Part shown: piece by piece, positions 1 through 64,000 of the stretch
How the letters are laid out: each line of letters starts with the position of its first letter
How positions within the stretch are numbered: position 1 is the stretch's first letter
Assembly (NCBI GenBank): GCA_964344775.1
Contig: CAYFOO010000001.1
Coordinates: 13,087 to 77,086 of the forward strand
Origin: an uncultured Candidatus Peribacteria bacterium
GTDB taxonomy: Bacteria; Patescibacteriota; Gracilibacteria; UBA4473
Direction of reading: 5' to 3'
DNA: 64,000 nucleotides
Position numbers and translations under genes: made by a program
The notes under the pieces: model-generated
Database searches by the model: none
What the model saw: the letters and a program-made list of their open reading frames with translations, nothing else
Told to the model about the DNA's origin: nothing

Positions 1-203
1 GTGTTTTTGGCCATCATGGGAGCACGAGCAAAGTCCATGGCAGACTCTTCCATTTCCATACGAGCGTAGTTCTTGGATTCCATGATCACCGGACCATCGT
101 CACAAAAAAAGATCCACCATCCAGCTCCCAGGACGATGATGATCAGGAGCAAGTTCTCACGAAACAAGGCATTGGCCGAATGCCAGAGATTTTTGATTTT
201 CAT
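1..203 (-). CDS. hypothetical membrane protein, N-terminal part (gene runs off the window)
   Basis: ATG at 203..201 opens a minus-strand frame that stays open to the window edge (MKIKNLWHSANALFRENLLLIIIVLGAGWWIFF...). It has one hydrophobic helix. It is truncated, so it is absent from the ORF track. Confidence 0.4.
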   Translation of the reverse strand, partial: MKIKNLWHSANALFRENLLLIIIVLGAGWWIFFCDDGPVIMESKNYARMEMEESAMDFARAPMMAKN

Positions 204-237
204 ATTTAGGGGGTTAAAAAATTAGAAGTCTCCCTTG

Positions 238-256
238 CTCCCCTTTATAAGGGGAG
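238..256. repeat. hairpin CTCCCCTT-TAT-AAGGGGAG
   Basis: Same type as TCTCCCCT-GTTA-AGGGGAGA at 28849..28868, which overlaps the tilS stop. Confidence 0.6.
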
Positions 257-428
257 GCACAGTTGATTTACTGGGATAGAGGGGTTTTGGGAGATTTAGA
301 GGGTTTCGAGCACAAACAAAGGTCGTGCAAGAAATCCCCCAACCCCCTTTAACAAAAGGGGGCACTTTCTGAAACCTACGCTTTCAGATGTTTTTTGTCA
401 AAAAAAACTCAAGCCCCCAAAATCGGAA

Positions 429-450
429 GGCGAGGTTTCCCAACCTCGTC
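429..450. repeat. GGCGAGGTTTCCCAACCTCGTC hairpin module
   Basis: Reverse-complement copy, with one mismatch, of 33233..33254. Confidence 0.7.
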
Positions 451-511
451 GAGAAGCAACTCAAAATTTATACCCGGCAAAGATATGGATCTTTGTCTTC
501 CTGGAATAACA

Positions 512-545
512 TAAAAAACAGGCCGAAGAATTATCTCCGACCTGT
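512..545 (-). terminator. intrinsic terminator of 571..864
   Basis: Minus-strand ACAGGUCG ... CGGCCUGU (8 bp including one G-U) followed by UUUUUU. Confidence 0.6.
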
Positions 546-570
546 TTGTGATTTTTTAACTTTTGAATAA

Positions 571-864
571 TTATGCAGCTTTTCCTAGTACATCTATCAT
601 ATCATGAACATCTTCGGAAACGAGTCCTGCTACAGCTAAAACGTCAGGGGCAACTTCAATCATAGTTAATCCTTCAAATCCACTCATTCCATCATCAATG
701 ATATCAGCTAGATCTTCTCCTGGAAAAATTTCTTCCAAAGAAACAAGGCTTCCATCATAGCGAGAAAGAGCAATTCCTTTACTTGAACAAACTTCAGTTT
801 CATCGTTGTGTGCTGTAGCTTTTCTACAACCGTTTTCTACAAAGGGTGCTTTATAAGTTTCCAT
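571..864 (-). CDS. hypothetical small acidic protein
   Basis: 97-aa ORF with no overlapping competitor, followed by a hairpin plus T-run terminator (512..545). No recognisable domain. Confidence 0.5.
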   Translation of the reverse strand: METYKAPFVENGCRKATAHNDETEVCSSKGIALSRYDGSLVSLEEIFPGEDLADIIDDGMSGFEGLTMIEVAPDVLAVAGLVSEDVHDMIDVLGKAA

Positions 865-958
865 TTTTAAAAGGGTTAAAAAATAAAAATGTGATGTATT
901 TATAACTATTTATTAATTTTTGTCAAGCATTTTTCTAAAAAAACAAAAACTGCTCCTA

Positions 959-993
959 TTTTGTTCTCTGTTAGTTGTTCGCTGTTCACTGCA
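959..993. repeat. heptamer array TTTTGTT CTCTGTT AGTTGTT CGCTGTT CACTGCA
   Basis: 5 in-phase 7-mers spanning the aroD stop codon. Confidence 0.75.
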
Positions 994-1648
994 AAACCGG
1001 CTGCCCCTCCGCTGTCCGACTATCTTCATCCAAGGCATAAAACCTCCCCCAGATTTCTTTGATCTGCTCAATTCGCTCTCTCCCCTCCGCTCCATACTTC
1101 CCCATCGTAGTAAAAATCCCCTTTTTGTCAGCCGGAAAGTTTTTGGCAAACCAGACAAATTCTCCTAACTCTTCTTCTGTCTTTGGAGTCACCGCAAATT
1201 TATAAATTTTTGGACTAAATTTTTGTTCACGAACAAAATAATTATTCAAATTTCCAGGCATTCCTTCAAAATCATGATAACTACAAATCAGCTTATCTGA
1301 TGGGATTTTTTGGATGTGTTCTTCAGAGTTCAAGGTTACATCCAGATCTACATAGTGTCCTCCCGCATCTAAAAACTTTTGTAGGATTTCTACTCTCTCC
1401 GTCTCCGTCCCATCAAAATTCCCCTTCTCTGCCGGACATTTACAAACACCGAGGAATTTTAGCTTTTTGGGAATTCTCGCTCGGTAAGACAGTTCATCAA
1501 AAAAATCTTTTAATTTTTCAAAAAAATCTGGTTCTTTGTGGGCTTCATCCAACCAAACCTCAATCACATCGGCTCGATAATTTACCTGCTCTACAAGCCT
1601 TTTTAACCGTTCAAATGTTTTTGTTTTGATCGGAGTAATTATTTTCAT
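986..1648 (-). CDS. aroD: 3-dehydroquinate dehydratase, type I
   Basis: 220 aa with type I dehydroquinase-like blocks: ADVIEVWLD, SYHDFEGMP and TMGKYGAEGR. The stop codon lies inside a heptamer array. Confidence 0.7.
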   Translation of the reverse strand: MKIITPIKTKTFERLKRLVEQVNYRADVIEVWLDEAHKEPDFFEKLKDFFDELSYRARIPKKLKFLGVCKCPAEKGNFDGTETERVEILQKFLDAGGHYVDLDVTLNSEEHIQKIPSDKLICSYHDFEGMPGNLNNYFVREQKFSPKIYKFAVTPKTEEELGEFVWFAKNFPADKKGIFTTMGKYGAEGRERIEQIKEIWGRFYALDEDSRTAEGQPVLQ

Positions 1649-1699
1649 TTCGTTTTTAAAAATTTAATTCTTGTAATTTCTGAGCTTTGAGCTACTCAA

Positions 1700-2119
1700 C
1701 TATCTATCCAAAGCCGTAAGTATATCTCTTTTGTGTTCCTCCTCTTGCATGAGAATATCTTCAAGCACTCTCCGAAGCCCATATTCTCCCAGCTCTTCTG
1801 CTTGTTTGATGAGGGCTTTGTACATAGTTATCGCCAAATCCTCTCCTGCCAGATCTTGTTCGAGCATCGTCACCGCATCTTCGGCAATATCTCGTTTTTC
1901 CACATCAATCGAAGGGGTCCCTCCGAGAAAAGCTATTTGTTCTGCCACTGCTACCGCATGCTGAAGCTCTTCTTGAGAGTGCACGACAAGTTCTTTTGCA
2001 ATTCCATCATACTGTGGTCCGGTCATCACGGCCGCATGCTGCACATATTGCACCGCTGCCGCATACTCCCATTCGAGAGCTTTATTGAGGCCGGCGATGA
2101 GTTGATCTTTGTTGGTCAT
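1700..2119 (-). CDS. ferritin/bacterioferritin-like four-helix di-iron protein
   Basis: 139 aa with paired E / ExxH-type ligand blocks: EWEYAAAVQY, SQEELQHAV, EDLAITMY and QEEEHKRD. Confidence 0.65.
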   Translation of the reverse strand: MTNKDQLIAGLNKALEWEYAAAVQYVQHAAVMTGPQYDGIAKELVVHSQEELQHAVAVAEQIAFLGGTPSIDVEKRDIAEDAVTMLEQDLAGEDLAITMYKALIKQAEELGEYGLRRVLEDILMQEEEHKRDILTALDR

Positions 2120-2195
2120 TTTTTGTGATTAAAAAGTACACACCTAGAATTACAAATTAACAATAAAGAATCAAGAAAAATCACTAAATATTTTT

Positions 2196-2804
2196 TCATT
2201 CTACATTCCGCATTCCGAGTTCCGCGTTTAAAAAATTTTCCATTTCCCTCGCTGCTTTCCCCCGATGCGACACCGCATTTTTTTCAAATTTCGTCATCGC
2301 CGAATAAACCTGATCTGATCCTTCTGGCACAAAAACCGCCGAAACCGGAATCCCTGGCTCCATCTCTGTAGCCAAATCCTCCAAAATCACTCCCGAAGTA
2401 GTTCCCAACACCACATTTTCAATATTTCGTACGGGATCAAAAAAAGCCATCGCAGAATAAAAGGTTGCTCGACGGTTTTCGACGCCATCCATGAGATTCA
2501 TAAATTTTTCCAGCCATTCTTCATCCGTACCAGAAGGAATCTCTCGCCGCGTCCGGAGTCCAAACTTCTCCGGAAAGGCCTCCAGAATAATACCAGAATC
2601 CTCCCCCAGCGTAGGCACCTGAAATTGGCGACCAAAATACTGAGCTTTCAAAAGTGCATTTGCTTCAAAAGTCATACCATCCTCCTCCACATCTGGAACA
2701 GAGGGAAAATCAGAAAGCAGTAAAAACTCAAAATCATCCCCAAAAAATTCCAGCATTTCTTGAGCCTTCCCTGTGTTTCCAGTAGCGAGAAGTATTTTTT
2801 TCAT
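2196..2804 (-). CDS. rdgB: non-canonical purine NTP pyrophosphatase (RdgB/Ham1 family)
   Basis: N-terminal LLATGNTGKAQEM motif and SHRGKA near the C-terminus. The last ~11 codons (NAELGMRNVE) are encoded by the heptamer array 2197..2231. Confidence 0.85.
   Translation of the reverse strand: MKKILLATGNTGKAQEMLEFFGDDFEFLLLSDFPSVPDVEEDGMTFEANALLKAQYFGRQFQVPTLGEDSGIILEAFPEKFGLRTRREIPSGTDEEWLEKFMNLMDGVENRRATFYSAMAFFDPVRNIENVVLGTTSGVILEDLATEMEPGIPVSAVFVPEGSDQVYSAMTKFEKNAVSHRGKAAREMENFLNAELGMRNVE
2197..2231. repeat. heptamer array CATTCTA CATTCCG CATTCCG AGTTCCG CGTTTAA
   Basis: Same family as 15360..15387, 15812..15839 and 42526..42560. This copy encodes the RdgB C-terminus. Confidence 0.75.
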
Positions 2805-3002
2805 AATTTTTTTGAAAAATTTTTAATTTTGTAATTTTTAATTTTATAAATAATTTTTTAAATCTTAATTTTTAAAGAAGAGTTTTAATTTAAATTTGTT
2901 TAGAATTTAAAAATTAGAGTTTATTTGACCATCGCCATTTGGCGAGGTTAGTCCGCCTCAAAGAGAGCGGTAGTAAAAATTTGTGCTTAAAAATTAAAAA
3001 TT
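2805..3002. repeat. AT-only composite heptamer repeat, copy A (contains a GC-module insertion)
   Basis: Shares an exact 38-mer (2816..2853 = 38095..38132) with copy B. Shares an exact 29-mer (2974..3002 = 36974..37002) with copy C. Confidence 0.8.
2927..2974. mobile_element. 48-nt GC-rich two-hairpin module inserted into AT-rich repeat copy A
   Basis: Copy C reads ...AAAAATTAGAAATTATTT|AAAAATTTGTGCTT... uninterrupted. Copy A has GACCATCGCCATTTGGCGAGGTTAGTCCGCCTCAAAGAGAGCGGTAGT at that junction. A sibling lies at 58617..58661. Confidence 0.6.
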
Positions 3003-3308
3003 CAACCCTTTTGATTTCTTGATACTTTGATCCTCTTTAAATATGAACTTCAGAGTTCGCCTCGATTCCACTTCTTTAGCCAACTCATGACTAATTTTAC
3101 CAGATACTCCATTGAGTTTATCAAGCCATCCTTTTTTTGCTCCGATGGAAGAAAGAAAAATATGTCCCCACTCTAGATCTCCAGAGATTTCCACTGCCGT
3201 TATCGTCAAAAATCCAATCTCGTCTGGAGATAAAAACTGCTGAATAATCGGACCAATCTTTTCCTGAACCACGCCGGCTAGTTTTTGACTGCGAGGAGAG
3301 ATTTTCAT
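2994..3308 (-). CDS. rbfA: ribosome-binding factor A
   Basis: 104 aa, RbfA-like (SQKLAGVVQEKIGPIIQ, LTITAVEISGDLEWGHIFLS). Its start forms an ATGA overlap with the stop of the upstream toxin gene. Confidence 0.8.
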   Translation of the reverse strand: MKISPRSQKLAGVVQEKIGPIIQQFLSPDEIGFLTITAVEISGDLEWGHIFLSSIGAKKGWLDKLNGVSGKISHELAKEVESRRTLKFIFKEDQSIKKSKGLNF

Positions 3309-3550
3309 CGCAATCCCTTATACGTTTTCTCACCTCTTTTGGCTACCTTTTTTACAAAAATCTTATTATTTTTAAGTGCAAAAATAACACGATAATCCCC
3401 TTTTCTTACTCGATACAAATCGTCCTTGCCTGTAATTTTTTTCACTTCCAGAGTTTTTAAATTCTCTGGTGTTATTTCCTTCAAAAAAGCCAAAATATTT
3501 TCTCGTTCTTTTTTGGATATTTTTCGCAATAACTTTTCCAAGTCATTCAT
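3305..3550 (-). CDS. RelE/ParE-family toxin (type II TA)
   Basis: 81 aa with the signature LYRVRKGDYRVIF. ATGA overlaps with the antitoxin gene upstream and with rbfA downstream. Confidence 0.65.
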   Translation of the reverse strand: MNDLEKLLRKISKKERENILAFLKEITPENLKTLEVKKITGKDDLYRVRKGDYRVIFALKNNKIFVKKVAKRGEKTYKGLR

Positions 3551-3774
3551 TTGAGTGAATTTTCCAAAGCCGCAACAAAATCATCAATTTTCACCCCTTT
3601 CCCGGCATTAAATTCATCTGCATCAAATATCACTTCTTCATTTTGCACAGGTTCTAAAACTATTTTTTCTCCTTCTTCATGGGCGAAATACATTTTTGCC
3701 TTCCTTTTTTCACGCCATTTTTTGGGGATTGTCACCTGCCCTGTCCCAAAAATTTTTAAAACTGTTGAACTCAT
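3547..3774 (-). CDS. AbrB/MazE/SpoVT-type antitoxin
   Basis: Start moved to ATG 3774. MSSTVLKIFGTGQVTIPKKWRE is the swapped-hairpin DNA-binding motif. The ORF-track start at 3855 adds only an AT-rich, non-protein-like leader. Confidence 0.6.
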   Translation of the reverse strand: MSSTVLKIFGTGQVTIPKKWREKRKAKMYFAHEEGEKIVLEPVQNEEVIFDADEFNAGKGVKIDDFVAALENSLK

Positions 3775-3884
3775 ATTTATATAATTTGTAAATTTATATA
3801 AATTATATAGTATAAAGTATTCTCCGTCAAGACATTTTTCCTCAAAAATTGACACTCATCCCACTTCCCGCCATAATTTAAACA

Positions 3885-4277
3885 ATGCTGAGATGGATCG
3901 TCTACATCCTCGCCCTGATTTCTGCCAATGCAGCGATTTTTTATTTTCTTGCCACCGAACTTTTTCCGGCTGAATTTGTAGTGCATGGCGGCATAAAAGG
4001 CTATCTCATTATCGCTGCCATCTTCAGTGCAATCAACACTTTTATCAAACCAATCCTCAAAATTATTACCCTCCCAATTCGTTTTTTTACGCTCGGAGCC
4101 TTTTCTTTGGTTTTGAACGGAGTAGTTCTCTGGATGATGGAAGCAAGTGTCAATTTCCTCGAACTAGAAGGCGTAGAAACACAAATCGAAGGCTGGATTA
4201 TCTACCTCGGTGCCGGATTGATTTTAGCTATTTTCAATACGGTACTTCATTGGTTCATCAGCCCTATCAGGGATTAA
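3885..4277 (+). CDS. small integral membrane protein, DUF360 / holin-family-4-like
   Basis: 130 aa with 4 hydrophobic helices. The block IKPILKIITLPIRFFTLGAFSLVLNGVVLWM is typical of the YvlD/DUF360 family. Confidence 0.55.
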   Translation: MLRWIVYILALISANAAIFYFLATELFPAEFVVHGGIKGYLIIAAIFSAINTFIKPILKIITLPIRFFTLGAFSLVLNGVVLWMMEASVNFLELEGVETQIEGWIIYLGAGLILAIFNTVLHWFISPIRD

Positions 4278-4299
4278 TCAAAAAACTAACAATGGTGTC

Positions 4300-5238
4300 A
4301 TGAGCACTTACAAAAAAGGAATAATCGCTTGCCTGATCTCTATGTTTTTTCTTTCCACTTATTCTATTTTTGGAAAGATTTTATTATCAAACTTCACTCC
4401 AAAAATTCTAATTGTTTTTTCTCAAGCAACCTCTACGATCATACTACTATTTTTCTTAGGATTTTTTCCAGAAGCAAAAAGAATATATCGTCTACCAAAA
4501 AAAGATCTTTTTATACTGATAATAGTGGCCATCCTCTCGGCTGTTATCTTTCCTTTGTTAGTTTTAAAAGGGTTAAAAATAACAAGTGCTACTAATTTTA
4601 TCATCATAGGACGGCTAGAGCCTGTTTTGGCAGGAGTTATCTCCTTCCTCTGGCTCAAAGAAAAAACTTCGCTTCATCAAATCCTCGGTGTTATTTTTAT
4701 GATGTTTGGTATATTTTTTATTGTCACAAAGGGAGACTTTTCTACACCCAACCTTGATGCTGGAAGTTTATTTATCATGGGTGGTGCCACAGCAGGAGCT
4801 TTTTCGACTAATATTTTTAAAAAATACCTCTCTCATATTTTACCAGAATTAGTGGTTTTACTAAGAAATTTGGTCGGAGCAATTGTGCTTTTTGCCGTAA
4901 TTTCCTTCTTATTTAGCACAAAGTATGACACTACGCTTTTGTTCGAAAAACAAGTGCTCATTCCTCTTCTTCTTTTTGCGGTGTTCACCATGATCTTCGC
5001 ACAGTTCTTTTGGTATAAGGCATTGGAACTAATCCCTGCTCATACAGCCGCTTCTTTGGCCCTGTCCCCCATCTTTTTTGGAGTAATTTTAGCCATTATT
5101 ATTCTGAAAGAAGAAATTTATAGTTATCACCTCCTGGGAGGAGCTTTTGTGATCGTAGGATTAATCTTCACTATCTTTCACCAAAAAGAACATCCAAAAC
5201 ATCATTTGTTGGAAAAAGTGAAACATTGGTTCCACTAA
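4300..5238 (+). CDS. EamA/DMT-family transporter
   Basis: 312 aa with about ten hydrophobic helices in two similar halves, the usual EamA architecture. Confidence 0.7.
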   Translation: MSTYKKGIIACLISMFFLSTYSIFGKILLSNFTPKILIVFSQATSTIILLFFLGFFPEAKRIYRLPKKDLFILIIVAILSAVIFPLLVLKGLKITSATNFIIIGRLEPVLAGVISFLWLKEKTSLHQILGVIFMMFGIFFIVTKGDFSTPNLDAGSLFIMGGATAGAFSTNIFKKYLSHILPELVVLLRNLVGAIVLFAVISFLFSTKYDTTLLFEKQVLIPLLLFAVFTMIFAQFFWYKALELIPAHTAASLALSPIFFGVILAIIILKEEIYSYHLLGGAFVIVGLIFTIFHQKEHPKHHLLEKVKHWFH

Positions 5239-5254
5239 AAAAGCCTTAAAAAGT

Positions 5255-5283
5255 TTGATTTAGAGGGGTTTTTTTGGTATAAT
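5255..5283 (+). promoter_or_regulatory. sigma70-like promoter TTGATT-17-TATAAT (TG-extended)
   Basis: Counted spacing is 17 nt. It lies 21 nt upstream of the ATG at 5304. Confidence 0.5.
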
Positions 5284-5303
5284 AAAGGGATAGTTATAAA
5301 AAA

Positions 5304-5954
5304 ATGGATAAAAATTCATTCAAAAAAATCTACCAAAAGGAAAAATTGCAGCTGCATGTGAGGAATTCTGATGCCAGAAGTTTCTACATCATCTCTGTTT
5401 CTAGCTTTGTAGGGTTGGCTATTGCCATCGCCTGGACGGACCTCGTTTCTCTGTTTTTTGATGTACTCAAAGAAGATTTTCCAGTCCTCTCTCTCTTCGG
5501 AGGATTGATTGCCTCTGTAATCGTCACAGCAGTAGCTCTTTTGATCGGACTGATCCTCGTAAATCGTCTCGAAACGGACCTCCAAAAAGCCGAGAAAATG
5601 GTGGATGGAGCAGAATTCTGGCGGGCCATTTACTTCGATGCAGACAATAACTTCTTTGGAAAAATCAGATATTTCACACTGGCAGATCTAGAAAAAAGAG
5701 TACTCAAAAGAGTGGTCATCAATAAACTCAAAAAAGACGGCCAGGATGTGGAACTCGATATCGATAGTGAAGACGGCATAGAAAAAGTACTCCTCTCTCC
5801 GGTGCCAAAATCAGAATATGAAAAAGAAATAGAAACTCCGATGCAAGAACAGGAAGAACTAAAAGAAGACATGCTCCCAAAAAACAAACTTTTTTTTCAG
5901 CCAAAATTAGCTACGGAACCTGCCGAAATTCCTAATGAAGAAGGCGAAAAATAA
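5304..5954 (+). CDS. hypothetical membrane protein with acidic tail
   Basis: 216 aa, two adjacent TM helices then a charged C-terminal half. Preceded by a TTGATT-17-TATAAT promoter. Confidence 0.55.
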   Translation: MDKNSFKKIYQKEKLQLHVRNSDARSFYIISVSSFVGLAIAIAWTDLVSLFFDVLKEDFPVLSLFGGLIASVIVTAVALLIGLILVNRLETDLQKAEKMVDGAEFWRAIYFDADNNFFGKIRYFTLADLEKRVLKRVVINKLKKDGQDVELDIDSEDGIEKVLLSPVPKSEYEKEIETPMQEQEELKEDMLPKNKLFFQPKLATEPAEIPNEEGEK

Positions 5955-5994
5955 AAATTCATTTTTAAATCCAAAACTTTAAGATTTGAGCTGT

Positions 5995-7419
5995 TTAGCT
6001 CGCATTCTCACGCTTCAACACCACCAAAACACTCTTTACAAAAATCACCGTATCGAGCCACAAACTCCAATTTTTGAGGTAAAAAAGTTCGTATTTCATT
6101 TCTTCGGTATAGCTCAGGCTGGATCGTCCTTTTATCTGAGAAAAACCGGTTATCCCTGGTTTTATGGAAAGAATTCGACGATCACTAGCTCTATATCTCC
6201 TCACTTCTTCGGGTAAATGTGGCCGAGGACCAATCAAACTCATTTCTCCACGAAGCACGTTGAAAAGCTGCGGCAACTCATCCAAGGACCATTTCCGTAA
6301 AAAATCTCCAAGCGGTGTGATCCGAGGATCCTTTTCTAGTTTGAAAAACACCCCACCTTTTCGTTCATTTTTTTGTATGAGTTCTTTTTTCATACTTTCA
6401 GCCTCCGGCACCATCGTACGAAATTTGAAACAATAAAAAAGCTTCCCATCCTTCCCTACCCGACGAGAGCGAAAAAGTACCGGGGCTTTGCGATTAGAAA
6501 TCCAAATCTCAAAAGCAATGGCCAAAAGAATGGGGGAAATACAAATCAAAGCCACACTTGCCAAAACATAATCAAAAACAGCTTTCAAAATAACTCGCCA
6601 CCCCTGCATCTGCGTATTGTGCAACATGAGCACCGGCCAGTTATTGAGGGTGGAAACTTCTACCGCTGCCAGATCTAATCCCAACTCATCCGGAATGAGA
6701 TGAAATTTCACATTGGCAATGTGGGCAATCTGAACTAGTTTTTCCGTAGTTTTTTCCGAAGGATTTTCTGTTACGAGTAATATTTCTTCTACGGAAAAAT
6801 CTTGAAGAATTTTTTCTAGGTCAGCGAAACTCCCCAAGATCTCTACCCCACGAAAGTTCTTTATTTTGGATTCTTCCTCGGTCAGAAGTCCTACTATCTG
6901 AAAATTCACAGAATTTTTGAGATGCTCCAAAACACCTTCTGAAATTTTCCCAGTTCCAAGTACGAGAACTTTCCGACGGCCAATCCCATAATTTCGAAGA
7001 CCCCAACGGATAATTCTCAGCCCCAAACGTCCAATAAAAACAAAAGAAATCGCCGCTACCCACGCTCCTCCGAAGATAAATCGGGAAAAGAAGGTAAATT
7101 TTTCGAAAAAGAAAAACACCAAAATCAATGCCATTCCCGCAGAAAGTGCCCACAAGAGGTGAAATAGCTCATCCATTATTTTTTCATCCGCACCGAGCTT
7201 GTACCGCCCATCAATTCCAAGGACGAAAACTAAAAACAAAGTAATCTTGAGGGCCCAAGCCAAAAAAAGCTGAAAAGAAAAAACGGACACCGGCATTTCT
7301 AAACCAAAAGCATCAAACCACACCATTCGGATCAAATAAACCAGGATGAGTGAAAAAAAGATCATCACCGCGTCACTCAAAATCCGACACAAGGAAAAAA
7401 GAATTTCCGATTTTTTCAT
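5995..7419 (-). CDS. polyprenyl-phosphate hexose-1-phosphate transferase (WbaP/CpsE-type bacterial sugar transferase)
   Basis: N-terminal TM helices plus a C-terminal sugar-transferase domain with FYCFKFRTM and DELPQLFNVLRGEMSLIGPRP. Confidence 0.85.
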   Translation of the reverse strand: MKKSEILFSLCRILSDAVMIFFSLILVYLIRMVWFDAFGLEMPVSVFSFQLFLAWALKITLFLVFVLGIDGRYKLGADEKIMDELFHLLWALSAGMALILVFFFFEKFTFFSRFIFGGAWVAAISFVFIGRLGLRIIRWGLRNYGIGRRKVLVLGTGKISEGVLEHLKNSVNFQIVGLLTEEESKIKNFRGVEILGSFADLEKILQDFSVEEILLVTENPSEKTTEKLVQIAHIANVKFHLIPDELGLDLAAVEVSTLNNWPVLMLHNTQMQGWRVILKAVFDYVLASVALICISPILLAIAFEIWISNRKAPVLFRSRRVGKDGKLFYCFKFRTMVPEAESMKKELIQKNERKGGVFFKLEKDPRITPLGDFLRKWSLDELPQLFNVLRGEMSLIGPRPHLPEEVRRYRASDRRILSIKPGITGFSQIKGRSSLSYTEEMKYELFYLKNWSLWLDTVIFVKSVLVVLKRENAS

Positions 7420-7523
7420 CTAGGGCATCCTAGCAGAATTTCAGAAAAATTGTAAAATCTATCTTTGGCGAATTGACTTTTTGGTATTATTTACTATTTT
7501 AAAATAACTAAAAATTGGGGAAA

Positions 7524-8435
7524 ATGGTTGAATCTGAAGTTTTTGACTGGGGGAATATTGATTTGGACAGAGTCGATCAAGTAACTTCATGGCCAGAAAA
7601 AGCTATTGGCTCTGAAAAACCGCTCGTAGAAGAATCGGAACTTCCCTATTCCAATACTTTTGAGGTCCCAAATTATAATTTAGAATTTGTAGAACAAAAA
7701 TTTCGGCAAGAAGTTATCGTACGAACAAATCTTTTATACACTCAACAAGAAGTTGACTGGATTCTTCAGATTCTCGAAATTGCAAAAGAAAGGCATATTA
7801 ATGGGGAAAGAAAAGAAACTGATAAGAATGGAGTTCCACTCCCTTACGTAATTCATCCTATTGAAACAGCCCTTGATGCTGTACTTGCAGGAGAAGATGC
7901 GGTTGAAGTTTGTATTTGTCTCCTGCACGATACCCGGGAAGACACAGACTTACAAGATTGGCAGTATTTAGTACTTCAAGATAGATTTAAAGGGGGACAT
8001 GATGATGAAGGCCACACAAGAAGAAACGGAATTAGAGTAGAAAAAGGAACCTACTGGCTCACAAATGTAACCCTCGGTGAACCAGATGGAAAAAATGGTG
8101 GTTTCCTCGATCGAGGAGAAAAATTAGATGATGAAAAATACATAGCAAAATCGGAAGAAGCTATAACAGAAGGAGAATTTGGAGTGGTACGTGCAAAAGG
8201 TCGTGATGTAAAAGCAAATCTACTTTCTTTTGGAAGGCTGGTAGAAAATCTGGATCAAGAAATGGCTGATCGAATTACAAGATATATGGTTGGAGCTCAA
8301 ACGAAAATTTTACCACTTTTGGAAAAACTAGAAAACGATTATAGAGCTAAACAATTAGTTATAGAGATAAAAGAAATTTTAAAAAAACTAGAAACACGTT
8401 TGAAAGTAGCTATCTTGTTGTCAGAAAATTTTTAA
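7524..8435 (+). CDS. HD-domain protein, RelA/SpoT-type (p)ppGpp-hydrolase-like
   Basis: Start set to the first ATG (7524); the track uses TTG at 7515. HD motif context: PYVIHPIETA ... CICLLHDTREDT. Confidence 0.6.
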   Translation: MVESEVFDWGNIDLDRVDQVTSWPEKAIGSEKPLVEESELPYSNTFEVPNYNLEFVEQKFRQEVIVRTNLLYTQQEVDWILQILEIAKERHINGERKETDKNGVPLPYVIHPIETALDAVLAGEDAVEVCICLLHDTREDTDLQDWQYLVLQDRFKGGHDDEGHTRRNGIRVEKGTYWLTNVTLGEPDGKNGGFLDRGEKLDDEKYIAKSEEAITEGEFGVVRAKGRDVKANLLSFGRLVENLDQEMADRITRYMVGAQTKILPLLEKLENDYRAKQLVIEIKEILKKLETRLKVAILLSENF

Positions 8436-8452
8436 ATCTTAAACTTTTAGCA

Positions 8453-9013
8453 ATGAAAAAAAGTCTTTTTACTCTTTTAGCTCTCTTTTTCTCTATCCTG
8501 CTCACCGCCTGCCACAGTGACATGGAACAAAAAAAATTACTAAAAAATGAGGATGTTGGATGCCCAGAAATCTACCAACCGGTTTGTGGAAAAATAGAAG
8601 TGCAATGCATCACCACTCCCTGTGATCCAGTAGAACAAACATTTGAAAATGATTGTTTTGCAAAAAAAGCTAAAGCTACAGACATCCAAAAAGGTGCCTG
8701 TAAAACACAAGAGCAAACCTCAACAGAAGATTTAAACACAACTCTAAAAAATGCTCTAAAGGAAAAAATGAAAAGTCTTTCAAAAATAACTGATTTTGAA
8801 GTGAAAGAAATCACCCATCAGACCGACACCCACATCCGAGGAATTGTAAAACTGACCGATGTCCCGGGACAAGGTCCTTTTTTAGCAGTTAAAAACGATG
8901 GACGATGGAAGGTAGTTTTTCAGGGAAATAAAAAAATTATTTGTAGCGAAATGCTCGCTTTTGAATTTCCGGCAGAAATGCTTTTTGATTGTGTGGAAGA
9001 GGTAGAAATCTAA
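8453..9013 (+). CDS. lipoprotein with Kazal-like cysteine module
   Basis: Signal peptide with lipobox LLTAC. The segment CPEIYQPVCGK..C..C..NDC..GAC resembles Kazal spacing. The domain call is tentative. Confidence 0.55.
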   Translation: MKKSLFTLLALFFSILLTACHSDMEQKKLLKNEDVGCPEIYQPVCGKIEVQCITTPCDPVEQTFENDCFAKKAKATDIQKGACKTQEQTSTEDLNTTLKNALKEKMKSLSKITDFEVKEITHQTDTHIRGIVKLTDVPGQGPFLAVKNDGRWKVVFQGNKKIICSEMLAFEFPAEMLFDCVEEVEI

Positions 9014-10017
9014 TTACTATTCTGATTCACCAGCTCTATCCAATCAATCTTCGTCGGACAGCCTCTGATACACCGTCCACACCCCGTACACATCAGCTCT
9101 CCAAACTGTGCTCGAAAGTACTCTAACTTGTGAAATATCCGATGCTTAAACCGATTCACCAGCGTGTTTCGGAAAACGTGTCCTCCCGCGACCAAAGTGA
9201 AGTCCTTGTACATACAAGAATCCCATTTCGCACATCGCGTCCCACAACTCCCCGATAAATCGGTCTCATCCTCAATGTCAAAACACAAGCACGTCGGACA
9301 GAGCGTCGTACAATCCGCACAACTGAGACAATCATCCGCTCCTTTTTGCCAGACTTCATCTTTTTTCCACAACTTCTCGATCTCATGTGTTTTCAACTTT
9401 CGCTCACAATCGGCTAACTCCGCCTCATAATTTTCCAATGTTCCAATCTTCAAATCATCCAAAATCTTCTCCCCCTTCTTTGACCCACTTTTCACATGCC
9501 ACCGATCTCCTCGATCAAAAAGCATCAAATCATACCGATGCGTTAAATTCATCGAATCACAAAAGCAGTATTCGTCCTGCTGCTGGTCGCACCAGAATCC
9601 AACCAAAGTGAGACTCTCACGAAAAGTTTTATAAAAATCCATCGCCGGATCTGACTTGAGAAAAAGATGATCATTCACCGCAAAAGCATTGAGATCACAA
9701 AATCTCAATCCAAAAAGTACTCGTTTTTTTGACTTTTCCTTCGTCACCTTGATCTTTTCTCCTTTGAAACTAAAAAGCTCCTGCGTCTCGGGAAAAACAT
9801 ACTTCTTGCTCGTAAACCAAGAAATCCCCTCAAAACAAATTTCTTCCACTCCCTCCACTGGCAGCATTCGCAAGAATTGATCATCCTCTTTTTTCGCCGG
9901 GGCAATGATCTCCTCGTTCTCCTTTTGCAAAAGTGCAAAGAGATCTTTTAGATTTTGTTTTGGAAAAGAAATGCCTTTTTTATTCATTTCATCCCCATTG
10001 TAAAAAAACTTTTGCAC
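9010..10017 (-). CDS. 4Fe-4S dicluster protein, HydB (group 3b hydrogenase beta) / AsrA-like
   Basis: 335 aa with C-terminal cluster motifs CADCTTLCPTCLCFD and CTGCGRCIRGCP. It lies directly downstream of a hydrogenase endopeptidase gene. Confidence 0.6.
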   Translation of the reverse strand: MQKFFYNGDEMNKKGISFPKQNLKDLFALLQKENEEIIAPAKKEDDQFLRMLPVEGVEEICFEGISWFTSKKYVFPETQELFSFKGEKIKVTKEKSKKRVLFGLRFCDLNAFAVNDHLFLKSDPAMDFYKTFRESLTLVGFWCDQQQDEYCFCDSMNLTHRYDLMLFDRGDRWHVKSGSKKGEKILDDLKIGTLENYEAELADCERKLKTHEIEKLWKKDEVWQKGADDCLSCADCTTLCPTCLCFDIEDETDLSGSCGTRCAKWDSCMYKDFTLVAGGHVFRNTLVNRFKHRIFHKLEYFRAQFGELMCTGCGRCIRGCPTKIDWIELVNQNSN

Positions 10018-10022
10018 AATGT

Positions 10023-10421
10023 CTAAATCTGTTTGTTGTTTGTTGCTTGTTGTTCGTTGATCAAAACTTCAACTTCTTTTTTCAGTTTCTTGAGGTTTTG
10101 CTCCCCAAAAGGAATTCCAATTATCCTCATCTCATCAATCTTTCCACTCTCCCGCATCAGTTTCAAAAAAAATCCCAAATCCAGATCGTGACACGTCGAC
10201 GATCGGGCCAACTCCAAATCCTCAATCCGATCCAAAATCTGAACCTTATCAATTCCCTGCACCACATCCATGATCCAAATTACCCCAGATTCTGAAAGAA
10301 TCTCATTCGGACTTTCTGCTTTCACAAACTCAAAATCCGGATGATTGATTTTGGCCGCTAAATTTTTAGCCACTTCATCACCGGCTACAAATTCGTTCCC
10401 AAAAACAAATATTTTTTGCAT
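10023..10421 (-). CDS. hydrogenase maturation endopeptidase (HycI/HyaD-like)
   Basis: Start moved to MQKIFVFGNEFVAGDE (the GNxxxxD motif). Further blocks are IWIMDVV and STCHDLDLG. The C-terminal NEQQATNNKQI is encoded by the heptamer array 10030..10064. Confidence 0.55.
   Translation of the reverse strand: MQKIFVFGNEFVAGDEVAKNLAAKINHPDFEFVKAESPNEILSESGVIWIMDVVQGIDKVQILDRIEDLELARSSTCHDLDLGFFLKLMRESGKIDEMRIIGIPFGEQNLKKLKKEVEVLINEQQATNNKQI
10030..10064. repeat. heptamer array TGTTTGT TGTTTGT TGCTTGT TGTTCGT TGATCAA
   Basis: In-phase units that encode the C-terminus of the endopeptidase. Confidence 0.7.
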
Positions 10422-10492
10422 TTTTATCTTTTCTATTGATAGATTATCCTTTAAGAACGCATCTTTCAATAATGAAATTTTTATTCTTCTTT

Positions 10493-10527
10493 ACTTTTGA
10501 CTTTTAACTTTTAACTTTCGACTTATT
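10493..10527. repeat. heptamer array ACTTTTG ACTTTTA ACTTTTA ACTTTCG ACTTATT
   Basis: Non-coding or 5'-coding copy of the ACTTTTG family, sitting exactly where a hypF start codon is expected. Confidence 0.75.
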
Positions 10528-12759
10528 CCCACGTACAAATTTACCATCACCGGAACAGTTCAGGGCGTCGGATTTCGACCATTTATTCTCCGTGAGGCAA
10601 AAAAAGCAGGGTTGGAAGGATATGTAAAAAATACAGGCATCGGCGTAGAAATCGTGGCCAACGATAAAAATAAAATTGCAAAAATCCTAGAGAATCTACC
10701 CCCTCTGGCCAAGATTGATCAAATTAAGATTCAAGAAATCAAAGATGAAAAATTTAAAGATTTTGTAATTCAAAATTCTTCCCGTACAGACGCCCAATTT
10801 GGGCGTCTCCATAATACAAAAACAAATTTTTCCATCCCCCCCGATATCACCACTTGTGATAAATGCCAAAAAGAATTATTTGATCGGGATGATCGAAGAT
10901 TTCAATATTTTTTCACGAGCTGCACCGACTGCGGTCCCAGATTTTCGATTACAGAGCAATTTCCCTTCGATCGGGAGAATACCACCTTGGAAAAATTCCC
11001 TATGTGCCCAGACTGCGAAAAAGAATACAAAAATCCGGAAGACCGAAGATTCCACGCACAAACTATCGCCTGTGAAAAATGTGGTCCTGTATTGTCCTTG
11101 TACTGTAAAGACACGCCACGGCGTGTCTCCACAGGAAAAAATGCCATAAAAAAAACAATTGATCTTCTCAAATCCGGAGAAATCATCGCCATCAAATCGA
11201 TCGGCGGATTTAGCTTGATCTGCCTGGCCGATGAAAAAACGGTCACAAAATTACGATCCCTCACCCACCGAAAAAACAAGCCTTTTGCCCTGATGGCCAA
11301 AGACATAAATATGATCAAAAATATTGTTCATATTTCTAAGAAAGAACAAGAAATTTTGGAGTCACGAGAGCGGCCAATCGTACTATTGCATCGTAAAGAC
11401 GCCCAAATTGGGCGTCTCAATCACATATCAGAAAACAGCTTCCTCGGATTTTGCCTCCCCTACACTCCCCTGCACCACCTAATTTTTGAGCATCTGGATG
11501 AACCCATCATCTTCACCTCATCCAATCTCCCCGGCATCCCAATTACCACAAAAAAAGAACAACAATTTGTCCCCCATGTCCTGGATTATGACCGGAAGAT
11601 CGCGAACTTTTCGGATGATTCGATCGTAAAAGTAATCGCTGATCATCCCCTCCTCATCCGCCGAAGTCGCGGATTTGTCCCCACAGAAATTCAGGTCCCT
11701 AAAAATTATCAAATATTTGAAGATGATATCCTCGCCGTCGGAGGAGAAATGAAAAACACCTTTTGTCTCAAAAAAGGAAACTCACTACTCCTTTCTCAAC
11801 ACCTAGGAAACACAGCCGGACTCGAGAACTTTGAAAATTTTCGCATCACGCTTGATAAATTTCTGAAATTTACTGGTGCCAAACCAAAGGTAATTCTGTG
11901 CGATAAAAATCCCTCCTTCAATACCCATCAATTTGCTCATGATTTTGCGAAGAAAAATAAGATTCAATGTGTGGAAATTCAACACCACGTGGCACACGTT
12001 TTTTCGACAGCACTCGAACACAATCTGACGAACTTCATCGGAATCGCTGCAGATGGCACCGGCTGGGGAGAGGGTAACAAAGTCTGGGGCGGAGAAGTTT
12101 TTCATAATGATCAGAGAATTGGAAAACTCGAAGATCAAACCCTCATGGGCGGGGACATCGCAAATAAAGAACCAGTCCGGATGCTCATCGGAATTTTATC
12201 CAAATTTTTAGATGAAAAAGAAATCATAAACCTGCTTCCAAATTTTAATGAAAAATTAATTAAAAATTGTATCAAACAAAAGAAAGAAAACTTCAACTGC
12301 ATTGAAAGCTCCAGTTGTGGACGGATCCTTGATTGCATATCTATCCTCCTCGGATTGGCGGATAAAAATGATTACGAAGGGCGATGTGCACAGATGTTAG
12401 AAATAAAAAATGACCTTCCAAAATTTAAAATTAAAAATTTAAAATTAAAAATTAAGGGAAAAGATAATTTAAATATTTTAGAAACTACTCCTCTTTTTCA
12501 ATTTCTCATTGAAAAGCTGGATAAAATCCCAAAAGAAGAGCTCGCACATCTAGCCCAACTCTACCTGGCTGAAGGGCTTCTGAAAATCACCCAAGATCAA
12601 AACCTCCCCATCGTCTGGAGCGGCGGCTGTGCTTACAACTCAATCATAACCAGCTTTTTGATTTCAAAAAATGTACTATTCAACAAAAACATTCCTTCTG
12701 GAGATGGGGGAATTTCTGCCGGACAAATTGCATACTTCCTTTGGAAAAAATTTAACTAA
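10525..12759 (+). CDS. hypF: [NiFe]-hydrogenase maturation carbamoyltransferase HypF
   Basis: Contains an acylphosphatase motif (GTVQGVGFRPF), two CxxC zinc-finger pairs, a YrdC-like block (IAIKSIGGFSL, KNKPFALM) and a Kae1-like C-terminus. The track start (TTG 10612) cuts the acylphosphatase motif. The frame is open from 10501 with no ATG/GTG/TTG, so ATT 10525 is a guess. Confidence 0.85.
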   Translation: MPTYKFTITGTVQGVGFRPFILREAKKAGLEGYVKNTGIGVEIVANDKNKIAKILENLPPLAKIDQIKIQEIKDEKFKDFVIQNSSRTDAQFGRLHNTKTNFSIPPDITTCDKCQKELFDRDDRRFQYFFTSCTDCGPRFSITEQFPFDRENTTLEKFPMCPDCEKEYKNPEDRRFHAQTIACEKCGPVLSLYCKDTPRRVSTGKNAIKKTIDLLKSGEIIAIKSIGGFSLICLADEKTVTKLRSLTHRKNKPFALMAKDINMIKNIVHISKKEQEILESRERPIVLLHRKDAQIGRLNHISENSFLGFCLPYTPLHHLIFEHLDEPIIFTSSNLPGIPITTKKEQQFVPHVLDYDRKIANFSDDSIVKVIADHPLLIRRSRGFVPTEIQVPKNYQIFEDDILAVGGEMKNTFCLKKGNSLLLSQHLGNTAGLENFENFRITLDKFLKFTGAKPKVILCDKNPSFNTHQFAHDFAKKNKIQCVEIQHHVAHVFSTALEHNLTNFIGIAADGTGWGEGNKVWGGEVFHNDQRIGKLEDQTLMGGDIANKEPVRMLIGILSKFLDEKEIINLLPNFNEKLIKNCIKQKKENFNCIESSSCGRILDCISILLGLADKNDYEGRCAQMLEIKNDLPKFKIKNLKLKIKGKDNLNILETTPLFQFLIEKLDKIPKEELAHLAQLYLAEGLLKITQDQNLPIVWSGGCAYNSIITSFLISKNVLFNKNIPSGDGGISAGQIAYFLWKKFN
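10788..10808. repeat. 21-nt palindrome AGACGCCCAATTTGGGCGTCT inside hypF
   Basis: 10+1+10 perfect. Translated as TDAQFGRL. Confidence 0.85.
11109..11128. repeat. 20-nt palindrome AGACACGCCACGGCGTGTCT inside hypF
   Basis: 9-bp arms. Translated as KDTPRRVS. Confidence 0.85.
11397..11417. repeat. 21-nt palindrome AGACGCCCAAATTGGGCGTCT inside hypF
   Basis: Same as 10788..10808 with the central base complemented, i.e. the opposite orientation. Translated as KDAQIGRL. Confidence 0.85.
12424..12458. repeat. heptamer array TTTAAAA TTAAAAA TTTAAAA TTAAAAA TTAAGGG inside hypF
   Basis: Translated as KFKIKNLKLKIKGK. Confidence 0.75.
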
Positions 12760-13183
12760 TTGTCCCACCAGCTTTTTCAACCGCTTTTTTTGCAGATTCG
12801 GAAATTGGCACCCCAGCGATCTCTACTTTTTTTGTAATTTTTCCGTTCCCCAAAATCTTAGCCATTTCTTTTTTACTTATTAGGTTTTTTGTCCGAAGAG
12901 AATCAATAGTCACCTTTTCTTTGTCTTTAAAATTTTCTTCCAAAACAGATAAATTAATGGCTCGGACCGCTACACGATTTGGATTTTTGAATCCTCGTAA
13001 TTTTGGCATTCGATCTAGAACTCCAGATTGTCCTCCTTCAAATCCAAGTCGTACACCACCTCCTGCTCGAGCGTTTTGCCCATTCATACCTCGACCAGAG
13101 AAAGTTCCTCTACCACTCCCATCACCTCGTCCAACTCTTTTTCGAGTTTTCCGTGCATTTGGCTTCAATTCATTTAGCTTCAT
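12752..13183 (-). CDS. rplO: 50S ribosomal protein L15
   Basis: RVGRGDGSGRGTFSGRGMNGQNARAGGG and the rest are typical L15. Last gene of the spc-like block. Confidence 0.95.
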   Translation of the reverse strand: MKLNELKPNARKTRKRVGRGDGSGRGTFSGRGMNGQNARAGGGVRLGFEGGQSGVLDRMPKLRGFKNPNRVAVRAINLSVLEENFKDKEKVTIDSLRTKNLISKKEMAKILGNGKITKKVEIAGVPISESAKKAVEKAGGTIS

Positions 13184-13212
13184 TGTTAATTAGTTGTTAG
13201 TTATTATTTTCA

Positions 13213-13240
13213 GGTTGTAGGTTATAGGTGGTAGGTGGGA
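13213..13240. repeat. heptamer array GGTTGTA GGTTATA GGTGGTA GGTGGGA
   Basis: Left arm of the S5|L15 spacer structure. Confidence 0.75.
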
Positions 13241-13275
13241 GGGATTTGTTTAAATTATGCCCTACCCTACTCCGC

Positions 13276-13295
13276 CGTCCCGAGGACTCGGGACG
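13276..13295. repeat. GC hairpin CGTCCCGAG-GA-CTCGGGACG
   Basis: Centre of the S5|L15 spacer. An inverted sibling with a shared flank lies at 54629..54656. Confidence 0.8.
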
Positions 13296-13304
13296 AAGGC
13301 CGGG

Positions 13305-13332
13305 CAACCTACAACTTCCCACTTACAACCTT
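13305..13332. repeat. heptamer array CAACCTA CAACTTC CCACTTA CAACCTT
   Basis: Reverse-complement family of 13213..13240 (right arm). Confidence 0.75.
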
Positions 13333-14265
13333 TTATTTTTTACTTTTAGCTTTCGACTTTTTGCCTGTTTCCTCTTTCTTCTTCGTTGTTTTCGCTTTTC
13401 CCTTGTCCTCCGTAGCTTTAGCGGAGGAGGATTCCTTCTTTACTGGTGCTTTCTTTTTTACTGCCTTTTTTTCCTCTTCTGTAGTTTTTTCACTTTTAAC
13501 TTTCGACTTTTGACTTTTGACTTCTTCACTTTCCACTTCTGCCTTTTTCTTGTTACTTGGTGGTGCTTCTGTTCGAAGTAAATTTAATGCTTCAAAAGTA
13601 GCATAAGCGGTATTCAACCTATTTCGTGAACCATGAGATTTAGAAAGCACATTTTTGATCCCTGCTAGGTCCAAAATAGTTCGTACTGATCCTCCTGCGA
13701 TCACCCCCGTACCTTCTGGTGCTGGAATTAAAATTACTTTGGTTGCTTTGAAGTAAGCTTCAATATCGTGAGGAATAGAATCTTCAAAAATTGGAACCGT
13801 CACTAATTTTTTCTTTGCCGCTGCTACAGCTTTTTGGATCCCTACCATCACTTCTGTTGCTTTTCCTACCCCAAGTCCGACTCGTCCTTTTTTGTCTCCA
13901 ATCGCTACCGTCACTTGAAATCGCATTCGTCGTCCTCCCTTCACCACACGAGTCACCCGAGAAATCCGGAGGATACTTTCTTCAAATTCCTTTTTTTCTC
14001 GTTCTCGTCCACCACCTCGACGACCACCACGACCACCTCTCTGACGTTTATCCTTGTGATCCCGGAGGTCTCTTTGATCTGGCTTCCCTTTTTCATCAGC
14101 CTTTTTTTCCTCTTTCTTCTCAGAAGCTTCCCTGTCGGTAGAAGCTGAAGCAGCGGAAGATTCTTCTGCCGATTTTTCAGTGGAAGCATCTTCAGGCTGT
14201 GTGGCCACCTCTGCTGGTGCAGCAGTTCCTTCTTTTTCCGGTGTTGTAGTAGCGTCTTCAGACAT
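13333..14265 (-). CDS. rpsE: 30S ribosomal protein S5 with long N- and C-terminal low-complexity extensions
   Basis: The core (ISRVTRVVKGGRRMRF...GTGVIAGGSVRTILDLAGIKNVLSKSHGS) is flanked by about 95 aa of acidic/RGG sequence and about 85 aa of Lys-rich tail. The tail is encoded by repeat modules. Confidence 0.9.
   Translation of the reverse strand: MSEDATTTPEKEGTAAPAEVATQPEDASTEKSAEESSAASASTDREASEKKEEKKADEKGKPDQRDLRDHKDKRQRGGRGGRRGGGREREKKEFEESILRISRVTRVVKGGRRMRFQVTVAIGDKKGRVGLGVGKATEVMVGIQKAVAAAKKKLVTVPIFEDSIPHDIEAYFKATKVILIPAPEGTGVIAGGSVRTILDLAGIKNVLSKSHGSRNRLNTAYATFEALNLLRTEAPPSNKKKAEVESEEVKSQKSKVKSEKTTEEEKKAVKKKAPVKKESSSAKATEDKGKAKTTKKKEETGKKSKAKSKK
13342..13362. repeat. heptamer array ACTTTTA GCTTTCG ACTTTTT (last codons of rpsE)
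   Basis: Encodes ...KSKAKSKK. Confidence 0.7.
13401..13431. repeat. CCTTGTCCTCCGTAGCTTTAGCGGAGGAGGA module inside the rpsE tail
   Basis: Family CCTGTCCGCCGTAGCCTTGGCGAAGGAGGA (42178..42210, 33288..33320). Translated as SSSAKATEDKG. Confidence 0.7.
13492..13526. repeat. heptamer array ACTTTTA ACTTTCG ACTTTTG ACTTTTG ACTTCTT inside the rpsE tail
   Basis: Encodes VKSQKSKVKS, the identical peptide to the carA insertion. Confidence 0.8.
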
Positions 14266-14341
14266 TATTATTTAGTTATAAATTTTTTCCTTAATTTTAA
14301 ACTTTGCATTTTAAATTTTTAATTTTGAAATTTTGATGAAA

Positions 14342-14680
14342 TCAAAACTTCAACCCTCCTTCGCGAGCTCCTTCTGCCAAGGCTTTTACTTGGCCATGGT
14401 ATTGATAACCATTTCGATCAAAGGCTACTTCTTCTACTTTTTTGGTCTTTGCCAATTTAGCAATTTCAGTCCCTACTTTTTTTGCTCCTTCGATTCCTGC
14501 TTTTCCTTTTAAGTTTGATGTTCCACAGAGTACTTTCCCAGTGCTGTCATCAACAATCTGAGCATAAATTGCTCGCAGAGAACGAAAAACAATCAGTCTA
14601 TTTCTTTCACTTGCACGAGCCTGTGCATGAGTTCTTCTCGCACGAGCTTGTCTTCTGTTAGCTTTTTCTTGGATATTCAT
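14342..14680 (-). CDS. rplR: 50S ribosomal protein L18
   Basis: 112 aa, typical L18 ([45 protein letters not shown]). Confidence 0.95.
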
Positions 14681-14742
14681 TTGTTCTTATTTACAAGATA
14701 TTTTCGTCACCCTGAGCGAAGTCGAAGGGTCTACCTTAATTT

Positions 14743-15300
14743 TTATGCTGCTTTAGCAGCGGATTTACCGGCTTTTCGAGCAACCTGCTCATCAATGTAC
14801 CGGATTCCTTTTCCTTTGTACGGCTCTGGTTTCCGATATTCACGAATATTAGCCGCTACCTGCCCTACCAATTGTTTATTGATTCCAGAAATCATAACAA
14901 TGTTATTATTTTTCTCATCTGGAAAACTGATTTCGATCCCTTCAGGAATGTTGAAATTGATTGGATGAGAAAATCCCAATTGCATTTCTAGAATTTTCCC
15001 CTTCAGGGCCACTCGATACCCTACTCCTTTGATCTCCAGAGTTTTGCTAAATCCATTTGATACCCCATCAACTAAATTTTGAGCAAGACTTTGATAAAGC
15101 CCATGTCGAGATTTAGCTTCCTTAGAATCATCTTTTCGACTTACCAAAAGTTGTCCATCTTCTATTTTTAGAGAAACATATTCTGGTTCAAATTTTTGGG
15201 TAAGTGTTCCCTTCGCTCCTTTTACAGACAATACATCATCCTGGATGGATATCTCCACTCCTGATGGTACAACTACTGGTTTATTTCCTATTCGAGACAT
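14743..15300 (-). CDS. rplF: 50S ribosomal protein L6
   Basis: 185 aa, begins MSRIGNKPVVVPSGVEI and contains LEIKGVGYRV. Confidence 0.95.
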   Translation of the reverse strand: MSRIGNKPVVVPSGVEISIQDDVLSVKGAKGTLTQKFEPEYVSLKIEDGQLLVSRKDDSKEAKSRHGLYQSLAQNLVDGVSNGFSKTLEIKGVGYRVALKGKILEMQLGFSHPINFNIPEGIEISFPDEKNNNIVMISGINKQLVGQVAANIREYRKPEPYKGKGIRYIDEQVARKAGKSAAKAA

Positions 15301-15303
15301 GAT

Positions 15304-15394
15304 TTAGTTATTAGTGGTTAGTTATTAGTGGTTAGTTTTTAGTTCTTAGTTTTTAATTCCGAAATCCGCATTTCGCATTCCGAAATTGAATTAG
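15304..15394. repeat. 13-unit in-phase heptamer array filling the whole rplF-rpsH spacer
   Basis: TTAGTTA TTAGTGG TTAGTTA TTAGTGG TTAGTTT TTAGTTC TTAGTTT TTAATTC CGAAATC CGCATTT CGCATTC CGAAATT GAATTAG. Confidence 0.85.
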
Positions 15395-15765
15395 CTTATT
15401 TCACATAATATTTCCCCCCCGATCTTCAATGCCCTGGCTTCATATCCCGTCATTACTCCTTTTGAAGTAGAAACGACCAATATTCCAAATCCGTTTGCTA
15501 CTTTCCGAATATCCTCTGCCCCAATGTAAATTCTCTGTCCTGGCTTCGAAACTCTTTTAAGGTTCATTGATTTTTCTGGTAATTCCAACTTGAGCACATC
15601 AAACTTATCAGCCTTTTCTTTTTTCACAGACTTCAAAAAATCATTTTTTTGCATTACTTTTGCAATTCGTTCTTTTGCTTGAGAATAAGGAATTTCTACC
15701 ATCCCCTGCTCAGCCATCTGAGCATTTCTGATTCGAGTGAGAAAATCTGCAATTGGATCGGTCAT
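15391..15765 (-). CDS. rpsH: 30S ribosomal protein S8
   Basis: 124 aa, begins MTDPIADFLTRIRNA and contains STSKGVMT. Confidence 0.95.
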   Translation of the reverse strand: MTDPIADFLTRIRNAQMAEQGMVEIPYSQAKERIAKVMQKNDFLKSVKKEKADKFDVLKLELPEKSMNLKRVSKPGQRIYIGAEDIRKVANGFGILVVSTSKGVMTGYEARALKIGGEILCEIS

Positions 15766-15769
15766 ATTA

Positions 15770-15846
15770 TTAGTTGTTAGAACTTAGAGCTTAGTTATTA
15801 GTTTTTTAATTCCGAAATCCGCATTCCGCGTTCCAAAATCGGATTA
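15770..15846. repeat. 11-unit in-phase heptamer array filling the whole rpsH-rpsN spacer
   Basis: TTAGTTG TTAGAAC TTAGAGC TTAGTTA TTAGTTT TTTAATT CCGAAAT CCGCATT CCGCGTT CCAAAAT CGGATTA. Confidence 0.85.
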
Positions 15847-16068
15847 CCACGATGATTTACGAACTCCTGGGATTTGCCCTTTTTCGGCGAGTTCTCGGAA
15901 GCAGCATCGGCAAATCCCAAAGTCTCGCATAAATCCATGAGGTCTTCCACAGAGTTTACAACGATTGTACGCTCGAGTAGAAAATTTTATCTTCCGCCCT
16001 TCCTTCTTCGCCTGAAGATGTCTGGCTAGAAATTTCTGAGATTTGTGAACGATTGCTTTTCGTGCCAT
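15844..16068 (-). CDS. rpsN: 30S ribosomal protein S14, zinc-binding (type Z)
   Basis: [10 protein letters not shown]...[22 protein letters not shown]. At 74 aa it is slightly longer than the usual type Z form. Confidence 0.9.
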
Positions 16069-16080
16069 TTTTTAAAAAAA

Positions 16081-16635
16081 TTATTCTTTCTTGAAAGGAA
16101 AATTAAAAGATTCAAGAAGTTTCAACGCGTGCTCTGAATTCTCAGAGGTGGTTACAATAGTTACTTGAAATCCAAAAGGTTGATTAAGCTCGTCACTCAG
16201 CTCCACTTCTGGGAAAACAGTATGCTCGGTAAACCCAATAGAACAGTTTCCTTTTTTATCAAAGATCCTTCTAGAAACCCCTCGGAAGTCTCGTACCCGT
16301 GGAAAAACCACATTGATCATCTTGTCGAGAAAATCATACGCTCGATCTTTTCGGAGAGTTACGGCTAATCCTACTGGCATTCCTTCTCGAAGCTTGAAGT
16401 TGGAAACAGAAAGCCGTGCTTTTCTGACAGATGGTTTTTGTCCTGTAATCTGTGTGATCGCGTTAGCCAAAAGTTCTTCGTGTTTTTTTCCAGTTCTGTG
16501 TAAATAAGAGCCCATCCCCACATTGATACAAATTTTCTCAATTCTTGGAACCTCCATTACATTTTTAAGTCCCAAATCCTTTTGCAATTTGGCAATTCCT
16601 GTTTTTCGAAAATCGGTAAGTAGATTTGATTTCAT
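16081..16635 (-). CDS. rplE: 50S ribosomal protein L5
   Basis: 184 aa, typical L5 blocks (NVMEVPRIEKICINVGMG, RDFRGVS). Confidence 0.95.
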   Translation of the reverse strand: MKSNLLTDFRKTGIAKLQKDLGLKNVMEVPRIEKICINVGMGSYLHRTGKKHEELLANAITQITGQKPSVRKARLSVSNFKLREGMPVGLAVTLRKDRAYDFLDKMINVVFPRVRDFRGVSRRIFDKKGNCSIGFTEHTVFPEVELSDELNQPFGFQVTIVTTSENSEHALKLLESFNFPFKKE

Positions 16636-16637
16636 GA

Positions 16638-16979
16638 TTATGCTTTCACAGCAGTTTTAGTTTTTTTAGCGAGAGGTAGGACTTTACCAGAAGATTTTGA
16701 AATACGTGTTTTTTTGCCGCTGTCACTAAGTTTGTATCCAATCCGTGAAGGTTTCTTTGTTTCTGGATCGATGATCGCAATGTTGGAAATATGGATTGGA
16801 GCAAAAAACTCTACTCGTTCTCCCGGCTCTCCACCTCGTGGTTTTACGTGTTTTACTTTCTTATTTATACCTTCAACTTGCACAAGACCTCGATTTTCAA
16901 AAATTTTGAAAATTGCACCTTGTTTTCCTTTGTCTTTACCGGTTTGTACGACTACGTTGTCTCCAATTCGAAATTTCAT
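16638..16979 (-). CDS. rplX: 50S ribosomal protein L24
   Basis: KOW motif (IGDNVVVQTGKDKGKQG). It is the first gene of the block, and no L14 lies upstream. Confidence 0.9.
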   Translation of the reverse strand: MKFRIGDNVVVQTGKDKGKQGAIFKIFENRGLVQVEGINKKVKHVKPRGGEPGERVEFFAPIHISNIAIIDPETKKPSRIGYKLSDSGKKTRISKSSGKVLPLAKKTKTAVKA

Positions 16980-17126
16980 GACGTGTAAAAATTGGCTTAA
17001 ATAAGATAAAAGCCGGCAGATTCTATGAAGAAATAGGTCTTTGTCAAGGAAATTTAGGGAGTAATTGCCGATTTTGGGTTCTCCACAAAAAAATAGTTAA
17101 AAATAAAACCACTTTCCCCTCTTTAT

Positions 17127-18119
17127 TTATCTATTCATTGCCACCCTCGTCCCCGTGAAATTCTTCATCGTCTCATCAATCAACCGGGCCAACTCATTAA
17201 TAAATGGTAAAAAGCTCTCTGATTTTTGTGAGGCTTTTTCTACTTGGCGAGCGGCCAAATAAAGATTTTCGAGTCCTGCTAGATTCCGCCCATGCCGGAA
17301 ATATCGCAAACTCTCTGCCAGATATGTCATCGTCCTGGAAATATATCGTGCCGCCACCGCATCAGCATTATTTTTTGTTCGAGTGAGTTTGTGATTGAGG
17401 CGAACAATTTTTTGGAGGTGGAATTCGGCTTTGTCCGGTTTTCCGGATTGGAGCAACTGAATGAATTGTTTGATTTCTCCCTGGAGCTCAACAAAGGTCT
17501 TGGTCATCTCATCCCCGTGAAAAAGATGAAGCTGTCGATAGGTCATCATGGCCACCTCTCTCCGAGAAAGTGGTTTGTACGGGCGATAAAATTCATCTGC
17601 TGGCAGAGAAGCAATTTGGTACTGCTTCGCGTAGGCAAAATGCGGTGCAAACCAAGCGTCAATCGGAACATCGAGGGCCACACCGGATCGTCGAGAAAAA
17701 TAGGTATCAAAATTCACCTTTGTCGCTCGAAAAAGAAAGGCCAAAAACTCTGCCTTGCTCACGGCATCATGAGGCCGAAAAGAATCACTTTTGTTGATGA
17801 TAATACGTTTTTCTGCAGCCGTTGCCACGACTGGAGCATACCATTCGTTTGGATCTACATCGGTGAAATAGGTTTCTCCCTCAAATCCTGATAAATCAGT
17901 AATCCCTCCCGACCGCATGGCGATCGTGAGTGCTTCGGCCCGAGTGACTATTTTTTCTGGATGGAAGTTCCCATCTCCGTATCCCCTCATAACACCCACT
18001 TCTCCCAGATGAGTAAAGGTGTGAAACTCTGGATCTTCTGGAGAAATATCATAAAAAGCAAATACAGGAGTGACCGTAAAACAAAGTAAAAAGATAAAAG
18101 ATCTCCAGTCACACCTCAT
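17127..18119 (-). CDS. secreted SLH-domain protein
   Basis: Signal peptide followed by two SLH-like repeats (FYDISPEDPEFHTFTHLGEVGVMRGYGDGNFHPEKIVTRAEAL; FTDVDPNEWYAPVV...SFRPHDAVSKAEFLAFL). Confidence 0.6.
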   Translation of the reverse strand: MRCDWRSFIFLLCFTVTPVFAFYDISPEDPEFHTFTHLGEVGVMRGYGDGNFHPEKIVTRAEALTIAMRSGGITDLSGFEGETYFTDVDPNEWYAPVVATAAEKRIIINKSDSFRPHDAVSKAEFLAFLFRATKVNFDTYFSRRSGVALDVPIDAWFAPHFAYAKQYQIASLPADEFYRPYKPLSRREVAMMTYRQLHLFHGDEMTKTFVELQGEIKQFIQLLQSGKPDKAEFHLQKIVRLNHKLTRTKNNADAVAARYISRTMTYLAESLRYFRHGRNLAGLENLYLAARQVEKASQKSESFLPFINELARLIDETMKNFTGTRVAMNR

Positions 18120-18208
18120 TACTTTTGAGTATAATTTTTGTTCTCATTTGGTCAACTTTTTTGTACAAAAAAAGAGTTGCACGTTTTAAAATATATTTCA
18201 AAGAAGTT

Positions 18209-18550
18209 TTAAGCAGCTTGCCTTACTATTTCTTCTTCATCTGCTATCAATGCCTCAACTTCTCCCAAAGTATAATAAGATACTCCATCAATTTCATTAT
18301 TAACTTTGTAGTGAATAACAAGCATAGAAGTTTCTTCTGCAGATCCACCATCCTTCTGTTCTCCTTTATGACGAAACAGAAGTTCAACTTTTTCTCCATC
18401 AGGCCCAATAACACCAATCACCTTGCTCATAACCAATCTTTCCTGGTCGTGTAAAGCTTCTGCTGGTTCCATTTTTTGAAATATATATCCTTTCCTCGCA
18501 AGGTGAGCTCCCAAAGGATCAAAAAGCCTGTTCAATTCAGCTTGTTCCAT
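18209..18550 (-). CDS. hypothetical protein
   Basis: 113-aa ORF with protein-like composition. No recognisable domain. Confidence 0.5.
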   Translation of the reverse strand: MEQAELNRLFDPLGAHLARKGYIFQKMEPAEALHDQERLVMSKVIGVIGPDGEKVELLFRHKGEQKDGGSAEETSMLVIHYKVNNEIDGVSYYTLGEVEALIADEEEIVRQAA

Positions 18551-18653
18551 ATTTTTAATTAGTTAAATAATAAAAGTAAAGCAAATATAATAAAAAAATA
18601 CCTTTTGTCAAGTCTTTTTTAAAACAAATCATATTTTACGCAACACAAAACCC

Positions 18654-18682
18654 TTGTAAAAAAGGTGTTTTTCCGCTATAAT
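18654..18682 (+). promoter_or_regulatory. sigma70-like promoter TTGTAA-17-TATAAT
   Basis: Counted spacing is 17 nt. It lies 18 nt upstream of the ATG at 18700. Confidence 0.5.
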
Positions 18683-18699
18683 TTCCCGATTTTTAGAAA

Positions 18700-19860
18700 A
18701 TGATAAAAAAATTACTACTTATCGGGATTGGACTCTGGATGTGTGTCCTTGGGCAGACGTATGCACAAACTGGTGAAATAAAAGGCAAAAAGCATACCTT
18801 TACTATCACCGGATACTATTCCCCTCTCCCAAACCAAAGCTACTACGTCACCGGCAGCTACACCGGAGATATTCGACTAAATGGACGTGGGATCCGTGGT
18901 GCAGATGGGACGAATGTGTATCCCGGAATGATTGCCGCCCCCACTTCCTATCCCTTTGGGACAAAAATTTGTATTCCAAACTTCGGATGTGGAACCGTCC
19001 ATGATCGAGGAGGTGCGATTGTCGAAAAAGGAAAAAGACAACTAGCCAAACACGATCGGCTCGATCTCTGGATGGGATATGGAGATGAAGGACTCCGTCG
19101 AGCTCTTGCCTGGGGAGTGCCACACCTCGAATGTGAAATGTTTGGATCGGATGCACCAGTCGAGGATTCAGTAAACTTTCAGGTACCACCACAGCTATAC
19201 CAGGTTCTGGATGTCCCAAGCAAACAAAGATTTACAAAAAATCTAAAGCGGGGATACAAAGGCGACCTAGTAAAATCCCTTCAAAAAGCACTGAGAAAAC
19301 TGGAATTTTATAGAGGCCCTGTGGACGGACTTTTTGATTACAATGTAAAAAACAGTGTACTCGCCTTCCAGAAGAAATACTTCGTGGTGTACAGTGAAGA
19401 TGATGCCGGAGCTGGAGTTTTTGGACCGAAAACACGACAAACATTGGAAGAGGAACTCCACCGATTTGAAATTCAAGAAAAAATTCGAAACCTCTGGGAA
19501 GATTTTCATTTCGAAGAAAAGATGAAATTCGGAATGCGAAACCAATCGGTGCTCAAACTTCAAGAAGTCTTGGTCCAAGGAGAATTCCTCGATCACGTAC
19601 CTACCGGATACTTCGGTGAGAAAACGAAGGCCGCACTGATTGAATTCCAATTGGCTCACAACCTCATCAAAAACAAAAATCAAAAAGTAGCTGGCAGGGT
19701 GGGACCGAAAACAACAGAACTCTTGAACAATATTTTAGCTCAAAAAAAGGAAGCTATTGTGGCAGAAAAACCGAAAATCTTGGCGTACAAAAAAACACGG
19801 CTAAAGTTGCAATTCTTTGCGGATAAGTTAGAACCTGAAAATTTGTACGCACAAAAATAA
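18700..19860 (+). CDS. secreted 3D-domain (MltA/RlpA-like) muralytic protein with peptidoglycan-binding repeats
   Basis: Signal peptide and a 3D-type block (YPGMIAAPTSYPFGTKICIP...GTVHDRGGAIV...DRLDLWMG). PG_binding_1-like repeats follow (LQKALRKLEFYRGPVDGLF..., LQEVLVQGEFL...GYFGEKT). Confidence 0.7.
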   Translation: MIKKLLLIGIGLWMCVLGQTYAQTGEIKGKKHTFTITGYYSPLPNQSYYVTGSYTGDIRLNGRGIRGADGTNVYPGMIAAPTSYPFGTKICIPNFGCGTVHDRGGAIVEKGKRQLAKHDRLDLWMGYGDEGLRRALAWGVPHLECEMFGSDAPVEDSVNFQVPPQLYQVLDVPSKQRFTKNLKRGYKGDLVKSLQKALRKLEFYRGPVDGLFDYNVKNSVLAFQKKYFVVYSEDDAGAGVFGPKTRQTLEEELHRFEIQEKIRNLWEDFHFEEKMKFGMRNQSVLKLQEVLVQGEFLDHVPTGYFGEKTKAALIEFQLAHNLIKNKNQKVAGRVGPKTTELLNNILAQKKEAIVAEKPKILAYKKTRLKLQFFADKLEPENLYAQK

Positions 19861-19871
19861 AAAGAATCCTA

Positions 19872-19920
19872 ATTTTCAAATTCGTAATTCGTAATTTGGC
19901 ATTTGTAATTAATTGCTACT
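19872..19920. repeat. heptamer array ATTTTCA AATTCGT AATTCGT AATTTGG CATTTGT AATTAAT TGCTACT
   Basis: Lies between the convergent stops of 18700..19860 and dnaJ. Confidence 0.75.
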
Positions 19921-20981
19921 CACTGCTTTTTCGCACTTTCCAAAAGCTCTTTCAACTTCCCCGAAACCTTTTTTGGCATTTCATACTCCACCTTCACCAG
20001 ATGATCCCCCTTGTGTCCAGAGCGATGCACTCCTTTTCCTTTTATCTGAAGAAATTGCCCATCACGAGTATTTTCTGGAACTTTGAGATCCACCTTCCCC
20101 CAAAAAGTCTCTATTTCAAACGTTCCTCCCAAAATCGCATCAAAGACAGAAATTTTTAGAGTAGAAAGCAGGTCATTCCCTCGACGGTGAAACTTCGAAG
20201 AAGGTTGTACCTGAATGTGTGCATAGAGATCCCCGTGTGATCCTCCATGTCGTCCAGCTTCTCCCTGCCCAGGAATTTTCAAGGTTTCCCCATCATCCAC
20301 ACCGGCAGGGATTTTTATTTTTATATCTTTTTTTTGCTGCACTCTTCCCTCCCCCTGACATTTGGAACACGTCCGTTCGAAGGATTTCCCTCTTCCCTTA
20401 CAGCTCGGACAAGGTGCCTGCTGTGCCACCTGCCCAAAAGGCGTCTGAAATTGCTGGGAAACCATACCACTTCCAGCACATTGTGAACAATTTTTTTGAT
20501 CAAAACCTCCAGCCCCCTTACATTCTTCACAGGTTTCTAGATTTCTGGATGTAAAAGTTTTTGTCACCCCTTTCATTGCTTCGTCAAAATCTAGCTCGAC
20601 GGCCACCTCCAGATCCGCTCCCCGTGTATACTGTGGTCTGGATCGAGCCCCTCCCATGCCACCCCCCCCACCAAAGAAGCTGGAAAAAATATCCTCAAAA
20701 CCTCCAAAATCCTGCGAAGAAAATCCTCCAGAAAAACCTCCTCCTGCAGCACCTCCTCCCCCACCTCCAAATCCAGGGCCTGCTGATCCAAACTGATCGT
20801 ACTGGGCTTTTTTTTGATCATCAGAGAGCACTTCGTAGGCCTGGCTGATCTCTTTGAATTTCTTCTCATCTCCCCCTTTATCCGGATGATGTTCTTTACT
20901 CAGCTTACGAAAAGCTTTTTTTATTTCGTCCTTGGAAGCATTTTTTGAGACCCCCAGGATGTCATAATAACTCTTTGTCAT
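19920..20981 (-). CDS. dnaJ: chaperone DnaJ
   Basis: J domain with HPD (KEHHPDKGG), a G/F-rich linker and four CxxCxGxG repeats. Confidence 0.95.
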   Translation of the reverse strand: MTKSYYDILGVSKNASKDEIKKAFRKLSKEHHPDKGGDEKKFKEISQAYEVLSDDQKKAQYDQFGSAGPGFGGGGGGAAGGGFSGGFSSQDFGGFEDIFSSFFGGGGGMGGARSRPQYTRGADLEVAVELDFDEAMKGVTKTFTSRNLETCEECKGAGGFDQKNCSQCAGSGMVSQQFQTPFGQVAQQAPCPSCKGRGKSFERTCSKCQGEGRVQQKKDIKIKIPAGVDDGETLKIPGQGEAGRHGGSHGDLYAHIQVQPSSKFHRRGNDLLSTLKISVFDAILGGTFEIETFWGKVDLKVPENTRDGQFLQIKGKGVHRSGHKGDHLVKVEYEMPKKVSGKLKELLESAKKQ

Positions 20982-21092
20982 TAGCCGAACTGTATGAATT
21001 TTGGCAATAAAATCAAGAGAGTGCTAAAAATAAATTTGACATTTACACAAAAACAGAGCAAAATAATTTTGTATTTTTAATGTTTTGAAAAA

Positions 21093-21557
21093 ATGACCAT
21101 TGAACAATCACAACCATTTGATCTGGAAGTATTTAAAGCAGAGTTTGCTCAATTAATGAGAGAATATGCTGAATTGTTTTTTAAAAGATCTCACTCGAAA
21201 ATAATACATGAAGATGAATTTGAAAGAGTCGAACGAAAAATTGAAAATTTTTTTGTCGGTCAAGAAGTCCCTTTGAAACAGGAAGGGAGTTTTTTATTGG
21301 CAGCATTCGAAAAAATTGATCAGGATTTTATGAAATTTTGTTTGGAAGAAATCCCTAGAGGGATGAATCTGTGGGATCATTTAGTTGCTCAAAGAATAAA
21401 AAGAAAAATTGAAGAAGCTACTGCACCTTTAAATGAAGGATTAAAAAAAATTGGAAAGAAATTTGAAAAGACGACCGATATGTTATCAAAAAGAAGGGAA
21501 AATATTAAGGTAATGTTAAATGAAATGGATGATGAAAATCCTACAACTCCCGGATAA
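21093..21557 (+). CDS. hypothetical protein
   Basis: 154-aa helical charged ORF. Its 3' end overlaps the carA 3' end convergently. Confidence 0.5.
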   Translation: MTIEQSQPFDLEVFKAEFAQLMREYAELFFKRSHSKIIHEDEFERVERKIENFFVGQEVPLKQEGSFLLAAFEKIDQDFMKFCLEEIPRGMNLWDHLVAQRIKRKIEEATAPLNEGLKKIGKKFEKTTDMLSKRRENIKVMLNEMDDENPTTPG

Positions 21558-22632
21558 ATTCATCAAAAAGATATGCCGCATCCTCCGGCCCCGCACACGC
21601 CTCCGGATGAAACTGTACGGAAAAGATTGGTTTTCCTTTGTGTCGGATACCTTCAACAGACCCATCATTGAGATTTTTGAACCAAACCTCAAAATCAGGC
21701 GGCAAAGAATCCCCATCCACCTCGTATCCGTGATTTTGCGAAGTAATTAAACACCTTTTTGTACCACTTTTGACTTTTGACTTTTGACTTTTGACTTGAA
21801 TTACCGGCTGATTCACCCCCCGATGTCCGTATTTCATCTTTTTTGTTTTTCCTCCCGCAGCAAGTGAAAGAATCTGATTTCCCAAGCAAATCCCAAAAAT
21901 CGGTAATTCCCTTGTCATCGACTGCCGAGCAATTTCGATGGTCTCCACTACTTTTTCTGGATCTCCTGGCCCATTGGAAATGAAAATGCCATCAATCTTC
22001 TCTCCCAGATCAAAAGGTGGATGATTGTACGGCATTCGTAAAATTCGGATTCCTCGCTGAAGAAAATTTCGTAGAATTCCATTCTTCGCTCCACAATCCA
22101 TAAAAGCAATCGTTTTTCCGGTCGGATTTTCCGGTTCCAGAATTTCCATTCCTTCCGGAGAAACAGAGGGGACAAATCTTCCCCCCAGTTCATCTTCAAA
22201 TTTCACTGGTTTTTTGTCGCCCAATTTACCCAAGATTGTTCCCTTTTCTCGTAGAATTTGTGTTAACTCCCGTGTATCAATCCCAGAAATCGCTGGAATA
22301 CCTTGCTCTTTGAGCCAATCCATAAAACTTTTCACTGCTTCGCAATGAGAGAACTTCAACGATTCTTCGGTTAAAATGACTCCTCGAACCCAGATTTTTT
22401 TACTTTCAAATGTTTGATCTACGTTGTCCTGAAAAGACTTTACTTCCGGCACACCATAGTTCCCAATCAGCGGAAAAGTGAACGTCACGATTTGTCCAAA
22501 ATAGCTCGGATCCGTGAGAGTTTCGAGATATCCGGTCATTCCGGTAGTGAAAACAACCTCCCCTTCGGCTTCGCTCTCTGCTCCGAAAGAGGTACCTTCA
22601 AATGTTTTTCCGTTCGCGAGAAAGAGTTTCAT
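21541..22632 (-). CDS. carA: carbamoyl-phosphate synthase small (glutaminase) subunit, with in-frame repeat insertion
   Basis: Typical CarA blocks (GICLGNQIL, GHRGVNQPV, ITSQNHGYEV, FSVQFHPEA). VKSQKSKVKS is encoded by four exact ACTTTTG units at 21766..21793. No carB is adjacent. Confidence 0.9.
   Translation of the reverse strand: MKLFLANGKTFEGTSFGAESEAEGEVVFTTGMTGYLETLTDPSYFGQIVTFTFPLIGNYGVPEVKSFQDNVDQTFESKKIWVRGVILTEESLKFSHCEAVKSFMDWLKEQGIPAISGIDTRELTQILREKGTILGKLGDKKPVKFEDELGGRFVPSVSPEGMEILEPENPTGKTIAFMDCGAKNGILRNFLQRGIRILRMPYNHPPFDLGEKIDGIFISNGPGDPEKVVETIEIARQSMTRELPIFGICLGNQILSLAAGGKTKKMKYGHRGVNQPVIQVKSQKSKVKSGTKRCLITSQNHGYEVDGDSLPPDFEVWFKNLNDGSVEGIRHKGKPIFSVQFHPEACAGPEDAAYLFDEFIREL
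21766..21798. repeat. (ACTTTTG)x4 exact + ACTTG inside carA
   Basis: Exact tandem units counted directly. Confidence 0.9.
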
Positions 22633-22638
22633 AGGATT

Positions 22639-22673
22639 TGGTATCTGGTATTTAGTATATGGTATGTGGGGAA
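22639..22673. repeat. heptamer array TGGTATC TGGTATT TAGTATA TGGTATG TGGGGAA
   Basis: In the carA-gatA spacer. Confidence 0.75.
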
Positions 22674-22689
22674 ATTTTGAAACAAAAAT

Positions 22690-22724
22690 TACTGTTCACT
22701 GTTAGTTGCTAGTTGCTCGTTGTA
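22690..22724. repeat. heptamer array TACTGTT CACTGTT AGTTGCT AGTTGCT CGTTGTA
   Basis: Spans the gatA stop codon and its last codons. Confidence 0.75.
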
Positions 22725-24138
22725 TCTGATGCCCAACCTGCAAAATCCGCTCCTCTGTAAATGCCGCTCCAAGCAACTGTGCCCCGATTGGCAATCCTTC
22801 CTTGGAAATTCCAACAGGAATTGATATTCCGCAAATTCCTGCCAAAGATGCCGGAATCGTGAGAATGTCTTCCAAATACATCTTCAAAGGATCATCGGTA
22901 TTCTGGCCAATTTTGAAAGCTGAAGTTGGTGCTACTGGAGCCAACATCACGTCCACTTTTTTGAATGCGTCATCGAAATCTTTTTTGATCAACGTTCGAA
23001 CTTTTTGTGCTTTTCGGTAGAAAGCATCGTAGTACCCGGCACTCAGTGCATAGGTTCCGATCAAAATTCGTCGTTTCACTTCGTCTCCCAGTCCGGCCTC
23101 TCGGGTCTCGGTATAAATTTCTTGTAAATCTTTTCCTTTTATCCCACTCCCGTACCTAATCCCATCAAATCGGGCCATGTTGGCAGAGATTTCTGATGGA
23201 GCAATGATATAATAAGTCGGCACCGCGTACTTCGTGTGTGGCAAAGAAATATCTATCAACTCTGCTCCCAAAGATTTGAGAACTTCTTTCGTTTTTTCCA
23301 TTTCGGCTAAAACTTCTCCATCAATCGCGTCAGAATAATATTCTTTTGGGATTCCCACTTTGAGCCCTTTGATATCTTTTTCGATGGCGGAAATGTAATT
23401 CGGTACTTCTTTTTCTGGAGTAGTGGCATCTTTCACATCTTTTCCCGCAATGGTTTGTAAAATCAAAGCACAATCTTCAGCCGTGTGTCCCAGAGGCCCA
23501 ACGCTGTCCAAACTGGAGGCCATCGGGATAGTCCCCCAGCGGGAAACTCTTCCGTAAGACACTTTCAAACCTGCCACACCACAGAAGTGTCCCGGCTGAC
23601 GAATAGATCCACCGGTGTCCGTCCCAATTGATCCCGCACAAAATCCCGCCGCAATCGCCGCCGCACTTCCTCCGGAACTCCCTCCGGCCACTCGATCCAG
23701 ATTGTGTGGATTTTTTGTTACGCCGAAGGCCGACGTCTCGGTAGACCCTCCCATCGTAAATTCATCGGTATTTACTTTTCCGAGCAAAACTACGCCAGCT
23801 TCTTTGAGCTTTCGCCAGACGGTCGCGTCGTAGGGTGGGGTGAAATCTTTGAGAATATTGGATGATGCTGTAGTTTTTACTCCCTTAGTACAAACTACAT
23901 CCTTGAGTGCCATCGGCATCCCATCGATCGGAGAAAGCAAATCATCATTGGCTCTCCTCGCATCAGCGGCATCAGCCATCTCTCGAGCCAGATCGAAGGT
24001 GGTTGTGACGAACGCATTGATATCTCCATCTTTTTTCTCAATTTCTGCGATATACGCCTCCGTCATCTCCCGAGAAGACACTTTTCCCTCACAGAAAAGG
24101 GTTGAAAGTTCTGCTAATGTTTTTGTCGTCAGATCCAT
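22702..24138 (-). CDS. gatA: Asp/Glu-tRNA amidotransferase subunit A
   Basis: Amidase signature (GGSSGGSAAAIAAG, GTDTGGSIRQP). The last codons lie in the heptamer array 22690..22724. Confidence 0.95.
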   Translation of the reverse strand: MDLTTKTLAELSTLFCEGKVSSREMTEAYIAEIEKKDGDINAFVTTTFDLAREMADAADARRANDDLLSPIDGMPMALKDVVCTKGVKTTASSNILKDFTPPYDATVWRKLKEAGVVLLGKVNTDEFTMGGSTETSAFGVTKNPHNLDRVAGGSSGGSAAAIAAGFCAGSIGTDTGGSIRQPGHFCGVAGLKVSYGRVSRWGTIPMASSLDSVGPLGHTAEDCALILQTIAGKDVKDATTPEKEVPNYISAIEKDIKGLKVGIPKEYYSDAIDGEVLAEMEKTKEVLKSLGAELIDISLPHTKYAVPTYYIIAPSEISANMARFDGIRYGSGIKGKDLQEIYTETREAGLGDEVKRRILIGTYALSAGYYDAFYRKAQKVRTLIKKDFDDAFKKVDVMLAPVAPTSAFKIGQNTDDPLKMYLEDILTIPASLAGICGISIPVGISKEGLPIGAQLLGAAFTEERILQVGHQIQRATSN

Positions 24139-24208
24139 TTTGTTAGAAGCTTGAATTTTAAAAATTAAAAATTATTTGGAATTTGGAAATTGGTACTTGG
24201 AATTTTTA

Positions 24209-24493
24209 TCACATTATTTTGGGAATCTTAACGGAGTGATCCTCCACCTCATGCGGGACTTCGTCCAAATAATCATCAATATTTTCAGTAATCTCAATTT
24301 CGTCCGGTCGTGTTACATTTTCGAGCCCCGTCACCTGTGAAGTTTCTTCCACATTCTCTGTATTCGCTTCCTGCAATTGTGCAAAAAAATCCAAGATATT
24401 CCCCAGTTGTCCGGTAAATTTTTTTACTTCTGCATCAGTGAGCTTTATTTTCGCCAATTTGGCAATGTGGCGGACTTCATCAGCAGTAATCAT
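24209..24493 (-). CDS. gatC: Asp/Glu-tRNA amidotransferase subunit C
   Basis: 94 aa (VRHIAKLAKIKLTDAEVKKFTGQLGNILDF), directly upstream of gatA. Confidence 0.85.
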   Translation of the reverse strand: MITADEVRHIAKLAKIKLTDAEVKKFTGQLGNILDFFAQLQEANTENVEETSQVTGLENVTRPDEIEITENIDDYLDEVPHEVEDHSVKIPKIM

Positions 24494-24551
24494 GATATTC
24501 TGAAAAAGGTGTGGGCGAGTATAGAAATTTTTGGAAAAGGATCAAATTTTA

Positions 24552-27500
24552 TTAATTCGCCAAAAACGCCCCCCGAAACTTCTGATACTCGGTATTCAGC
24601 TCCGCACAGTGATCCCCCGCCATCTCGATGTAGTCAAAACACTGCCTCGTCGGGACATTATGATTTCTCATAAATTGATCTCTCAAAAGCTCTACCGATC
24701 GCTGACTTTCCTCTCCACACCAAGCCCCTACCTCCTCGATGTAACTTTTTCGAAAATCAGCTCTCACCTCTGGACAATGTGCTTCTACAATCTCTTTTCC
24801 CATGAGAAATTTATCAAAAGAAATCCCCATTCCCATAGCCACGGCCAATTTTTTACGATCTTCATCAGACAAATACCGTTGGTTTTTTCGACCAAAATAC
24901 TCGTACTCCTCCAACTCAGAAAAAAGATCTTCCGCTTTTTGAAAATCAGCATTGGGAGAAACTTCCGACCAATTGTCCCACAACACTTTTAATTTAGTCT
25001 TCAAATCTGCCAAAAATAGTTTTAGATTTCGATCACTGCTACACTGTAATATCTGGCCACATTTATTTTCCAGGTTTTCTACCTCCTGAAGCAAAAGCCA
25101 GATCTTTTTTCGGATAGAGAGTTCTCCTCCACCTCTCCGTTCCTCTATTTCCATCCGATCATCGGCCGTGGCGAGAATGCGAAAAAAATATTTCGAAAGT
25201 TCTGTATCCGCCAGCTTGGCTTCCTGGATGATTTCGTATGCACGGATAAAAATTGTATTGACCGATTTGATCTGATCTTCCTGATACTGCACTTTTTCAG
25301 CCGTAGAAAGTGGAGCCACTTCTTTTTCTGGAATTTCTCGTGCTCGACCAAAAACTTGTACGACATAAAACTCCTTCTTTTTATTTTGGGCCAACCCAAT
25401 TCCCACCCGATTCCACTTCGCACTGAGGAGATTTTGTCGATGGGATGCAGAATTTTCTAGTCCGTTCAGAGCGAGCTCCAGAGTGGTCCCGTAGCCCAGA
25501 TTCTCCCCAAATTCGCCAAACATTTCTGCCATTTTGATCCGATCTTTGAAGCTCAACCCCTCCGGAGTGGTATGGGAAATAAATCCTTCATTAGCCATCC
25601 GCTGAGCATAGTGCTGAGCAAATTTGTCCAACTTTGAATCCTTCGCCAGGGGCGATTTCCGATATTTTTTTCGGAGCTGATTGATCCAGTTTCGGATTCC
25701 CGCCGTGGACTCTGAACGAATAAAAGTTTGTTCCCATTTTGCCACCGGTAACACAATATTTTTGTGAAAATACATCCCTCGGTTGAAAAGAATTTCGCCC
25801 TGGTCAGAAACAATCTCAAGTACATACGTGCCATACTTGTGTGGCTTGAGCGAGAAGAAAAATTTATCGCCGTTTTTTTTGATTGGGATCTGTTCTACCG
25901 TGCCTTCGGTAGAAATCAAAAATACATGATCCGGCAGGTTTATCCCACCCTCCAGGACTTTCCCATTCAGATGAACCATGTCCAAATCCTTGAGAAATCG
26001 AGGAAACTGGTGCACAGAAATCGTATCTTCTTCTTTGTCCGGAAACCCCGGAGTGAGAATGAAATTTTTGTACGATACCTGCTGCCAATTGGTGATTTGG
26101 GATTCTAGATTTCCATCCGATGAATCTGCTTGAAAAACATCAATCGCCAGTTTGCGATCCGGACGAAACTGATCAAAAAATTTATACGGAACAGAAATAT
26201 GATTGAGCCCGTATTCAAAAAGTAAAGCGGATTTATGATTTTGAGAAAAAACAATTTTTGTCAGTCGATCTTCTCCTGCTGCCCAGGAGAAAACTACTCG
26301 CGATTCCTCAGGAATCACGTTCACATCCAGATGGGAAACATAATGTGTTTCAGCCGAACGAAATTTTCTATCTCGAGTGAGTGCAGAAACTTTTATTTTC
26401 CCGACACGAGATCGTCGATCATCGTCAAAAACGATGCCCAGATGAAAATTTCCCGGTTCAAAAAAGATAATCGGCACAGAAAAATTTGCTCCAGAAACCG
26501 CACCTTTAAACTGCTCTTGTGCCTTTGTTTCCAAATTTTGAAGAAAAACGATTACTTTTTTTGCCCCAGGATTTTTTACTGTTCCCTCCACTTCAATTAC
26601 CCGTCCCACGATCACTTCACTCGGAACTCCCCGCCTCAGGGTCAGATTGGGAAAAAAATTCTCGGAGATGTAAGCGATAGTTCCTCTGGTAGGCCGGTTG
26701 GGAATAAGCTCTTTTTTTTTACGAGGAATGGGTTTTTTAGCTCGTTTTTTTACGAGTGCTTTTTTGATATCTTCTGTTGGTTCACCAGAACGAGTTCGTT
26801 TGCTGAGAAATTTATCCGCCAAAACATCCGGTACACTTTTTTCTTTGGCTTCTTCTGTCAGACTTGGACGGATCTGTTCTGGGATAGTTGGCTGTTCGTC
26901 CAGATTATCAGAATACACTTCGAAAACGACATCGATCACCCCTCGAGAAGAAGGGGCTAATCTTTCAAAGGCTTTTCGCGAAAGGTCCAAAATTCGATCC
27001 GAATGATACGGTCCACGATCATTTACTCGTACAATCACATAATCTTTGTCGTCATTACTCCACGCAGGATTCCAATTCCACACCTTCAGCTTGGTCCCAA
27101 AAGGAAGAATCCGGTGGGCCGCGGTCATGTCCATCGGATCATAAATCTCTCCATTGGCTGTAGGTCGCCCAGCAAATCCCTGATCGTAGAAACTCGCCGA
27201 TCCCATCCCCGAGTAGGTGTATTTGGACTCGAATCGATTGGTTGATAAAATATGAGCTCGATAAATGTACTCCGCGATGTCTCCTCGAGAGAGGGATTCG
27301 TACGGAGAGAGCTCCGGTTCATCCAGGATTCGAAATTCTTCTGCCGTATCGAAAAATGGAACAAACCAATCCTCAGATTCCGAATCTTCTGTGAAAGGTA
27401 CATCAAAACTCATCACCAGCATCTTGAGAAACTCCGCTCGAGAAACTTGTTTGCCGGGATGGAAGTTGCCATCCGTGAAGCCTTTTACAATTTTATGAGC

Positions 27501-27800
27501 AGCGGCCGTGTGCACATAGTCGGCGAACCAGTCGTTTTTTCGAATGTCGGGGAAAGATACATCAGATCTGGGGTTCACCGGAATATCTGCCGCCAGTAGC
27601 AACATTTTTAGTGCTTCTGCTCGATTTACTTTTTGCCGCGGACGGAAGTACATCTCTCCTTCTTCCTCATATCCGCTCACCACTTCTTTTTCGCTCAAGA
27701 AATCAATCGGATGAAAGTGTGGATGTGTGGTATCCACATCGACAAAACTTGCGAATGAAAAAGCTGGAAAAAAGAGGAATGTAAAAAATAGTCTTTTCAT
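24552..27800 (-). CDS. large secreted multidomain protein: SLH repeats + RlpA-like DPBB + CAP/SCP (YkwD-like) + Cys-containing C-terminal region
   Basis: Signal peptide and SLH repeats (GFTDGNFHPGKQVSRAEFLKML). DPBB block: SFYDQGFAGRPTANGEIYD...VIVRVNDRGPY...ILDLSRKAFERLA. CAP block: HTTPEGLSF...GENLGYG...SHRQNLLSAKWNRVGIG. Confidence 0.7.
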   Translation of the reverse strand: MKRLFFTFLFFPAFSFASFVDVDTTHPHFHPIDFLSEKEVVSGYEEEGEMYFRPRQKVNRAEALKMLLLAADIPVNPRSDVSFPDIRKNDWFADYVHTAAAHKIVKGFTDGNFHPGKQVSRAEFLKMLVMSFDVPFTEDSESEDWFVPFFDTAEEFRILDEPELSPYESLSRGDIAEYIYRAHILSTNRFESKYTYSGMGSASFYDQGFAGRPTANGEIYDPMDMTAAHRILPFGTKLKVWNWNPAWSNDDKDYVIVRVNDRGPYHSDRILDLSRKAFERLAPSSRGVIDVVFEVYSDNLDEQPTIPEQIRPSLTEEAKEKSVPDVLADKFLSKRTRSGEPTEDIKKALVKKRAKKPIPRKKKELIPNRPTRGTIAYISENFFPNLTLRRGVPSEVIVGRVIEVEGTVKNPGAKKVIVFLQNLETKAQEQFKGAVSGANFSVPIIFFEPGNFHLGIVFDDDRRSRVGKIKVSALTRDRKFRSAETHYVSHLDVNVIPEESRVVFSWAAGEDRLTKIVFSQNHKSALLFEYGLNHISVPYKFFDQFRPDRKLAIDVFQADSSDGNLESQITNWQQVSYKNFILTPGFPDKEEDTISVHQFPRFLKDLDMVHLNGKVLEGGINLPDHVFLISTEGTVEQIPIKKNGDKFFFSLKPHKYGTYVLEIVSDQGEILFNRGMYFHKNIVLPVAKWEQTFIRSESTAGIRNWINQLRKKYRKSPLAKDSKLDKFAQHYAQRMANEGFISHTTPEGLSFKDRIKMAEMFGEFGENLGYGTTLELALNGLENSASHRQNLLSAKWNRVGIGLAQNKKKEFYVVQVFGRAREIPEKEVAPLSTAEKVQYQEDQIKSVNTIFIRAYEIIQEAKLADTELSKYFFRILATADDRMEIEERRGGGELSIRKKIWLLLQEVENLENKCGQILQCSSDRNLKLFLADLKTKLKVLWDNWSEVSPNADFQKAEDLFSELEEYEYFGRKNQRYLSDEDRKKLAVAMGMGISFDKFLMGKEIVEAHCPEVRADFRKSYIEEVGAWCGEESQRSVELLRDQFMRNHNVPTRQCFDYIEMAGDHCAELNTEYQKFRGAFLAN

Positions 27801-27880
27801 GAACTTTCTCAGCTTAAATAAGTAAAAAAATTAAACAATGCTATTTTTGTCATTCCCCCCTCCCCGTTTCCTCTCTCCCC

Positions 27881-27910
27881 GTTAACCCACCAAATATTTG
27901 GTGGGTTAAC
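27881..27910. repeat. 30-nt perfect palindrome GTTAACCCACCAAATATTTGGTGGGTTAAC
   Basis: 15+15 perfect, in the divergent region between 24552..27800 and tilS. Confidence 0.9.
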
Positions 27911-27928
27911 CAGCCGTAGACTGGTAAG

Positions 27929-27956
27929 TTGTGCAAAAAGGTATATCTTGTAATCT
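27929..27956 (+). promoter_or_regulatory. candidate promoter TTGTGC-16-TAATCT for tilS
   Basis: Hexamers were counted directly. It lies just downstream of the 30-nt palindrome 27881..27910. Confidence 0.35.
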
Positions 27957-27964
27957 GTTAAATA

Positions 27965-28861
27965 ATGGAACTCGAAAAAATCGTCACTGATTTTCTAAAA
28001 AAAGAACACCTTACCGATAAAAAACTGCTCTGCATGGTTTCCGGTGGTGTGGACTCCGTCGTGCTGTTAAATATTTTGAATAAAATTTTTGATCAAAAAT
28101 CACTTGCCGTCTTTCATCTAGATCATTCCTCACGAAACAATTCTGACAAAGACTTTCAATTTGTACAAAATTTGTGCTCAAAATTTGGTACTAAATTTTA
28201 TGGGGAAAAATTGGATAAAATCCCTCAAAAAGACAAAGAAAATTTTTGGAGAACAGAACGAAAAAGATTGGCTAAAAAGGCCAAAAAAGACTTCGGAGCA
28301 GAAAGAATCCTCACGGCTCACCATGCCACCGATCTCGTAGAAACGATGCTTTTCAGGCTAACAAAAGGGTGCGGCATCGATGGCCTTTCCCCTTTTGAAA
28401 CCAGCACAAAACCTCTGTGGCAAGTCCCAAAATCAGAAATTGAAAAATATGCACGAGAAAACAAACTCAAATGGATCGAGGATCCCTCAAATGAAAATAC
28501 GGACTTCCAACGAAACCTCATCCGGAAAGAAGTACTCCCCCATCTGCGAAAAATCACCCCCAATCTCGAACAGGTTTTTGTCCGAGAAGCAGAAATTTTT
28601 GGAGAAATGGCGGATTTTTTGGATAAATCTGTTGAAACGGTAGGGACAAGTCGCGACTTGTCCCTACCAGATTTTTTAAATCTCCCAAAAATCCTCCAAA
28701 AAGAGTGGCTCCAAAAAATCGCCAAATCTACTCCTAGTGCTTCAGAGATCGAAGACTGTCTCCGTTGGCTCCACGGCAATCCTCCAGGCAAAAGCAAAAA
28801 AGAAATTGGAGGCACAAAACTTCAGATTGTGAATAATAAAATTCAAATTCTCCCCTGTTAA
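27965..28861 (+). CDS. tilS: tRNA(Ile)-lysidine synthase
   Basis: PP-loop CMVSGGVDS and TAHHATDLVET. Carries a 30-nt perfect palindrome in frame (28639..28668). Confidence 0.85.
   Translation: MELEKIVTDFLKKEHLTDKKLLCMVSGGVDSVVLLNILNKIFDQKSLAVFHLDHSSRNNSDKDFQFVQNLCSKFGTKFYGEKLDKIPQKDKENFWRTERKRLAKKAKKDFGAERILTAHHATDLVETMLFRLTKGCGIDGLSPFETSTKPLWQVPKSEIEKYARENKLKWIEDPSNENTDFQRNLIRKEVLPHLRKITPNLEQVFVREAEIFGEMADFLDKSVETVGTSRDLSLPDFLNLPKILQKEWLQKIAKSTPSASEIEDCLRWLHGNPPGKSKKEIGGTKLQIVNNKIQILPC
28639..28668. repeat. 30-nt perfect palindrome GGTAGGGACAAGTCGCGACTTGTCCCTACC inside tilS
   Basis: Translated as VGTSRDLSLP. A sibling lies at 58206..58233. Confidence 0.9.
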
Positions 28862-29026
28862 GGGGAGACTAAGAGGGGTTTTTCCGAAGGAAAATAATCT
28901 TTTGACACTTCAGACAACTTTATTAACTTACCCACACAGCTTTTTCGGCAGCGTTACTGCTCGACCGATGAACGCTACTGATCTTTATTGTTTTCGTTGT
29001 AACCCAAAAAGGGAGGGCTTAGCCCA

Positions 29027-30202
29027 ATGAACGCGATTGTTCCCGAAAAACCAAAGAAAGGTCCGGCATGTCCGGATTTTTCCTCCGGCCCCTGTGCGAA
29101 ACGTCCCGGATGGACTGTGAAGGTCCTCGAGAACGCACTTACCGGTCGATCCCACCGCTCCAAACCGGGCAAGGCCAAGCTGGCCGAAGCCATCGACCTG
29201 ACCCGGGAAGTCCTCGGCATTCCCGACGATTACCGTATCGGAATCGTCCCAGCATCGGATACCGGTGCGGTCGAAATGGCCCTGTGGTCTCTGCTCGGTG
29301 CCCGCGGCATCGACATGCTGGCCTGGGAGAGTTTCGGCAAGGGCTGGGTGACCGACGTGGCCAAACAGCTCAAGCTCGGCGTCAACATTCTAGACGCCGA
29401 TTACGGTAAGTTACCCGACCTCAAAATGGTGAACTTCGCCAACGACGTGGTGTTCACCTGGAACGGTACTACCTCGGGTGTCCGAGTTCCCAACGGCAAC
29501 TGGATCCCCGCCGACCGCCAGGGTCTCACCATCTGCGACGCCACTTCAGCCGCATTTGCTATGGACCTTCCTTGGAACCTACTAGACGTCACTACCTGGT
29601 CCTGGCAGAAGTGTCTGGGCGGCGAAGGAGCTCACGGCATGATTGTCTTGAGTCCTCGTGCGGTTAAGAGGCTCGAAACATTTACGCCTTCTAACCGTCC
29701 TCTGCCCAAGATCTTCCGTCTGACCAAGGGCGGTAATCTGATCGATGGCATCTTCCGGGGCGAAACTATCAACACGCCTTCCATGATCGCCGTGGAGGAC
29801 GCTCTGGATGGCCTGAAATGGGCACAGTCCATTGGCCTGCAAGGGCTTATCAACCGCTCCGAAGACAACCTTACCGTTGTCGACGAGTGGGTGGAAGTCA
29901 GCGATTGGGCGGCTTTCCTGGCGGAAGTTCCTGAAACCATCTCGAATACCTCGGTCTGTCTGCAGATCAAGGACGAGTGGTTCCTGGGGCTGAACGGCGA
30001 CCAACAGGCCGTCTTCGCCAAACGGATGGTGGCTCTGCTCGACGCAGAAGGTGTCGCCTTCGATATCGGTGCCTACCGGGACGCCCCGGCCGGACTCCGT
30101 ATCTGGTGCGGTCCCACCGTCGAAATCGACGATGTGATCGTGCTGATGCCCTGGCTCGATTGGGCCTTCGCCACCGCCAAGGCGGAATTCGAAACCGCCT
30201 GA
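29027..30202 (+). CDS. serC: phosphoserine aminotransferase (long, proteobacterial-type SerC)
   Basis: [51 protein letters not shown] and [15 protein letters not shown]-rich codon usage unlike all neighbours. AGGGAGGG lies before the ATG, and a stem-loop terminator follows the gene. Confidence 0.85.
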
Positions 30203-30269
30203 CGTCCCAACGAAATCAAGAAAATTCCGTGCTCCCGGAGACAATCTTCCTCCGGCAGCCAACTCTCAA

Positions 30270-30296
30270 GCGGTCCCTCCGGGACCGTTTTCCTTT
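30270..30296 (+). terminator. intrinsic terminator of serC
   Basis: CGGTCCC-TCC-GGGACCG followed by TTTTCCTTT. Like the gene, it is GC-rich. Confidence 0.7.
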
Positions 30297-30316
30297 ATTC
30301 CAAAAAACCCTTGTAT

Positions 30317-30383
30317 GTCATCCTGGCCTGCCCAGGATCCTGACAGTTGTGCACAAGCGACCAGATTCCGGGCAAGCCGGAAT
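30317..30383. repeat. pair of GC hairpins (ATCCTGG-CCTGC-CCAGGAT; ATTCCGG-GCAAG-CCGGAAT) of the GTCAYCC...GAATGAC type
   Basis: Stems were counted directly. They lie at the right edge of the serC island. Confidence 0.7.
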
Positions 30384-30400
30384 GACAAATTTTTCTACTA

Positions 30401-30435
30401 TTTGTTGTTCTTTGTTATTTGTTATTTGTTCTCTG
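30401..30435. repeat. heptamer array TTTGTTG TTCTTTG TTATTTG TTATTTG TTCTCTG
   Basis: Just downstream of the PBP2 stop. Confidence 0.75.
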
Positions 30436-30439
30436 ACAA

Positions 30440-32626
30440 TTACCGATCCGGCGGAATCCCAAAATGTGAAAACAAAAACTTCGCCACTCGACGAAAAGTA
30501 ATCGCCGCGGTCTCAGATCCCCACTGAGAATATCGCGGATGGTCGTATTTCACCAGCACGACAAATTTGGGCTCTTTGATCGGACCAAAACCAGCAAAAC
30601 TGGTGATTGTCGTCCCCTCACCAACCAGTGCCTTCCCTTTTTTATACGTCTGAGAGGTTCCTGTTTTTCCCATTACCGAATACCCCCACACCCGTGCTCC
30701 ACGAGCCACGCCGTTGTCCACGGAGTTCAAGAGCATGGATTTGATTGTCTGATACGTCTTATCAGAAATCACCCGACGCACTCGCTCAGGCTTGAATGTT
30801 TCGGCTTCGCCTCCTGGATAACGAATCTCTTCGACAATCATGGGTTTCATCAGGTATCCACCATTGGCCAGCGAGGTAAAAGCCATCGCCATCTGAAGTG
30901 GCGTAGCCGTAATCCCCTGCCCAAACCCGTAGGTGATCAACTCTGATTCAGCCCATTCACGCCAGGGTTTAATTTTTCCATCTTCTTCTCCGTCGAGCTC
31001 AATATCCGTGTACTGTGCAAAACCAAAGTTTTTGAAATAGTCATATAGCACCTGCCTTCCAATCTTTCGGGTAATGAATGCGATTCCAGTATTCAAAGAT
31101 CGGTTGATCACCTCGATCATAGTCGTCAGTCCAGCGTAAATTTGATCCGCGTTTCGGATTTTGAATTCATCTACCTCCACCGGTCCTGCGTCGTCAAATG
31201 TTGTCTGGGGCATCACCTCATCAGAATTCAAAGCGGCCGACATCGTAAAGGCCTTCATCACGGATCCTGGTTCGTAGGTATCGGAAACAATTTTGTTTCG
31301 AAATACAGCGGGTCCCCAGGAGTTGAAATATCGGTAGTATCGACCATTTTCTATGATGGTGGGGATTCGCTGATTGAAAAGCTCATCCTCCCGGTCAGCC
31401 TCTGCCTGCTCTGGCGATATTTCGTAGCGGAGGAAAGCTTTTCCAAATTCATTGGGATCAAAGGACGGGGCATGGGTCATGGCGAGCACTTTCCCGGTCT
31501 CTGGTTCAATCACGACGATCTGACCGAAGTCCGCACTGTAATTCATCAGATCCTCTTCGAGGATTTTTTCTACAGCATCTTGGATCACCCGATCGATGGT
31601 GAGGACGATATCGGCTCCATCCTGTGCATGAGCAATCCCCAGGCTTTTGCTCAGGATTCGTTGCCCTCGCGTATTGGTCGCTCCGAAAATATATCCCTCT
31701 TTTCCCTTGAGCAGATGATCAAAGTATCCCTCAATCCCATACTGCCCTCCTCCAGACGAATCCACAAACCCGAGAAGCTGGGCGGCCAGTGTTTTTTCTG
31801 GATAGTATCGCCAATATTCATCCGTCAGCTGGACCCCTCGAAGCATTTCTTTGTAGTTTGGATCTCGCTTCATTTCCATAATTTTTTCTGAAACTTCTGG
31901 CACAATCTTATGCGTAATTTCAAGGTATCGCCGTGGTTTCCGATCGATCCATTTGGAAATTTTTCTTTCTTCGATATTGAGGAGTGGAGCTAATTTCTCA
32001 GCTGTTTCTTCGAGAGCAATGATGCGAGTGGGATCTGCCAAAACAGCATTCTCTTCAACCCAGATACCCGGCAAATGCATCTCAGTTATTTTTTCGGCTC
32101 TTTCCTGGGAAATATCGGTCAGCAGTAAAACTCTTTTTCGCTCAATGGAAGAAATCTTTTTTCGCAGCTCCGCCGCATAAGCCATGATCGCCGCTCTCTC
32201 GGTAGTGGTCCAAGTGGATGGTTCGGTTTTTATGTCACATCCCTCAATCTTCTCACAATGAGCATTGATCAGAATCGGTGCCAAAATCTCCGCTACCACC
32301 CCCGGATCTGATTTTTCTTGCTGATTGAGTGGTAATTTGTGATTGTACTTCGGATAACTCAAAATCAAAGGATCCACAAAAAGCATCTTCAGGGTGTTGT
32401 TGGTGGCCACTGGAGTCACTTCCTCCGTCAGTCGATTTTTTCGGACCAGGATCTTTCCACGACGGGCCGGCAAAACGGATTTCTTCTCGTGCTGAGCCTT
32501 CGCTTCTGCATAAAACTCCTGATGCCGAATCACCTGCAGCTCAAAAAGCCGCAATCCAAATATCACAAAAAGGGCCAAAAAACACCATTTGAGGATTCGG
32601 ATGCGGGATTCAAAAGTTACGAGCAT
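30440..32626 (-). CDS. penicillin-binding protein 2 / FtsI-type peptidoglycan D,D-transpeptidase
   Basis: Start moved to MLVTFESRIRILKWCF (TM anchor). Transpeptidase motifs: GSVMKAF (SxxK), RSLNTG (SxN) and MGKTGTSQ (KTG). Confidence 0.85.
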   Translation of the reverse strand: MLVTFESRIRILKWCFLALFVIFGLRLFELQVIRHQEFYAEAKAQHEKKSVLPARRGKILVRKNRLTEEVTPVATNNTLKMLFVDPLILSYPKYNHKLPLNQQEKSDPGVVAEILAPILINAHCEKIEGCDIKTEPSTWTTTERAAIMAYAAELRKKISSIERKRVLLLTDISQERAEKITEMHLPGIWVEENAVLADPTRIIALEETAEKLAPLLNIEERKISKWIDRKPRRYLEITHKIVPEVSEKIMEMKRDPNYKEMLRGVQLTDEYWRYYPEKTLAAQLLGFVDSSGGGQYGIEGYFDHLLKGKEGYIFGATNTRGQRILSKSLGIAHAQDGADIVLTIDRVIQDAVEKILEEDLMNYSADFGQIVVIEPETGKVLAMTHAPSFDPNEFGKAFLRYEISPEQAEADREDELFNQRIPTIIENGRYYRYFNSWGPAVFRNKIVSDTYEPGSVMKAFTMSAALNSDEVMPQTTFDDAGPVEVDEFKIRNADQIYAGLTTMIEVINRSLNTGIAFITRKIGRQVLYDYFKNFGFAQYTDIELDGEEDGKIKPWREWAESELITYGFGQGITATPLQMAMAFTSLANGGYLMKPMIVEEIRYPGGEAETFKPERVRRVISDKTYQTIKSMLLNSVDNGVARGARVWGYSVMGKTGTSQTYKKGKALVGEGTTITSFAGFGPIKEPKFVVLVKYDHPRYSQWGSETAAITFRRVAKFLFSHFGIPPDR

Positions 32627-32785
32627 GTGAGAAAAATGAGCATAGCTGAAACAATAAATTTTTAAATATTGACTTTTTCGTGTTTTTTTATATTGTAAAT
32701 ACAAGTTCTTTCACGTTGGATTAGGAGTTCCAGAAAAGATTAGCTTCCAGAATGGAAGTTCCTAACCGCAGAAAATGGAGAAATT

Positions 32786-33130
32786 TTGATGAGACGAAGT
32801 ATCACAGCTCTACTTTTTTTTCTGGCTCTATGTGCCATCATCACAATTAAGCCAGCTCTCGCCGACATGTTCACCATGGAAGGTACAAGAAAAGAACAAA
32901 GCATCCCCGTAACAGCTGTCATCATTACAGTCCTCACTGAACCCGGCGAAAGAATTTTTGAAGTTGGGGGCGAAATGGCTTTCGGCAAAGAAAGCAATCC
33001 CGTCACTATCATGCCAGGCTTCGCCCTTTGTTTGGTTGGGCTAGCCGAAATGTGGGTCGGCTCTGTAGTCGCTGTTGTTGTCGGAGTCCCCATCGACGGA
33101 ATCACCTACCCTTTCCGCGATACTGACTAA
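32786..33130 (+). CDS. hypothetical secreted/membrane protein
   Basis: GGAGA lies 8 nt before the ATG. Signal peptide ...IKPALA, a C-terminal hydrophobic helix, and a strong terminator at 33140..33174. The antisense ORF 32740..33105 is rejected. Confidence 0.6.
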   Translation: MMRRSITALLFFLALCAIITIKPALADMFTMEGTRKEQSIPVTAVIITVLTEPGERIFEVGGEMAFGKESNPVTIMPGFALCLVGLAEMWVGSVVAVVVGVPIDGITYPFRDTD

Positions 33131-33139
33131 TTTCTCCTC

Positions 33140-33174
33140 CCCCCGGCCTTCGGCCGGGGGACACTTTTTCTTTT
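33140..33174 (+). terminator. intrinsic terminator of 32786..33130
   Basis: CCCCCGGCC-TTC-GGCCGGGGG followed by ACACTTTTTCTTTT. Confidence 0.7.
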
Positions 33175-33232
33175 ACAAAAAAAGACGCACCTCTCAGTAC
33201 GCCTTCTTTCTAATTTTTATCGTTCCCCCCCC

Positions 33233-33264
33233 GGCGAGGTTGGGAAACCTCGCCTACGTTTTTT
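33233..33264 (+). terminator. hairpin GGCGAGGTT-GGGA-AACCTCGCC plus T6 (second terminator-like element; member of a repeat pair)
   Basis: 9-bp stem, then TACGTTTTTT. The same 22-mer occurs inverted at 429..450. Confidence 0.5.
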
Positions 33265-33287
33265 AATAATCTAAGTTCTAAGCTCTA

Positions 33288-33320
33288 CCTGTCCGCCGAA
33301 GCTCGTAGAGCGAAGGGGGG
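33288..33320. repeat. CCTGTCCGCCGAAGCTCGTAGAGCGAAGGGGGG module
   Basis: Non-coding copy, downstream of dnaK, of the family that is translated in rpsE and in the NDP-sugar transferase. Confidence 0.65.
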
Positions 33321-33331
33321 AGTTCTACCAA

Positions 33332-35281
<1,950 letters not shown>

Positions 35282-35327
35282 TTAAAATTAGCACTCGGAT
35301 TATAGGAGTGCTAAAAAAGAAGTCAAA

Positions 35328-36863
35328 TTATTTTTTAACCACAGAATTGATCACCTCCAAATATGCTAAAATCGCCGCCCTCACAATATCACAATCCCCC
35401 ACTCGTGCGGTCAAAATTCGACCGTCATCAGTCTCCATCCGTACCTTTACGATCGCCTGTGCATCAAGCCCCGAAGTCACACTATCCATCTCGAAGTCGG
35501 TGAGTTTTCCGTGTTTGCCACAGAGTTCCTCAATTGCTTGATAGGCCGCATCGACCATCCCAGTTCCAGATTTTTCGGAAGTGACCGTTTTACCACTTTC
35601 GGTATTCTTCAAACTAACTTTTGCCTGCGGTGTCTGATCTTGACCAGAACTGACAGAAAAATCCACCAACTCCCAGAATCCACTTGGCTTTTTTTCACCC
35701 ATCAAAAATACGTCCAAATCTGCGTCCGTAATTTCCTTTTTCATATCCGCTAATTTTTTAAATTTCTCAAAAACCTCATTCAACTTTTCATCGGAAACTT
35801 GATAGCCAAGCTCATTCAAACGACTTTTGAGAGCTGCACGACCAGAATGTTTACCGAGCACGATTTCGGTTTTTTCGACTCCCACGGATTCAGGAGTAAG
35901 AATCTCATACGTTTCTTTGTGAGCCAACATTCCATGCTGATGGATTCCCGATTCATGGGCAAAGGCATTTCGTCCGACAATCGCTTTATTTGACTGCACT
36001 CTTTGTCCCGTGATTTGCTCAAGCAACTTGGAGGTTTTGTAGATCTCCGTAGTTTTGATCCCTGTCTCCAAATCATAAAAGTCCTTCCGAGTTCTCAAAG
36101 TCATCACCACTTCCTCCAGTGCCGCATTCCCAGCTCGCTCCCCTGCTCCATTGATCGTACACTCAATCTGTCGGGCTCCATTTTTGACTCCCGCGAGAGA
36201 GTTCGCTCCCGCAAGGCCCAAATCATTGTGACAATGAGTAGCAAAGATCACCTGGTCTGCATTTCGAACATTTAAAACTAAAAACCCTATCAATTCTCCA
36301 AACTCCTCCGGCGTGAGATATCCCACCGTATCCGGAATGTTGATGGTATCTGCTCCTGCTTCAATCGCCACTTCGATAATTTTTACGAGGAAATCACGAT
36401 CAGATCGTCCCGCATCTTCCGGAGAAAAATCCACTCGATCGCAAAGACTTTTCGCTAATTTCACGCCCTCCACTGCCATTTGCAAAACTTCTTCAGAAGA
36501 CTTCTTCAATTTGTATTCCATGTGGATCGGACTCGTCGCGATGAAGGTGTGAATCCGCGGTTTTTTGGCCAACTTCACTGCATCCCAGGCCGCTCGAATA
36601 TCCTTTTCTATTGTTCGTGCTAACCCACAAACTTCGGTAGTTTCCAAAGTCTTGGCAATCATCTCCACGGCTGCAAAATCATCCGGACTCGCTATCGGAA
36701 ATCCAGCCTCGATCACATCCACGCCCAGATTCTCCAGCTGCACAGCGAGACGAATCTTCTCTTCCAAATTCATAGAGAATCCCGGTGCCTGCTCCCCATC
36801 ACGCAGGGTGGTATCGAAGATTTTTACGTAATTATCGTTGTTCATAGTAGTTAAATTAGGCAA
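35328..36863 (-). CDS. leuA: 2-isopropylmalate synthase
   Basis: IFDTTLRDGEQAPG and HCHNDLGLA, plus a C-terminal LeuA regulatory domain. Confidence 0.92.
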   Translation of the reverse strand: MPNLTTMNNDNYVKIFDTTLRDGEQAPGFSMNLEEKIRLAVQLENLGVDVIEAGFPIASPDDFAAVEMIAKTLETTEVCGLARTIEKDIRAAWDAVKLAKKPRIHTFIATSPIHMEYKLKKSSEEVLQMAVEGVKLAKSLCDRVDFSPEDAGRSDRDFLVKIIEVAIEAGADTINIPDTVGYLTPEEFGELIGFLVLNVRNADQVIFATHCHNDLGLAGANSLAGVKNGARQIECTINGAGERAGNAALEEVVMTLRTRKDFYDLETGIKTTEIYKTSKLLEQITGQRVQSNKAIVGRNAFAHESGIHQHGMLAHKETYEILTPESVGVEKTEIVLGKHSGRAALKSRLNELGYQVSDEKLNEVFEKFKKLADMKKEITDADLDVFLMGEKKPSGFWELVDFSVSSGQDQTPQAKVSLKNTESGKTVTSEKSGTGMVDAAYQAIEELCGKHGKLTDFEMDSVTSGLDAQAIVKVRMETDDGRILTARVGDCDIVRAAILAYLEVINSVVKK

Positions 36864-37003
36864 TTTTTAATTTCCAATTTTTAATTTTTAAATAAATTTT
36901 AAATCTTAATTTTTAAGGTTTTATATTTTAGTGAAGTAATTTTAGTTTAAGATTTTAAAAATTAGAAATTATTTAAAAATTTGTGCTTAAAAATTAAAAA
37001 TTT
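36864..37003. repeat. AT-only composite heptamer repeat, copy C (empty site)
   Basis: CAATTTT TAATTTC CAATTTT TAATTTT TAAATAA ATTTTAA ATCTTAA TTTTTAA ..., ending in the 29-mer shared with copy A. Confidence 0.8.
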
Positions 37004-37007
37004 TCCC

Positions 37008-37069
37008 AAAAAATCGGCCTTTTTTGGCCGAGGTTCATCTTTTATTAATTTAGAAAAATCTACCTCGGC
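37008..37069 (-). promoter_or_regulatory. putative leu attenuator (antiterminator/terminator switch)
   Basis: GCCGAGG (37069..37063) is complementary to CCUCGGC (37033..37027). That segment overlaps the terminator stem UCGGCC-A6-GGCCGA (37031..37014), which is followed by U6 (37013..37008). Confidence 0.55.
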
Positions 37070-37116
37070 TCACGTACAAGTAACAACAGCAAGAAACCAA
37101 GTGTTAGATTTTTCAT
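37060..37116 (-). CDS. putative leucine leader peptide MKNLTLGFLLLLLVREPR
   Basis: 18 codons, 7 of them Leu and 5 consecutive. GGAG lies 4 nt upstream. The last codons form the 5' arm of an antiterminator that competes with a terminator hairpin just upstream of leuA. Confidence 0.55.
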   Translation of the reverse strand: MKNLTLGFLLLLLVREPR

Positions 37117-37124
37117 CTGTCTCC

Positions 37125-37152
37125 AGACTAGTGATTTAGCGTGTTTTGTCAA
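37125..37152 (-). promoter_or_regulatory. candidate promoter TTGACA-16-TAGTCT in front of the leu leader
   Basis: The -35 is at 37152..37147 and the -10 at 37130..37125. It would place the TSS at or within a few nt of the leader AUG. Confidence 0.35.
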
Positions 37153-37158
37153 ACAGGG

Positions 37159-37332
37159 TCACAATCCTAGGCGTAAAACATCATCTACTCCTCCAACAAT
37201 TATAACTCTTTCTGTTTCTGTTGCAGTCTTTTTTCTTGGGCTTTTTCCACTTACACACCCAAGTGCACACACATCTCTTACTACTTCTTTATAAAAACAG
37301 TCATCGCCACCTTTTTCTGCTTCTTCTGCCAT
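37159..37332 (-). CDS. possible unannotated 57-aa protein
   Basis: My own translation: MAEEAEKGGDDCFYKEVVRDVCALGCVSGKSPRKKTATETERVIIVGGVDDVLRLGL. It falls below the ORF-track size cutoff. Its composition is more protein-like than the competing plus-strand ORF 37221..37616. No domain recognised. Confidence 0.3.
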   Translation of the reverse strand: MAEEAEKGGDDCFYKEVVRDVCALGCVSGKSPRKKTATETERVIIVGGVDDVLRLGL

Positions 37333-37393
37333 TTTCAATTGTTTTAAAAAACTCTTGTTTTCCTAATTATATCAAACTTTTCTTCAACTTTTC

Positions 37394-37428
37394 CATCCCT
37401 ACAACTTACAACCTACAACTTTTACATT
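37394..37428. repeat. heptamer array CATCCCT ACAACTT ACAACCT ACAACTT TTACATT
   Basis: ACAACYT family. Confidence 0.75.
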
Positions 37429-37569
37429 CCACAATAAAACCACTCCCTCCGCCACCGATTTTTGTGTTTATAAAACACAAGGGGTATTTTTCCGAAAAAA
37501 GATTTGCACTCTTCATTTTTTCTTCTACAGTCGAAGTTAGTTCTTTTTTATTTCTTAATTTTATCAAAG

Positions 37570-38013
37570 ATGAACTCGTTGAACAAAGCTCAGATCATCG
37601 GAAACCTCACACGTGACCCTGATCTCAGGAAAACTCAGAACGACCAATCCGTATGTACGGTTGGGGTAGCCACTAACCGAAATTGGACGGACTCCAATGG
37701 CTCCAAGCATGAAGAAGCCGAATTCCACAATGTGGTTTGTTGGGGAAGATTGGCAGAAATCGTAGCCGAACGATTGAAAAAAGGCTCAAAAGTATTTTTT
37801 GAAGGACGCCTCAGAACTCGAAACTGGGAAGACGATGCCGGCATCAAACACTACCGAACAGAAATCGTGGCTGATGACATGATTATTCTTTCTCCCAGGA
37901 GTGGAGGAAGTGCTACTGGAGATGACAGTACAACAGAAAGCACGGAAGATAAACCAGTCAAAACAGAAGAACCACCCTCTGACGACATGCCGACGGACGA
38001 GGTGCCATTCTAA
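37570..38013 (+). CDS. ssb: single-stranded DNA-binding protein
   Basis: Start moved to MNSLNKAQIIGNLTRDP. OB-fold blocks and an acidic tail ending DEVPF. Confidence 0.9.
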   Translation: MNSLNKAQIIGNLTRDPDLRKTQNDQSVCTVGVATNRNWTDSNGSKHEEAEFHNVVCWGRLAEIVAERLKKGSKVFFEGRLRTRNWEDDAGIKHYRTEIVADDMIILSPRSGGSATGDDSTTESTEDKPVKTEEPPSDDMPTDEVPF

Positions 38014-38087
38014 TTTTGGTTTTCACCAGAAAAAACAAAGACTGCAGAGAGGGAGGCTCTGTGGTTTTTTGATGGTAAATTCTTGAG

Positions 38088-38215
38088 AAATTAGAAAATT
38101 TTTAATTTTGTAATTTTTAATTTTATAAATAAATCCTAATTTTTAATTTTTAAAAATAGCAAAAAACAGTCTCTAAGAATTTGACTTTAAAAATTTGAGC
38201 ATTAAAAATTCCTTA
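38088..38215. repeat. AT-only composite heptamer repeat, copy B
   Basis: Contains the exact 38-mer AAAATTTTTAATTTTGTAATTTTTAATTTTATAAATAA shared with copy A. Boundaries are approximate. Confidence 0.75.
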
Positions 38216-38263
38216 CAACTTACCACCTCCCACCTACAACTTTTTAAAAAACTAACAACTAAT
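38215..38263. repeat. heptamer array ACAACTT ACCACCT CCCACCT ACAACTT TTTAAAA AACTAAC AACTAAT
   Basis: ACAACYT family, immediately upstream of ndk. Confidence 0.75.
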
Positions 38264-38267
38264 TTCC

Positions 38268-38729
38268 ATGGAACAATCCCTCGTACTCGTAAAACCAGAT
38301 GCCGTCCAACGTGGTCTCATCGGAGAAGCACTTCACCGATTTGAACGGAAAGGGCTAAAAATTGTAGGACTCAAAATGATTCGCCTCAAAAAAGCCATTC
38401 TGCTCGAACACTACGCTCATGTAAAGGATGAACCTTTTTTTGCAGAACTATCACACTTCATGAGTTCCAGTCCTCTAGTAGCCATCTGCGTAGAAGGCAT
38501 TAACGCTGTTGAAGTAGTGAGAAAAATCTGCGGTGTAAAAAATACAGAATTCGGATCCATCCGCGGAGACTTTTCCGTTTCGAGCCAACGAAATCTGGTC
38601 CACAGCTCTGATTCGGTCGAAACCGCCAAACGTGAAGTGCCACGATTTTTTAGTACAGAAGAACTCTTCATATATGACAAAGATGAGTGGAAACAGGTGT
38701 ACAGTGAGGGGGAAAGAGAAAAAAATTAG
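38268..38729 (+). CDS. ndk: nucleoside-diphosphate kinase
   Basis: SLVLVKPDAVQRGLIGE and the active-site His context NLVHSSDS. Confidence 0.9.
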   Translation: MEQSLVLVKPDAVQRGLIGEALHRFERKGLKIVGLKMIRLKKAILLEHYAHVKDEPFFAELSHFMSSSPLVAICVEGINAVEVVRKICGVKNTEFGSIRGDFSVSSQRNLVHSSDSVETAKREVPRFFSTEELFIYDKDEWKQVYSEGEREKN

Positions 38730-38785
38730 TTTTTAGTTTTCTTGATTTATCTCTGTATTAGAAATTAAAAAATCGCTTATTTTAC

Positions 38786-38814
38786 TTGTTGTTAAAGCTT
38801 TTTTGTGATACAAT
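38786..38814 (+). promoter_or_regulatory. candidate promoter TTGTTG-17-TACAAT
   Basis: Upstream of the VirD4-like gene. It would leave a 5' UTR of about 120 nt. Confidence 0.35.
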
Positions 38815-38936
38815 GAATAGATTTATGTCTAAAGTTTTGTGGACAAACAATCTGCAATCATTGATCATACTTGTCGGCTGAAGTTTGTAACTATAGTTAA
38901 AACTAACGAAGGCTGAAATCTACAATTAAAAAATAA

Positions 38937-41762
38937 ATGGAAACAGTGAAAAATCTTCGGGACGCATTTGTAGGAGTCTACGGCACTATGCCGTGGTGGA
39001 TGTGGATTATTGTGATTGTTGGAGGTATCTTGATATTTCTTTTGGGAAGGTTCCTGCTCAGATACTGGCACCGTAGACATGAACGAAATCAACTTGTCCA
39101 CCTACGTGTCACACTCCCCCGAAGTGATTCTAAACTGGATCAAGAAAAAAGAACCGAAAAAGACTTCCGGGAACAAATTGGAAAGGCCGAGCAGTTTTTT
39201 CGAGCACTCCATGAGACACGAGAACTCAACCTCTACAATATCTGGATCAAACGAACTATCTGGAAAAAGCCCCAGCTTTCCTTTGAATTACAGTTTGAAA
39301 AACGAGAATTAAGCTTCGTGATTGTTTGTGACCCGTACTATCAAAAGATTATTGATAAACAGATTACTTCTTTTTATCCGGATGCAGAGATTGAACTACT
39401 AAAACCAGAGGAACAAATAAATCTAAAAACAGAAGGCAGCTACCTAAATGGTTATTATATGTACACGGAGAACCCGTATTGGTTTCCGATCCAGACGTAC
39501 AAAAAAATTGAAGACGATGCCATTAACGATCTGGCCAACTCTTTTTCCAAGCTCACAAAAGAAGAAAAAGCCGTGGTACAGTTTGTAATCCATCCGAAAT
39601 CAAAAAAATGGCAAAAAAAAGCCGAGAAAGTGGCGACAGCCCTCTTCAAAGAAAAAGACACTCCAAGTGGGATTTTTGCCATTCCAGTACTGGGATTTGT
39701 ACTTCGACTCATCTGGTTGCCGTTTAAAATACTAGTTCGAGGATATGATCCACAAACAGACACACTCTCCGGAGAAGAAAAAGATTCTGGCGGCATCGTT
39801 CGAATGCTTGCGAGCAAGGAAGAAACATACAAAGCCATGGGAGAAAAAGCCGCTCAGTCCGGATACGATGCTACGATCCGGGTACTCGCTTCATCTCCAG
39901 ACAAAGCTCGAGTTCAAGAAATTTTGAACGGAATTTTTGTGTCGTTTAACGTATTTAAATCAAAAGGATCGAATCTGTTTGAGAACCGAAGGATTATACC
40001 TCTCAACCTGATTAACGCCCCACTTATTCATCATAATTTTCGTCTTCGACTTTTCTCTTTTTTGGAGAAAAAAAATCTGCTTTGTTCGGAAGAATTAGCC
40101 ACCATGTTTCACTTCCCGGATTCACGGTACAACCGAATCCCTACGATTAAATGGCTCACGTACAAAGTGCTCCCTCCACCAATCGATCTGCCGAAAGAAG
40201 GAGTTGTACTCGGGAATTCGGTTTATCGAGGTATTACCAAACCTGTTCGATTTCTCCGAGACGATCGAACCAGACATCACTACTGTATCGGAAAATCTGG
40301 GTCTGGTAAATCCGTCCTCCTCTGGAATATGGCCGTTCAGGATATTAAAAATGGTGATGGCGTAGGACTGATCGACCCGCATGGAGATCTGGTAGATGAC
40401 GTACTCACCTGCGTACCAAAAGAACGAGCCAAAGATGTCATCGTTTTTGATCCAGGAGATATCCAACGCCCGATGGGCCTCAATATTCTCGAAGCCAAAA
40501 CAGAAGAAGAAAAAGACCGTGCCTCGCTCGATGCGATGGAGATCTTCATTAAACTTTTTGGAAATGAAATCTTCGGACCGCGTATCCAGCACTATTTCCG
40601 AAACGGATGTCTGACACTCATGGACGACGAAGAAGAAGGAGCAAGTTTGATCGATATCCCACGACTTTTTATCGATGATGATTATCAGCAGTATAAAGTA
40701 TCCAAAGTAAAAAATGTAATGGTACGAGCTTTTTGGGAAAACGAAATGGCACAGACCGGAGATCGAGAAAAACAAGAGATGATCCCCTACTTCACTTCAA
40801 AATTTGGACCGTTCGTCACCAACACAACAATGCGTAACATCATTGGACAAACAAAGTCATCTTTCAATATCCGAGAAGCCATGGATAATCGAAAGGTTGT
40901 TCTGATGAACCTATCCAAAGGTAAGATTGGGGATATCAATGCTCAGCTCCTCGGACTGATCCTGGTGGCAAGAATAAACATGGCTGCTATGGGACGATAT
41001 GATATTCCAAAGGAAGAACGTAAAGATTTTTTCTTCTACGTGGATGAGTTCCAAAATTTTGCCACGGATACCTTTGCCGCGATTCTTTCCGAGGCTCGTA
41101 AATACCGACTCTGTCTGATTATGGCTCACCAGTACATCGCCCAGCTCACCGAAGGAGAAGGTGGTGGTGGAGACACAAAAATTAGGGATGCCGTTTTTGG
41201 TAACGTAGGGACAATGATGAGTTTTAAGGTCGGTGCTGATGATGCGGAATATCTCGAAAAAGAATACTCTCCAACACTTTCTGCTCAGGATATTCTCAGT
41301 ATCGCAAACTACAAGGCCTACGTGAAACTGAATATCAAAAACACCACTTCTAGGCCGTTTTCGATGGAGACACTCTACGACCCAAGCATGAAAAATGAAA
41401 AAGTAGCCGAGGTGATCAAAAAATACTCTCGAATGAAATTTGGACGAAAGAAAGAATTCGTGGATGCAGAGATCGAAGCCCGAATGGGAGTAGGTGGTGG
41501 AAATAACGGTGGAAAAAACGTCATGAAACAGCTCGAAGGTGCCCCACCTATTGAAGCACAAATTCCTGCCAAAGAACCCCCTCCTACCGAAACTGAAGTT
41601 CCTCTCACTCTTGCAAACACCGTTTCACCACAAGAAGAACAAATCGTCGCTGAGGAAACTACGGAAAACGAATCAGAAACACCAAATACAGAACTAACCG
41701 AGACGGCAACAGAAACTCCTATCGCAAAAACAGAGGAAAAGAAAACAGAATCTGTGGGGTAA
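38937..41762 (+). CDS. membrane-anchored P-loop ATPase, VirD4/TraD/TraG (type IV coupling protein)-like
   Basis: N-terminal TM helix, Walker A CIGKSGSGKSVLL, Walker B FFFYVDEFQNF, then AHQYIAQL. The T/E/P-rich C-terminal tail has low complexity. Confidence 0.65.
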   Translation: METVKNLRDAFVGVYGTMPWWMWIIVIVGGILIFLLGRFLLRYWHRRHERNQLVHLRVTLPRSDSKLDQEKRTEKDFREQIGKAEQFFRALHETRELNLYNIWIKRTIWKKPQLSFELQFEKRELSFVIVCDPYYQKIIDKQITSFYPDAEIELLKPEEQINLKTEGSYLNGYYMYTENPYWFPIQTYKKIEDDAINDLANSFSKLTKEEKAVVQFVIHPKSKKWQKKAEKVATALFKEKDTPSGIFAIPVLGFVLRLIWLPFKILVRGYDPQTDTLSGEEKDSGGIVRMLASKEETYKAMGEKAAQSGYDATIRVLASSPDKARVQEILNGIFVSFNVFKSKGSNLFENRRIIPLNLINAPLIHHNFRLRLFSFLEKKNLLCSEELATMFHFPDSRYNRIPTIKWLTYKVLPPPIDLPKEGVVLGNSVYRGITKPVRFLRDDRTRHHYCIGKSGSGKSVLLWNMAVQDIKNGDGVGLIDPHGDLVDDVLTCVPKERAKDVIVFDPGDIQRPMGLNILEAKTEEEKDRASLDAMEIFIKLFGNEIFGPRIQHYFRNGCLTLMDDEEEGASLIDIPRLFIDDDYQQYKVSKVKNVMVRAFWENEMAQTGDREKQEMIPYFTSKFGPFVTNTTMRNIIGQTKSSFNIREAMDNRKVVLMNLSKGKIGDINAQLLGLILVARINMAAMGRYDIPKEERKDFFFYVDEFQNFATDTFAAILSEARKYRLCLIMAHQYIAQLTEGEGGGGDTKIRDAVFGNVGTMMSFKVGADDAEYLEKEYSPTLSAQDILSIANYKAYVKLNIKNTTSRPFSMETLYDPSMKNEKVAEVIKKYSRMKFGRKKEFVDAEIEARMGVGGGNNGGKNVMKQLEGAPPIEAQIPAKEPPPTETEVPLTLANTVSPQEEQIVAEETTENESETPNTELTETATETPIAKTEEKKTESVG

Positions 41763-41791
41763 TTTTTCACCCTCTTTACTACTTTATGTCA

Positions 41792-41812
41792 TCCCCAACT
41801 CGATTGGGGATC
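41792..41812. repeat. GC hairpin ATCCCCAA-CTCGA-TTGGGGAT
   Basis: Part of a ~110-nt GC-module cluster (41788..41905) that begins GTCATCC and ends CATGAC. Confidence 0.65.
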
Positions 41813-41917
41813 TATTTGTACGACTGTTCCAATAGATACCTGCTTTCCCCCTACGTAGTTTTGGGCAAAAAATCCCCAAACGGCGGACAGGTCTCAGGCA
41901 TGACAACAGTGATTTTC

Positions 41918-41973
41918 AATTCGTAATTCGTAATTTGTAATTGAAGATTGGTAATTGAATCACTGCTCACTCT
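41918..41973. repeat. heptamer array AATTCGT AATTCGT AATTTGT AATTGAA GATTGGT AATTGAA TCACTGC TCACTCT
   Basis: Runs across the stop and last codons of the NDP-sugar transferase. Confidence 0.8.
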
Positions 41974-43000
41974 CATGCAACCTCGTCCCTCGCCGCACGA
42001 GCTTCCGGTTGAGATCAAGTCCCTCGAAGTCACAACCCTCATCAATCACCGATTGCGAAATAATGCAGTTTTTTAATTTAACATTCGGATAAATGATCGA
42101 ATCCTGAATCCGACAATTTTGGATTTCTGAATCTTCCCCAATAAAAACCTTTCCAGAAAATTTATTCCCTTGATTTTGCCTGTCCGCCGTAGCCTTGGCG
42201 AAGGAGGAAGTTTTAAGTTTTGAGCTTTGAGCTAGTTTTAAATCCTCTTTTTGAAGTTTTCTATGTGCCTCCAGATACGTCTCAAAACTCCCCACATCAA
42301 ACCACTCTCCTCCTACTTTCACGGCTGATAATTTTTTTCCATGAGCTAAAAACTCGGTAAAAACTCCACCGAGAGAATCAGCCTCTTTCTGGGCAAAACT
42401 GTGCAAAATCGGCAATAAATCTTTCCCAATCCCAAAGAATCCAGTCGAAACTAAGTTCGATTTCGGATTCTCCGGCTTCTCCTCAAACCTCTTAATTAAA
42501 AAATCTTTTCTATTTTGATTTTTTAATTCCGCATTTCGCATTCCGAAATCCGAAATCTCCACCACTCCAAACTTCCGTGCTTCATATAAATCCTCCACCT
42601 CTCGCACCGCCACCTTTCCCTCTTTTTCTGAACAAAAAAGTTGATCAATATGTAATTCTGGAAGGAGGTTGTCTCCGGCAATCACCACCAGATTCTCATC
42701 AATAGAAAAATATTTGATCGCCATCGAAAGAGCTCCCACCGCCCCCAGTTTCTCCTGGTCTGAGTGGGCATCCTCACAAAAAATTTCTACATTCTTTCGT
42801 CCTAATTTTTCTAGCTCTTTTTGGAAATCGGCTTCAAATCTTTTGTTTGTAAGCAAAATCACCTCCAGGTCAGCTGGAACCTTCTCGAGAATATGTGTCA
42901 AAATCGTCTGTCCATCGAGAAGCAGGAGCGGCTTCGCTCGGTGCTCAGTCAGCGGCCACAACCGTGTCGCAAATCCGCCAGCTAAAATTAGGACTTTCAT
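41960..43000 (-). CDS. sugar-1-phosphate nucleotidyltransferase with C-terminal left-handed beta-helix, carrying repeat-derived insertions
   Basis: MKVLILAGGFATRLWPLT and an LbH-like C-terminus (IGEDSEIQNCRIQDSIIYPNVKLKNCII). The internal DFGMRNAELKN and KLKTSSFAKATADRQ segments are encoded by repeat modules. Confidence 0.8.
   Translation of the reverse strand: MKVLILAGGFATRLWPLTEHRAKPLLLLDGQTILTHILEKVPADLEVILLTNKRFEADFQKELEKLGRKNVEIFCEDAHSDQEKLGAVGALSMAIKYFSIDENLVVIAGDNLLPELHIDQLFCSEKEGKVAVREVEDLYEARKFGVVEISDFGMRNAELKNQNRKDFLIKRFEEKPENPKSNLVSTGFFGIGKDLLPILHSFAQKEADSLGGVFTEFLAHGKKLSAVKVGGEWFDVGSFETYLEAHRKLQKEDLKLAQSSKLKTSSFAKATADRQNQGNKFSGKVFIGEDSEIQNCRIQDSIIYPNVKLKNCIISQSVIDEGCDFEGLDLNRKLVRRGTRLHESEQ
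42178..42235. repeat. GC module GCCTGTCCGCCGTAGCCTTGGCGAAGGAGGAAG plus heptamers AAGTTTT GAGCTTT GAGCTAG, inside a CDS
   Basis: Translated as KLAQSSKLKTSSFAKATADRQ in the interdomain linker. Confidence 0.75.
42526..42560. repeat. heptamer array ATTCCGC ATTTCGC ATTCCGA AATCCGA AATCTCC inside a CDS
   Basis: Translated as EISDFGMRNAE, in the same frame as the RdgB C-terminus. Confidence 0.8.
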
Positions 43001-43045
43001 CTTCTCAACTTTATAACAAAAACAAAAAAATACAAATCCTTAGAA

Positions 43046-43071
43046 AGAGACGCACCAATGGCGGCGTCTCT
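43046..43071. repeat. hairpin AGAGACGC-(10 nt)-GCGTCTCT
   Basis: An intergenic member of the AGACGC-type palindromes. Confidence 0.6.
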
Positions 43072-43091
43072 ACAAAATTTGTATTTTTTTT

Positions 43092-43140
43092 CTAAAAACT
43101 AAGAACTAAAAACTAACAACTAAACTACTTCCACTTAATC
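43092..43140. repeat. heptamer array CTAAAAA CTAAGAA CTAAAAA CTAACAA CTAAACT ACTTCCA CTTAATC
   Basis: Reverse-complement family of TTAGTTN. It spans the redoxin stop codon. Confidence 0.75.
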
Positions 43141-43664
43141 GAACAGCCCATACTCCCCTCCTGTTCCTCCTCCGGAACAGATCCTCCGGACAAAATAGTT
43201 TCCAAAGCTTCCGCCAAATCTCGCTTCGTCACCGCAGACGCATCATCCCAACTGTCATCAATCCTCCCGTGATAGACGAGTTTCCGATCCGGATCGTAGA
43301 CAAAAATATCCGGTGTGCACACTGCTTGATATTCTTTTGCTACCACTTGAGATTCATCTCGCAGGTATGGAAACTTGATCGGCAGATTTTTCATGTTTTC
43401 AAAAGAATCATCCGGATAATTCACCGCATCATTGGGATTGATACCGATGAACTGTACCCCCCGATCTTTGAACGCTGCTGATAAATCATTAAGCCGATCG
43501 AGCACCGCTAACACATATGGACAGTGATTGCACATAAAAACCAAAACCAAAATCTTCGCCTCAGAAAAAGACTCCAGAGAATGATCCTGACCATCTATCC
43601 CGGGAAGATTGAAATCATGAGCAGAAGTACCGAGCAAACCCTCTTTTGAATGTAATAAAACCAT
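43125..43664 (-). CDS. thioredoxin-fold thiol-disulfide oxidoreductase (AhpC/TSA-redoxin family)
   Basis: 179 aa with LVFMCNHCPYV as the CxxC centre. Confidence 0.7.
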   Translation of the reverse strand: MVLLHSKEGLLGTSAHDFNLPGIDGQDHSLESFSEAKILVLVFMCNHCPYVLAVLDRLNDLSAAFKDRGVQFIGINPNDAVNYPDDSFENMKNLPIKFPYLRDESQVVAKEYQAVCTPDIFVYDPDRKLVYHGRIDDSWDDASAVTKRDLAEALETILSGGSVPEEEQEGSMGCSIKWK

Positions 43665-43673
43665 CTTTTTTTA

Positions 43674-43708
43674 AATTACGAATTACGAATGACAAATTAC
43701 AAATTCTT
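43674..43708. repeat. heptamer array AATTACG AATTACG AATGACA AATTACA AATTCTT
   Basis: At the 3' flank and stop of the four-helix-bundle gene. Confidence 0.8.
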
Positions 43709-44047
43709 TTTAGAAGAAATCTGAATCTTGCTAATTATTTTACAAATTTCATTTACATCCTGCAAATGTTCATCGACTAATTTTTCCTCTAAAATTTTAG
43801 AGTCTTTGAGCAACCTTAACCAAAATCTTGTTTCTCTCGCTTCTCGATAGGAAATAGAAATTTTTGCGATAAAATCTTTTTTGGATTGAGCTCCTTGAGC
43901 TTCTTCAATATTTGCTCCAATACTGGTTCCAGATTTCAAAAGCTGTTTAGACATTACATACTCCTTTTTTTCATTTACAAGATACTGATATAATTTGATT
44001 ATTTTTAGAGCAAAAGCATAGCTTTTAGTTTGAATAATATTTTCCAT
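43697..44047 (-). CDS. four-helix-bundle protein (23S rRNA IVS protein / Avd-like family)
   Basis: SYAFALKIIKLY, SGTSIGANIEEAQGAQSKKDF and REARETRFWLRLL are characteristic of the family. Confidence 0.8.
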   Translation of the reverse strand: MENIIQTKSYAFALKIIKLYQYLVNEKKEYVMSKQLLKSGTSIGANIEEAQGAQSKKDFIAKISISYREARETRFWLRLLKDSKILEEKLVDEHLQDVNEICKIISKIQISSKKNL

Positions 44048-44109
44048 AATTTGTAATTATTAATAATCCAAAACTTGTAATTCGTAATTTGTCACTTGTA
44101 ATTGGCTAG
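44047..44109. repeat. 9-unit heptamer array ... CCAAAAC TTGTAAT TCGTAAT TTGTCAC TTGTAAT TGGCTAG
   Basis: Fills the entire spacer between pyk and the four-helix-bundle gene. It is the reverse-complement family of 43674..43708. Confidence 0.8.
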
Positions 44110-45509
44110 AATTCCCGAATCTGCAACGTCGGCACAAACTTCCCATCCACCATCGAATCTGCGGCCAACACAAATTTCTTCCCTTTCCAATCTGGATTTT
44201 TTTCGAGAAACTCCTCTTTTGCCCGAGCGATGGTTTTTTCTGGATCAGAAGAAAACTGAATCCGATAACTCATCACTCCCCAGAGGAGTTGCATCCGACG
44301 CCTAGTGGAAGGCACATTAGTAAAAGCAAAAATCGGGACTTTCGGACGAAAACTAGAAACCAGGTTTGCCATGTATCCGCTCCGTGTAACAACCACAATT
44401 GCCAATACATCATTCAACGCCGCTGCCAATCGAGTAGAAATTTTGGCAAAAGCACCCCGATCAGAATCCACTGGTAGATCTCGAATCGGACGATCATTAA
44501 TATATTCTTTTTCTGTTTCCTTGATAATTTCTGCCATAGTTTTGACGGCCTTGAGCGGATAAGCTCCTCCCGCTGTCTCACCGGACAACATCACTGCATC
44601 AGTCCGTTGAAAAACCGCTGTGGAAACATCCGTCACCTCTGCTCGTGTCGGAATAGGGTTATAAATCATGGACTCCAACATGTGCGTAGCCACAATCACT
44701 GGTTTTTGGAAATGTTTGGTAGTATCAATAATCTCCCTCTGAAGGCGAGGCACCTGAGAAAAAGGAATTTCTGCTCCCAAATCCCCCCTTGCTACCATGA
44801 TAGCATCTGCTGCCTCGCAAATAGTTCCCAAATGATTTGTAGCCTCAAAACTTTCGATCTTTGCTACTACATCCACGTGTGCTTTTTCTTTTTCGAGAAA
44901 ATCTTTCAGTTCTTTTATTTCATCTGCTCTCCGCACAAAAGAAAGAGCGATGAAATCCACTCCCATCTCCACACCAAACTTAATATCTTTCCAATCTTTT
45001 TTGGTGATGGATGCCAGCGAAACATCTTTCATGGGGAGATTTAAATGCCGCCGAGAAGTTAGTTCTCCCCCGTCCAAAACTTCACAAACGATGTCTGTTT
45101 TTGTTTTTTTCTTCACTTTCAAATTCATAACCCCGTTATCGACCAAAATCTTTTCACCTTTTTCTACATCATTGATAAACCCATCATAATTCACGGCCAC
45201 TTTTTTGGTTTCTTTGGGATCAAACGGTGCCACCGTCAAAATTAATTCTTCTCCTTTTTTGAGTTGAAGTGGAACTTCTATGTCTCCGGTACGAATCTCC
45301 GGCCCCTTTGTGTCCATCATTATCGCCACATTGTGAACTAATTTCTTGTTCAATCTTTTGATCCGTTTTATTACTTCTCCATGCCATTCGTGTGTCCCGT
45401 GAGAGAAATTCAAACGAAAAACATTGACCCCGGCCAGAGCCATCCTCTCGAGTGTTTCAAAATCTTCAGAAACCGGGCCGATCGTGGCTACAATTTTTGT
45501 GTGTTTCAT
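44106..45509 (-). CDS. pyk: pyruvate kinase
   Basis: TKIVATIGP, RLNFSHG, MVARGDLG and the rest are typical. Confidence 0.95.
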   Translation of the reverse strand: MKHTKIVATIGPVSEDFETLERMALAGVNVFRLNFSHGTHEWHGEVIKRIKRLNKKLVHNVAIMMDTKGPEIRTGDIEVPLQLKKGEELILTVAPFDPKETKKVAVNYDGFINDVEKGEKILVDNGVMNLKVKKKTKTDIVCEVLDGGELTSRRHLNLPMKDVSLASITKKDWKDIKFGVEMGVDFIALSFVRRADEIKELKDFLEKEKAHVDVVAKIESFEATNHLGTICEAADAIMVARGDLGAEIPFSQVPRLQREIIDTTKHFQKPVIVATHMLESMIYNPIPTRAEVTDVSTAVFQRTDAVMLSGETAGGAYPLKAVKTMAEIIKETEKEYINDRPIRDLPVDSDRGAFAKISTRLAAALNDVLAIVVVTRSGYMANLVSSFRPKVPIFAFTNVPSTRRRMQLLWGVMSYRIQFSSDPEKTIARAKEEFLEKNPDWKGKKFVLAADSMVDGKFVPTLQIREF

Positions 45510-45558
45510 CCAGCTGATTATCCGGATTGGTGAAAATTTATCAAATTATTTGTTGTTT

Positions 45559-47268
45559 TTAAGCAGCTCTTTTTTCTTTCATTTCAGTGTCAATGCTTTT
45601 TACAGCATTTAATACTTCCATGATAGATTCCGTGGTATCTCTTCTTTGAGTTTCCACATCAATTCCTTCGGTGGCTGCAGCAAGCTCTTCATGTCGGTAC
45701 TGGGAGGGAATAGTTTCAATTCCCGCAGCTGCATTTGCTTTCGGAAACTTATGCGGATTTGCCGTCACAAGAGAAAGGATAGTCACATCGCGTGGGATTT
45801 TTCCATTAGCTAGCCCTGTTCTTATAGCTTTTATTCCAGCCGCTCCATGAGAGTCTGGCATTTTTGTTCCATTTGTTTTTTCATACACCTCTCTCATTGT
45901 ATCAGCTGTTTCTTCATCATTTACTACTCCATCTGCATGGATAATAATACTTCGTAAGAATTCAAGCATTTTGTCGGTTACACCAAATTCTTTGATATCC
46001 ACCCCCTCTTTCATTTTCTTTTTATCCTTAAAAGCATTTTTTATGCCCACATGATCAATTTTTTTCTCTGGATCAGCTTTTCTGCGGGCATAGTCGAGCA
46101 ACCGTTCCATATTACTAGCGTAGGAAATATCCATAGATGGAGAAAGACTTGGGTCTACACCATCATATTGGAGTACCCCCTTGTTTATCAGGCCAGCCAT
46201 AATGTCATTTTGATTGGTAGCCAAAACAAACCCTTGTATCGAAGCTCCCATTTCCATGGCCGTAATTCCCGCCATGATGTGTCCGACATTTCCGGTGGGG
46301 ACAGTGTAGACAACCTTTTCTCCGGGTTGGATGATCTTATTTCTCATGGCCTTTCCGTAGGTATAGAAAAATTGGGTCATTTGCGGACCATAACGAAAAA
46401 AATTGATTGAATTGGCACTCCCTAAATTTAAATCTCTCAATATTTCTTCCATTTCATGAAGCTGATCTCCTGTTAAATTCTCCTTAATCTTTCCCTCTGA
46501 AATATCTTTTAGTACTTCGGCCTCCCCCAATCTTCCGATTACGCCATCTCGAATCTCTTGAAGCATTTTTGAGATAGCCTGACATCGATCAAAATCCCCC
46601 TTTACCGCCAAACACTGTACATTTTCATTTTGTTGATCGGCCTGGATCATTTGTTTTTCTTGTACTTCACTCACTCCTCCCTCTGGATAAAGTACCGTCA
46701 CAGACACCCATTCTGCTCCTTCAAATGCTCGAGCAATCGCCACTCCTGTATCTCCAGAAGTAGCCACAATAATATTAATCGGGCGACCATGTTTTTCGCA
46801 CCACCAATTGAGGAGTTTTCCCATGGCTCGTGCGGCAATATCTTTGAAGCTCGCGGTAGGCCCTCGATCCAACCAAGCCAAAAACACTTTCCCCGGATCA
46901 TCGGCATCCAAAATATCTTCAAAAACCTGTGTAATATCCTCCAACGGAATATCAAAATTGTGTGCCTGCCGCATCATTTCCAGAAGGTCATCATCTGAAA
47001 TATCTGCCCGTGGAATAAATCGACGAAGAAGTAGGGTCGAAACCTGATGCATCTTAAGTTCTGGAAGTGTTTCTGCAAAAAATTCTTCTTCAAAAGGTGG
47101 AGGAAATCCGTCTGGAACAAAAAGTCCTCCATCTGGAGCAAGTCCTGCAGAAAGCGGTTGTTGCCAATCTGTTTTGTTTTCTTCCGCTTCGTCACGAGTA
47201 CTTACAAATTCTACTCCTATCCCATCAGGGGATTCTGCTAAAGTCGTATCAATAAAACTCATAATCAA
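45559..47268 (-). CDS. thrC: threonine synthase (long form)
   Basis: GLAPDGGLFVP, PLP-Lys block PTASFKD, and VATSGDTG. 569 aa. Confidence 0.85.
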   Translation of the reverse strand: MIMSFIDTTLAESPDGIGVEFVSTRDEAEENKTDWQQPLSAGLAPDGGLFVPDGFPPPFEEEFFAETLPELKMHQVSTLLLRRFIPRADISDDDLLEMMRQAHNFDIPLEDITQVFEDILDADDPGKVFLAWLDRGPTASFKDIAARAMGKLLNWWCEKHGRPINIIVATSGDTGVAIARAFEGAEWVSVTVLYPEGGVSEVQEKQMIQADQQNENVQCLAVKGDFDRCQAISKMLQEIRDGVIGRLGEAEVLKDISEGKIKENLTGDQLHEMEEILRDLNLGSANSINFFRYGPQMTQFFYTYGKAMRNKIIQPGEKVVYTVPTGNVGHIMAGITAMEMGASIQGFVLATNQNDIMAGLINKGVLQYDGVDPSLSPSMDISYASNMERLLDYARRKADPEKKIDHVGIKNAFKDKKKMKEGVDIKEFGVTDKMLEFLRSIIIHADGVVNDEETADTMREVYEKTNGTKMPDSHGAAGIKAIRTGLANGKIPRDVTILSLVTANPHKFPKANAAAGIETIPSQYRHEELAAATEGIDVETQRRDTTESIMEVLNAVKSIDTEMKEKRAA

Positions 47269-47395
47269 AAAAGTTAAAAAATAATTTTACTCTTTTTAAT
47301 AAAATGCAAATCAATGTCAAATATTTTTTCTTGTGTTTTATACTTCTTTTCGATATCTAAGGAGACATCTTTCATATTTTTTAACCCCAAAACCA

Positions 47396-48193
47396 ATGAA
47401 AAAATTATTAGCTCTGCTCCTCCTGGGAGCAATCAGCTTCTCTCCCCTCGCTGTCGCAGAAGATGACATGGATAACGACATCATGATGGAAGAAATAGAA
47501 GATGCTGATGAAGAACTCGAAGATGAAGAAGAATCTATCGAAGCTGAAGAAGCAGATATCGAACAAATGGAAAAAGATCTCGAAGAACGAAAAGCTCGAC
47601 TTGCTGAACGTCGAAAAAAAATGAAAGCCATGCGAGAAGAATGGGAATCTCTTTCCGCTGAAGAAAAACAAGAAAAGATTATGGAGTTTCGAAAAGATCA
47701 TCCGCGATTTTTACCGAAGAAAAGACGTCAAAAACGTGAACATTTCGAAGAAAAGCGTGAACAATTCCAAGAAAGATTTGAAGAACAAAAAGATGATATG
47801 CAAGAACGCATGGAAGAAAAAAAAGGAAGATTTCAAAATCGAATGAATGATCGTAGATCAAGATTTCAAAATCGATTTAGCAAAAAAAGAGATCGTTTCC
47901 AAAAAAAGATGGAAAAAACAAAGAGCAAACTCCAAGATCGAAGAGAACGAATGTCAAAAAGAACAAACCTATTCCAAAGAAAACAACCTAGCCGAAGCGA
48001 AAGACGAGCTGATCGAGCCAGAAGAGGTACCTACCGACCTTCTGAACAGGGCGACATCAGACAAGCACCAAGAAAATTCAGTCGAGCTCCTTACAATCGG
48101 TTTTCAAAAAAATCAAGAATGAAAAACGCTGGACGGGTAAATCGATATGGAATACGAAAAAGCACGGCCGTTCCTAGTTCTGAGGAAGAATAA
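47396..48193 (+). CDS. secreted highly charged low-complexity protein
   Basis: Start moved to MKKLLALLLLGAISFSPLAVA (signal peptide). The rest is an E/K/R-rich repetitive region with RFQNR-type repeats. A terminator follows at 48214..48240. Confidence 0.6.
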   Translation: MKKLLALLLLGAISFSPLAVAEDDMDNDIMMEEIEDADEELEDEEESIEAEEADIEQMEKDLEERKARLAERRKKMKAMREEWESLSAEEKQEKIMEFRKDHPRFLPKKRRQKREHFEEKREQFQERFEEQKDDMQERMEEKKGRFQNRMNDRRSRFQNRFSKKRDRFQKKMEKTKSKLQDRRERMSKRTNLFQRKQPSRSERRADRARRGTYRPSEQGDIRQAPRKFSRAPYNRFSKKSRMKNAGRVNRYGIRKSTAVPSSEEE

Positions 48194-48213
48194 ATTTTTG
48201 AAAAACTAAAAAG

Positions 48214-48240
48214 AAAAAGTGCCCACATGGGCACTTTTTT
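48214..48240 (+). terminator. intrinsic terminator of 47396..48193
   Basis: AAAAAGTGCCC-ACAT-GGGCACTTTTT, a perfect stem with flanking A and T runs. Confidence 0.8.
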
Positions 48241-48284
48241 AAAATTTGATTTTTGCACTTTTTGAAATAGGATTCGCCCTGCTC

Positions 48285-49682
48285 ATGCCAAAAAACATCA
48301 TCGACAAAATCTGGTCTTCGCATGTGGTGCATGCAGAAAAAGATGCTCCGGATATTCTTTTTATCGATCTACAACTTCTACACGAAGTGACCACTCCTCA
48401 AGCTTTTGATGTGTTGCGAAAACGAGGACTAAAATTCTTTGATCCAAAACGAAACTTTGCCACCATCGATCACTCCATCCCTACGGATGAAAATCGAAAA
48501 AACTATCCCGATGAAAAAGCTCGAGCACAGGTAGAACAACTGCGAAAAAATTGTGAAGAGTTTGGGATTCAGATTTTTGACACGGATTCTGGTCATCAGG
48601 GTATCGTACATGTGATCGGACCAGAGCTAGGACTCACACAGCCCGGAAGGACCATTGTCTGTGGAGATTCTCATACTTCAACCCATGGAGCCTTCGGAGC
48701 TCTGGCATTTGGGATTGGGACCACGCAGATCTCCCATGTGATGGCAACACAATCACTCCTGCTGGAGAAACCAAAAACGATGAAAGTGACCTTCATCGGA
48801 AATCCATCTGAACATTTCACGGCCAAAGATGCAATCCTTGCTTTGATCAACAAAATCGGCATCCAAGGTGGTACCGAGCACGCGATTGAATTCTGTGGGG
48901 AGTATATTCGGAGTCTCTCGATGGAAGGCCGAATGACGATTTGTAATATGGCGATTGAATGCGGGGCGAAATCTGGACTCATCTCTCCAGATGAAACCAC
49001 GTTTGACTATTTGAGAGAGCGAAAATTTGCCCCAAAAAACTTCGATGCGGCTGTTGAAAACTGGAAAAAACTCGCTTCTGATAAAAATGCTACGTACGAC
49101 ACGGAAGTAGAAATCAACCTGGAAGGAATGAGGCCCATCGTCACTTGGGGAACGAATCCAGAACAATCCGTACAAATCAATGAAAATCTCCCCATTCCAG
49201 CAGAAATGGAAGATTCGGCTAAAAAACTCGCGGCCGAAAAATCCTACGAATATGTACAGCTCAATCCGGGGGATAAAATTGCAGGAACCCCAATCGACTA
49301 TGTCTTCATCGGAAGCTGTACGAATGGAAGAATCGAAGATATGCGAGAAGCCGCAGAAATCCTAAAAAATCACAAAGTACATCAAAATGTAAAATGCTTC
49401 ATCGTGCCGGGATCAGAAGCAGTTCGAGCACAATGTGAAAAAGAAGGATTGAATAATATTTTTGACGAGTCAGGGGCAGACTTCCGGATGCCCGGGTGCT
49501 CGATGTGCCTCGCGATGAATGGCGACTTCGTCCCGACAGGAAAAAGATGTGCTTCTACCTCAAACCGAAACTTCGTCGGACGACAAGGAACCGGCAGCTT
49601 TACCCACCTCATGTCCCCAAAAATGGCCGCCATCTGTGCGGTGACGGGAAAGATTACCGACCCGGAAGAATTTTTAAATTAG
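48285..49682 (+). CDS. leuC: 3-isopropylmalate dehydratase large subunit
   Basis: Start moved to MPKNIIDKIW. Aconitase-family blocks: GDSHTSTHGAFG, CTNGRIED, PGCSMCLAMN and STSNRNFVGRQG. No leuD is adjacent. Confidence 0.92.
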   Translation: MPKNIIDKIWSSHVVHAEKDAPDILFIDLQLLHEVTTPQAFDVLRKRGLKFFDPKRNFATIDHSIPTDENRKNYPDEKARAQVEQLRKNCEEFGIQIFDTDSGHQGIVHVIGPELGLTQPGRTIVCGDSHTSTHGAFGALAFGIGTTQISHVMATQSLLLEKPKTMKVTFIGNPSEHFTAKDAILALINKIGIQGGTEHAIEFCGEYIRSLSMEGRMTICNMAIECGAKSGLISPDETTFDYLRERKFAPKNFDAAVENWKKLASDKNATYDTEVEINLEGMRPIVTWGTNPEQSVQINENLPIPAEMEDSAKKLAAEKSYEYVQLNPGDKIAGTPIDYVFIGSCTNGRIEDMREAAEILKNHKVHQNVKCFIVPGSEAVRAQCEKEGLNNIFDESGADFRMPGCSMCLAMNGDFVPTGKRCASTSNRNFVGRQGTGSFTHLMSPKMAAICAVTGKITDPEEFLN

Positions 49683-50119
49683 GTACTTCGGAAAATTCCC
49701 AATCCCAAAATTCCATCAGTTGTACTTTTTTTAGCCTGTTCCGCTTCTTTACTCACACCAAGCTGTTTTTTAGCACGTTCTTGTTCATTTGCTCCTAATT
49801 CTGCTTCGGCTCTCTCAATTGCCTCTGCTACTTCCGCATCTCCTTCTTTTGTAAGTTCGACAAATTCGTTTACATCTCTAATTGCTGCTTCTTGAGTTTC
49901 TTTTCGGTCCCGGGCATAAGCAACTAATGAGGGAGTTGCTCTATCAAAAGTATTCCCTTCCTTTCCTTTTTTAGAATCAACCTTTTTCACCATTTCGCCA
50001 TGGCTTTTTTGGGGCCTCATCATTGCCTCCAATTCTGCCCTTCCAATCCCAGCTTCCGCCCTTTTTTTATCTTTGTCTTTATTGGGAAATGCATCTGGTG
50101 AATCTTTACGAGCTACCAT
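49679..50119 (-). CDS. hypothetical protein
   Basis: 146-aa charged ORF. Its 3' end overlaps leuC by 4 nt (convergent). No domain recognised. Confidence 0.45.
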   Translation of the reverse strand: MVARKDSPDAFPNKDKDKKRAEAGIGRAELEAMMRPQKSHGEMVKKVDSKKGKEGNTFDRATPSLVAYARDRKETQEAAIRDVNEFVELTKEGDAEVAEAIERAEAELGANEQERAKKQLGVSKEAEQAKKSTTDGILGLGIFRST

Positions 50120-50125
50120 TTTAAA

Positions 50126-50446
50126 TTATTTATTAGTAGAAAAAACTGACTCAAATTCATTATCTATTTGTCGAAGTACATTTTTTTCGTTTATCCTTTG
50201 GATTTCTTCGTTATATTTATTTATAATTTTGGTTCTTTTATAGAGATGTTCATTATTTATATTAATCCTTTTAGTATTTAATTCATAAATTTTAACCTGC
50301 TCTTCCGCTAGAATATTATATAATTTTCGTTTTTTCGCTTCCGGCATTTCTCCTAAATGATTAATCAAATACTCCTTTTGCTCGGCATTTAAAGCCTGAG
50401 AAGCCTCGATCAAGTCCGGAAGGAAATTCACATCGTAGTTAGTCAT
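50126..50446 (-). CDS. hypothetical protein
   Basis: 106-aa helical ORF immediately upstream of 49679..50119. Confidence 0.45.
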   Translation of the reverse strand: MTNYDVNFLPDLIEASQALNAEQKEYLINHLGEMPEAKKRKLYNILAEEQVKIYELNTKRININNEHLYKRTKIINKYNEEIQRINEKNVLRQIDNEFESVFSTNK

Positions 50447-50526
50447 CTTTTTTTGAAAATTTATAATTCTTGTAATTATACCTGAAAAAAGCTAAAAAAA
50501 CAAGGTATTTAGCCTCAAAAACTAAG

Positions 50527-51747
50527 ATGCATCCTCTCCTTTCAAAATTACAAAATTATAATTGGCAAAAATTAGTGGGAAAATATAGTTCCCCACTAGT
50601 ACTCGTAGATGCGGAAATTATTCGAAAAAGAATACAAATCCTGAAGTCTAATTTCCCAAATTGTCATTTTTACTACGCATTAAAAGCAAACTTCAATCCG
50701 CATATTGTTAAAATCATCGTAAATGAAGGATTTGGTATCGATGCGGTTTCACCAAATGAAGTGGAGTTGGGATTAAAATTGGGAATTCCAGCTGAAAAAA
50801 TCGTGTACAACGAGAACAATATGACCGATGACGATATGAATTATTCCGTATCAAAAAAGATAAATCTTACGGTTGGCTCACTTTCTCGTCTGGAAAAATA
50901 TAGTCAGAAATACCCAAATACTGAAATCGGTATCCGAATAAATGGAGACATTGGTGCTGCCCTACACCAAAAAACCTACACCGCCGGCCCAAAATCAAAG
51001 TTTGGAATCCACTACAAACATCTCGAAAAAGCCCTCGAAATTGCAAAAAAAAATAACGTAAAAATCACAACGGCTCATCAACATATTGGATCTGGATGGT
51101 TGAATTCAGAACCTTTTTTTGAAGCAGTAGATATCCTCCTTGCACAAGCAAAAAAAATGCCGGACGTGCGGAAAATAGACTTTGGAGGTGGGTTTGGGAT
51201 TCCATACAAACCGAATCAATCGCATATCGACTATAAAATACTGGGACAAAAGTTTCAGGAAAAAATTGTGAATTTTACAAAAAAAACAGGACGTAATTTT
51301 AAAATTGCTTTTGAACCAGGACGATTTATCGTAGCTGAATCCTCTGTTCTTTTAGCCACTGTAAATACAAGGAAGAAAAATCCAGACGGAAAAATTTTCC
51401 TTGGAACAGATACGGGATTTAATCATCTCGTTCGTCCAGCGATGTACGATAGTTATCACCAGATTTTAAATCTTTCTCGGCTAAAAAATCCCAAAGAAAA
51501 AGTAAATATTTGCGGAAATCTGTGTGAATCGTCTGATTTTTTCGCCAAAGATCGAGAAATTGAAAAAGCTGAAGAGGGAGATATTTTAGCTATTTTTGAC
51601 GTGGGAGCCTACGGATTGGCTCAAGGCTCTCATTACAATCTTCGTGGATATCCAGCAGAAGTTCTGATCGATGGAAATACAGAAAAAATAATTCGAAAAC
51701 GAGAAAATTTTGAAGATTTGATGAAAACATTTGATTATCCGTTCTAA
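50527..51747 (+). CDS. lysA: diaminopimelate decarboxylase (fold-III PLP decarboxylase)
   Basis: FYYALKAN (PLP Lys), DFGGGFGIPY and CGNLCESSD. DAP specificity is inferred from family resemblance and the lysK neighbour. Confidence 0.75.
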   Translation: MHPLLSKLQNYNWQKLVGKYSSPLVLVDAEIIRKRIQILKSNFPNCHFYYALKANFNPHIVKIIVNEGFGIDAVSPNEVELGLKLGIPAEKIVYNENNMTDDDMNYSVSKKINLTVGSLSRLEKYSQKYPNTEIGIRINGDIGAALHQKTYTAGPKSKFGIHYKHLEKALEIAKKNNVKITTAHQHIGSGWLNSEPFFEAVDILLAQAKKMPDVRKIDFGGGFGIPYKPNQSHIDYKILGQKFQEKIVNFTKKTGRNFKIAFEPGRFIVAESSVLLATVNTRKKNPDGKIFLGTDTGFNHLVRPAMYDSYHQILNLSRLKNPKEKVNICGNLCESSDFFAKDREIEKAEEGDILAIFDVGAYGLAQGSHYNLRGYPAEVLIDGNTEKIIRKRENFEDLMKTFDYPF

Positions 51748-51786
51748 TTTGCATTTTATCAGCTTTTTTGCATACTTTCCTCCACA

Positions 51787-54114
51787 ATGTTTTGGGCTGA
51801 CCGCATCGCTGACGAAATTCTTGCCGCACATCCTGACCAGGAAGAATTTATCGTGCGTGACGAAAAAACACTCTCTGGACGAGTACATGTAGGATCCCTG
51901 CGAGGAGTTGTAATCCACGGCCTGATTGCTCAAGTACTGAATGAAAAAGGGAAAAAAGCTAAATTTATTTTTGAGTTTAACGACTTTGATCCCATGGACG
52001 GACTCCCAATCTACCTGGATGAAACAAAGTTCGCCCCAGAAATGGGAAAACCACTCAAAAATGTCCCCTCCCCTGATGCCAACCACAAAAACTACGCCGA
52101 ATACTTTGGAGATGAATTTTTGGGAGTAATTCAAGAGCTTGGCTTTGATCCAGAAATCCCTCGAGCATCTGGACTCTATGAAAGCGGACAAGTGAATAAT
52201 TGGATCCAACTAGCCCTGGAGAAAAAAGATGATATCCGAGAAATCTACCGAGAAGTATCTGGCTCTCAAAAAAGTCCACACTGGTCCCCCGTACAAGTAA
52301 TCTGTGAAAACTGTGGGCGTGTGGGAACTACGGATGTGAAAGATTTTGATGGGAAAGAGGTAACCTACACCTGCGAAAAACATAAAGTAAAATGGGCCGA
52401 AGGTTGTGGCCATGAAGGAAAAGTTTCTCCCTTCGATGGAAATGCCAAACTTCTCTGGAAAGTAGAATGGCCGGCTAAATGGGCAGCTTACAAAGTAGAT
52501 GTAGAAGGGTCTGGAAAAGACCACAATGCTTCCGGAGGAAGTCATGAGATCGGAGAACACATCTGTGAAAAAGTTTTTAACACTACTGTGCCCTTCAACA
52601 TCCCCTATGAATTCTTTTTAATTGGTGGAAAAAAAATGTCCTCTTCAAAAGGATCCGGAGCTACGGCTCGAGAGGTAGCGGATACCCTCCCGCCAGAATT
52701 GTTGAGATTTTTGATGATCCGGACAGAACCGAGAAAACCGATTGAATTTAATCCAGAAGGAGAAACCATTCCCCGACTTTTTGATGAGCACGATCGAGCC
52801 GCAAATGAATATTTTTTGGGTGAAAAAAGTACTTTTCCGGATCTGGGAAGATGTTTCTTTCTTTCTCAAATAGATCTGAATAAAAAGCCGGTAGAAAAAT
52901 ATCTGCCGAGATTTTCAAAGCTCGTTTTTGCGATCCAAATCCCTCGTCTGGATATCCAGAAAGAAGTTGCCGAATGGAAAGGATCACCACTTACAAAAGA
53001 TGACCTCGAAGAATTAGAACTAAGAATAAAATATGCCAAACGTTGGATCGAAGACTTCGCTCCAGAAAACTACCTCTTCAAAATCTCTGACGAAATACCT
53101 GAGAGAGCCGACGAATTAACCGATGCACAAAAAGACGTACTCAAAAAAATGGCCGAACAATTGGCTCGAGTCGAATGGGAAGGCGAAAATATCCATGGTG
53201 CACTACACGGAATAAAAGAAGAATCTGGACTCTCACCACGGGAGTTTTTTGCTACCATTTATTTACCAATTTTGGGACGAGATTCTGGTCCACAAGCTGG
53301 ATGGTTGATCTCTGCTCTAGAAAAAGAGTGGGTACTCAAAAGATTTGAAGAAGTGAGTAAAAAGAGTAAAAAATCAATACTTTCGTCCCTTGAAGAGTTA
53401 GCAGGAAAAACAAAAGATGAAAAAATATTCCATATTGCCCCCGCATTTTTTGAGAAATTCCCAGAAGCTAAATTGGCAATTATTACGGTCAAAAAAACAG
53501 ACAATTCTACAAAAAATCCCGATATAGAAAAATTCCTCCGTGAAACTGAAAAAGCCTTTTCTTTAGAGGGAGAAATTCCTACCCATCCACGAATAGAATG
53601 CTGGAGAGAGGCTTATAGATCTTTTGGGATGAAACCAAGTGAGTTTCGCTCTTCTATCGAAGGTCTAGTAAGAAGAGTAAAAGCAAACAAACCACTCCCA
53701 CTGATTAATCCTCTAGTTGATATTTATAATGCTATTTCAATTAAGCATCTCCTCCCAGCAGGAGGGGAAGATTTGGATAAAATTGAAGGAGCTCTACAAC
53801 TTAATTTTGCTGAGGGGACGGAAGAATTTTTTAGTATTGGAAGTGAAAAAAATGAGCCTCCTAAAAAAGGAGAACTGGTCTATCAAGATGATAAAAATAT
53901 AGTTTGCCGTTCGTGGAATTGGAGGGAAGCAGATAGGACAAAATTAACACCAAAAACAACAGAAGCAGTCTTAATTTTGGAAGCTTTGCCACCAACAAAA
54001 ACATCCGAGCTAGAATCTGCGGCAAAAGAGCTAGAAGAAAAAATAAATAAATTTTTAGGTGGAGAAATCAAAATAGAAATACTTTCTAATCAAAAAAATC
54101 ATTGCTACCTTTAA
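51787..54114 (+). CDS. lysK: class I lysyl-tRNA synthetase fused to a C-terminal B3/4-like domain
   Basis: The HIGH-like GRVHVGSLRG and the KMSKS-like KMSSSKG lie in the first ~520 aa. The last ~230 aa contain SSIEGLVRRV...LPLINPLVDIYNAISIKHLLPAGGEDLDKIEG, which resembles the PheRS-beta B3/4 family. Confidence 0.8.
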   Translation: MFWADRIADEILAAHPDQEEFIVRDEKTLSGRVHVGSLRGVVIHGLIAQVLNEKGKKAKFIFEFNDFDPMDGLPIYLDETKFAPEMGKPLKNVPSPDANHKNYAEYFGDEFLGVIQELGFDPEIPRASGLYESGQVNNWIQLALEKKDDIREIYREVSGSQKSPHWSPVQVICENCGRVGTTDVKDFDGKEVTYTCEKHKVKWAEGCGHEGKVSPFDGNAKLLWKVEWPAKWAAYKVDVEGSGKDHNASGGSHEIGEHICEKVFNTTVPFNIPYEFFLIGGKKMSSSKGSGATAREVADTLPPELLRFLMIRTEPRKPIEFNPEGETIPRLFDEHDRAANEYFLGEKSTFPDLGRCFFLSQIDLNKKPVEKYLPRFSKLVFAIQIPRLDIQKEVAEWKGSPLTKDDLEELELRIKYAKRWIEDFAPENYLFKISDEIPERADELTDAQKDVLKKMAEQLARVEWEGENIHGALHGIKEESGLSPREFFATIYLPILGRDSGPQAGWLISALEKEWVLKRFEEVSKKSKKSILSSLEELAGKTKDEKIFHIAPAFFEKFPEAKLAIITVKKTDNSTKNPDIEKFLRETEKAFSLEGEIPTHPRIECWREAYRSFGMKPSEFRSSIEGLVRRVKANKPLPLINPLVDIYNAISIKHLLPAGGEDLDKIEGALQLNFAEGTEEFFSIGSEKNEPPKKGELVYQDDKNIVCRSWNWREADRTKLTPKTTEAVLILEALPPTKTSELESAAKELEEKINKFLGGEIKIEILSNQKNHCYL

Positions 54115-54175
54115 AGAGAACAAAAAGAACCTCAAACTGTTTGTTCAAGGCTCTCTTTTGATGTGCAAAAATAAA

Positions 54176-54373
54176 TTACGCACCAGCTTCTTCCATCATT
54201 TCCCCTTCTAATTCCATTTCTACTTCGATCGCTTCTGCGTCTTCAGCAGGTGCAGCAGCTTCTTCTGCAGCAGGAACTTCAACAGCTGGAGCTTCAGGAG
54301 CAGGTTCTGTTGGTTTTTGTGGCATACATCCGACCAGGGCAAATGCAAGCACGAGAGCCATAATCTTTTTCAT
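54176..54373 (-). CDS. small acidic lipoprotein
   Basis: 65 aa. Signal peptide with lipobox LVGC, then a P/A/E-rich tail. Confidence 0.55.
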   Translation of the reverse strand: MKKIMALVLAFALVGCMPQKPTEPAPEAPAVEVPAAEEAAAPAEDAEAIEVEMELEGEMMEEAGA

Positions 54374-54638
54374 GATTTAGAGGGTTAGATAATACATTTT
54401 TTCTTATTTTCTCAAGATGGTTAGTTCTTTATCTCACCCCCTGAAAAATTAAGAAATACAAAGATTAGCCAAATTTTACTGATACAACTGGCTTCCGTCA
54501 AATTTTAAAAAATTGGCGAATCATACCAATTTCAACTAGGAAGTATTATATTTCCGTCTACGTAATTTTTAAAAACTAATTATACAAACTTCCCACTACG
54601 CTCTTCTTTCCTTTGTTTACCAGCTTCGCCCGACCTTC

Positions 54639-54656
54639 GTCCCGAGGACTCGGGAC
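54639..54656. repeat. GC hairpin GTCCCGAG-GA-CTCGGGAC
   Basis: Sibling of 13276..13295, with shared flank CCCGRCCTTC in the opposite orientation. Confidence 0.8.
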
Positions 54657-54712
54657 TTCGGTGGGGGGACCAGGACAGGTCGTCGGACAGATGGCGAGAT
54701 CGATTTTTTGAA

Positions 54713-55948
54713 TTATTCTTTGCACGAAACCAGGTTTGCTTGCCGAGCACAGACGATGTCTTTGTAGAGAAGCGTTTCTTCGAGTTGGGCATTGATCTCT
54801 AGGATAGTTTGAAAGGTGTATTCCAATTTTTTCGCAAAGCCGTCGGTTCTGATCCCAGAGATGTGTTTCGCTCGATCGATGAGGTAGTTTCGATCGTTTC
54901 TCCATTTTTGGTGCCGTGTTTCAAAGTGTCGTTCATGAGGCCGAGCTTGAGTCCATTCTTCGATAGTTCTGGTTTCTCCTGCGGTTTCCTTGACCTTGAT
55001 CCCGGCCATCAGCCATTTGATGGGATCGGACAAAAATTTTGTAGCTTTAAATTTTTCCCAAAATCGTTCTCGTTGGAGATAAAATTTTGGCAAAGGGAGG
55101 AGATCTTCGATCAAATAGTAAAAAGGATAAAAATCATCCGTGTTAATGGTTTTGTGCGATCGGGCGAAGGCTTTTTTGAATTCTTGCGATATTTTGAGCG
55201 GGAGAGGAAGAGGTTCGTCTGCGTGACCGTATTGGACGGAATAGTTTTCTGATCGAACATCTGCCGTGTCCTGTTTCTCCAGTAATTCCCGCGAATTTTT
55301 GAGGAGCGGAGGAATAATTTTATCTTTTCTTTGAATTTCTTCATCTTTGCAGATTCTTTGATTTTGTAGATTTAGCTCCAGGTAGAGTTTTTCGGCTAGT
55401 TCTTTGGCACTGGCCGAATTAAACACCACTGATTTTGAGGTCCGGAGTGGCTGGATAGCTGCTGGGAGAATGTTTATCAACATATCTTCATGAAAAGCAA
55501 AAACAGCCTCGGTTTTTTGCTCGAATTCATCAGAAAAGCAGGCTTCGTGGTCTTGCATGCTTGTTTTTCTTCGAAATTCATCAATCCGTGGAAGGACGTC
55601 CAGATATTTATTTAATGCTGCAGGAAATTCATCTGGAAACGCGGCAAAATATTTATCAATCGTTCGGAGTTTTTGAGAGAGGAGGTAGAATCTTTTGAAT
55701 CGAGGAGAGTATTCGATATCACTGATATCTTTTGTAAGTTCTGTGAAAATTGGAACGGGGACACTGGGACATCTGGCTATTTCTTTGGGCAGTTCCACTT
55801 CCTTCAGGTGTTGCAGCTGGAATTCTGCCTGTGGAGTCAGATCTTCCAGAGTTTTTGGTGGTATGCATTTGGGATTACCCACATTTTCCTCTTCTGCGAA
55901 GGTCAATGCTGGAGTAAAAAGAATGATAAAAATAATCAGTTTTTTCAT
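54713..55948 (-). CDS. secreted hypothetical protein (third gene of a three-gene operon)
   Basis: Signal peptide MKKLIIFIILFTPALTFA. 6 Cys. ATGA overlap with the upstream gene. Confidence 0.6.
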   Translation of the reverse strand: MKKLIIFIILFTPALTFAEEENVGNPKCIPPKTLEDLTPQAEFQLQHLKEVELPKEIARCPSVPVPIFTELTKDISDIEYSPRFKRFYLLSQKLRTIDKYFAAFPDEFPAALNKYLDVLPRIDEFRRKTSMQDHEACFSDEFEQKTEAVFAFHEDMLINILPAAIQPLRTSKSVVFNSASAKELAEKLYLELNLQNQRICKDEEIQRKDKIIPPLLKNSRELLEKQDTADVRSENYSVQYGHADEPLPLPLKISQEFKKAFARSHKTINTDDFYPFYYLIEDLLPLPKFYLQRERFWEKFKATKFLSDPIKWLMAGIKVKETAGETRTIEEWTQARPHERHFETRHQKWRNDRNYLIDRAKHISGIRTDGFAKKLEYTFQTILEINAQLEETLLYKDIVCARQANLVSCKE

Positions 55949-57237
55949 AATTTTTTTGGCTTGTGGGCTAGATCTTTAAAAATTTTCTTCAGCTTCACGA
56001 CCTGATCGTACCAGGCAAAGAAATCATCGTTCCAATAATCAATCACTCGGAGAATGCGGACAAAATACTGCTGTTCCGGTTCCATGGTGGCAGCTTTTTT
56101 GATCGCATCCAGGTGTTGTTCCCAATCTTCTGTTCGCATAATTGTACATTCTTCCATTAGTTCGTCACTGTATTTTTTTGTGAGGTTGTATTTTCCTTTT
56201 CTCGCTTCTTCCAGTCGATTGAGGCAGGAAGTTTCCAGGCGAATTCGATCTTCTAGTCCAGCGAACCTTTTTCCGATTAATTCCCGGTTATTTATTTCTA
56301 CTTCTAGATCAGCTTTTTGGATGGGAGCTTTCAGAATTTTCTGACTGTAGAGATCTCCAATATCCGGGAGGTAGTACCAGCCGGACTGCTGAAAAAGGCG
56401 GGTGTTGTTACATTCTGCCACTTGCGAGAGATCAGCGAGTTTATATTCAAGAACATTTTTCATATTGGCAAAATTTCCTGCAATGAATCCATCCTCTTCA
56501 GAATAATCATTTGGATTGGTGGTGAGCTGACTTTCTGTATTACAGTTGCCTTTGTAGCAGGGGAATTTTTCTTTGAATCCATCCATCCAGGTGGGCCAAT
56601 CTCCGGTTTCTATATCTTCCTCTTCATCCCTTTCTTCATCTTTATTTTCGGTATCCTCTTCTCCCTCATCCTCACCTATTCGAGAACGATATTTCTTCGA
56701 TTTTTCATACACAAATTCTGGTTTCGGTTGATCTTTTTTGTAGGCTTTTTCTCCGAAAATGAGTTCATCAATTTCATCTAGATCGTCGATCAGATCGTAG
56801 GGATATTGATCATCAGCTTTTCCCATTTTTCTGTCCGAGTGGATACTCATGTGATTCAATCGTTCTTTGAGATAATCTTCAAACCACAGCAGCTCCCGTT
56901 CAAATTTCATCACATCTTTTGCCCGAGCAGCCCATTCTTGTTGAGATTGTATGCTCCAATGAATTTGTTCAATTTCTTCTAATTTTTTTTCACCTTCATG
57001 ACTTTGTTCCCATCGTTCTAGTGTTTGGAGTTTTGGGCAGGAGATATTCTTAAAAGTATCTTCTTCTAGGGTGTCAGGGTTATCCCAATTGGCTTTTCGA
57101 TTTTGCACTCGCTTACAGACACTTTCTTCGTGTTCCTGAGTCATGGAATTTGTTTTTTCATAGATTCTTTTGTAGAGATCTTGAAAATCCTTGAGAGCGT
57201 TTGTTTCTACGGGAAAAATAAAAATTCCAATTATCAT
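55945..57237 (-). CDS. secreted hypothetical protein (second gene of operon)
   Basis: Start moved to MIIGIFIFPVETNA. The ORF-track N-terminus is translated from the (GAATTTT)4 array. It contains an acidic stretch and 7 Cys. Confidence 0.55.
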   Translation of the reverse strand: MIIGIFIFPVETNALKDFQDLYKRIYEKTNSMTQEHEESVCKRVQNRKANWDNPDTLEEDTFKNISCPKLQTLERWEQSHEGEKKLEEIEQIHWSIQSQQEWAARAKDVMKFERELLWFEDYLKERLNHMSIHSDRKMGKADDQYPYDLIDDLDEIDELIFGEKAYKKDQPKPEFVYEKSKKYRSRIGEDEGEEDTENKDEERDEEEDIETGDWPTWMDGFKEKFPCYKGNCNTESQLTTNPNDYSEEDGFIAGNFANMKNVLEYKLADLSQVAECNNTRLFQQSGWYYLPDIGDLYSQKILKAPIQKADLEVEINNRELIGKRFAGLEDRIRLETSCLNRLEEARKGKYNLTKKYSDELMEECTIMRTEDWEQHLDAIKKAATMEPEQQYFVRILRVIDYWNDDFFAWYDQVVKLKKIFKDLAHKPKKL

Positions 57238-57265
57238 AATTTCTCGGAAAACTTTCCAAATTTTT

Positions 57266-57293
57266 GAATTTTGAATTTTGAATTTTGAATTTT
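57266..57293. repeat. (GAATTTT)x4 exact
   Basis: Lies between the first and second genes of the secreted-protein operon. Confidence 0.9.
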
Positions 57294-58132
57294 TAATCAT
57301 TGGTGGTGATGAGTTCTTCATAATCCTCTCCGGCATGTTGGTCGCAGAGTTCTGAGGCGGCGTAGTTAAATTTGTCCGGGAATTTGTAGATGGCTTTTCG
57401 GAGGATGGTGCTCATGGCATGTGTTTTTTTGAGAGCCTCCCAGATGGTGGTGAGCCACATGTGAAATCGGTAATTTTGTTCCCATTTTTGATAACGATAG
57501 AGAGTTTCGAAGAGGGCTTTTTTTGATTTTTCTAGTTCAGCTCTGTGCTTTCCTTTATTGCCTCGGTCTGCTTCAAAAAAGCCCACGTTAGTTTTTTCTT
57601 CGAATTGTTTTTCTGCATGGGATTCATCCAGGATCTTCCATTCGATGTATTCTTGGTAGGCACAAAACTCGTTCATCACGGTTTCTGTGACATGACAGGC
57701 AGAATAAAATTTATCAATCGTGGGATTATAGTCTTCTGTGGGGCACATGCTCTCGTATCCGTTGTTGATCTGAGATTTTATCGTCTCCTGCATGTTTTCA
57801 GAGGGTGTGCATTCATCGTTTCTTTCGATGTCTTCGAAGTTGGCCGTGCTGGGAATTTCTTTCCAGATACGGGTAAAGTCCGCATTCATATGATTGATCG
57901 ATTGGGCCATGGCGTCATTGAAGAGGCAGTTGATCTTTTTTTGATATTTTTCCTGTGCTTGAACAAGTGGCTCATCTAGTGAATAACTCAAAGAAGAGTG
58001 GCACAGCTGCTTCTGCGTCATTTCTGCGAAGTTGTCTCGGAGCCCACTGTCTAAAGAAAAAGCTGCAGGAACTTGAAAGATGAATGTTCCGAGCAAAAAT
58101 ATGGAAATGACCCTTTTTTTGTTTTTGTTCAC
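57293..58132 (-). CDS. secreted hypothetical protein (first gene of operon)
   Basis: Signal peptide ...FIFQVPAAFS. 7 Cys. No recognisable domain. Confidence 0.6.
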   Translation of the reverse strand: MNKNKKRVISIFLLGTFIFQVPAAFSLDSGLRDNFAEMTQKQLCHSSLSYSLDEPLVQAQEKYQKKINCLFNDAMAQSINHMNADFTRIWKEIPSTANFEDIERNDECTPSENMQETIKSQINNGYESMCPTEDYNPTIDKFYSACHVTETVMNEFCAYQEYIEWKILDESHAEKQFEEKTNVGFFEADRGNKGKHRAELEKSKKALFETLYRYQKWEQNYRFHMWLTTIWEALKKTHAMSTILRKAIYKFPDKFNYAASELCDQHAGEDYEELITTND

Positions 58133-58205
58133 GAGGATATTTTAGAGGATCAATTTGGGTTTTTCAATGAACAATTAAATAATCGAAAACAAAAAATTAA
58201 AAATC

Positions 58206-58233
58206 GTAGGGACGTGTCGCGACACGTCCCTAC
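58206..58233. repeat. 28-nt perfect palindrome GTAGGGACGTGTCGCGACACGTCCCTAC
   Basis: Intergenic sibling of the tilS palindrome. It differs by GT/AC versus AA/TT, changed on both arms. Confidence 0.9.
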
Positions 58234-58256
58234 TGGGGGATTGTTTTTTAATTTTT

Positions 58257-58284
58257 TTGACAACTTGTGAGAAATCCTTACATT
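58257..58284 (+). promoter_or_regulatory. candidate promoter TTGACA-16-TACATT for rpmA
   Basis: Hexamers were counted directly, 30 nt before the ATG at 58314. Confidence 0.45.
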
Positions 58285-58313
58285 GCATTGGCATTTTTAA
58301 CCTAAACTAAAAA

Positions 58314-58592
58314 ATGGCTCACAAAAAAGCAGGTGGTTCCAGTAAAAACGGTCGAGACTCCAACGCCAAAAGACGTGGAGTGAAGAGATTTGGTGGACAC
58401 AAGGTTGAAGCCGGAGAAATCCTCGTACGTCAAAAAGGAACCAAGCTTCGTCCTGGAGAAAATGTAGGAATGGGGAAAGATTTTACGCTTTTTGCAGAAA
58501 TTGCTGGGAAAGTAACCTTTTCAGAAAAAGCAATTCGCCGGTTTGATGGACGGAGATACCCGAAACGGTTTGTGAGTGTGATGCCAGCATAG
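58314..58592 (+). CDS. rpmA: 50S ribosomal protein L27
   Basis: [24 protein letters not shown]... No L21 gene upstream. Confidence 0.95.
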
Positions 58593-58616
58593 GTAGAACT
58601 TAGTTTTTAGAGCTTA

Positions 58617-58661
58617 GCCATCGCCATTCGGCGAGGCTACTACGCTGGAGAGCGTACGTAG
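58617..58661. repeat. GC two-hairpin module GCCATCGCCATTCGGCGAGGCTACTACGCTGGAGAGCGTACGTAG
   Basis: Sibling of the 2927..2974 insertion. It is embedded between two GTAGAACTTAG words (58593..58603 and 58658..58668). Confidence 0.7.
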
Positions 58662-58790
58662 AACTTAGAGAAATTCGAAGTTCTTTTTTTTACAGATTTG
58701 AATAAATAAAATAAATATTTACAATCTTAAAAACTTAATTTTAATATTTAAAACTAAGTTCTAACAACTAATCTCTAAGTTCTAGTAACT

Positions 58791-59387
58791 ATGGTAGAAA
58801 CTTCAGAAAATCTTGATGGTTTGCTCATGGGAGATGTCTCAGAGGAAGTGACTGAGACTGATGAGCAGTTTGCTGCCCGGCTGGCGGCTACTCAGCAAAA
58901 AATCGCACAAGCCAAAAAAGACGAGAAGAAATCAAAAGATTTTGACCAAAAACTTTCCAAAATCATTGCCCAGTTGGCTCACGAACATTTGGATTTTGTT
59001 ATTTTTCTCATCGACAATGAAGTTCCTTCGCTCACGGTACTAGCCTTGATTTCTATCGTAAACGAGGAGGCTGGAAAGATTTGCTTTGTTGAATTTGATA
59101 AATTTATTGAAGAAAAAGCCGATTTTTCCCTGGCAAAATTTAATGACCCAAAGATTGAGGAAAAAATTTCTTATTGGTGGACTTTTATTTTTGCAGCAGA
59201 GCATTGTTCGAAAACTACAAAGCTGAAATCTTTCCGGGGTAAAGAAGATTTTGTAAAAACACTTTCCAAAAACATGGCAGATTTATTGGTGTTTTTCCTT
59301 CAAAAAAACCAAGTAAGAGAATTCGAGAAAGAAAAGCTCGAGCAAGTGCTAGAGAAGTACGAAAAGATGATTTTTACAGAAGATTAA
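58791..59387 (+). CDS. hypothetical protein
   Basis: 198-aa ORF with an acidic N-terminus. No domain recognised. Confidence 0.5.
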   Translation: MVETSENLDGLLMGDVSEEVTETDEQFAARLAATQQKIAQAKKDEKKSKDFDQKLSKIIAQLAHEHLDFVIFLIDNEVPSLTVLALISIVNEEAGKICFVEFDKFIEEKADFSLAKFNDPKIEEKISYWWTFIFAAEHCSKTTKLKSFRGKEDFVKTLSKNMADLLVFFLQKNQVREFEKEKLEQVLEKYEKMIFTED

Positions 59388-60709
59388 TTTTCTGCAGGAA
59401 TAACGGTAAGTTCAACCGCTTCTATTTTTTCGTTTTCTGCTTTTTTTACCAGAAAAATAAACCGAGTGCCATCGTGAGCTTTTATTTCGATCTTTTCCCC
59501 GGTGGTTGGAAAATACTCTAATTTCTCGAGAATCAGATATCCCAAACTTTTATTTTCTGCTTCCAGGTCCCAGGGAAACCTTTCTGGAGCTTCATTATCT
59601 AATTCTTCCTTTAGAAATTCTTCAATTTGTTCCAATTCCACATCGGCTGCACAAAAGAATTTCCTTTTTCCGATTCTGCGAATAGGTGCTTCTGATTCAT
59701 CTTGTTCATCCTGGATTTCTCCAAAGATTTCTTCCAATACGTCTTCCATCGTGATTAGTCCGACGGTTCCACCGTGTTCATCCAAAACCAGAGCCAGGTG
59801 GGATTTCTGTGTTTGGAATTCGTGGAGTAGCGTGTCGATCTTCATTGTCACGGGAATCTTCATTGGTTTCAGTAGACGCAGGTTTGCCACTTTTTTTGAT
59901 TTCACTTCTTTTTCAGCCAATCCATCGGCAATCGCATGAATGGTTAAAATTCCAATTACTTGATCCAGCTCTTCATGATAAATAGGGATCCGTGAAAATT
60001 TATTTTCCGAATTTTTTTTGAGTGCCTCCAGTACCGGGGTATCATCCTCTAGAGCAAAAATTTTTGATCGAGGGGTCATAATACTATCGACTGAGTGTTC
60101 ATTGAATTCCAGTACTTTTTCCACCATTTCTTTTTCTGCAGTTTCAATCTCGCCCTCTCGTTCAGAAAGCTCGATTGCGGCTTTTAGTTCGTCTTCTGAT
60201 AACCCATGTTTTAGTTCTGTGTGTCCAGAAAATTTTGCCACCAGTTTCGAGAGTGGAGAGACAATTGGAAAAAGGAGAAATTGCAAAAAAGAAAGAACTG
60301 GGGTGACAAGCAGAGAAAATCTCACGGCGTGTTTGTGTGCTAGAGCTTTTGGTGTGATTTCTCCGAAAAGGAGTAGCAAAAAGGTCATCACTCCCGTCAC
60401 CACTCCGATAATGAGGGCTGTTTCTTCTCCATATCCTCGATGGTAGGCAATATTAGTACCCATGAGGGTAGCGAGAGCTGAGGCGGCTACGTTTACCACA
60501 TTATTTCCGATCAAGATGGTCACCAGCAGTTTTGACGGATCAGATTTGAGTCTCTCTAGTCGTTCGATTTGGCGTAGTTTCTTCTTCGAATTCGTGTTTT
60601 GCTTGAGGGCATGGATTTTTTCTGATCCCAACGAAAAAAGTGCGATTTCCGCACCAGAAAAGAATCCGGAGAGAACCAATAAAAGTATCAGCAGGGGGAC
60701 TTCGTCCAT
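59384..60709 (-). CDS. CNNM/TlyC-family membrane protein (DUF21 + CBS pair + CorC_HlyC)
   Basis: N-terminal 4-TM DUF21 (FFSGAEIALFSL), a CBS pair, and a C-terminal transporter-associated domain. Confidence 0.85.
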   Translation of the reverse strand: MDEVPLLILLLVLSGFFSGAEIALFSLGSEKIHALKQNTNSKKKLRQIERLERLKSDPSKLLVTILIGNNVVNVAASALATLMGTNIAYHRGYGEETALIIGVVTGVMTFLLLLFGEITPKALAHKHAVRFSLLVTPVLSFLQFLLFPIVSPLSKLVAKFSGHTELKHGLSEDELKAAIELSEREGEIETAEKEMVEKVLEFNEHSVDSIMTPRSKIFALEDDTPVLEALKKNSENKFSRIPIYHEELDQVIGILTIHAIADGLAEKEVKSKKVANLRLLKPMKIPVTMKIDTLLHEFQTQKSHLALVLDEHGGTVGLITMEDVLEEIFGEIQDEQDESEAPIRRIGKRKFFCAADVELEQIEEFLKEELDNEAPERFPWDLEAENKSLGYLILEKLEYFPTTGEKIEIKAHDGTRFIFLVKKAENEKIEAVELTVIPAEN

Positions 60710-60931
60710 AGAAAAAAGTTTTTAGTTTTTCGTTATTTAGTTTTTAGTTATCAACAATTTGAAGTAAACCTAAATTTAGAGACTGCGGCTATTGTGTAGT
60801 AAATCAGCGGAAATTGCAAGGGGATTTTTTTGGACGATTATTAATGACGGAAGAATAGGGGGGCCATCCTACTGCAAACTTTACAAATGAATATGAGCTT
60901 TGGAGGATACGTTAAAAATTACGAGAATTAT

Positions 60932-60959
60932 TTGACAACTCCTTTCATAAACATAGAAT
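60932..60959 (+). promoter_or_regulatory. candidate promoter TTGACA-16-TAGAAT for rpsS-rplV-rpsC
   Basis: Hexamers were counted directly, 26 nt before the ATG at 60985. Confidence 0.45.
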
Positions 60960-60984
60960 CACGCGGCTTTAATCCCTAAATTCG

Positions 60985-61254
60985 ATGACAAGATCCTCAA
61001 AGAAAGGGCCATACGTAGATCCTCGCCTCATGAAAAAGGTGAATGCTATGGAGGCAGCTGGCCAAAAAAAGGTAATCAAAACCTGGTCACGGGCTTGTGT
61101 GATTGCTCCAGAGTTTGTGGGGCACACGTTTGGGGTGCATAATGGGAAGGAGCATATTCCGGTTTTTTGCTCAGAATCTATGGTGGGGCACAGACTGGGA
61201 GAGTTCTCTCCAACTCGTAGATTTAGGAGTCATGGAGGGAAATTAGCGAAGTAA
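60985..61254 (+). CDS. rpsS: 30S ribosomal protein S19
   Basis: SSKKGPYVD...HNGKEHIPV. Has its own TTGACA-16-TAGAAT promoter, and no L2 lies upstream. Confidence 0.95.
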
Positions 61255-61258
61255 AAAA

Positions 61259-61293
61259 GTGGGAAGTTGTAGGTTGTAAGTTGTAAGGCATAA
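61259..61293. repeat. heptamer array GTGGGAA GTTGTAG GTTGTAA GTTGTAA GGCATAA
   Basis: Left arm of the S19|L22 spacer. Confidence 0.8.
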
Positions 61294-61310
61294 TTCAATT
61301 TTTAAAATCC

Positions 61311-61345
61311 CTACAACCTATTACCTACCACTTACAACCTGAAAA
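61311..61345. repeat. heptamer array CTACAAC CTATTAC CTACCAC TTACAAC CTGAAAA
   Basis: Right arm of the S19|L22 spacer, the reverse-complement family of the left arm. Confidence 0.8.
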
Positions 61346-61371
61346 ATTTATAACTCAATTTAAAATTATTA

Positions 61372-61704
61372 ATGAAAGCACATCTGAGAGGAATTCGAAT
61401 TTCACCGAAAAAAGCCAATGTAGTGGCTGGATTGGTTCGTGAGAAGAAAGCTTTGGAAGCTTTGGAAATTTTGAAATTCACTCCCAAAAAAGCAGCAAAA
61501 GTGTTGTACAAAGTACTTCATTCAGCAGTAGCCAATGCGGAAGGAAACGACAAAAAGAAAAAAGAAGACCTGCAAATAAAAGATATCACCGTAAACAAAG
61601 GGCCGGTTTACAAAAGGTATCTTCCTTCTACCCGAGGAAGGGCATTGCCAATTCAAAAACCTACTTCACATATTTCTATTGAGTTGGAAGTACCAAATTC
61701 ATAA
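61372..61704 (+). CDS. rplV: 50S ribosomal protein L22
   Basis: 110 aa (RISPKKANVVAGLVREKKALEAL...). Confidence 0.9.
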   Translation: MKAHLRGIRISPKKANVVAGLVREKKALEALEILKFTPKKAAKVLYKVLHSAVANAEGNDKKKKEDLQIKDITVNKGPVYKRYLPSTRGRALPIQKPTSHISIELEVPNS

Positions 61705-61719
61705 TTTCATCAAAAAAAC

Positions 61720-62364
61720 ATGGGAAAAAAAGTTAGTCCGATATCTCTCCGAATAGGAATCACCCGAACTTGGGATTCTCTCTGGTACGATCGAAAGAAT
61801 TTTGCTCAAAAGTTTCTCCAGGACATCGCTATTCGGAAGTTTCTCAAAGAAAAAGGCAAGGAAGCGGGTATCGCAAAAATAGAAATTCACAGACATCCAG
61901 GAAAAACAGCGATCATCGTCCACTGCGGAAAACCGGGAATTATCATTGGTCGAAGCGGTGAAAATGTAGAATTACTTACCAAAGAATTGCGATCAAAGTT
62001 CGGAGAAGCGTTTGAACTTTCTATTCAAGAAATCCGAAAACCGGATGGGAATGCAGAGCTTGTAGCGGCTTCTGTGGCAGATCAAATCTCTCGAAGGTTC
62101 CCATACCGTCGGGTAGCAAAAATGGCAATAGATCGAGCAAAGGAATCTGGAGCAAAAGGAATTAAAATCACCGTGAGTGGGCGTCTCAATGGAGTGGATA
62201 TTGCCCGAAGAGAAAGTTATGCCTTTGGAACCGTACCGCTTCATACTTTACGGGCAAACATTGATTATGCCACCGCTCGAGCAGAAACTACTTATGGAAC
62301 TATTGGGGTGAAGGTATGGATTTATCAGGGATTGGTTTTTAAAAACGAAAAATTGAACGGTTAA
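61720..62364 (+). CDS. rpsC: 30S ribosomal protein S3
   Basis: MGKKVSPISLRIGI..., a KH domain, and GRLNGVDIARRE. No L16 follows. Confidence 0.95.
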   Translation: MGKKVSPISLRIGITRTWDSLWYDRKNFAQKFLQDIAIRKFLKEKGKEAGIAKIEIHRHPGKTAIIVHCGKPGIIIGRSGENVELLTKELRSKFGEAFELSIQEIRKPDGNAELVAASVADQISRRFPYRRVAKMAIDRAKESGAKGIKITVSGRLNGVDIARRESYAFGTVPLHTLRANIDYATARAETTYGTIGVKVWIYQGLVFKNEKLNG

Positions 62365-62448
62365 TCTTTTTTGAAACGAAGAAATAGTGGGTATGCCAAA
62401 AATGCTCCAGCCTTTTTTGTTTTTTTGCTAAAAAACGCAAGGGGATAG

Positions 62449-62477
62449 TTGCTTTTTTGTTCTATTTATGGTATAAT
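62449..62477 (+). promoter_or_regulatory. sigma70-like promoter TTGCTT-17-TATAAT
   Basis: Counted spacing is 17 nt, 25 nt before the ATG at 62502. Confidence 0.5.
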
Positions 62478-62501
62478 GATTAGATAGGTAGTATCTAAAA
62501 A

Positions 62502-63965
62502 ATGCCCACTCCCTTCACTGGTGACGAAAATGAAGAAACTCAAAAAGGTTCTCAAAACCTCAATGAAGTTCTAAAAAATGATACCCATTTGCAATTGGAG
62601 GCTTTTGAAAGTGGGATGAAAGACTCGGAAAGAAAAACAGCACACCAAGAAAATCGAGAAAAGCGGGAAAGTTTGGCTAGGCTTGTTGAAGGGCATAACA
62701 CTTCTTCTGATTGGGAAAAAATTGATGGTGGTGCAGGAGATAATGAATTAGTTGGAGGAGCAGAAAATGATCGAGCTGAAACTGGAGATTTTGAGAATAT
62801 AAATAAAATAATCAGAGGGGACAGTCCTCAAGAAGGAGGTTGGGAAACAATTGTAGATACTCCACCCCGTGGAGTACGAATTGAATTTGATGAAAATAAC
62901 CCACAAGCTGAAAATATTCTTACTTACACTCAAAAAAGAGTAGAAGAAATTAATCACACCTGGCAATACGGTACATTTGATGAAAAATATCAAATTATAT
63001 TGACCGAAGGTCAAAGATTAGAAAATAAAAAAATTGAAATTGAAACAAGGAAAATAGACCAAAAAAGTAAGCGAAGGAAGGAAACATTAGATAGAAGGAT
63101 ACAAGAGATAAAAAATGATGAAAACAGATGGGATGCAACAAAATGGATTTTAACTACTTGGGAAACACAAGCATTTAACTGGAAAGAAAGCGATCTTATC
63201 GGAGCAGAAAACGCAGAAAAAGCACAATTAATCGCTAGTATAAGAAATGACAGCCATAGACAAAGGGCATGGGAAGCCGAGATACTTCGCAACAGACCTC
63301 CAGAAGAAGCTCATCGACTCATCCTGGCACGGAACCAATGGGTAATCAACGAAGTGGAAAGACATCACCAAGCTTACGTCCAGATTCAAATCAGAATAGC
63401 CAGAAGGGAAGAAGAAAAAAAAGAAACTACCGCACAAACCGCCGCAGATACTACAACTACAATTTCTCCAGATGAAAAAGCTGAAGAAAACACAAAGGAA
63501 AAAGAAGTACTCCCAGAAGAAATTGCAGAATTGCATCAAAAACAAAGAAATAGGGAGGGCACAGACGTACTTCTCGAGTCAAAACACCTCTGTCCTGGCA
63601 CACAAAGTATTAGACCTATCGGCGGGCAGCATTTTTATCGATCAAAAAATCTCTTTGAGTACCCAAATAACCCAAGTCAAACCTGTGCCGTAATATACAC
63701 TAGCACCACCACAGAAACCATCCCTATCGTCTGCTATCGAAAAAATGGCAGATGGATTCCCTCAAAAGGATTTAAAAATGCGGAAAAATACAATTGCTTC
63801 GAAAAAAATGAAAAAGGATTCCAATTGAAAATTGAAATTGCTGATCTACTAGAAAAAGACTACCTCCTCGGAGGAAGTGGAAACATCGTTTCTTCTGAAA
63901 TAGCACAACAAGAGCTGCAAGGTCTGACAACCCGACACAAACTGTACAAACAGTTTTACGCTTAA
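62502..63965 (+). CDS. hypothetical protein
   Basis: 487-aa ORF behind a TTGCTT-17-TATAAT promoter. It has a charged helical middle and a Cys-containing C-terminus. No signal peptide. Confidence 0.55.
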   Translation: MPTPFTGDENEETQKGSQNLNEVLKNDTHLQLEAFESGMKDSERKTAHQENREKRESLARLVEGHNTSSDWEKIDGGAGDNELVGGAENDRAETGDFENINKIIRGDSPQEGGWETIVDTPPRGVRIEFDENNPQAENILTYTQKRVEEINHTWQYGTFDEKYQIILTEGQRLENKKIEIETRKIDQKSKRRKETLDRRIQEIKNDENRWDATKWILTTWETQAFNWKESDLIGAENAEKAQLIASIRNDSHRQRAWEAEILRNRPPEEAHRLILARNQWVINEVERHHQAYVQIQIRIARREEEKKETTAQTAADTTTTISPDEKAEENTKEKEVLPEEIAELHQKQRNREGTDVLLESKHLCPGTQSIRPIGGQHFYRSKNLFEYPNNPSQTCAVIYTSTTTETIPIVCYRKNGRWIPSKGFKNAEKYNCFEKNEKGFQLKIEIADLLEKDYLLGGSGNIVSSEIAQQELQGLTTRHKLYKQFYA

Positions 63966-64000
63966 GTCTTGTAATTTGACTTTCCACAAAAAAAACATGG

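Follow-up and report, generated by a model that had tools for sequence, protein, structure and literature searches.

Short tandem arrays of heptanucleotides recur in the intergenic DNA of an uncultured Candidatus Peribacteria bacterium, and one family of them, in which a CTAA core returns every seven nucleotides, is not neutral: comparison with a related genome indicates that its cores are kept by purifying selection. The arrays were studied in a single stretch of 64,000 nucleotides, hereafter the window. They fall into a class already known, that of bacterial heptanucleotide tandem repeats, since they consist of head-to-tail 7-nt units, exceed chance expectation, are specific for period 7, are mainly intergenic and are sporadic among genomes; the sequence-only reading of this DNA, which had called them STRR-like, placed them in the right class. 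Their occurrence in CPR bacteria is a new host for this class, not a new kind of repeat. The explanation that we rate best, with about an even chance of being correct, is that these sequences would be slippage-born repeats, part of which may have been co-opted as unstructured translation-initiation leaders and as hairpin arms. The host had been taken for a CPR-like organism, and indeed the best named relatives of its DnaK and L6 proteins are Ca. Gracilibacteria, Peribacteria and Peregrinibacteria.

The heptanucleotide arrays are real. Intergenic DNA (6.2 kb) had a lag-7 match of 0.360, vs 0.288 +/- 0.006 in dinucleotide shuffles (z 11.8; 14.7 with database gene calls), and autocorrelation was also seen at lag 14 (z 8.9) and lag 21 (z 4.8), while coding DNA showed period 3 only (lag-7 match 0.258). 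An annotation-free detector run on the window found 30 arrays at lag 7, vs 0.68 +/- 0.8 in shuffles, and 0-8 arrays at lags 5, 6 and 8-11; the coverage in a stricter scan was 5.5 nt per kb for lag 7 and nil for lags 4-6 and 8-13. The lag-7 match was 0.379 in tandem, 0.351 in convergent and 0.335 in divergent spacers (other lags, 0.27-0.31). Typical arrays comprise 3-8 degenerate units, and each word family was found at 3-6 loci of the window; recurrence of the words at several loci and in both orientations had been noted before and is borne out. About 45 of the 111 rows returned by Tandem Repeats Finder for the window have period 7 or 14, and this program recovered nearly all the arrays previously located by eye, including 15809-15834 and 15303-15355 (the latter also with period 14, at 92% match).

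The earlier description nevertheless went too far in stating that intergenic DNA is built from heptads and that they recur in nearly every spacer, because among 51 spacers of at least 30 nt only 17 are individually significant (p <= 0.01) and 21 contain an array, and the arrays cover 785 of 6755 intergenic bases (12%). The AT-only arrays named in it are weaker period-7-like arrays, with indels and a match of 67-69%, and represent copies of an AT-rich palindromic element that is dispersed.

It is almost certain that the arrays are not an assembly or polishing artefact. The only hint of one is the end of both Logan contigs at 13300, within a repeat-rich spacer. However, the reads are longer than the arrays, an independent NCBI genome carries orthologous arrays, and no base differs within the arrays among three assemblies made from two runs: the Logan assemblies of runs ERR2281802 and ERR2281803, like the ENA megahit contig, match the window at 100% identity over 13300-21795 and 13300-15834. 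No difference in unit number was visible among the three consensus sequences. An alternative genetic code, which might have inflated the "intergenic" DNA, was ruled out by a coding density of 89% and by TGA serving as stop in 11 of the 65 genes, as in the standard code.

The features are collected in Table 1. Of the two ribosomal spacers described originally, rplF-rpsH (15301-15390) does consist of 13 in-register heptads and rpsH-rpsN (15766-15843) of 11, and in both (S8-L6 and S14-S8) two word families abut without loss of register. The CTAA array in the rplF leader, whose final core C is at position -7 relative to the ATG, is predicted to be fully unpaired in the spacer fold. The GGAAT/GCG module next to it has a predicted fold of -12.6 kcal/mol (z -3.76, 0/200 shuffles), and the copy past rpsN folds weakly favourably (z -0.5). 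The single substitution in this module converts a U.G pair to C-G. A five-copy alignment fold of the GGAAT-module hairpin had a covariation term of +0.44, which is no support by covariation. Arrays are located between S14, S8, L6, L18, S5 and L15, in an operon with one promoter; we place the array-bearing spacers in one transcription unit because the promoter-like site sits upstream of rplX. No terminators were found in the array-bearing spacers of the ribosomal operon, the spacers contain no tRNAs or known RNA families, and the window has no Rfam match. A boxA/Nus resemblance of GTTCTAACAACTAA was considered and rejected, as matches were no commoner than expected and none fell within an array; the boxA consensus GYTCTTTAACAA gave 14 matches at <=2 mismatches, vs 19 expected, none of them in arrays.

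Table 1. Heptanucleotide arrays and associated features in the window
Feature	Position	Strand	Remarks
CTAA-N3 heptad array, 7 units, leader of rplF (L6)	15304..15356	-	partly 14-nt higher-order repeat
GGAAT/GCG heptad module, 3 nt past rpsH stop	15356..15385	-	predicted hairpin, 11+2 bp
CTAA-N3 array, 5 units, leader of rpsH (S8)	15770..15801	-	last core C at -8
GGAAT/GCG module and A-run, past rpsN (S14) stop	15802..15843	-	41/42 identical to L171
Promoter-like TTGACA-16-TAGAAT, upstream of rplX (L24)	17020..17047	-	same motif in relatives L172 and L173
S5-L15 spacer	13184..13332	-	GGTTGTA-type 5' arm 13305-13332; CCTACAA-type 3' arm 13208-13242
AAAATTN heptad array, L18-S5 spacer	14293..14336	-	single ACTAA at -13 of rpsE
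L27-to-hyp198 spacer	58593..58790	+	UUAG heptads 58593-58617 directly past L27 stop
Reversed family member, UUAG heptads in sense RNA	43092..43123	-	1 nt past AhpC stop
Reversed (UAG-type) heptads	33271..33288	-	about 45 nt past dnaK stop, ahead of hairpin
ndk leader, CYTACMA heptads then two CTAA units	38212..38263	+	last core C at -9
CNNM-gene leader, AAAACTA-type array	60717..60751	-	
S19-L22 spacer, inverted arrays	61257..61345	+	AAGTTGT-type 61257-61293; CTACAAC-type 61311-61345
carA leader, ACCAAAT/ACCAGAT type	22636..22669	-	A/C-rich in sense; ends 3 nt before ATG
GatC-GatA spacer arrays	24151..24205	-	TCCAAAT type and AATTTTT type
AATTCGT-family array (D4), convergent spacer	19874..19905	.	
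ACAAACA array overlapping last codons of 132-aa ORF	10030..10062	-	upstream of Fer4 gene
GTCAAAA/GTTAAAA array (family D2), divergent spacer	10488..10524	-	word also inside two genes
TTGTTAT array, convergent spacer	30401..30435	.	4 nt from PBP stop
AT-only heptad-like array, dispersed AT-rich palindromic element	2805..3002	.	
GTCAAAA heptads inside rpsE	13487..13547	-	part of Lys-rich C-terminal tail KSQKSKVKS...
Perfect AGTCAAA x4.6 array inside carA	21766..21797	-	loop insertion VKSQKSKVKS
Near-perfect TTCAAAA x5 array	57262..57297	-	spans one gene's stop and next gene's N-terminus
GGAAT/GCG module copy (family D8) inside nucleotidyltransferase CDS	42526..42557	-	in frame, ISDFGMRNAEL

The evidence for selection comes from the rpsH leader. 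Here the CTAA cores are identical to those of the closest relative (L171) at 20 of 20 positions (P 7e-7), whereas the filler bases agree at 8 of 15, a neutral value (the neutral benchmark for this pair, identity at 4-fold sites, is 0.49). The 42-nt block adjoining the array is likewise conserved, with 41 identical positions (P about 5e-12). The C of the core, and often the A preceding it, is invariant, so conservation extends beyond a stop codon. Within the window CTAA-N3 triples number 20, vs 0.27 expected, and the 65 leaders hold 26 sense copies of ACTAA and a single antisense one, the ratio expected from composition being about 2:1; 15 genes bear the motif, vs 6.5 +/- 2.3 expected (P 0.0005). 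In relatives with a period-7 signal the sense:antisense ratio is 17:0, and in those without it 6:3. The arrays also end at a narrow distance from the start, the last core C lying at -7 to -10 in all five array-bearing leaders (L15, L6, S8, ndk and hyp198). Unit numbers at orthologous spacers differ (7 vs 4, 1 vs 5, about 3 vs 5), and the more distant relatives have spacers of 7-36 nt and no arrays. This constraint concerns one family and is drawn from essentially one orthologous spacer pair together with the orientation statistics; for arrays in general, an agnostic test of concentrated degeneracy over 18 arrays gave no significant conserved-core pattern (p 0.12). A single spacer thus provides a natural experiment, in which a 4-nt core every 7 nt is perfectly conserved, the filler has drifted to saturation and the array ends before the ATG.

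Two wider versions of this pattern were rejected. The period-7 profile of the leaders is phase-locked to the ATG (P 0.023 for A, 0.009 for C), but with the five CTAA-array genes left out P is about 0.1, so that a general 7-nt wave independent of these arrays is not significant; in the A profile, moreover, power at periods 8-9 is as high as at 7. ACTAA as an oriented motif shared across phyla also failed, as the sense bias in Flavobacteriales (84:44) is about what the base composition of leaders predicts.

Function had been left open in the sequence-only reading, and it is narrowed here for the CTAA-N3 family only. The constraint is observed in the alignment itself, and from it we infer the function of the arrays: a family under selection probably aids translation start where the usual ribosome-binding site is missing. 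An SD-like motif precedes 6 of the 65 genes, ATG is depleted in leaders (10 vs 24.6 expected) and the A frequency of leaders peaks at -3 to -6, -12/-13 and -19/-20. In Bacteroidia and Flavobacterium, A at -3, -6, -12 and -13 are positive determinants of SD-independent initiation, structure is low and AUG depleted near starts, and bS1 is the suspected reader of -12 to -15 (Baez 2019, PMC6847099). The same A enrichment (-3, -6, -12/-13), AUG depletion and low SD use are found here, as a match of position and composition only; the mode of working would be alike, but no tandem-repeat organisation is described for the Bacteroidia regions (PMC6847099).

In the proposed mechanism, slippage or duplication in steps of 7 nt, to which this particular genome would be prone, would seed short arrays wherever they are tolerated, that is, in all spacer types and also within genes, where they add residues in frame to surface loops and tails of the proteins. 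Sense (A)CUAA-N2-3 arrays are retained directly upstream of starts, in a genome that almost never uses Shine-Dalgarno sites. Such a leader is G-poor, AUG-free and predicted to be unpaired, with A-rich patches placed every 7 nt at -3 to -6, -12/-13 and -19/-20, and because of these properties we propose that the CUAA arrays may give ribosomes a landing pad or enhance translation. Their probable reader would be a single-strand RNA-binding component with a footprint of about 7 nt, bS1 or a cold-shock-type protein being candidates. Inverted-pair or self-complementary arrays just past an upstream stop could form hairpins or "ladder" stems, the 3' arm of which would be the leader of the next gene; a ladder stem might stabilise the 3' end of the upstream cistron or couple downstream initiation to upstream termination. 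The slippage origin is suggested by the pattern of the arrays: some lie in convergent spacers and others lengthen genes in frame, which points to a general origin, and young, perfect arrays are present in the window.

The heptad-encoded segment of the RpsE tail is missing from the closest relative, the CarA loop insertion VKSQKSKVKS is absent in relative L173, and the N-terminus encoded at 57262..57297 is Lys-rich and signal-anchor-like. The AATTCGT family has further copies, in both orientations, at 41912-41957, 43669-43705 and 44072-44103, and inverted arrays of this family flank a small 23S-IVP/Avd-like gene; further copies of the AT-rich palindromic element lie at 36862-37002 and 38088-38210 (84% over 61 nt in repeat D1, 29/29 in repeat D19). 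No leader role is possible for arrays such as those of the AATTCGT and AT-only families, which are found in either orientation or between convergent genes.

Several spacers combine an array past a stop with a complementary one before the next start, and this two-arm design recurs in the window, in one close relative and in three other lineages. In the L27-hyp198 spacer a CUAA array (58754-58785) ending 6 nt before the hyp198 ATG is predicted to pair with the UUAG heptads as the outer ladder stem (-55.8 kcal/mol, z -5.27, 0/200 shuffles). The UUAG array past AhpC is followed by a terminator-like hairpin and would pair with the leader of the next gene (z -5.28). In the S5-L15 spacer (inverted repeat I8; -48.1 kcal/mol, z -3.2) a GC-rich inner hairpin lies between the arms, followed by an unpaired CTAA leader (13190-13207) and rplO. 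The inverted arrays of the S19-L22 spacer (repeats I11 and I12) give -21.1 kcal/mol and z -1.7, and several ladder folds are marginal (z -1.6 to -1.9). In the other lineages with the same stop-proximal and start-proximal arms, fold z-scores range from -4.0 to -1.6.

What these folds suggest is that the arrays might be primarily structural RNA or DNA elements, in which stop- and start-proximal stems act as 3'-end stabilisers, RNase III sites or coupling switches and the unpaired CTAA leaders are secondary, a real but lesser possibility. The recurrent two-arm design, the strongest fold z-scores of the window (-5.3 for L27-hyp198, -5.3 for the AhpC 3' region, -3.8 for the S8-L6 module and -3.2 for S5-L15), the start of the 5' arms 0-9 nt past stops and the module substitution that turns U.G into C-G all agree with it. 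Yet the CTAA arrays of the focal spacers have no partner and fold unpaired, covariation is lacking, 4-bp helices with 3x3 internal loops are weak, several z-scores are marginal, and complementary arrays could be produced mutationally by inverted duplication. The opposite extreme, that all arrays are a neutral by-product, the microsatellite-like debris of a 7-nt slippage bias tolerated in spacers, is unlikely. It would account for their patchiness among close relatives, their presence in every spacer type and inside genes, the turnover of unit numbers, the non-significant agnostic column test and the lack of a general link to SD usage. For the CTAA family, however, it is already contradicted in sequence alignment by the comparison of core with filler: cores at 20/20 and the neighbouring block at 41/42 stand against filler at 8/15 and saturated 4-fold sites (0.49), and neither the orientation bias (26:1 and 17:0, vs about 2:1 from composition) nor the tight placement of array ends before the ATG is expected of debris.

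Small mobile or mosaic elements could also have left such remnants, with heptad-structured arms. REP/BIME and Correia-type elements are dispersed, transcribed, hairpin-forming intergenic modules inside operons, without heptad periodicity, and dispersed hairpin-forming modules are found in operons here too. Dispersed modules that are nearly the same from copy to copy (29/29 nt identical between two loci, 84% over 61 nt), the four copies of the GGAAT module (one within a CDS), GC-rich hairpins common to several spacers, the inverted AATTCGT arrays around the 23S-IVP/Avd-like gene and spacers longer than those of relatives fit a REP/BIME- or MITE-like origin. We nonetheless regard it as quite improbable: within the 64-kb window no transposase, full-length consensus, element ends, terminal inverted repeats or target-site duplication were recognised, copies share words rather than long colinear sequence, and unit-number variation and 14-nt higher-order repeats indicate in-situ slippage. 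Finally, as CTAA (UAA) or TTAG (UAG) every 7 nt places a stop in all three frames of either strand, 7 being coprime with 3, the arrays might serve as insulators that clear stray ribosomes. Forward arrays precede starts, reversed ones lie just past the AhpC, L27 and DnaK stops and also in Flavobacteriaceae, and MacGregor's TAACTGA likewise holds two stop codons. This is nevertheless very improbable, since conservation extends past the stop codon to the C and often to the A before it, the GGAATGC, CCTACAA, ACCAAAT and ACAAACA families contain no sense stop trinucleotide, and orientation, which should be irrelevant to an insulator, matters.

Several precedents exist for heptanucleotide repeats, and STRR, the one analogue named in the sequence-only reading, is not the sole one. 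The STRR1-3 words are CCCCAGT, TTGGTCA and CAACAGT, none of which occurs in tandem in the window. STRR of heterocystous cyanobacteria (Calothrix/Anabaena), as cited in PMC4692102, resemble our arrays in being tandem heptanucleotides with the same words at many intergenic loci; unlike them, the arrays described here are short (3-8 units), degenerate and from a host that is not a cyanobacterium. According to Mrazek, Guo and Shah (2007, as cited in PMC4679880 and PMC4692102), heptamers outnumber every other class of long simple-sequence repeat in most prokaryotic genomes; these authors proposed an origin by polymerase slippage with a 7-nt contact. Their repeats, as there cited, are like ours in over-representation of period 7, mainly intergenic location and sporadic distribution among genomes; the survey predates CPR genomes and, as far as it is cited there, offers no functional reading of start-codon-proximal arrays. 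Rehm (2015, PMC4692102) described GGGAATC/GGGANTN heptads in Xanthomonas and GGGGA(C/T)T heptads in Nostoc, which share with our arrays conserved and variable heptad positions, typically about 4 units, retention at the same gene pairs of related species with varying length and sequence, and the arrangement of some as inverted pairs that could fold into stem-loops. The Xanthomonas and Nostoc repeats are rich in G and quadruplex-capable, whereas the arrays here are G-poor and A/T/C-rich, which excludes G4 formation.

The closest precedent in position is the TAACTGA heptamer found just upstream of starts in marine Beggiatoaceae, Cyanobacteria and some Bacteroidetes, also inside ribosomal-protein operons where canonical SD sites are rare, for which a translational role via S1, Csp or CsrA was proposed (MacGregor 2015, PMC4679880). 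In both systems 7-nt tandem units, mostly forward, lie a few nt upstream of starts, reversed sets occasionally lie right past stops and orthologous sets differ by 7-nt indels (PMC4679880). Rare SD sites and location inside ribosomal-protein operons are found here as well, and forward orientation near starts for the CTAA family only; a common word here, TAACTAA, is one base off TAACTGA. The systems differ in that TAACTGA occurs in the window twice as a singleton and never in tandem, that units here combine a conserved 4-5-nt core with free filler and are not a fixed heptamer, that the host is of a CPR-like lineage, and that evidence for purifying selection on the core, given here, is absent from that paper (PMC4679880). 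In a bolder and rather doubtful extension, the phased (A)CUAA arrays, together with the related TAACTGA/AACTA repeats of Beggiatoaceae, Cyanobacteria and Flavobacteriia, would truly recruit ribosomes independently of SD pairing, as an element in which tandem sites of about 7 nt for bS1 or cold-shock-type proteins would set loading and start register and, with post-stop reverse complements, could also couple neighbouring cistrons; such elements would have arisen repeatedly from heptad slippage in lineages without SD pairing.

These observations bear on how bacteria without Shine-Dalgarno pairing select and load start codons, and on why 7-nt repeats build up in bacterial intergenic DNA, a question standing since 1990 and 2007. 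They turn "repeats upstream of genes" into a specific hypothesis of sequence and phase; if the arrays were functionless, they would amount to one more host for a known repeat class. That class now reaches CPR bacteria, in a Gracilibacteria-like lineage and in Saccharimonadales. Among the papers searched none pairs CPR with heptanucleotide repeats, so their occurrence there may be unreported, but the novelty claimed previously fails by the criterion set with it, since arrays are common in the unrelated genomes sampled; the observation itself stands. Arrays were found in 15 of 137 ribosomal-operon loci, including those of Saccharimonadales and Flavobacteriaceae, and one Saccharimonadales locus is denser than the window. 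The cross-phylum control loci came from pattern scans of species-representative genomes and of metagenome contigs with L6 (identity <=57% among the matches listed), and close relatives were obtained through a protein database. A restriction of heptads to SD-poor lineages was rejected, as array-rich Saccharibacteria loci have an SD usage of 0.67-0.83 (overall p 0.48); a weak association with SD usage at loci with GC < 0.45 (p 0.019) involves four positive loci only and is not relied on. Among this genome and its close relatives the signal is patchy: three genomes (that of the window, GCA_964344165 and L086) are positive, with lag-7 z-scores of 14.7, 6.7 and 5.8, while five others at similar distance (L085, L087 and L172-L174) score about 0, an on/off distribution usable to find the responsible factor by phylogenetic profiling.

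The period-7 organization of the intergenic DNA (6.2 kb in the window) is real. At lag 7 a fraction of 0.360 of positions match, whereas dinucleotide-preserving shuffles of this DNA give 0.288 +/- 0.006 (z 11.8; z 14.7 when the database's own gene calls define the spacers), with harmonics at lags 14 (z 8.9) and 21 (z 4.8), and autocorrelation of coding DNA reveals period 3 alone. An annotation-free detector identified 30 arrays, i.e. short tandem runs of degenerate heptads, at lag 7, where shuffles gave 0.68 and the other lags 0-8. Under a stricter scan, array coverage was 5.5 nt/kb at lag 7, with nothing at all at lags 4-6 and 8-13. About 45 of the 111 Tandem Repeats Finder rows have a period of 7 or 14, and these recover almost all of the arrays located by the sequence-only reading, including two ribosomal spacers which, as it had stated, consist wholly of heptads in a single register. 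The window corresponds to contig k127_84941 of ENA assembly ERZ930070, and the independent Logan assemblies of ERR2281802 and ERR2281803 are 100% identical to it through the arrays; the arrays are therefore no assembly artefact. Their supposed presence in nearly every spacer was too broad a statement: 21 of the 51 spacers contain an array (17 of 51 are individually significant), and arrays cover 12% of intergenic bases. Both Logan contigs of this DNA end at the same base, within the highly structured, repeat-rich S5-L15 spacer; repeats or strain variation may have broken the assembly there.

The observation thus stood and its interpretation was borne out in part, while its novelty did not stand, since the class is already known and is wider than the cyanobacterial STRR repeats first offered as its analogue. 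Among long simple-sequence repeats, heptanucleotides are the commonest in most prokaryotic genomes; they have a sporadic distribution, and the repeats have been ascribed to polymerase slippage with a 7-nt contact (Mrazek 2007, as cited in PMC4679880 and PMC4692102). TAACTGA repeats, mostly "forward" and a few nucleotides from start codons, where SD (Shine-Dalgarno) sites are rare, occur inside ribosomal-protein operons of Beggiatoaceae, Cyanobacteria and Bacteroidetes, and S1, Csp and CsrA have been proposed as their readers (MacGregor 2015, PMC4679880); the (GGGANTN)n arrays of Xanthomonas combine conserved and variable positions and form inverted pairs (Rehm 2015, PMC4692102). The literal STRR and TAACTGA words were rejected as the unit of the arrays described here. 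Of the 137 ribosomal-operon loci compared, which span many phyla, 15 also carried one or more strict arrays; the densest locus is from Saccharimonadales (20 nt/kb, against 11 in the window), and loci of other Saccharibacteria, Flavobacteriaceae and Muribaculaceae come next. Among relatives the signal is patchy (z 14.7 in the window, 6.7 in GCA_964344165.1, 5.8 in a further locus, about 0 in five others). The arrays are therefore a new host-lineage member of a known bacterial class, which the window extends to CPR bacteria; our literature search found no publication linking CPR with heptanucleotide repeats. The best named relatives of the DnaK protein (~80%) are from Ca. Gracilibacteria, then Peribacteria and Peregrinibacteria; those of L6 belong to the same groups, Ca. 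Gracilibacteria first (58-63%; unnamed matches reach 77%), and no species-representative genome exceeds 57% in L6 among the matches listed.

One family, composed of a CTAA core and three filler bases per heptad, is distinguished by its position and conservation. The pattern CTAA-N3-CTAA-N3-CTAA occurs 20 times (0.27 expected). Copies in forward orientation stand ahead of the start codons of L15, L6, S8 and hyp198 (the gene downstream of L27), two-unit copies precede ndk and CNNM, and the last core C of start-proximal arrays lies at -7 to -10. Across the 65 leaders ACTAA has 26 sense occurrences and a single antisense one, and 15 genes bear it (6.5 +/- 2.3 expected); the sense:antisense ratio is 17:0 in relatives with the period-7 signal and 6:3 in those without. 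An oriented ACTAA motif across phyla was rejected, there being no excess beyond the composition prediction. The closest relative, L171 (protein identity 77% in L6 and 94% in DnaK), keeps the same long spacers and the CTAA arrays before S8, L6, S5 and L15, whereas the corresponding spacers of more distant relatives are 7-36 nt long and lack them. Four-fold degenerate sites of seven flanking genes are 49% identical between the window and L171 (179/364). Measured against them, the five CTAA cores of the S14-S8 spacer are identical at 20/20 positions (P 7e-7), whereas the filler (8/15) is indistinguishable from neutral; the adjoining 42-nt block, comprising a separate heptad module (GGAAT/GCG) and an A-run, is 41/42 identical (P 5e-12). 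Purifying selection on a phased core with neutral filler is the simplest reading, because concerted evolution or recent transfer, contradicted by the diverged filler, would have homogenized the filler too. We confine it to the CTAA family, since an agnostic test for concentrated degeneracy across 18 arrays was non-significant (p 0.12). What this case adds is the demonstration, benchmarked against neutral sites, of selection on such a core directly before starts in an SD-poor genome.

The genome is essentially without SD sites (motif in 6 of 65 genes), and its leaders are A-rich and G-poor at -1 to -15 (A 0.43, G 0.10) and depleted in ATG (10 observed, 24.6 expected). The genetic code is standard (stops: TAA 44, TGA 11, TAG 10). 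The focal spacers lie inside the L24-L5-S14-S8-L6-L18-S5-L15 operon, whose arrays are almost certainly transcribed, because its single strong promoter-like site precedes L24 and the array-bearing spacers contain no terminator-like site. No part of the CTAA arrays is paired in the predicted spacer folds. Averaged leaders show A-peaks at -3 to -6, -12/-13 and -19/-20, A-troughs at -9, -15/-16 and -22 to -24, and C-peaks at -9/-10, -16 and -23; the A-peaks coincide with positions where adenines of Flavobacterium johnsoniae leaders favour SD-independent initiation, a system in which bS1 is suspected of contacting -12 to -15 (Baez 2019, PMC6847099). Relative to the ATG the period-7 component keeps a fixed phase (A, P 0.023; C, P 0.009), an effect due largely to the CTAA genes: P becomes about 0.1 when these are left out. 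The CUAA arrays are probably kept as unstructured, AUG-free landing pads offering A-rich patches at the right spacing regardless of unit number, with bS1, a Csp-type protein or another factor as candidate reader. CPR bS1 usually has 3-4 S1 domains, and bS21 is often absent in the Gracilibacteria/Peregrinibacteria clade. A function as leader elements seems a reasonable inference for the CTAA arrays; that they represent a modular element for SD-independent ribosome recruitment and coupling common to several phyla is a tentative and rather unlikely extension. An SD-poor genome as a requirement for heptad arrays was rejected by cross-locus comparison. The Saccharimonadales locus L022 (JBAQIV010000069.1) has ten near-perfect arrays in and between ribosomal-protein genes (recurrent words ATGCAAC at 3 loci, CAAAATC at 2 and AGTCAAG at 2); this lineage uses SD sites, and its ATGCAAC arrays place ATG in every one of three frames.

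Insulation by stops in all frames was rejected as a general explanation, since many array families lack a stop trinucleotide and the conserved CTAA core is longer than a stop codon; a resemblance to boxA was likewise rejected. A plausible and non-exclusive alternative is that two-arm arrays serve as 3'-end stabilizers, processing sites or translational-coupling stems. Reversed copies (UUAG in RNA) lie 0-1 nt past the stop codon for AhpC and L27, and ~45 nt past it for DnaK. The L27 array is predicted to pair with a CUAA array abutting the ATG of hyp198 (-55.8 kcal/mol, z -5.3), and the AhpC array with the leader of the next gene (z -5.3). GGTTGTA and CCTACAA arrays form predicted stem arms in S5-L15 (z -3.2) and S19-L22 (z -1.7), and the GGAAT module a self-complementary hairpin 3 nt past the S8 stop (z -3.8). 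This two-arm ladder design, stop-proximal and start-proximal, recurs upstream of dnaK in a relative and in Flaviramulus, Saccharimonadales and one further lineage, a recurrence that this case adds to the known class; against a stem role, covariation is absent and several folds are marginal.

Selection on the CTAA core acts on arrays whose origin appears to be general and mutational. Evidence for such an origin comes from the period-7 excess in co-directional, convergent and divergent spacers alike, from unit numbers that vary between orthologous spacers, from a 14-nt higher-order repeat in one array, and from heptad words recurring at 3-6 loci each. Moreover, the word AGTCAAA is found in one spacer and within two genes, encoding KSQKSKVKS both in a CarA loop insertion lacking in the relative L173 and in a segment of the S5 tail lacking in the closest relative. 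The Lys-rich N-terminus of a membrane-anchor-like protein is likewise heptad-encoded, by a near-perfect x5 array. Entire AT-rich and GC-hairpin modules are dispersed as well; all the AT-only arrays belong to one dispersed AT-rich element, whose copies each form an extended imperfect palindrome ahead of a gene start (Ham1, LeuA, ndk). GC-rich hairpins seen by eye to be shared between unrelated spacers, and with the S8-L6 spacer of L171, point to a probable second dispersed module family.

Positions of the described features (window coordinates unless a locus is named)
Feature	Position	Detail
S8-L6 spacer	15301-15390	13 heptads; repeat-finder row 15303-15355
S14-S8 spacer	15766-15843	11 heptads; repeat-finder row 15809-15834
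AT-rich element	2805-3002, 36862-37002, 38088-38210	2974-3002 vs 36974-37002 identical 29/29; 2816-2876 vs 38095-38155 match 84%
GC-rich hairpin CCATCGCCATTYGGCGAGG	2925-2945, 58618-58638	unrelated spacers
GC-rich hairpin CCTTCGTCCCGAG..CTCGGGAC	13270-13300, 54630-54665
GC-rich hairpin CCTGTCCGCCGAAG	33292-33305; L171 3053-3066	S8-L6 spacer in L171
GGAAT/GCG copy	42513-42556	20 nt exact
Avd-like gene	43697-44047	flanking arrays, 43669-44103
S5 gene	13333-14265	310 aa
Shared Logan contig end	13300	L082, L083
Ribosomal-protein cluster, + strand	60985-63965	S19-L22-S3
Ribosomal-protein cluster, - strand	12752-17126	L24 to L15
Cumulative GC skew minimum	~48000-52000
L022 arrays	L022 3200-19400	ten arrays

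The intragenic GGAAT/GCG copy lies in frame in a sugar-phosphate nucleotidyltransferase gene (ISDFGMRNAEL). A small 23S-rRNA-IVP/four-helix-bundle gene (Avd-like, TIGR02436) between inverted AATTCGT and ACGAATT arrays has a cassette-like look. Ribosomal protein S5 (232-270 aa in relatives) is extended at its N-terminus by a long acidic stretch and at its C-terminus has a Lys-rich tail, which heptads encode in part. The ribosomal-protein cluster is split into two pieces ~45 kb apart: S19-L22-S3 is followed by a 487-aa ORF without family match in place of L16, and the L24-to-L15 run has its own promoter, with an SLH-domain gene upstream in the place of L14. This break is shared with relatives L172 and L173, whereas L174 keeps a contiguous L16-L15 operon. 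At the GC skew minimum gene orientation turns from mainly - to mainly +, a coincidence that suggests a nearby replication origin; no dnaA was seen in the window. For a CPR-like genome the window is unusually rich in biosynthetic or central-metabolism genes (LeuA, CarA, GatCA, HypF, aconitase, dehydroquinase, pyruvate kinase); large SLH-domain surface proteins and an ATPase resembling T4SS coupling proteins are encoded here as well.

Follow-up and report, generated by a model that had tools for sequence, protein, structure and literature searches.

How a perfect microsatellite with a seven-nucleotide unit comes to be translated inside a conserved enzyme domain, and what it does there, is the question raised by the carA gene of a CPR genome of the Peregrinibacteria/Peribacteria lineage. 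The gene lies in a 64,000-nucleotide stretch of DNA (hereafter the window; Table 1), in which the same unit recurs in or beside other genes. The evidence below indicates that the carA array is probably a tolerated loop insertion, born of slippage and belonging to the known heptanucleotide class of SSRs, and the alternatives of a frameshift switch, an assembly error, a copy templated by another array and a selected functional element are each considered with the evidence that bears on them.

Table 1. Coordinates of the features discussed, in positions of the window
Feature	Position	Strand	Basis or remark
hypF-upstream array of the GTCAAAA family, 32 nt, directly upstream of the hypF start position	10493..10524	+	sequence
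hypF	10525..12759	+	Acylphosphatase domain from 10534; the ATG of orthologues corresponds to ATT at 10525
rpsE (S5), 310 aa, long K/E-rich N- and C-terminal extensions	13333..14265	-	Pfam, ORF
Imperfect GTCAAAA-unit array in the Lys-rich C-terminal extension of S5	13487..13547	-	TRF
carA, carbamoyl-phosphate synthase small (glutaminase) subunit, 363 aa	21541..22632	-	Pfam, alignment, PDB match, Foldseek
Enlarged beta-hairpin turn of CarA, codons 280-293 (VKSQKSKVKSGTKR)	21754..21795	-	AF2 model, DNA alignment
Exact heptanucleotide array of carA	21766..21797	-	(GTCAAAA)x4.6 on the coding strand, ACTTTTG on the + strand
Heptamer arrays ATTCCGC / TCCGAAA	42526..42557	-	ISDFGMRNAE inside a hairpin of a nucleotidyl-transferase
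(TTCAAAA)x5 array	57262..57297	-	codons 2-13 (IKNSKFKIQNSK) of a signal-peptide-like N-terminus

The carA array and the loop that it encodes

The carA array is a period-7 run of 32 nt (TRF: 4.6 copies, 100% match, score 64) whose seven-nucleotide copies follow one another head to tail without a spacer. The original prediction of an exact ACTTTTG array is correct, but placed its end one base too far, at 21798, whereas the exact run stops at 21797. Its predicted in-frame translation is also borne out, since codons 280-289 (21766-21795) read VKSQKSKVKS between the flanking blocks GHRGVNQPV and ITSQNHGYEV. A scan for promoters and terminators around the array found none inside it.

The host gene is a small subunit by domain content, with matches to CPSase_sm_chain (PF00988, 2e-47) and GATase (PF00117, 2.9e-53) in Pfam, and by sequence match to PDB entries 5dot and 1jdb. 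The AF2 model (mean pLDDT 90) resembles solved small subunits of carbamoyl-phosphate synthase in Foldseek comparisons, with a TM score of 0.90 to 5dot and 0.87 to 1jdb and 1cs0, and the catalytic triad (C249, H342, E344) is intact and falls in invariant alignment columns. On this model the insert makes up the tip of a hairpin, linking strand 275-279 to strand 294-297, and is modelled as disordered, residues 285-291 having pLDDT below 50. The partner large-subunit gene, carB, was not identified among the scanned ORFs of the window. An alternative genetic code with UGA recoding, as in some Gracilibacteria, was considered and is unneeded, the ORFs being intact under table 11.

Comparison with relatives, the nearest of which are Peregrinibacteria/Peribacteria MAGs, defines the segment as an addition. 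The spacing from NQP to [ST]xQNHG is 20 residues in the window CarA against 11 in 96 of 119 relatives, and the alignment with human CPS1 (PDB 5dot) opens a gap of 9 residues opposite the insert, in agreement with the earlier expectation that the loop is only about half as long in CarA of the E. coli type. Relative to the closest orthologue (L001/P0002, 80% identical), DNA and protein alignments both give a net gain of 27 nt, or 9 aa, so that the segment is an insertion with respect to this orthologue as well as to the solved structures. At the insert site the orthologue reads CTCAAATCACAAAA, an imperfect two-unit proto-repeat. The loop differs in length in 23 of the 119 relatives, with inserts of 1-12 aa, and on a neighbour-joining tree of these relatives the insert-bearing sequences are scattered, each beside insert-free neighbours; the loop is a site of recurrent indels. 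The net 27 nt is not a multiple of 7, and growth by slippage would require either an extra small indel or the absorption of neighbouring codons.

The insertion can be pictured as follows. A young, perfectly homogeneous (GTCAAAA)x4.6 microsatellite probably grew by replication slippage from ancestral codons for Leu/Val-Lys-Ser-Gln-Lys where the glutaminase domain has the tip of a beta-hairpin. Its translation adds nine Lys/Ser-rich residues, predicted to be disordered and presumably tolerated. Among changes in copy number, only those of three units would keep the downstream frame, while all others would destroy the protein and be purged by selection. That the insert is a tolerated loop, one of the two options of the original prediction, is supported by its excess of 9 aa over the orthologue and the solved structures, its position at the hairpin tip, the low pLDDT there in an otherwise confident model, the intact triad and the variable length of the loop among relatives, and its effect on the enzyme is presumably neutral.

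Sister arrays, frame arithmetic and the question of a switch

Period-7 arrays are numerous in this genome, that of carA among them, and the window contains a clear excess. Ten exact runs with a period of 7 and a length of 17 nt or more are present against 0.15 in shuffled sequence (about 70-fold), with no comparable excess over shuffles at periods 5-6 and 8-15 and a weak one at period 4 (8 against 4.15). Arrays of period 7, 14 or 21 number 35 in the 64 kb of the window, 16 in 129 kb of carA loci from relatives and 11 in 395 kb of Clostridia loci, and the 14-mer ACTTTTGACTTTTG occurs four times where 0.01 occurrences are expected. The heptamer units of the window include GTCAAAA, TTCAAAA and ACGAATT, and other proteins of the window carry translated arrays. 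The array in the nucleotidyl-transferase gene is a second example in the window of the process that gave rise to the carA insert. Two minus-strand ORFs meet at 57293-57336, and a single gene interrupted by the (TTTTGAA) array was considered there but rejected, as the array supplies codons 2-13 of the downstream ORF, the ATG of which overlaps the stop of the upstream one.

Three arrays built of the GTCAAAA unit (hypF-upstream, rpsE and carA) lie in one orientation within 11.3 kb. The decapeptide VKSQKSKVKS recurs in S5 as predicted, at 13492-13521, although the rpsE array is imperfect; the DNA encoding it is identical to the carA copy at 28 of 30 nt, with two synonymous differences, and a second, degenerate copy of the array is found in rpsE at 13342-13359. 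Because 7 and 3 share no factor, every frame of the sense strand of (GTCAAAA)n yields the same cyclic heptapeptide, VKSQKSK, with no stop. The match between S5 and CarA therefore follows automatically, and the shared decapeptide is neither protein homology nor coincidence. On the opposite strand every frame contains TGA, and this asymmetry means that (GTCAAAA)n arrays survive inside genes in the sense orientation only.

The hypF-upstream array consists of the units ACTTTTG, ACTTTTA, ACTTTTA, ACTTTCG and ACTT, and contains stops in all three + frames, so that it cannot be translated there. As anticipated, it precedes every ATG, GTG and TTG in the hypF frame. Exact removal of the 32 nt would bring an upstream ATG (10472) into the hypF frame, which prompted the idea that the array interrupts the coding region. 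This idea was rejected, since the start of the orthologues (P0122 and others) corresponds exactly to the ATT at 10525 of the window, which places the array in the 5' leader, outside the ancestral ORF. The hypF-upstream and rpsE arrays have in common an 18-mer, ACTTTTAACTTTCGACTT, which comprises two variant units in the same order and hints at copying between arrays rather than slippage within each.

A unit of seven nucleotides is not a multiple of three, and the array had accordingly been proposed as a potential frameshift switch driven by slippage. The arithmetic of this proposal holds, since a change of one or two units in either direction would truncate CarA at 292-314 aa with loss of His342 and Glu344, while a change of three units keeps the frame; moreover, there is a precedent in Haemophilus, where hmw1A is phase-variable through a heptanucleotide tract (PMC8262952). 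Its operation, however, finds no counterpart in the data. The contig of run ERR2281802 in ENA and the Logan assembly of ERR2281803 are 100% identical over 12 kb, with no copy-number polymorphism at the array between the assemblies of the two runs, and a search of metagenome contigs that allowed a variable gap between the exact flanks gave 0 matches to conspecific alleles of another copy number. Neither length nor frameshift variants of the window CarA were present in a collection of 15 billion proteins; truncated siblings were absent among the best 120 hits, and the protein is alone in its 90% cluster. Coexisting on and off alleles were accordingly not seen, as judged from assemblies of two runs and from the protein collection. 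In addition, 4.6 units make a short tract, and carA serves housekeeping metabolism, unlike the surface, uptake or restriction-modification genes in which switching would be advantageous. Identical arrays are also carried by rpoB, gyrB, ligA and genes for aminoacyl-tRNA synthetases, where an off state would be lethal. It is therefore very improbable that carA is a contingency locus switched off and on by such changes of one or two units.

The agreement between the two assemblies also bears on whether the array is an artefact. Mis-assembly of repeats can happen, but at 32 nt the array is shorter than a read and than the k-mer length of 127 that the contig name gives, the carA reading frame is preserved, and over 120 unrelated contigs contain the same array type. 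An assembly error, which the original prediction had named as a ground for dismissal, is contradicted by the identical second-run assembly, and an assembly or sequencing artefact is exceedingly unlikely.

Arrays of the same type in other CPR genes

The exact (GTCAAAA)4 28-mer was found in more than 120 metagenome contigs, and exact arrays of at least four units are in frame in gyrB, rpoB, ligA, alaS, leuS, valS and pheT across many of them. The idea that GTCAAAA is a uniquely favoured or mobile unit is unsupported by a control in viral contigs, in which (GTCAAAA)4 occurs 9 times, the arbitrary control (GTACAAA)4 22 times and (TGCAAAA)4 15 times. A non-coding element carries an array of the GTCAAAA type in 4- or 5-unit versions; the conserved inverted-repeat element around the array matched no Rfam family in ten contigs, and RNAalifold supports, weakly, its terminal stem alone.

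The alanyl-tRNA synthetase (AlaRS) gene offers the closest view of how such arrays change. Among Gribaldobacteria of one population, a clean deletion of 21 nt, or three (GTCAAAA) units, distinguishes loci of 99.5-99.9% identity, alleles of 4.7 and 1.7 units being found in loci that are 99.5% identical; arrays of this type thus do slip in frame in nature. In strains that are 99.9% identical, a (GTCAAAA)4.7 array is replaced by one of the (CGCAAAG) type, with about 5 substitutions in the other 5.4 kb. One AlaRS slot holds five different heptamers in five lineages, four of them as perfect arrays of equal length, and the identity of the unit does not follow the gene phylogeny. Gene pairs with flanks that are 83-89% identical differ in unit, whereas an identical array is common to genes whose flanks are 72% identical; AlaRS and LigA orthologues with flanks only 71-72% identical carry identical arrays of 32-34 nt at the same site. 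Identical arrays between such divergent flanks, and the wholesale exchange of units, are poorly explained by slippage together with point mutation.

These exchanges raise the alternative of a templated origin, in which the array entered the carA loop as a copy of another one (for example that of rpsE, at a distance of 8 kb) through template switching or short-patch gene conversion where there is microhomology, slots exchanging their content within a genome or between strains. The common orientation and proximity of the three arrays in the window, the exact 18-nt match of two ordered variant units between hypF-upstream and rpsE, the AlaRS swap between nearly identical strains and the independence of unit identity at that slot from gene phylogeny would all fit such copying. 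However, the two-unit proto-repeat in the carA orthologue already suffices for local slippage, the carA copy is perfect and lacks the variant units of the rpsE and hypF-upstream arrays, the shared 18-mer is a post hoc observation, and no donor, recombination tract or enzyme has been identified. A templated origin of the carA array is therefore unlikely.

A further alternative is that the insert or its DNA is functional and selected, either as a Lys-rich interaction loop or as a DNA or RNA element requiring the exact sequence and the length of 4.6 units. Perfect arrays of the same length are indeed kept in the AlaRS and LigA orthologues despite their divergent flanks, arrays have preferred ends (AAGT...AAGT), and 57 of 63 coding arrays measure 29-35 nt against up to 90 nt in non-coding arrays, although this comparison is biased by a search pattern that selected arrays for exactness. 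The narrow coding range is nevertheless expected from the frame constraint, under which only steps of three units are viable. Moreover, any insert is missing from the nearest orthologue of carA and from 96 of 119 relatives, the unit at a slot varies by lineage, an allele shorter by three units coexists in one population, and the carA gene of L002 carries another heptamer array, (A/G)AATTAA, at the same loop site with an in-frame stop. Selection for function is thus quite unlikely.

A slippage-born, tolerated insertion remains the preferred account of the carA array. It is conceivable, if doubtful, that the array is one instance of an undescribed CPR feature, namely perfect heptamer arrays of about 4.6 units in fixed loop-coding slots of housekeeping genes (proposed for alaS, ligA, rpoB, gyrB, polA, recG, carA and others) that turn over far faster than the gene around them, both in unit sequence and, in steps of three units, in copy number. 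This would imply templated replacement or targeted hypermutation at the arrays, beyond occasional slippage. Hypervariable-slot behaviour of in-frame 7-nt arrays is seen in at least one population, and if general it would provide a new source of rapid protein-loop variation and a strain-level marker for organisms that cannot be cultured. For annotation, carA is best treated as an intact gene, with its Lys/Ser loop taken as the translation of a microsatellite and as neither a domain nor a switch.

Comparison with known repeat systems

Heptanucleotide repeats are the most abundant class of long SSRs in many bacteria, and polymerase slippage has been proposed as their source (Mrazek et al. 2007, as cited in PMC4679880 and PMC4692102). 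As far as these citing papers relate, the prokaryotic long SSRs of that survey resemble the arrays described here in being short head-to-tail arrays of 7-nt units strongly over-represented in particular genomes, and the carA array likewise occurs above chance. By the same accounts, however, long heptanucleotide SSRs are mostly intergenic, and long SSRs are rare in coding regions, where multiples of 3 are favoured, whereas the carA array is in frame in a conserved enzyme domain. Descriptions of heptamer arrays or SSRs in Peregrinibacteria, CPR or Patescibacteria were not found in the literature searched.

The TAACTGA repeats of Beggiatoaceae, cyanobacteria and Bacteroidetes (MacGregor 2015, PMC4679880) also comprise 2-6 heptamer copies and often lie directly upstream of start codons, as does the hypF-upstream array. 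They contain stops in the 'forward' orientation and are translatable in 'reverse' only, and the few found in ORFs give a peptide repeat of 7 residues. The arrays of the window nevertheless differ from them in unit, taxa and base composition, being A-rich and of the NNCAAAA type, and do not share the unit and taxa of the cyanobacterial STRR / TAACTGA repeats; the role in translational regulation proposed for TAACTGA is inapplicable to an array internal to the coding region of carA. A second likeness is with the GGGAATC / GGGGAYT repeats of Xanthomonas and Nostoc (Rehm et al. 2015, PMC4692102), which are genome-wide heptamers with a marked preference for about four units. That preference was explained by the G-quadruplex formed by G-rich units. 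The A-rich arrays described here cannot form such a structure and yet also cluster at 4.3-4.9 units, which in genes is attributed to the three-unit frame rule.

Phase-variable loci of Haemophilus and Neisseria, such as hmw1A (PMC8262952), share with carA a unit that is not a multiple of three, so that a new copy number shifts the frame or alters expression. In contrast to these loci, the carA tract is short, its host is a housekeeping gene, no copy variation is seen and essential genes carry the same arrays. Microsatellites with a 7-nt unit that lie in frame in such genes form a class whose dynamics the reading frame filters to steps of three units.

Proteins of CPR organisms carry lineage-specific loop insertions, low-complexity extensions and Lys-rich segments in ribosomal and housekeeping proteins. 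The tail of S5 is of this kind, while in carA the mechanism at the DNA level is visible as the translation of a perfect 7-nt microsatellite, a process that may underlie part of the lineage-specific insertions and Lys-rich tails by which CPR proteins look unusual.

The carA array and the loop it encodes

The carA array is an exact run of 4.6 ACTTTTG units over 32 nt (21766-21797; 100% match, TRF score 64), and the window has 4 occurrences of the 14-mer ACTTTTGACTTTTG, where dinucleotide shuffles predict 0.01. The enclosing ORF is the carbamoyl-phosphate synthase small subunit by Pfam (CPSase_sm_chain, 2e-47; GATase, 2.9e-53), and the coding-strand sequence of the array is GTC AAA AGT CAA AAG TCA AAA GTC AAA AGT, translated as VKSQKSKVKS. 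As the original prediction had it, the array is in frame within carA, ribosomal protein S5 holds the identical decapeptide and a third array lies upstream of hypF, all correct save for one-base details. The MAGs nearest to the window by CarA and HypF carry the labels Candidatus Peribacteria, Peregrinibacteria or Gracilibacteria, which assigns the window to a CPR bacterium of this lineage.

The proposed insertion is borne out by orthologue alignment. In the top CarA orthologue (P0002 of locus L001; 80% identity, 354 aa), PVQDLKSQKCLITS stands opposite the window's PVIQVKSQKSKVKSGTKRCLITS, and the DNA alignment has one single 27-nt gap at the array site, making the window 9 residues longer; human CPS1 (PDB 5dot, E = 8e-81) lacks the same 9 residues. 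At this site L001 has the imperfect proto-repeat CTCAAATCACAAAA, two units long. The spacing from NQP to [ST]xQNHG is 20 residues in the window CarA versus 11 in 96 of 119 relatives, the remaining 23 having loop inserts of 1-12 residues, and every insert-bearing CarA adjoins insert-free neighbours on a neighbour-joining tree computed without loop residues. Among these sequences the loop is a site of recurrent indels. At the same site, the carA of L002 (70% identity) carries a different heptamer array, about five imperfect copies of (A/G)AATTAA. Its loop is 27 nt longer than the norm with an in-frame TAA, and the remaining 72 codons are completely conserved; this carA may have become a pseudogene recently, reflect an assembly error or be translated by read-through. 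In four Peribacteria MAGs (L011, L012, L014 and L015), period-14 arrays (AAACTNTGAACTAT, 2-2.7 copies, at about 2960-2995) directly adjoin the upstream side of the carA start codon, and could be a conserved regulatory repeat.

An AlphaFold2 model of CarA made from 28 aligned sequences (mean pLDDT 90, pTM 0.90) places the insert at the turn of a hairpin with strands at residues 275-279 and 294-297, in agreement with the suggested surface loop; pLDDT falls below 50 at residues 285-291 only. Superposition of the model on solved CPS small subunits gives TM 0.87-0.90, and Cys249, His342 and Glu344 are invariant alignment columns. On this basis the modelled enzyme looks intact, with an enlarged and floppy hairpin tip.

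That the array is an artefact is rejected, since the window, with its array, is matched at 100% identity by the ENA contig of run ERR2281802 over 21 kb and by a Logan assembly of ERR2281803 over 12 kb, and the array is shorter than one sequencing read. Two alternatives had been proposed, a slippage-driven frameshift switch or a tolerated surface-loop insertion. The frame arithmetic of the switch holds: one or two units more or fewer truncate the protein to 292-314 aa, without His342 and Glu344, and three units keep the frame. Its operation found no such backing, with no copy-number variant in assemblies from the two runs, no truncated sibling among the protein matches (where the 90% cluster of the window CarA has one member) and no conspecific allele among metagenome contigs in a variable-gap search. 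Moreover, a scan found no promoter- or terminator-like sites within the array, the tract is short, and carA is not in the class of genes that profits from stochastic switching. For these reasons tolerated insertion is preferred over the switch at the assembly level, and the array is probably a tolerated insertion of slippage origin.

Other heptamer arrays in the window

The window has 10 exact period-7 runs of 17 nt or longer, where shuffled sequence gives 0.15; no comparable excess appears at periods 5-6 and 8-15, and the excess at period 4 is only about twofold. After removal of overlaps, the TRF count of arrays with period 7, 14 or 21 is 35 for the 64-kb window, compared with 16 for 129 kb of carA loci from relatives and 11 for 395 kb of carA loci from Clostridia. 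The window arrays are for the most part intergenic, spacers of the ribosomal-protein spc operon included; this operon is tightly packed as a rule, and array-filled spacers are unusual. Several arrays are translated, two of them in a nucleotidyl-transferase gene. A further one follows the start of ORF 55945..57336, which begins MIKNSKFKIQNSKIWKVF..., giving a signal-peptide-like N-terminus its positively charged start; the ATG of this ORF overlaps the stop of ORF 57293..58132, which lies upstream. The window also encodes a class I lysyl-tRNA synthetase with a C-terminal fusion to a B3/4 domain (51787-54114), a domain whose usual home is the PheRS beta subunit.

The window S5 is nearly double the normal size, with K/E-rich extensions at both termini. 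The DNA of its decapeptide is identical to the carA copy at 28/30 positions, and since a second, degenerate array copy (13342-13359) encodes the final residues, the tail appears to be built in part from heptamer arrays. (ACTTTTG)n has TGA in all three frames and its complement (GTCAAAA)n is stop-free, encoding the cyclic heptapeptide VKSQKSK in any frame; therefore these arrays can persist in genes one way round only, and the peptide shared by S5 and CarA is automatic for two array-bearing genes. By the same logic the array at hypF, a plus-strand gene, cannot be coding. The HypF Acylphosphatase domain begins at 10534, and orthologues begin MTWHKF..., their ATG exactly opposite the window's ATT at 10525. 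The array thus runs directly up to a start position occupied by AUU, and hypF either initiates at AUU or no longer has its start. The arrays upstream of hypF and in rpsE, 3 kb apart, have two variant units in common with order kept, as the exact variant 18-mer ACTTTTAACTTTCGACTT (10507-10524 and 13492-13509), a post hoc observation that hints at inter-array copying or conversion.

Heptamer arrays and related features in the window and in compared loci
Feature	Location	Strand	Details
carA ORF	21541..22632	minus	363 aa; encloses heptamer array
VKSQKSKVKS in CarA	codons 280-289, 21766-21795	minus	flanked by GHRGVNQPVIQ and GTKRCLITSQNHGYEV
rpsE (S5)	13333..14265	minus	310 aa; VKSQKSKVKS at 13492-13521
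hypF-upstream array	10493-10524		32 nt; stops in all + frames; where ribosome-binding site would be
spc operon spacers filled with arrays	13183-13242 (L15-S5), 14293-14336 (S5-L18), 15304-15355 (L6-S8)		
Nucleotidyl-transferase gene	41960-43000	minus	two translated arrays
Its ATTCCGC/TCCGAAA array	42526-42557	minus	ISDFGMRNAE in catalytic-domain hairpin
Its second array, AAGTTTT	42208-42233	minus	LKLAQSSKLKTS after domain
(TTCAAAA)x5 array	57262-57297		codons 2-13 of ORF 55945..57336; IKNSKFKIQNSK
L002 carA array	L002:3883-3917		CAZQFO010000002.1, Peribacteria MAG
AlaRS slot	L083 / L149		(AAAGTCA), 33-34 nt
AlaRS slot	L203		(GAAATCC), 32 nt
AlaRS slot	L204		(AAAATGC), 33 nt
AlaRS slot	L206		(AAATGCC), 33 nt
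AlaRS slot	L205		(AATCAAA), 24 nt
AlaRS slot, Gribaldobacteria cluster	L256:2658-2700		
Allele (GTCAAAA)4.7	L256, L257		
Allele (GTCAAAA) less exactly 21 nt	L255		three units fewer
Allele (CGCAAAG)-type	L253, L254		9 nt shorter
CTAGTAC...GTACTAG element	L087, L093, L099, L100, L107, L109, L128, L137, L146		e.g. L100:5707-5831

GTCAAAA arrays and the AlaRS slot in other genomes

At least 120 metagenome contigs, ranging in G+C between 30% and 65%, contain the exact 28-mer (GTCAAAA)4, and in 61 of those listed the array is in sense orientation within an ORF of ≥200 aa. From conserved motifs, we take the hosts to include GyrB, RpoB, PolA, LigA, RecG, MurB, IscS-like, QueA and the Ala-, Leu-, Val-, Glu- and Phe-tRNA synthetases. 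Gene-borne arrays measure 29-35 nt in 57 of 63 cases, the narrow sizing predicted by the three-unit frame rule, and non-coding arrays reach 90 nt. GTCAAAA as a uniquely special unit is rejected, since in viral contigs (GTCAAAA)4 has 9 matches against 22 for the arbitrary control (GTACAAA)4 and 15 for (TGCAAAA)4. Some arrays of 4 or 5 units lie in the interior of a conserved element of about 120 nt between inverted repeats CTAGTAC...GTACTAG. It has no Rfam match and its terminal stem alone is supported, weakly; a MITE-like repeat and a structured RNA are both possible identities.

The AlaRS sequences come from Parcubacteria-type CPR bacteria, named, where names are given, Nealsonbacteria or Gribaldobacteria. 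The loop following LWNLVFMEY has 9-10 residues in 79 of 116 orthologues and 17-19 in ten others, and the DNA of six orthologues has arrays at one shared codon position, here termed a slot (a fixed loop-coding position holding about 4.6 units). Unit identity in this slot is out of step with gene phylogeny. Units differ between L083 and L203 and between L149 and L204, whose flanks are 89% and 83% identical, respectively; conversely, L083 and L149 share an identical array with flanks 72% identical, as do the LigA orthologues L084 and L101 (32 nt; flanks 71%), both pairs being biased by a search pattern that picked exact GTCAAAA arrays. An AlaRS protein search free of that selection found the unusual unit KSEIRNPKSE in both P0242 and P0299 (87% and 63% identical to the query). 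Within one 90% cluster, the Gribaldobacteria loci L253-L257 (5.4 kb, 99.5-99.9% identical) carry three slot alleles, with only about five substitutions separating L253/L254 from L256/L257 outside the slot. At this slot an essential gene contains a hypervariable in-frame microsatellite, and the L255 allele demonstrates that arrays of this type undergo frame-preserving slippage in nature. The exchange of one unit for another is not accounted for by background-rate point mutation and suggests short-patch recombination or templated copying from array to array; the 18-mer shared by hypF and rpsE hints, again post hoc, in the same direction.

Comparison with known heptanucleotide repeats

Heptanucleotide SSRs are the commonest long-SSR class in many bacterial genomes, mostly intergenic and attributed to polymerase slippage, according to Mrazek et al. 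(2007) as cited in PMC4679880 and PMC4692102. TAACTGA repeats often lie just upstream of start codons and seldom within ORFs, and are translatable in reverse orientation alone (MacGregor, PMC4679880). Rehm et al. (PMC4692102) put a four-unit preference down to G-quadruplex formation. No description of heptanucleotide repeats in CPR bacteria was found in the literature searched. Heptanucleotide phase variation is known from Haemophilus hmw1A (PMC8262952); tested for membership, the carA array did not come out as a contingency locus. It adds a new member to the heptanucleotide-SSR class. The potentially new part is the slot behaviour in CPR housekeeping genes, for which a distinct replacement process is a tentative and rather doubtful proposal.

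Follow-up and report, generated by a model that had tools for sequence, protein, structure and literature searches.

The stretch of DNA analysed here, the whole of which we call the window, is 64 kb long and carries two perfect palindromes situated 29.5 kb apart. The first, GGTAGGGACAAGTCGCGACTTGTCCCTACC, comprises 30 nt (15+15 nt, positions 28639-28668) and lies in frame within ORF 27965-28861 (+, 298 aa), identified as TilS by a TIGR02432 score of 145 bits against a cut-off of 93.6. It is translated as VGTSRDLSLP, residues 226-235 of TilS, in the context ...SVETVGTSRDLSLPDFL..., directly C-terminal of the PP-loop domain; the PF01171 match in this ORF spans residues 21-189. The palindrome is followed by CAGATTTTTTAAATC, still inside the ORF, with the stop codon 190 nt further on. 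The same letters are found in three separate assemblies (L001-L003) from two sequencing runs, which rules out an assembly artefact for the tilS copy. The second palindrome, GTAGGGACGTGTCGCGACACGTCCCTAC, has 28 nt (14+14 nt, positions 58206-58233) and is intergenic, housed in the 181-nt spacer that separates ORF 57293-58132 (-) from the divergently oriented rpmA. The features are listed here, the two palindromes under the assignment that is argued for below.

27965-28861, + strand: tilS (tRNA lysidine(34) synthetase), host gene of the first copy, which sits in a variable linker past the PP-loop domain
28639-28668, no strand assigned: probable double-foot GTAG REP, variant AAGT/ACTT; core 28-mer at 28640-28667 plus one extra complementary G/C pair
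58191-58257, no strand assigned: AT-rich 13-nt perfect inverted repeat flanking the rpmA-side palindrome (AAAAAATTAAAAA at 58191-58203, TTTTTAATTTTTT at 58245-58257)
58206-58233, no strand assigned: probable double-foot GTAG REP, variant GTGT/ACAC, between the divergent predicted promoters of ORF 57293-58132 (-) and rpmA (+)
58314-58592, + strand: rpmA (ribosomal protein L27; PF01016, E 6.6e-35), downstream of the second copy

The best named homologues of the window TilS come from Candidatus Gracilibacteria. The number of long ORFs in the window doubles when UGA is read as sense, which is consistent with the Gracilibacteria lineage. The neighbour of tilS, serC (29027-30202), has a GC content of 58% compared to a background of 41%.

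The two copies share a 5' GTAG and a 3' CTAC foot and the start GTAGGGAC, and they differ solely at positions 9-10 (AA in tilS, GT upstream of rpmA) and at the mirrored positions 19-20 (TT and AC, respectively). The original prediction had described just this pair, an in-frame palindrome in tilS and a sibling with a compensated change from AA/TT to GT/AC, and we confirm its sequence, coordinates and translation as well as the perfection of both copies. A search of the window with the pattern GTAGGGACNNGTCGCGACNNGTCCCTAC, allowing up to three mismatches, returned exactly these two sites, compared to a mean of 0.00 in 100 shuffles. Further GTAGGGAC octamers, found at 14469 and 41205, lack a partner arm and were set aside as chance matches. 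The palindromes are the longest GC-rich perfect hairpins of the window, and as single-stranded DNA they fold with -14.0 kcal/mol (tilS copy, z -6.4) and -13.4 kcal/mol (rpmA-side copy, z -5.5) when compared with shuffles. Both are real and non-random. No Rfam family was matched at the gathering threshold anywhere in the window, and ARAGORN found no tRNA or tmRNA in it, so the hairpins are not tRNA-related.

The predicted promoter of rpmA (TTGACA-16-TACATT, 58257-58284) lies 3' of the palindrome. The rpmA-side copy is thus placed outside both predicted transcripts and upstream of both predicted promoters and, lying between two divergent promoters, it is unlikely to have an effect on rpmA mRNA. 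It sits off-centre within a larger local hairpin, the 78-nt fold of which, with both stems included, has a predicted energy of -20.2 kcal/mol.

Spread of the element and covariation of its arms

The element has a simple anatomy, with a 5' GTAG foot, a conserved GGAC stem base, four variable complementary pairs, a CGCG apex and then the mirror image of these parts, ending in CTAC. One genome per GTDB species (596 Gb in total) was scanned for the pattern GTAGGGAC-N4-CGCG-N4-GTCCCTAC, which has 20 fixed bases and for which about 0.5 chance matches are calculated in a data set of this size. The pattern was found at at least 119 genome loci from more than 10 bacterial phyla. The matches listed come from Patescibacteria, Bacteroidota, Chloroflexota, Nitrospinota, Ignavibacteria, Rhodothermales, Gemmatimonadales, Gammaproteobacteria, Spirochaetia, Latescibacterota, Fibrobacter and Ruminococcus, and include the cultured strains Hanamia caeni, Longimonas halophila and Oscillochloris sp. 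The element also occurs on 103 metagenome contigs and on six predicted viral contigs. None of the 103 metagenome matches comes from a relative of the window organism; one contig, L233, was considered as a candidate and rejected, as its 43-nt match consists of the REP and a low-complexity A/T flank. Full-text literature searches with the exact sequence and the encoded peptides returned nothing relevant.

Among the at least 119 genome loci listed, the flanks are unrelated from one locus to the next. When a target-site preference was looked for, position -1 proved to be weakly biased towards pyrimidines (67% T or C), and no dinucleotide was fixed. A palindromic extension into the flanks by at least 3 nt is seen in 20 of the 127 copies at the loci listed, where about two are expected, and the rpmA-side copy is placed in this way as well. 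The notion that the element always occupies the apex of a longer host hairpin was rejected, because this holds for merely about 16% of these copies.

The 127 copies fall into 31 variants, of which the commonest is GTAGGGACAGGTCGCGACCTGTCCCTAC, with 66 copies. The exact tilS 28-mer is present at five other loci among those listed, other phyla included. The GTGT/ACAC variant found upstream of rpmA has no other occurrence among the genome loci listed, and is also present in two unrelated metagenome contigs (L153 and L155). The apex hexamer varies between TCGCGA, GCGCGC and CCGCGG among the variants listed. The element can be read through in two frames (VGT.R...L and RD..R..PT), the remaining one being closed by a TAG, and in-frame copies are found in other host genes, encoding a Ser/Thr kinase (L009), YchF (L044), a SpoIIE-like phosphatase (L079) and a KdtA-like protein (L087).

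Covariation of the arms was assessed using the copies of the at least 119 loci listed, where changes on both sides were seen at each of the four free stem pairs (in 53 cells). The resulting covariation score of 0.351, compared to 0.086 in shuffles, was reached by none of 500 shuffles, while in register-shifted controls the pairing falls to about 40%. Perfect variants, 21 in number, account for 116 of the 127 copies; the 10 imperfect variants comprise nine singletons and one variant seen twice. In an independent metagenome scan, where 16 combinations were permitted at two pairs and four of these are complementary, 105 of 108 copies from 103 loci were complementary, and hence perfect. Frequent imperfect arms, against which the original prediction had set covariation, were not seen: more than 90% of the copies are perfect and all four free pairs covary. 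Covariation on this scale excludes neutral drift, and either a constraint on a hairpin or cruciform or generation from one arm (by copy-back or collapse of an inverted dimer) is required. The original prediction had proposed selection on a hairpin or a copy-back origin rather than drift; its rejection of drift stands, and the data fit both of its alternatives.

The associated RAYT gene and the identity of the element

When the ORFs of the at least 119 genome loci listed were clustered, one family was found to overlap the palindrome itself. Its members have approximately 170-210 aa and the motifs PNH[IFV]HGI, WQRSFHDHIIR and YIxxNPxxW, and match Pfam Y1_Tnp. Two scores against NCBIfam NF047646 (REP-associated tyrosine transposase, RAYT) are 63.5 and 79.7 bits, where the cut-off is 80. 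Between the first two motifs, the palindrome is translated in frame either as VGTGRDLSL or, in the other frame, as RDRSRPVPT; as these two peptides are unrelated, conservation is at the level of DNA and not of peptide. In tblastn searches with queries stripped of the palindrome peptide, a RAYT gene (NH[IFV]H, WQ, YIxNNP) is present at 13 of the 119 genome loci listed, with the REP inside the gene in 11 of them, and lies next to or around the REP at nine of the 103 metagenome loci. Other than this gene, no neighbour is conserved around the element at the genome loci listed. The contig L236 (27% GC) represents a REPtron, in which a RAYT gene at 213-731 has the exact tilS 28-mer both 54 nt upstream (at 159) and inside it (at 483), and a one-base variant 42 nt downstream (at 773).

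A protein search gave 1220 homologues at E <=1e-10, many of which are annotated as "REP element-mobilizing transposase RayT", and several of which come from Magasanikbacteria and other Patescibacteria. Among the best 120 of these 1220, all three motifs are present in 102 and a REP peptide of the VGTGRDLSL or RDRSRPVPT type in 42, the tilS variant VGTSRDLSL being found in two; no Gracilibacteria are named among these 120. For the window itself, tblastn with RAYT 2.4 proteins found no RAYT-like gene in the 64 kb (best E 0.2, a match to the palindrome itself and nothing else). The suspicion voiced in the original prediction, that a REP-associated tyrosine transposase might be involved, is borne out in that the palindrome is physically tied to this family in other genomes.

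The motif set NH[IFV]H / WQ / YIxNNP is that of RAYT subclass 2.4 as defined by Quentin, Siguier, Chandler and Fichant (2018, BMC Genomics 19:475; PMC6006769). This subclass corresponds to RAYT group 4 of Bertels et al. 2017, is common in Cyanobacteria and Bacteroidetes and scattered in other phyla, and is served by two REP types, one of which, the "double foot" type, has a 5' GT[AG]G and a 3' C[TC]AC and is often found in frame within genes (PMC6006769). Supplementary file 2 of the same source includes 2.4 REPs that begin with GTAGGGAC or GTAGGGGC and have G-C pairs at the base of the stem, examples being GTAGGGACAGAC...GTCTGTCC and GTAGGGACGCAC...GTGCGTCC. The elements in the window resemble the double-foot REPs described there in their GTAG/CTAC feet, their long GC-rich hairpin and their stem base GTAGGGAC, as well as in a patchy distribution among phyla and a low copy number. 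In feet, hairpin, stem base and covariation, they agree with double-foot 2.4 REPs in every sequence-level respect. They differ from the subclass 2.4 REPs of that paper in that they occur in Gracilibacteria (CPR) with no RAYT within 64 kb, and in that the copy in tilS substitutes for part of a linker without making the protein longer; the available text of Quentin et al. 2018 (PMC6006769) also has no statement that an exact 28-mer is common to more than 10 phyla.

We thus consider it very probable that both palindromes are copies of a double-foot GTAG REP, the partner of a Y1/HUH TnpA-REP (RAYT) of subclass 2.4. This identity rests on the family sequence match, the covariation, the spread among phyla and the physical association with RAYT 2.4 genes. 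Several observations speak against it. The 64-kb window holds no RAYT-like gene, no Gracilibacteria are named among the best 120 RAYT homologues, and the tilS copy shows no net insertion, contrary to what a simple cut-and-paste or copy-in event predicts. With two copies in 64 kb, the density is far below that of classical REPs; here we note that group 4 RAYTs were reported with only modestly repeated 16-mers (14 occurrences; Bertels et al. 2017), which fits the low copy number seen in the window. In addition, the GTAG is base-paired in the double-foot form, so that recognition may differ from that in the E. coli complex.

The tilS segment, a proposed mechanism and its alternatives

The original prediction had regarded the segment in tilS as an insertion, which the protein comparison does not bear out. 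In an alignment of 37 TilS sequences, the 10 residues encoded by the palindrome occupy alignable columns of a variable linker, with zero gain in length. The spacing from SVE to (D/E)F is 11 residues in the window TilS, 15 in its closest orthologue (68% identity) and 12 in the next (60%); the closest orthologue is therefore even four residues longer at this linker. The CTA of the 3' foot encodes Leu234, a near-invariant residue that is conserved in at least 90% of the TilS family. The two closest orthologous tilS genes contain neither a palindrome nor a decayed remnant of one, and both lack the motif GT[AG]GGG[AG]C. Because there is no gain in length and no palindrome in these two orthologues, the tilS palindrome is lineage-specific and stands in place of a linker segment of similar length, without being a plain insertion. 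Such a replacement-like geometry is unexpected under simple cut-and-paste or copy-in. The most economical reading would be that an insertion was later offset by a deletion, the length of the linker being under selection.

We propose the following mechanism for the spread of the element. As the element is its own reverse complement, either strand, when single-stranded, gives the same hairpin with a 5' GTAG, and we suggest that the double-foot symmetry would in this way present one substrate on both strands. By analogy with E. coli TnpA-REP and the TnpA of IS200/IS605, a RAYT would recognise the hairpin and a GTAG guide on single-stranded DNA, and would then cut and rejoin single strands, seeding copies elsewhere. 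Copies would stay substrates only while their arms can pair. Selection for competence as a substrate, or an origin in which one arm was joined to an inverted copy of itself, would leave the abundant variants perfect and the defective ones mostly as singletons. Copies would last where they are harmless, and the two open frames would permit them in variable linkers at protein surfaces; the copy in tilS has replaced a linker segment of similar length and provides the near-invariant Leu234. RAYT mobilisation is an inference, and so would be RAYT presence or activity in this genome. The literature searched holds no report of cleavage or mobilisation of this REP, and cleavage and strand transfer by a RAYT on REP single-stranded DNA have been demonstrated only for E. 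coli TnpA-REP, which belongs to another subclass.

The copies may instead be inert imports, patches bearing a REP that were acquired by recombination with foreign DNA (taken up from a host or prey, or delivered by phage) in a genome that has no RAYT and sees no mobilisation. The lack of a RAYT in the window agrees with this account, as do the fact that the tilS copy substitutes a segment and adds no length and the occurrence of an identical 28-mer in many phyla and on six viral contigs; the 58% GC of serC, next to tilS in a 41% background, also suggests horizontal acquisition nearby. However, tilS is Gracilibacteria-like right up to the palindrome, which would limit the imported patch to merely about 30 nt, and the two copies are different variants that are both perfect. 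RAYT 2.4 genes with this REP do exist in the CPR, in Magasanikbacteria and other Patescibacteria, and the absence of the gene applies to a 64-kb window from a genome with at least 1.1 Mb beyond it. Taking these points together, we regard inert import as unlikely.

A role at the level of RNA or transcription, with the copies kept as terminators, insulators or mRNA stabilisers in the manner of E. coli REPs, is highly improbable. The stems are very stable, the minus strand of the rpmA-side copy does form a terminator-like hairpin followed by a T-rich run, and Di Nocera et al. make the case for transcription of many REPs (PMC3733652). Nevertheless, this copy lies outside both predicted transcripts, between divergent promoters, and the tilS copy is intragenic and has no T-run, so that termination there would truncate an essential enzyme; moreover, across phyla the same 28-mer is found in contexts that have nothing in common and in either open frame, and no Rfam family matches it. 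An intrinsic terminator in the strict sense was rejected, as the tilS copy is inside an ORF and the rpmA-side match exists on the minus strand only, upstream of both predicted promoters. We give even less credence to the elements being operators of a dimeric host protein, or restriction or recombination sites (of the Xer or telomere-resolvase type). A perfect dyad of 28 bp, one copy of which lies in a divergent promoter region and the centre of which (TCGCGA) is a restriction-type hexamer, might bring such sites to mind, yet the inner 4+4 positions vary freely while remaining complementary, which a protein reading two identical half-sites does not need, and the centre itself changes between variants (TCGCGA, GCGCGC, CCGCGG). 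The sole conserved neighbour gene at the loci listed is the RAYT, one copy is in a coding region, and the element is absent from two orthologous tilS genes.

Within the REP identification, a more speculative scenario can be formulated, which we see as a long shot. As a strand-symmetric mini-element, the 28-nt double-foot REP may travel from one phylum to another, persist at very low copy in a reduced CPR genome lacking a RAYT, and enter genes by replacement of a segment of about the same length. If true, this would amount to an undescribed mode of REP spread by single-strand "patch exchange", mediated by RAYT or by repair.

Relation to other palindromic elements, and implications

The REPs of E. 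coli and their BIMEs (subclass 2.2; 4ER8, PMC3479197; PMC8266576) likewise have a GTAG at the foot of a GC-rich hairpin, and they are served by a single-copy Y1/HUH enzyme, which cleaves the REP as single-stranded DNA (PMC3479197; PMC8266576). They are, however, imperfect, bulged and single-footed, number in the hundreds and lie essentially outside genes, whereas the elements in the window are perfect, strand-symmetric and few, with one of them intragenic. In the solved E. coli REP complex, the GTAG at the hairpin foot is single-stranded and serves as a guide, in contrast to its paired state in the double-foot form. REPINs (Bertels and Rainey 2011, PMC3116915) also consist of two inverted REP arms that form a hairpin and keep their complementarity, but they have a spacer between two complete REPs, measure roughly 100 nt and are abundant; the present element has 28 nt and no spacer. 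The subterminal hairpins of IS200/IS605 are comparable in that a Y1/HUH enzyme of the same superfamily (TnpA) recognises a hairpin on single-stranded DNA. Unlike the free-standing 28-nt units described here, these hairpins are imperfect and mark both ends of an IS that carries tnpA (and tnpB).

GTAG- and CGTC-tagged REPs were described by Di Nocera et al. 2013 (PMC3733652), with in-frame intragenic copies of which many are in genes of nucleic-acid metabolism. The tilS copy resembles these intragenic REPs and the Rickettsia palindromic elements (RPEs) as in-frame palindromes that contribute short peptides in tolerant loops (PMC3733652), but the reported cases are net insertions, while the tilS copy brings no gain in length. 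Rickettsia RPE-1 consists of longer insertions and has no known RAYT. RPEs are roughly 100-150 bp in size, and an RPE-type insertion was rejected for tilS, given an element of 28-30 nt and a TilS alignment with no added length.

The element is a known kind, the double-foot GTAG REP having already been described, and what is new here is its occurrence in Gracilibacteria (CPR). An odd palindrome that lies in frame in an essential tRNA-modification gene can now be given a name and a likely enzyme partner. There is also a practical consequence for annotation, since the peptides VGTGRDLSL, VGTSRDLSL and RDRSRPVPT, when met in unrelated proteins, are to be read as REP-encoded linkers and not as conserved motifs. 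Two further points are worth noting, namely that the exact 28-mer is common to several phyla and that the copy entered tilS with no net gain in length. The zero net insertion bears on how such copies arise. As to the first point, REP families are usually viewed as lineage-specific, co-evolving with a vertically inherited RAYT, and the presence of one exact 28-mer REP across many phyla instead suggests that the subclass 2.4 system has spread horizontally.

Other palindromic repeats in the window

GC-rich hairpins are abundant across the whole window (21, compared to 1-8 in block shuffles). A hypF-type carbamoyltransferase gene, with the Pfam domains Acylphosphatase, zf-HYPF, Sua5_yciO_yrdC and HypF_C, holds three in-frame GC-rich palindromes, and two further repeats were found in two copies each.

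Palindromes and repeated hairpins of the window
10788-10808, hypF palindrome 1, AGACGCCCAATTTGGGCGTCT, encodes TDAQFGRL
11109-11128, hypF palindrome 2, AGACACGCCACGGCGTGTCT, encodes KDTPRRVS
11397-11417, hypF palindrome 3, AGACGCCCAAATTGGGCGTCT, encodes KDAQIGRL
13276-13295 and 54639-54656, palindrome GTCCCGAGGACTCGGGAC, two copies in opposite orientations
429-450 and 33233-33254, hairpin GGCGAGGTT(GGGA/TCCC)AACCTCG(C/T)C, 22-24 nt, two copies in inverted orientation

GACG...CGTC feet are common to the three hypF palindromes, whose arms covary (GCCC/GGGC versus CACGCC/GGCGTG). These palindromes resemble a second REP-like family of the window, possibly of the CGTC-tagged type described by Di Nocera et al. 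2013 (PMC3733652). The GTCCCGAGGACTCGGGAC repeat is a third small dispersed palindromic repeat; both copies are apparently intergenic and have approximately 40 nt of flank in common (…CCGnnGTCCCGAGnnCTCGGGACGAAGGyCGGGC…). For the GGCGAGGTT hairpin, similarity between the two sites is limited to 24 nt, and near each copy lies another GC-rich hairpin, CCCCCTTTAACAAAAGGGGG / CCCCCGGCCTTCGGCCGGGGG (343-362 / 33140-33160).

Surroundings of tilS and the genetic code

The tilS gene, which carries one copy of the GTAG palindrome, is flanked by two further features.

Features flanking tilS
27881-27910, 30-nt palindrome GTTAACCCACCAAATATTTGGTGGGTTAAC, with perfect arms of 13 nt
29027-30202, serC_2-type phosphoserine transaminase gene directly 3' of tilS (NF002841, 652 bits)

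The GTTAACCCACCAAATATTTGGTGGGTTAAC palindrome occupies the divergent spacer between tilS and an SLH/DPBB/CAP-domain gene (24552-27800, minus strand). It lacks the GTAG foot and may represent either an operator or a further repeat. At approximately 58%, the GC content of the serC_2-type gene (region 29000-31000) exceeds the window's average of 41%, which suggests that this neighbour of the REP-bearing tilS was recently acquired by horizontal transfer.

Under translation table 25 or 4, in which UGA encodes an amino acid, the whole window gives 88 ORFs of at least 200 aa, versus 44 otherwise, and their summed length is nearly doubled. This fits the Gracilibacteria genetic code; many genes in the window are consequently broken up in ORF lists made with table 11.

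Neighbourhoods of the GTAG palindrome in other genomes and on predicted viral contigs

Among the DNA stretches fetched around 28-nt GTAG palindromes elsewhere (L numbers), tandem half-REP units (GTAGGGACAGGTCGCGAC) adjoin the full palindrome in L119 (4380-4480), L069 (250-320), L071, L081 and L101. Within the RAYT (REP-associated tyrosine transposase) gene of L119, the tandem forms three in-frame 27-nt repeats (VGTGRDAAS x3) followed by VGTGRDLSL. Such units are a hint of slippage at the REP, or of partial copying repeated there. The GTAG REP of several high-GC MAGs (L015, L042, L049, L052, L056, L085, L089, L090, L121 and L122) has a second repeated motif no more than about 40 nt away, either GCCGGAATGACGAA or the complementary TTCGTCATTCCGGC. 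This suggests that another repeat family co-localises with the REP, much as in BIME-like clusters. In L077 (137-204; for example GTAGGGGCGGGTTTTAAACCCGCCCCTAC), L011, L053 and L080, the GTAGGGAC element has related palindromes next to it whose stem base is GTAGGGGC; several double-foot variants can therefore coexist within one genome.

Finally, the palindrome is present on six predicted viral contigs (IMG/VR, L126-L131), none of which has a RAYT gene within the stretch fetched around it. These contigs may be vehicles for inter-phylum spread of the palindrome, or may be misclassified cellular DNA.
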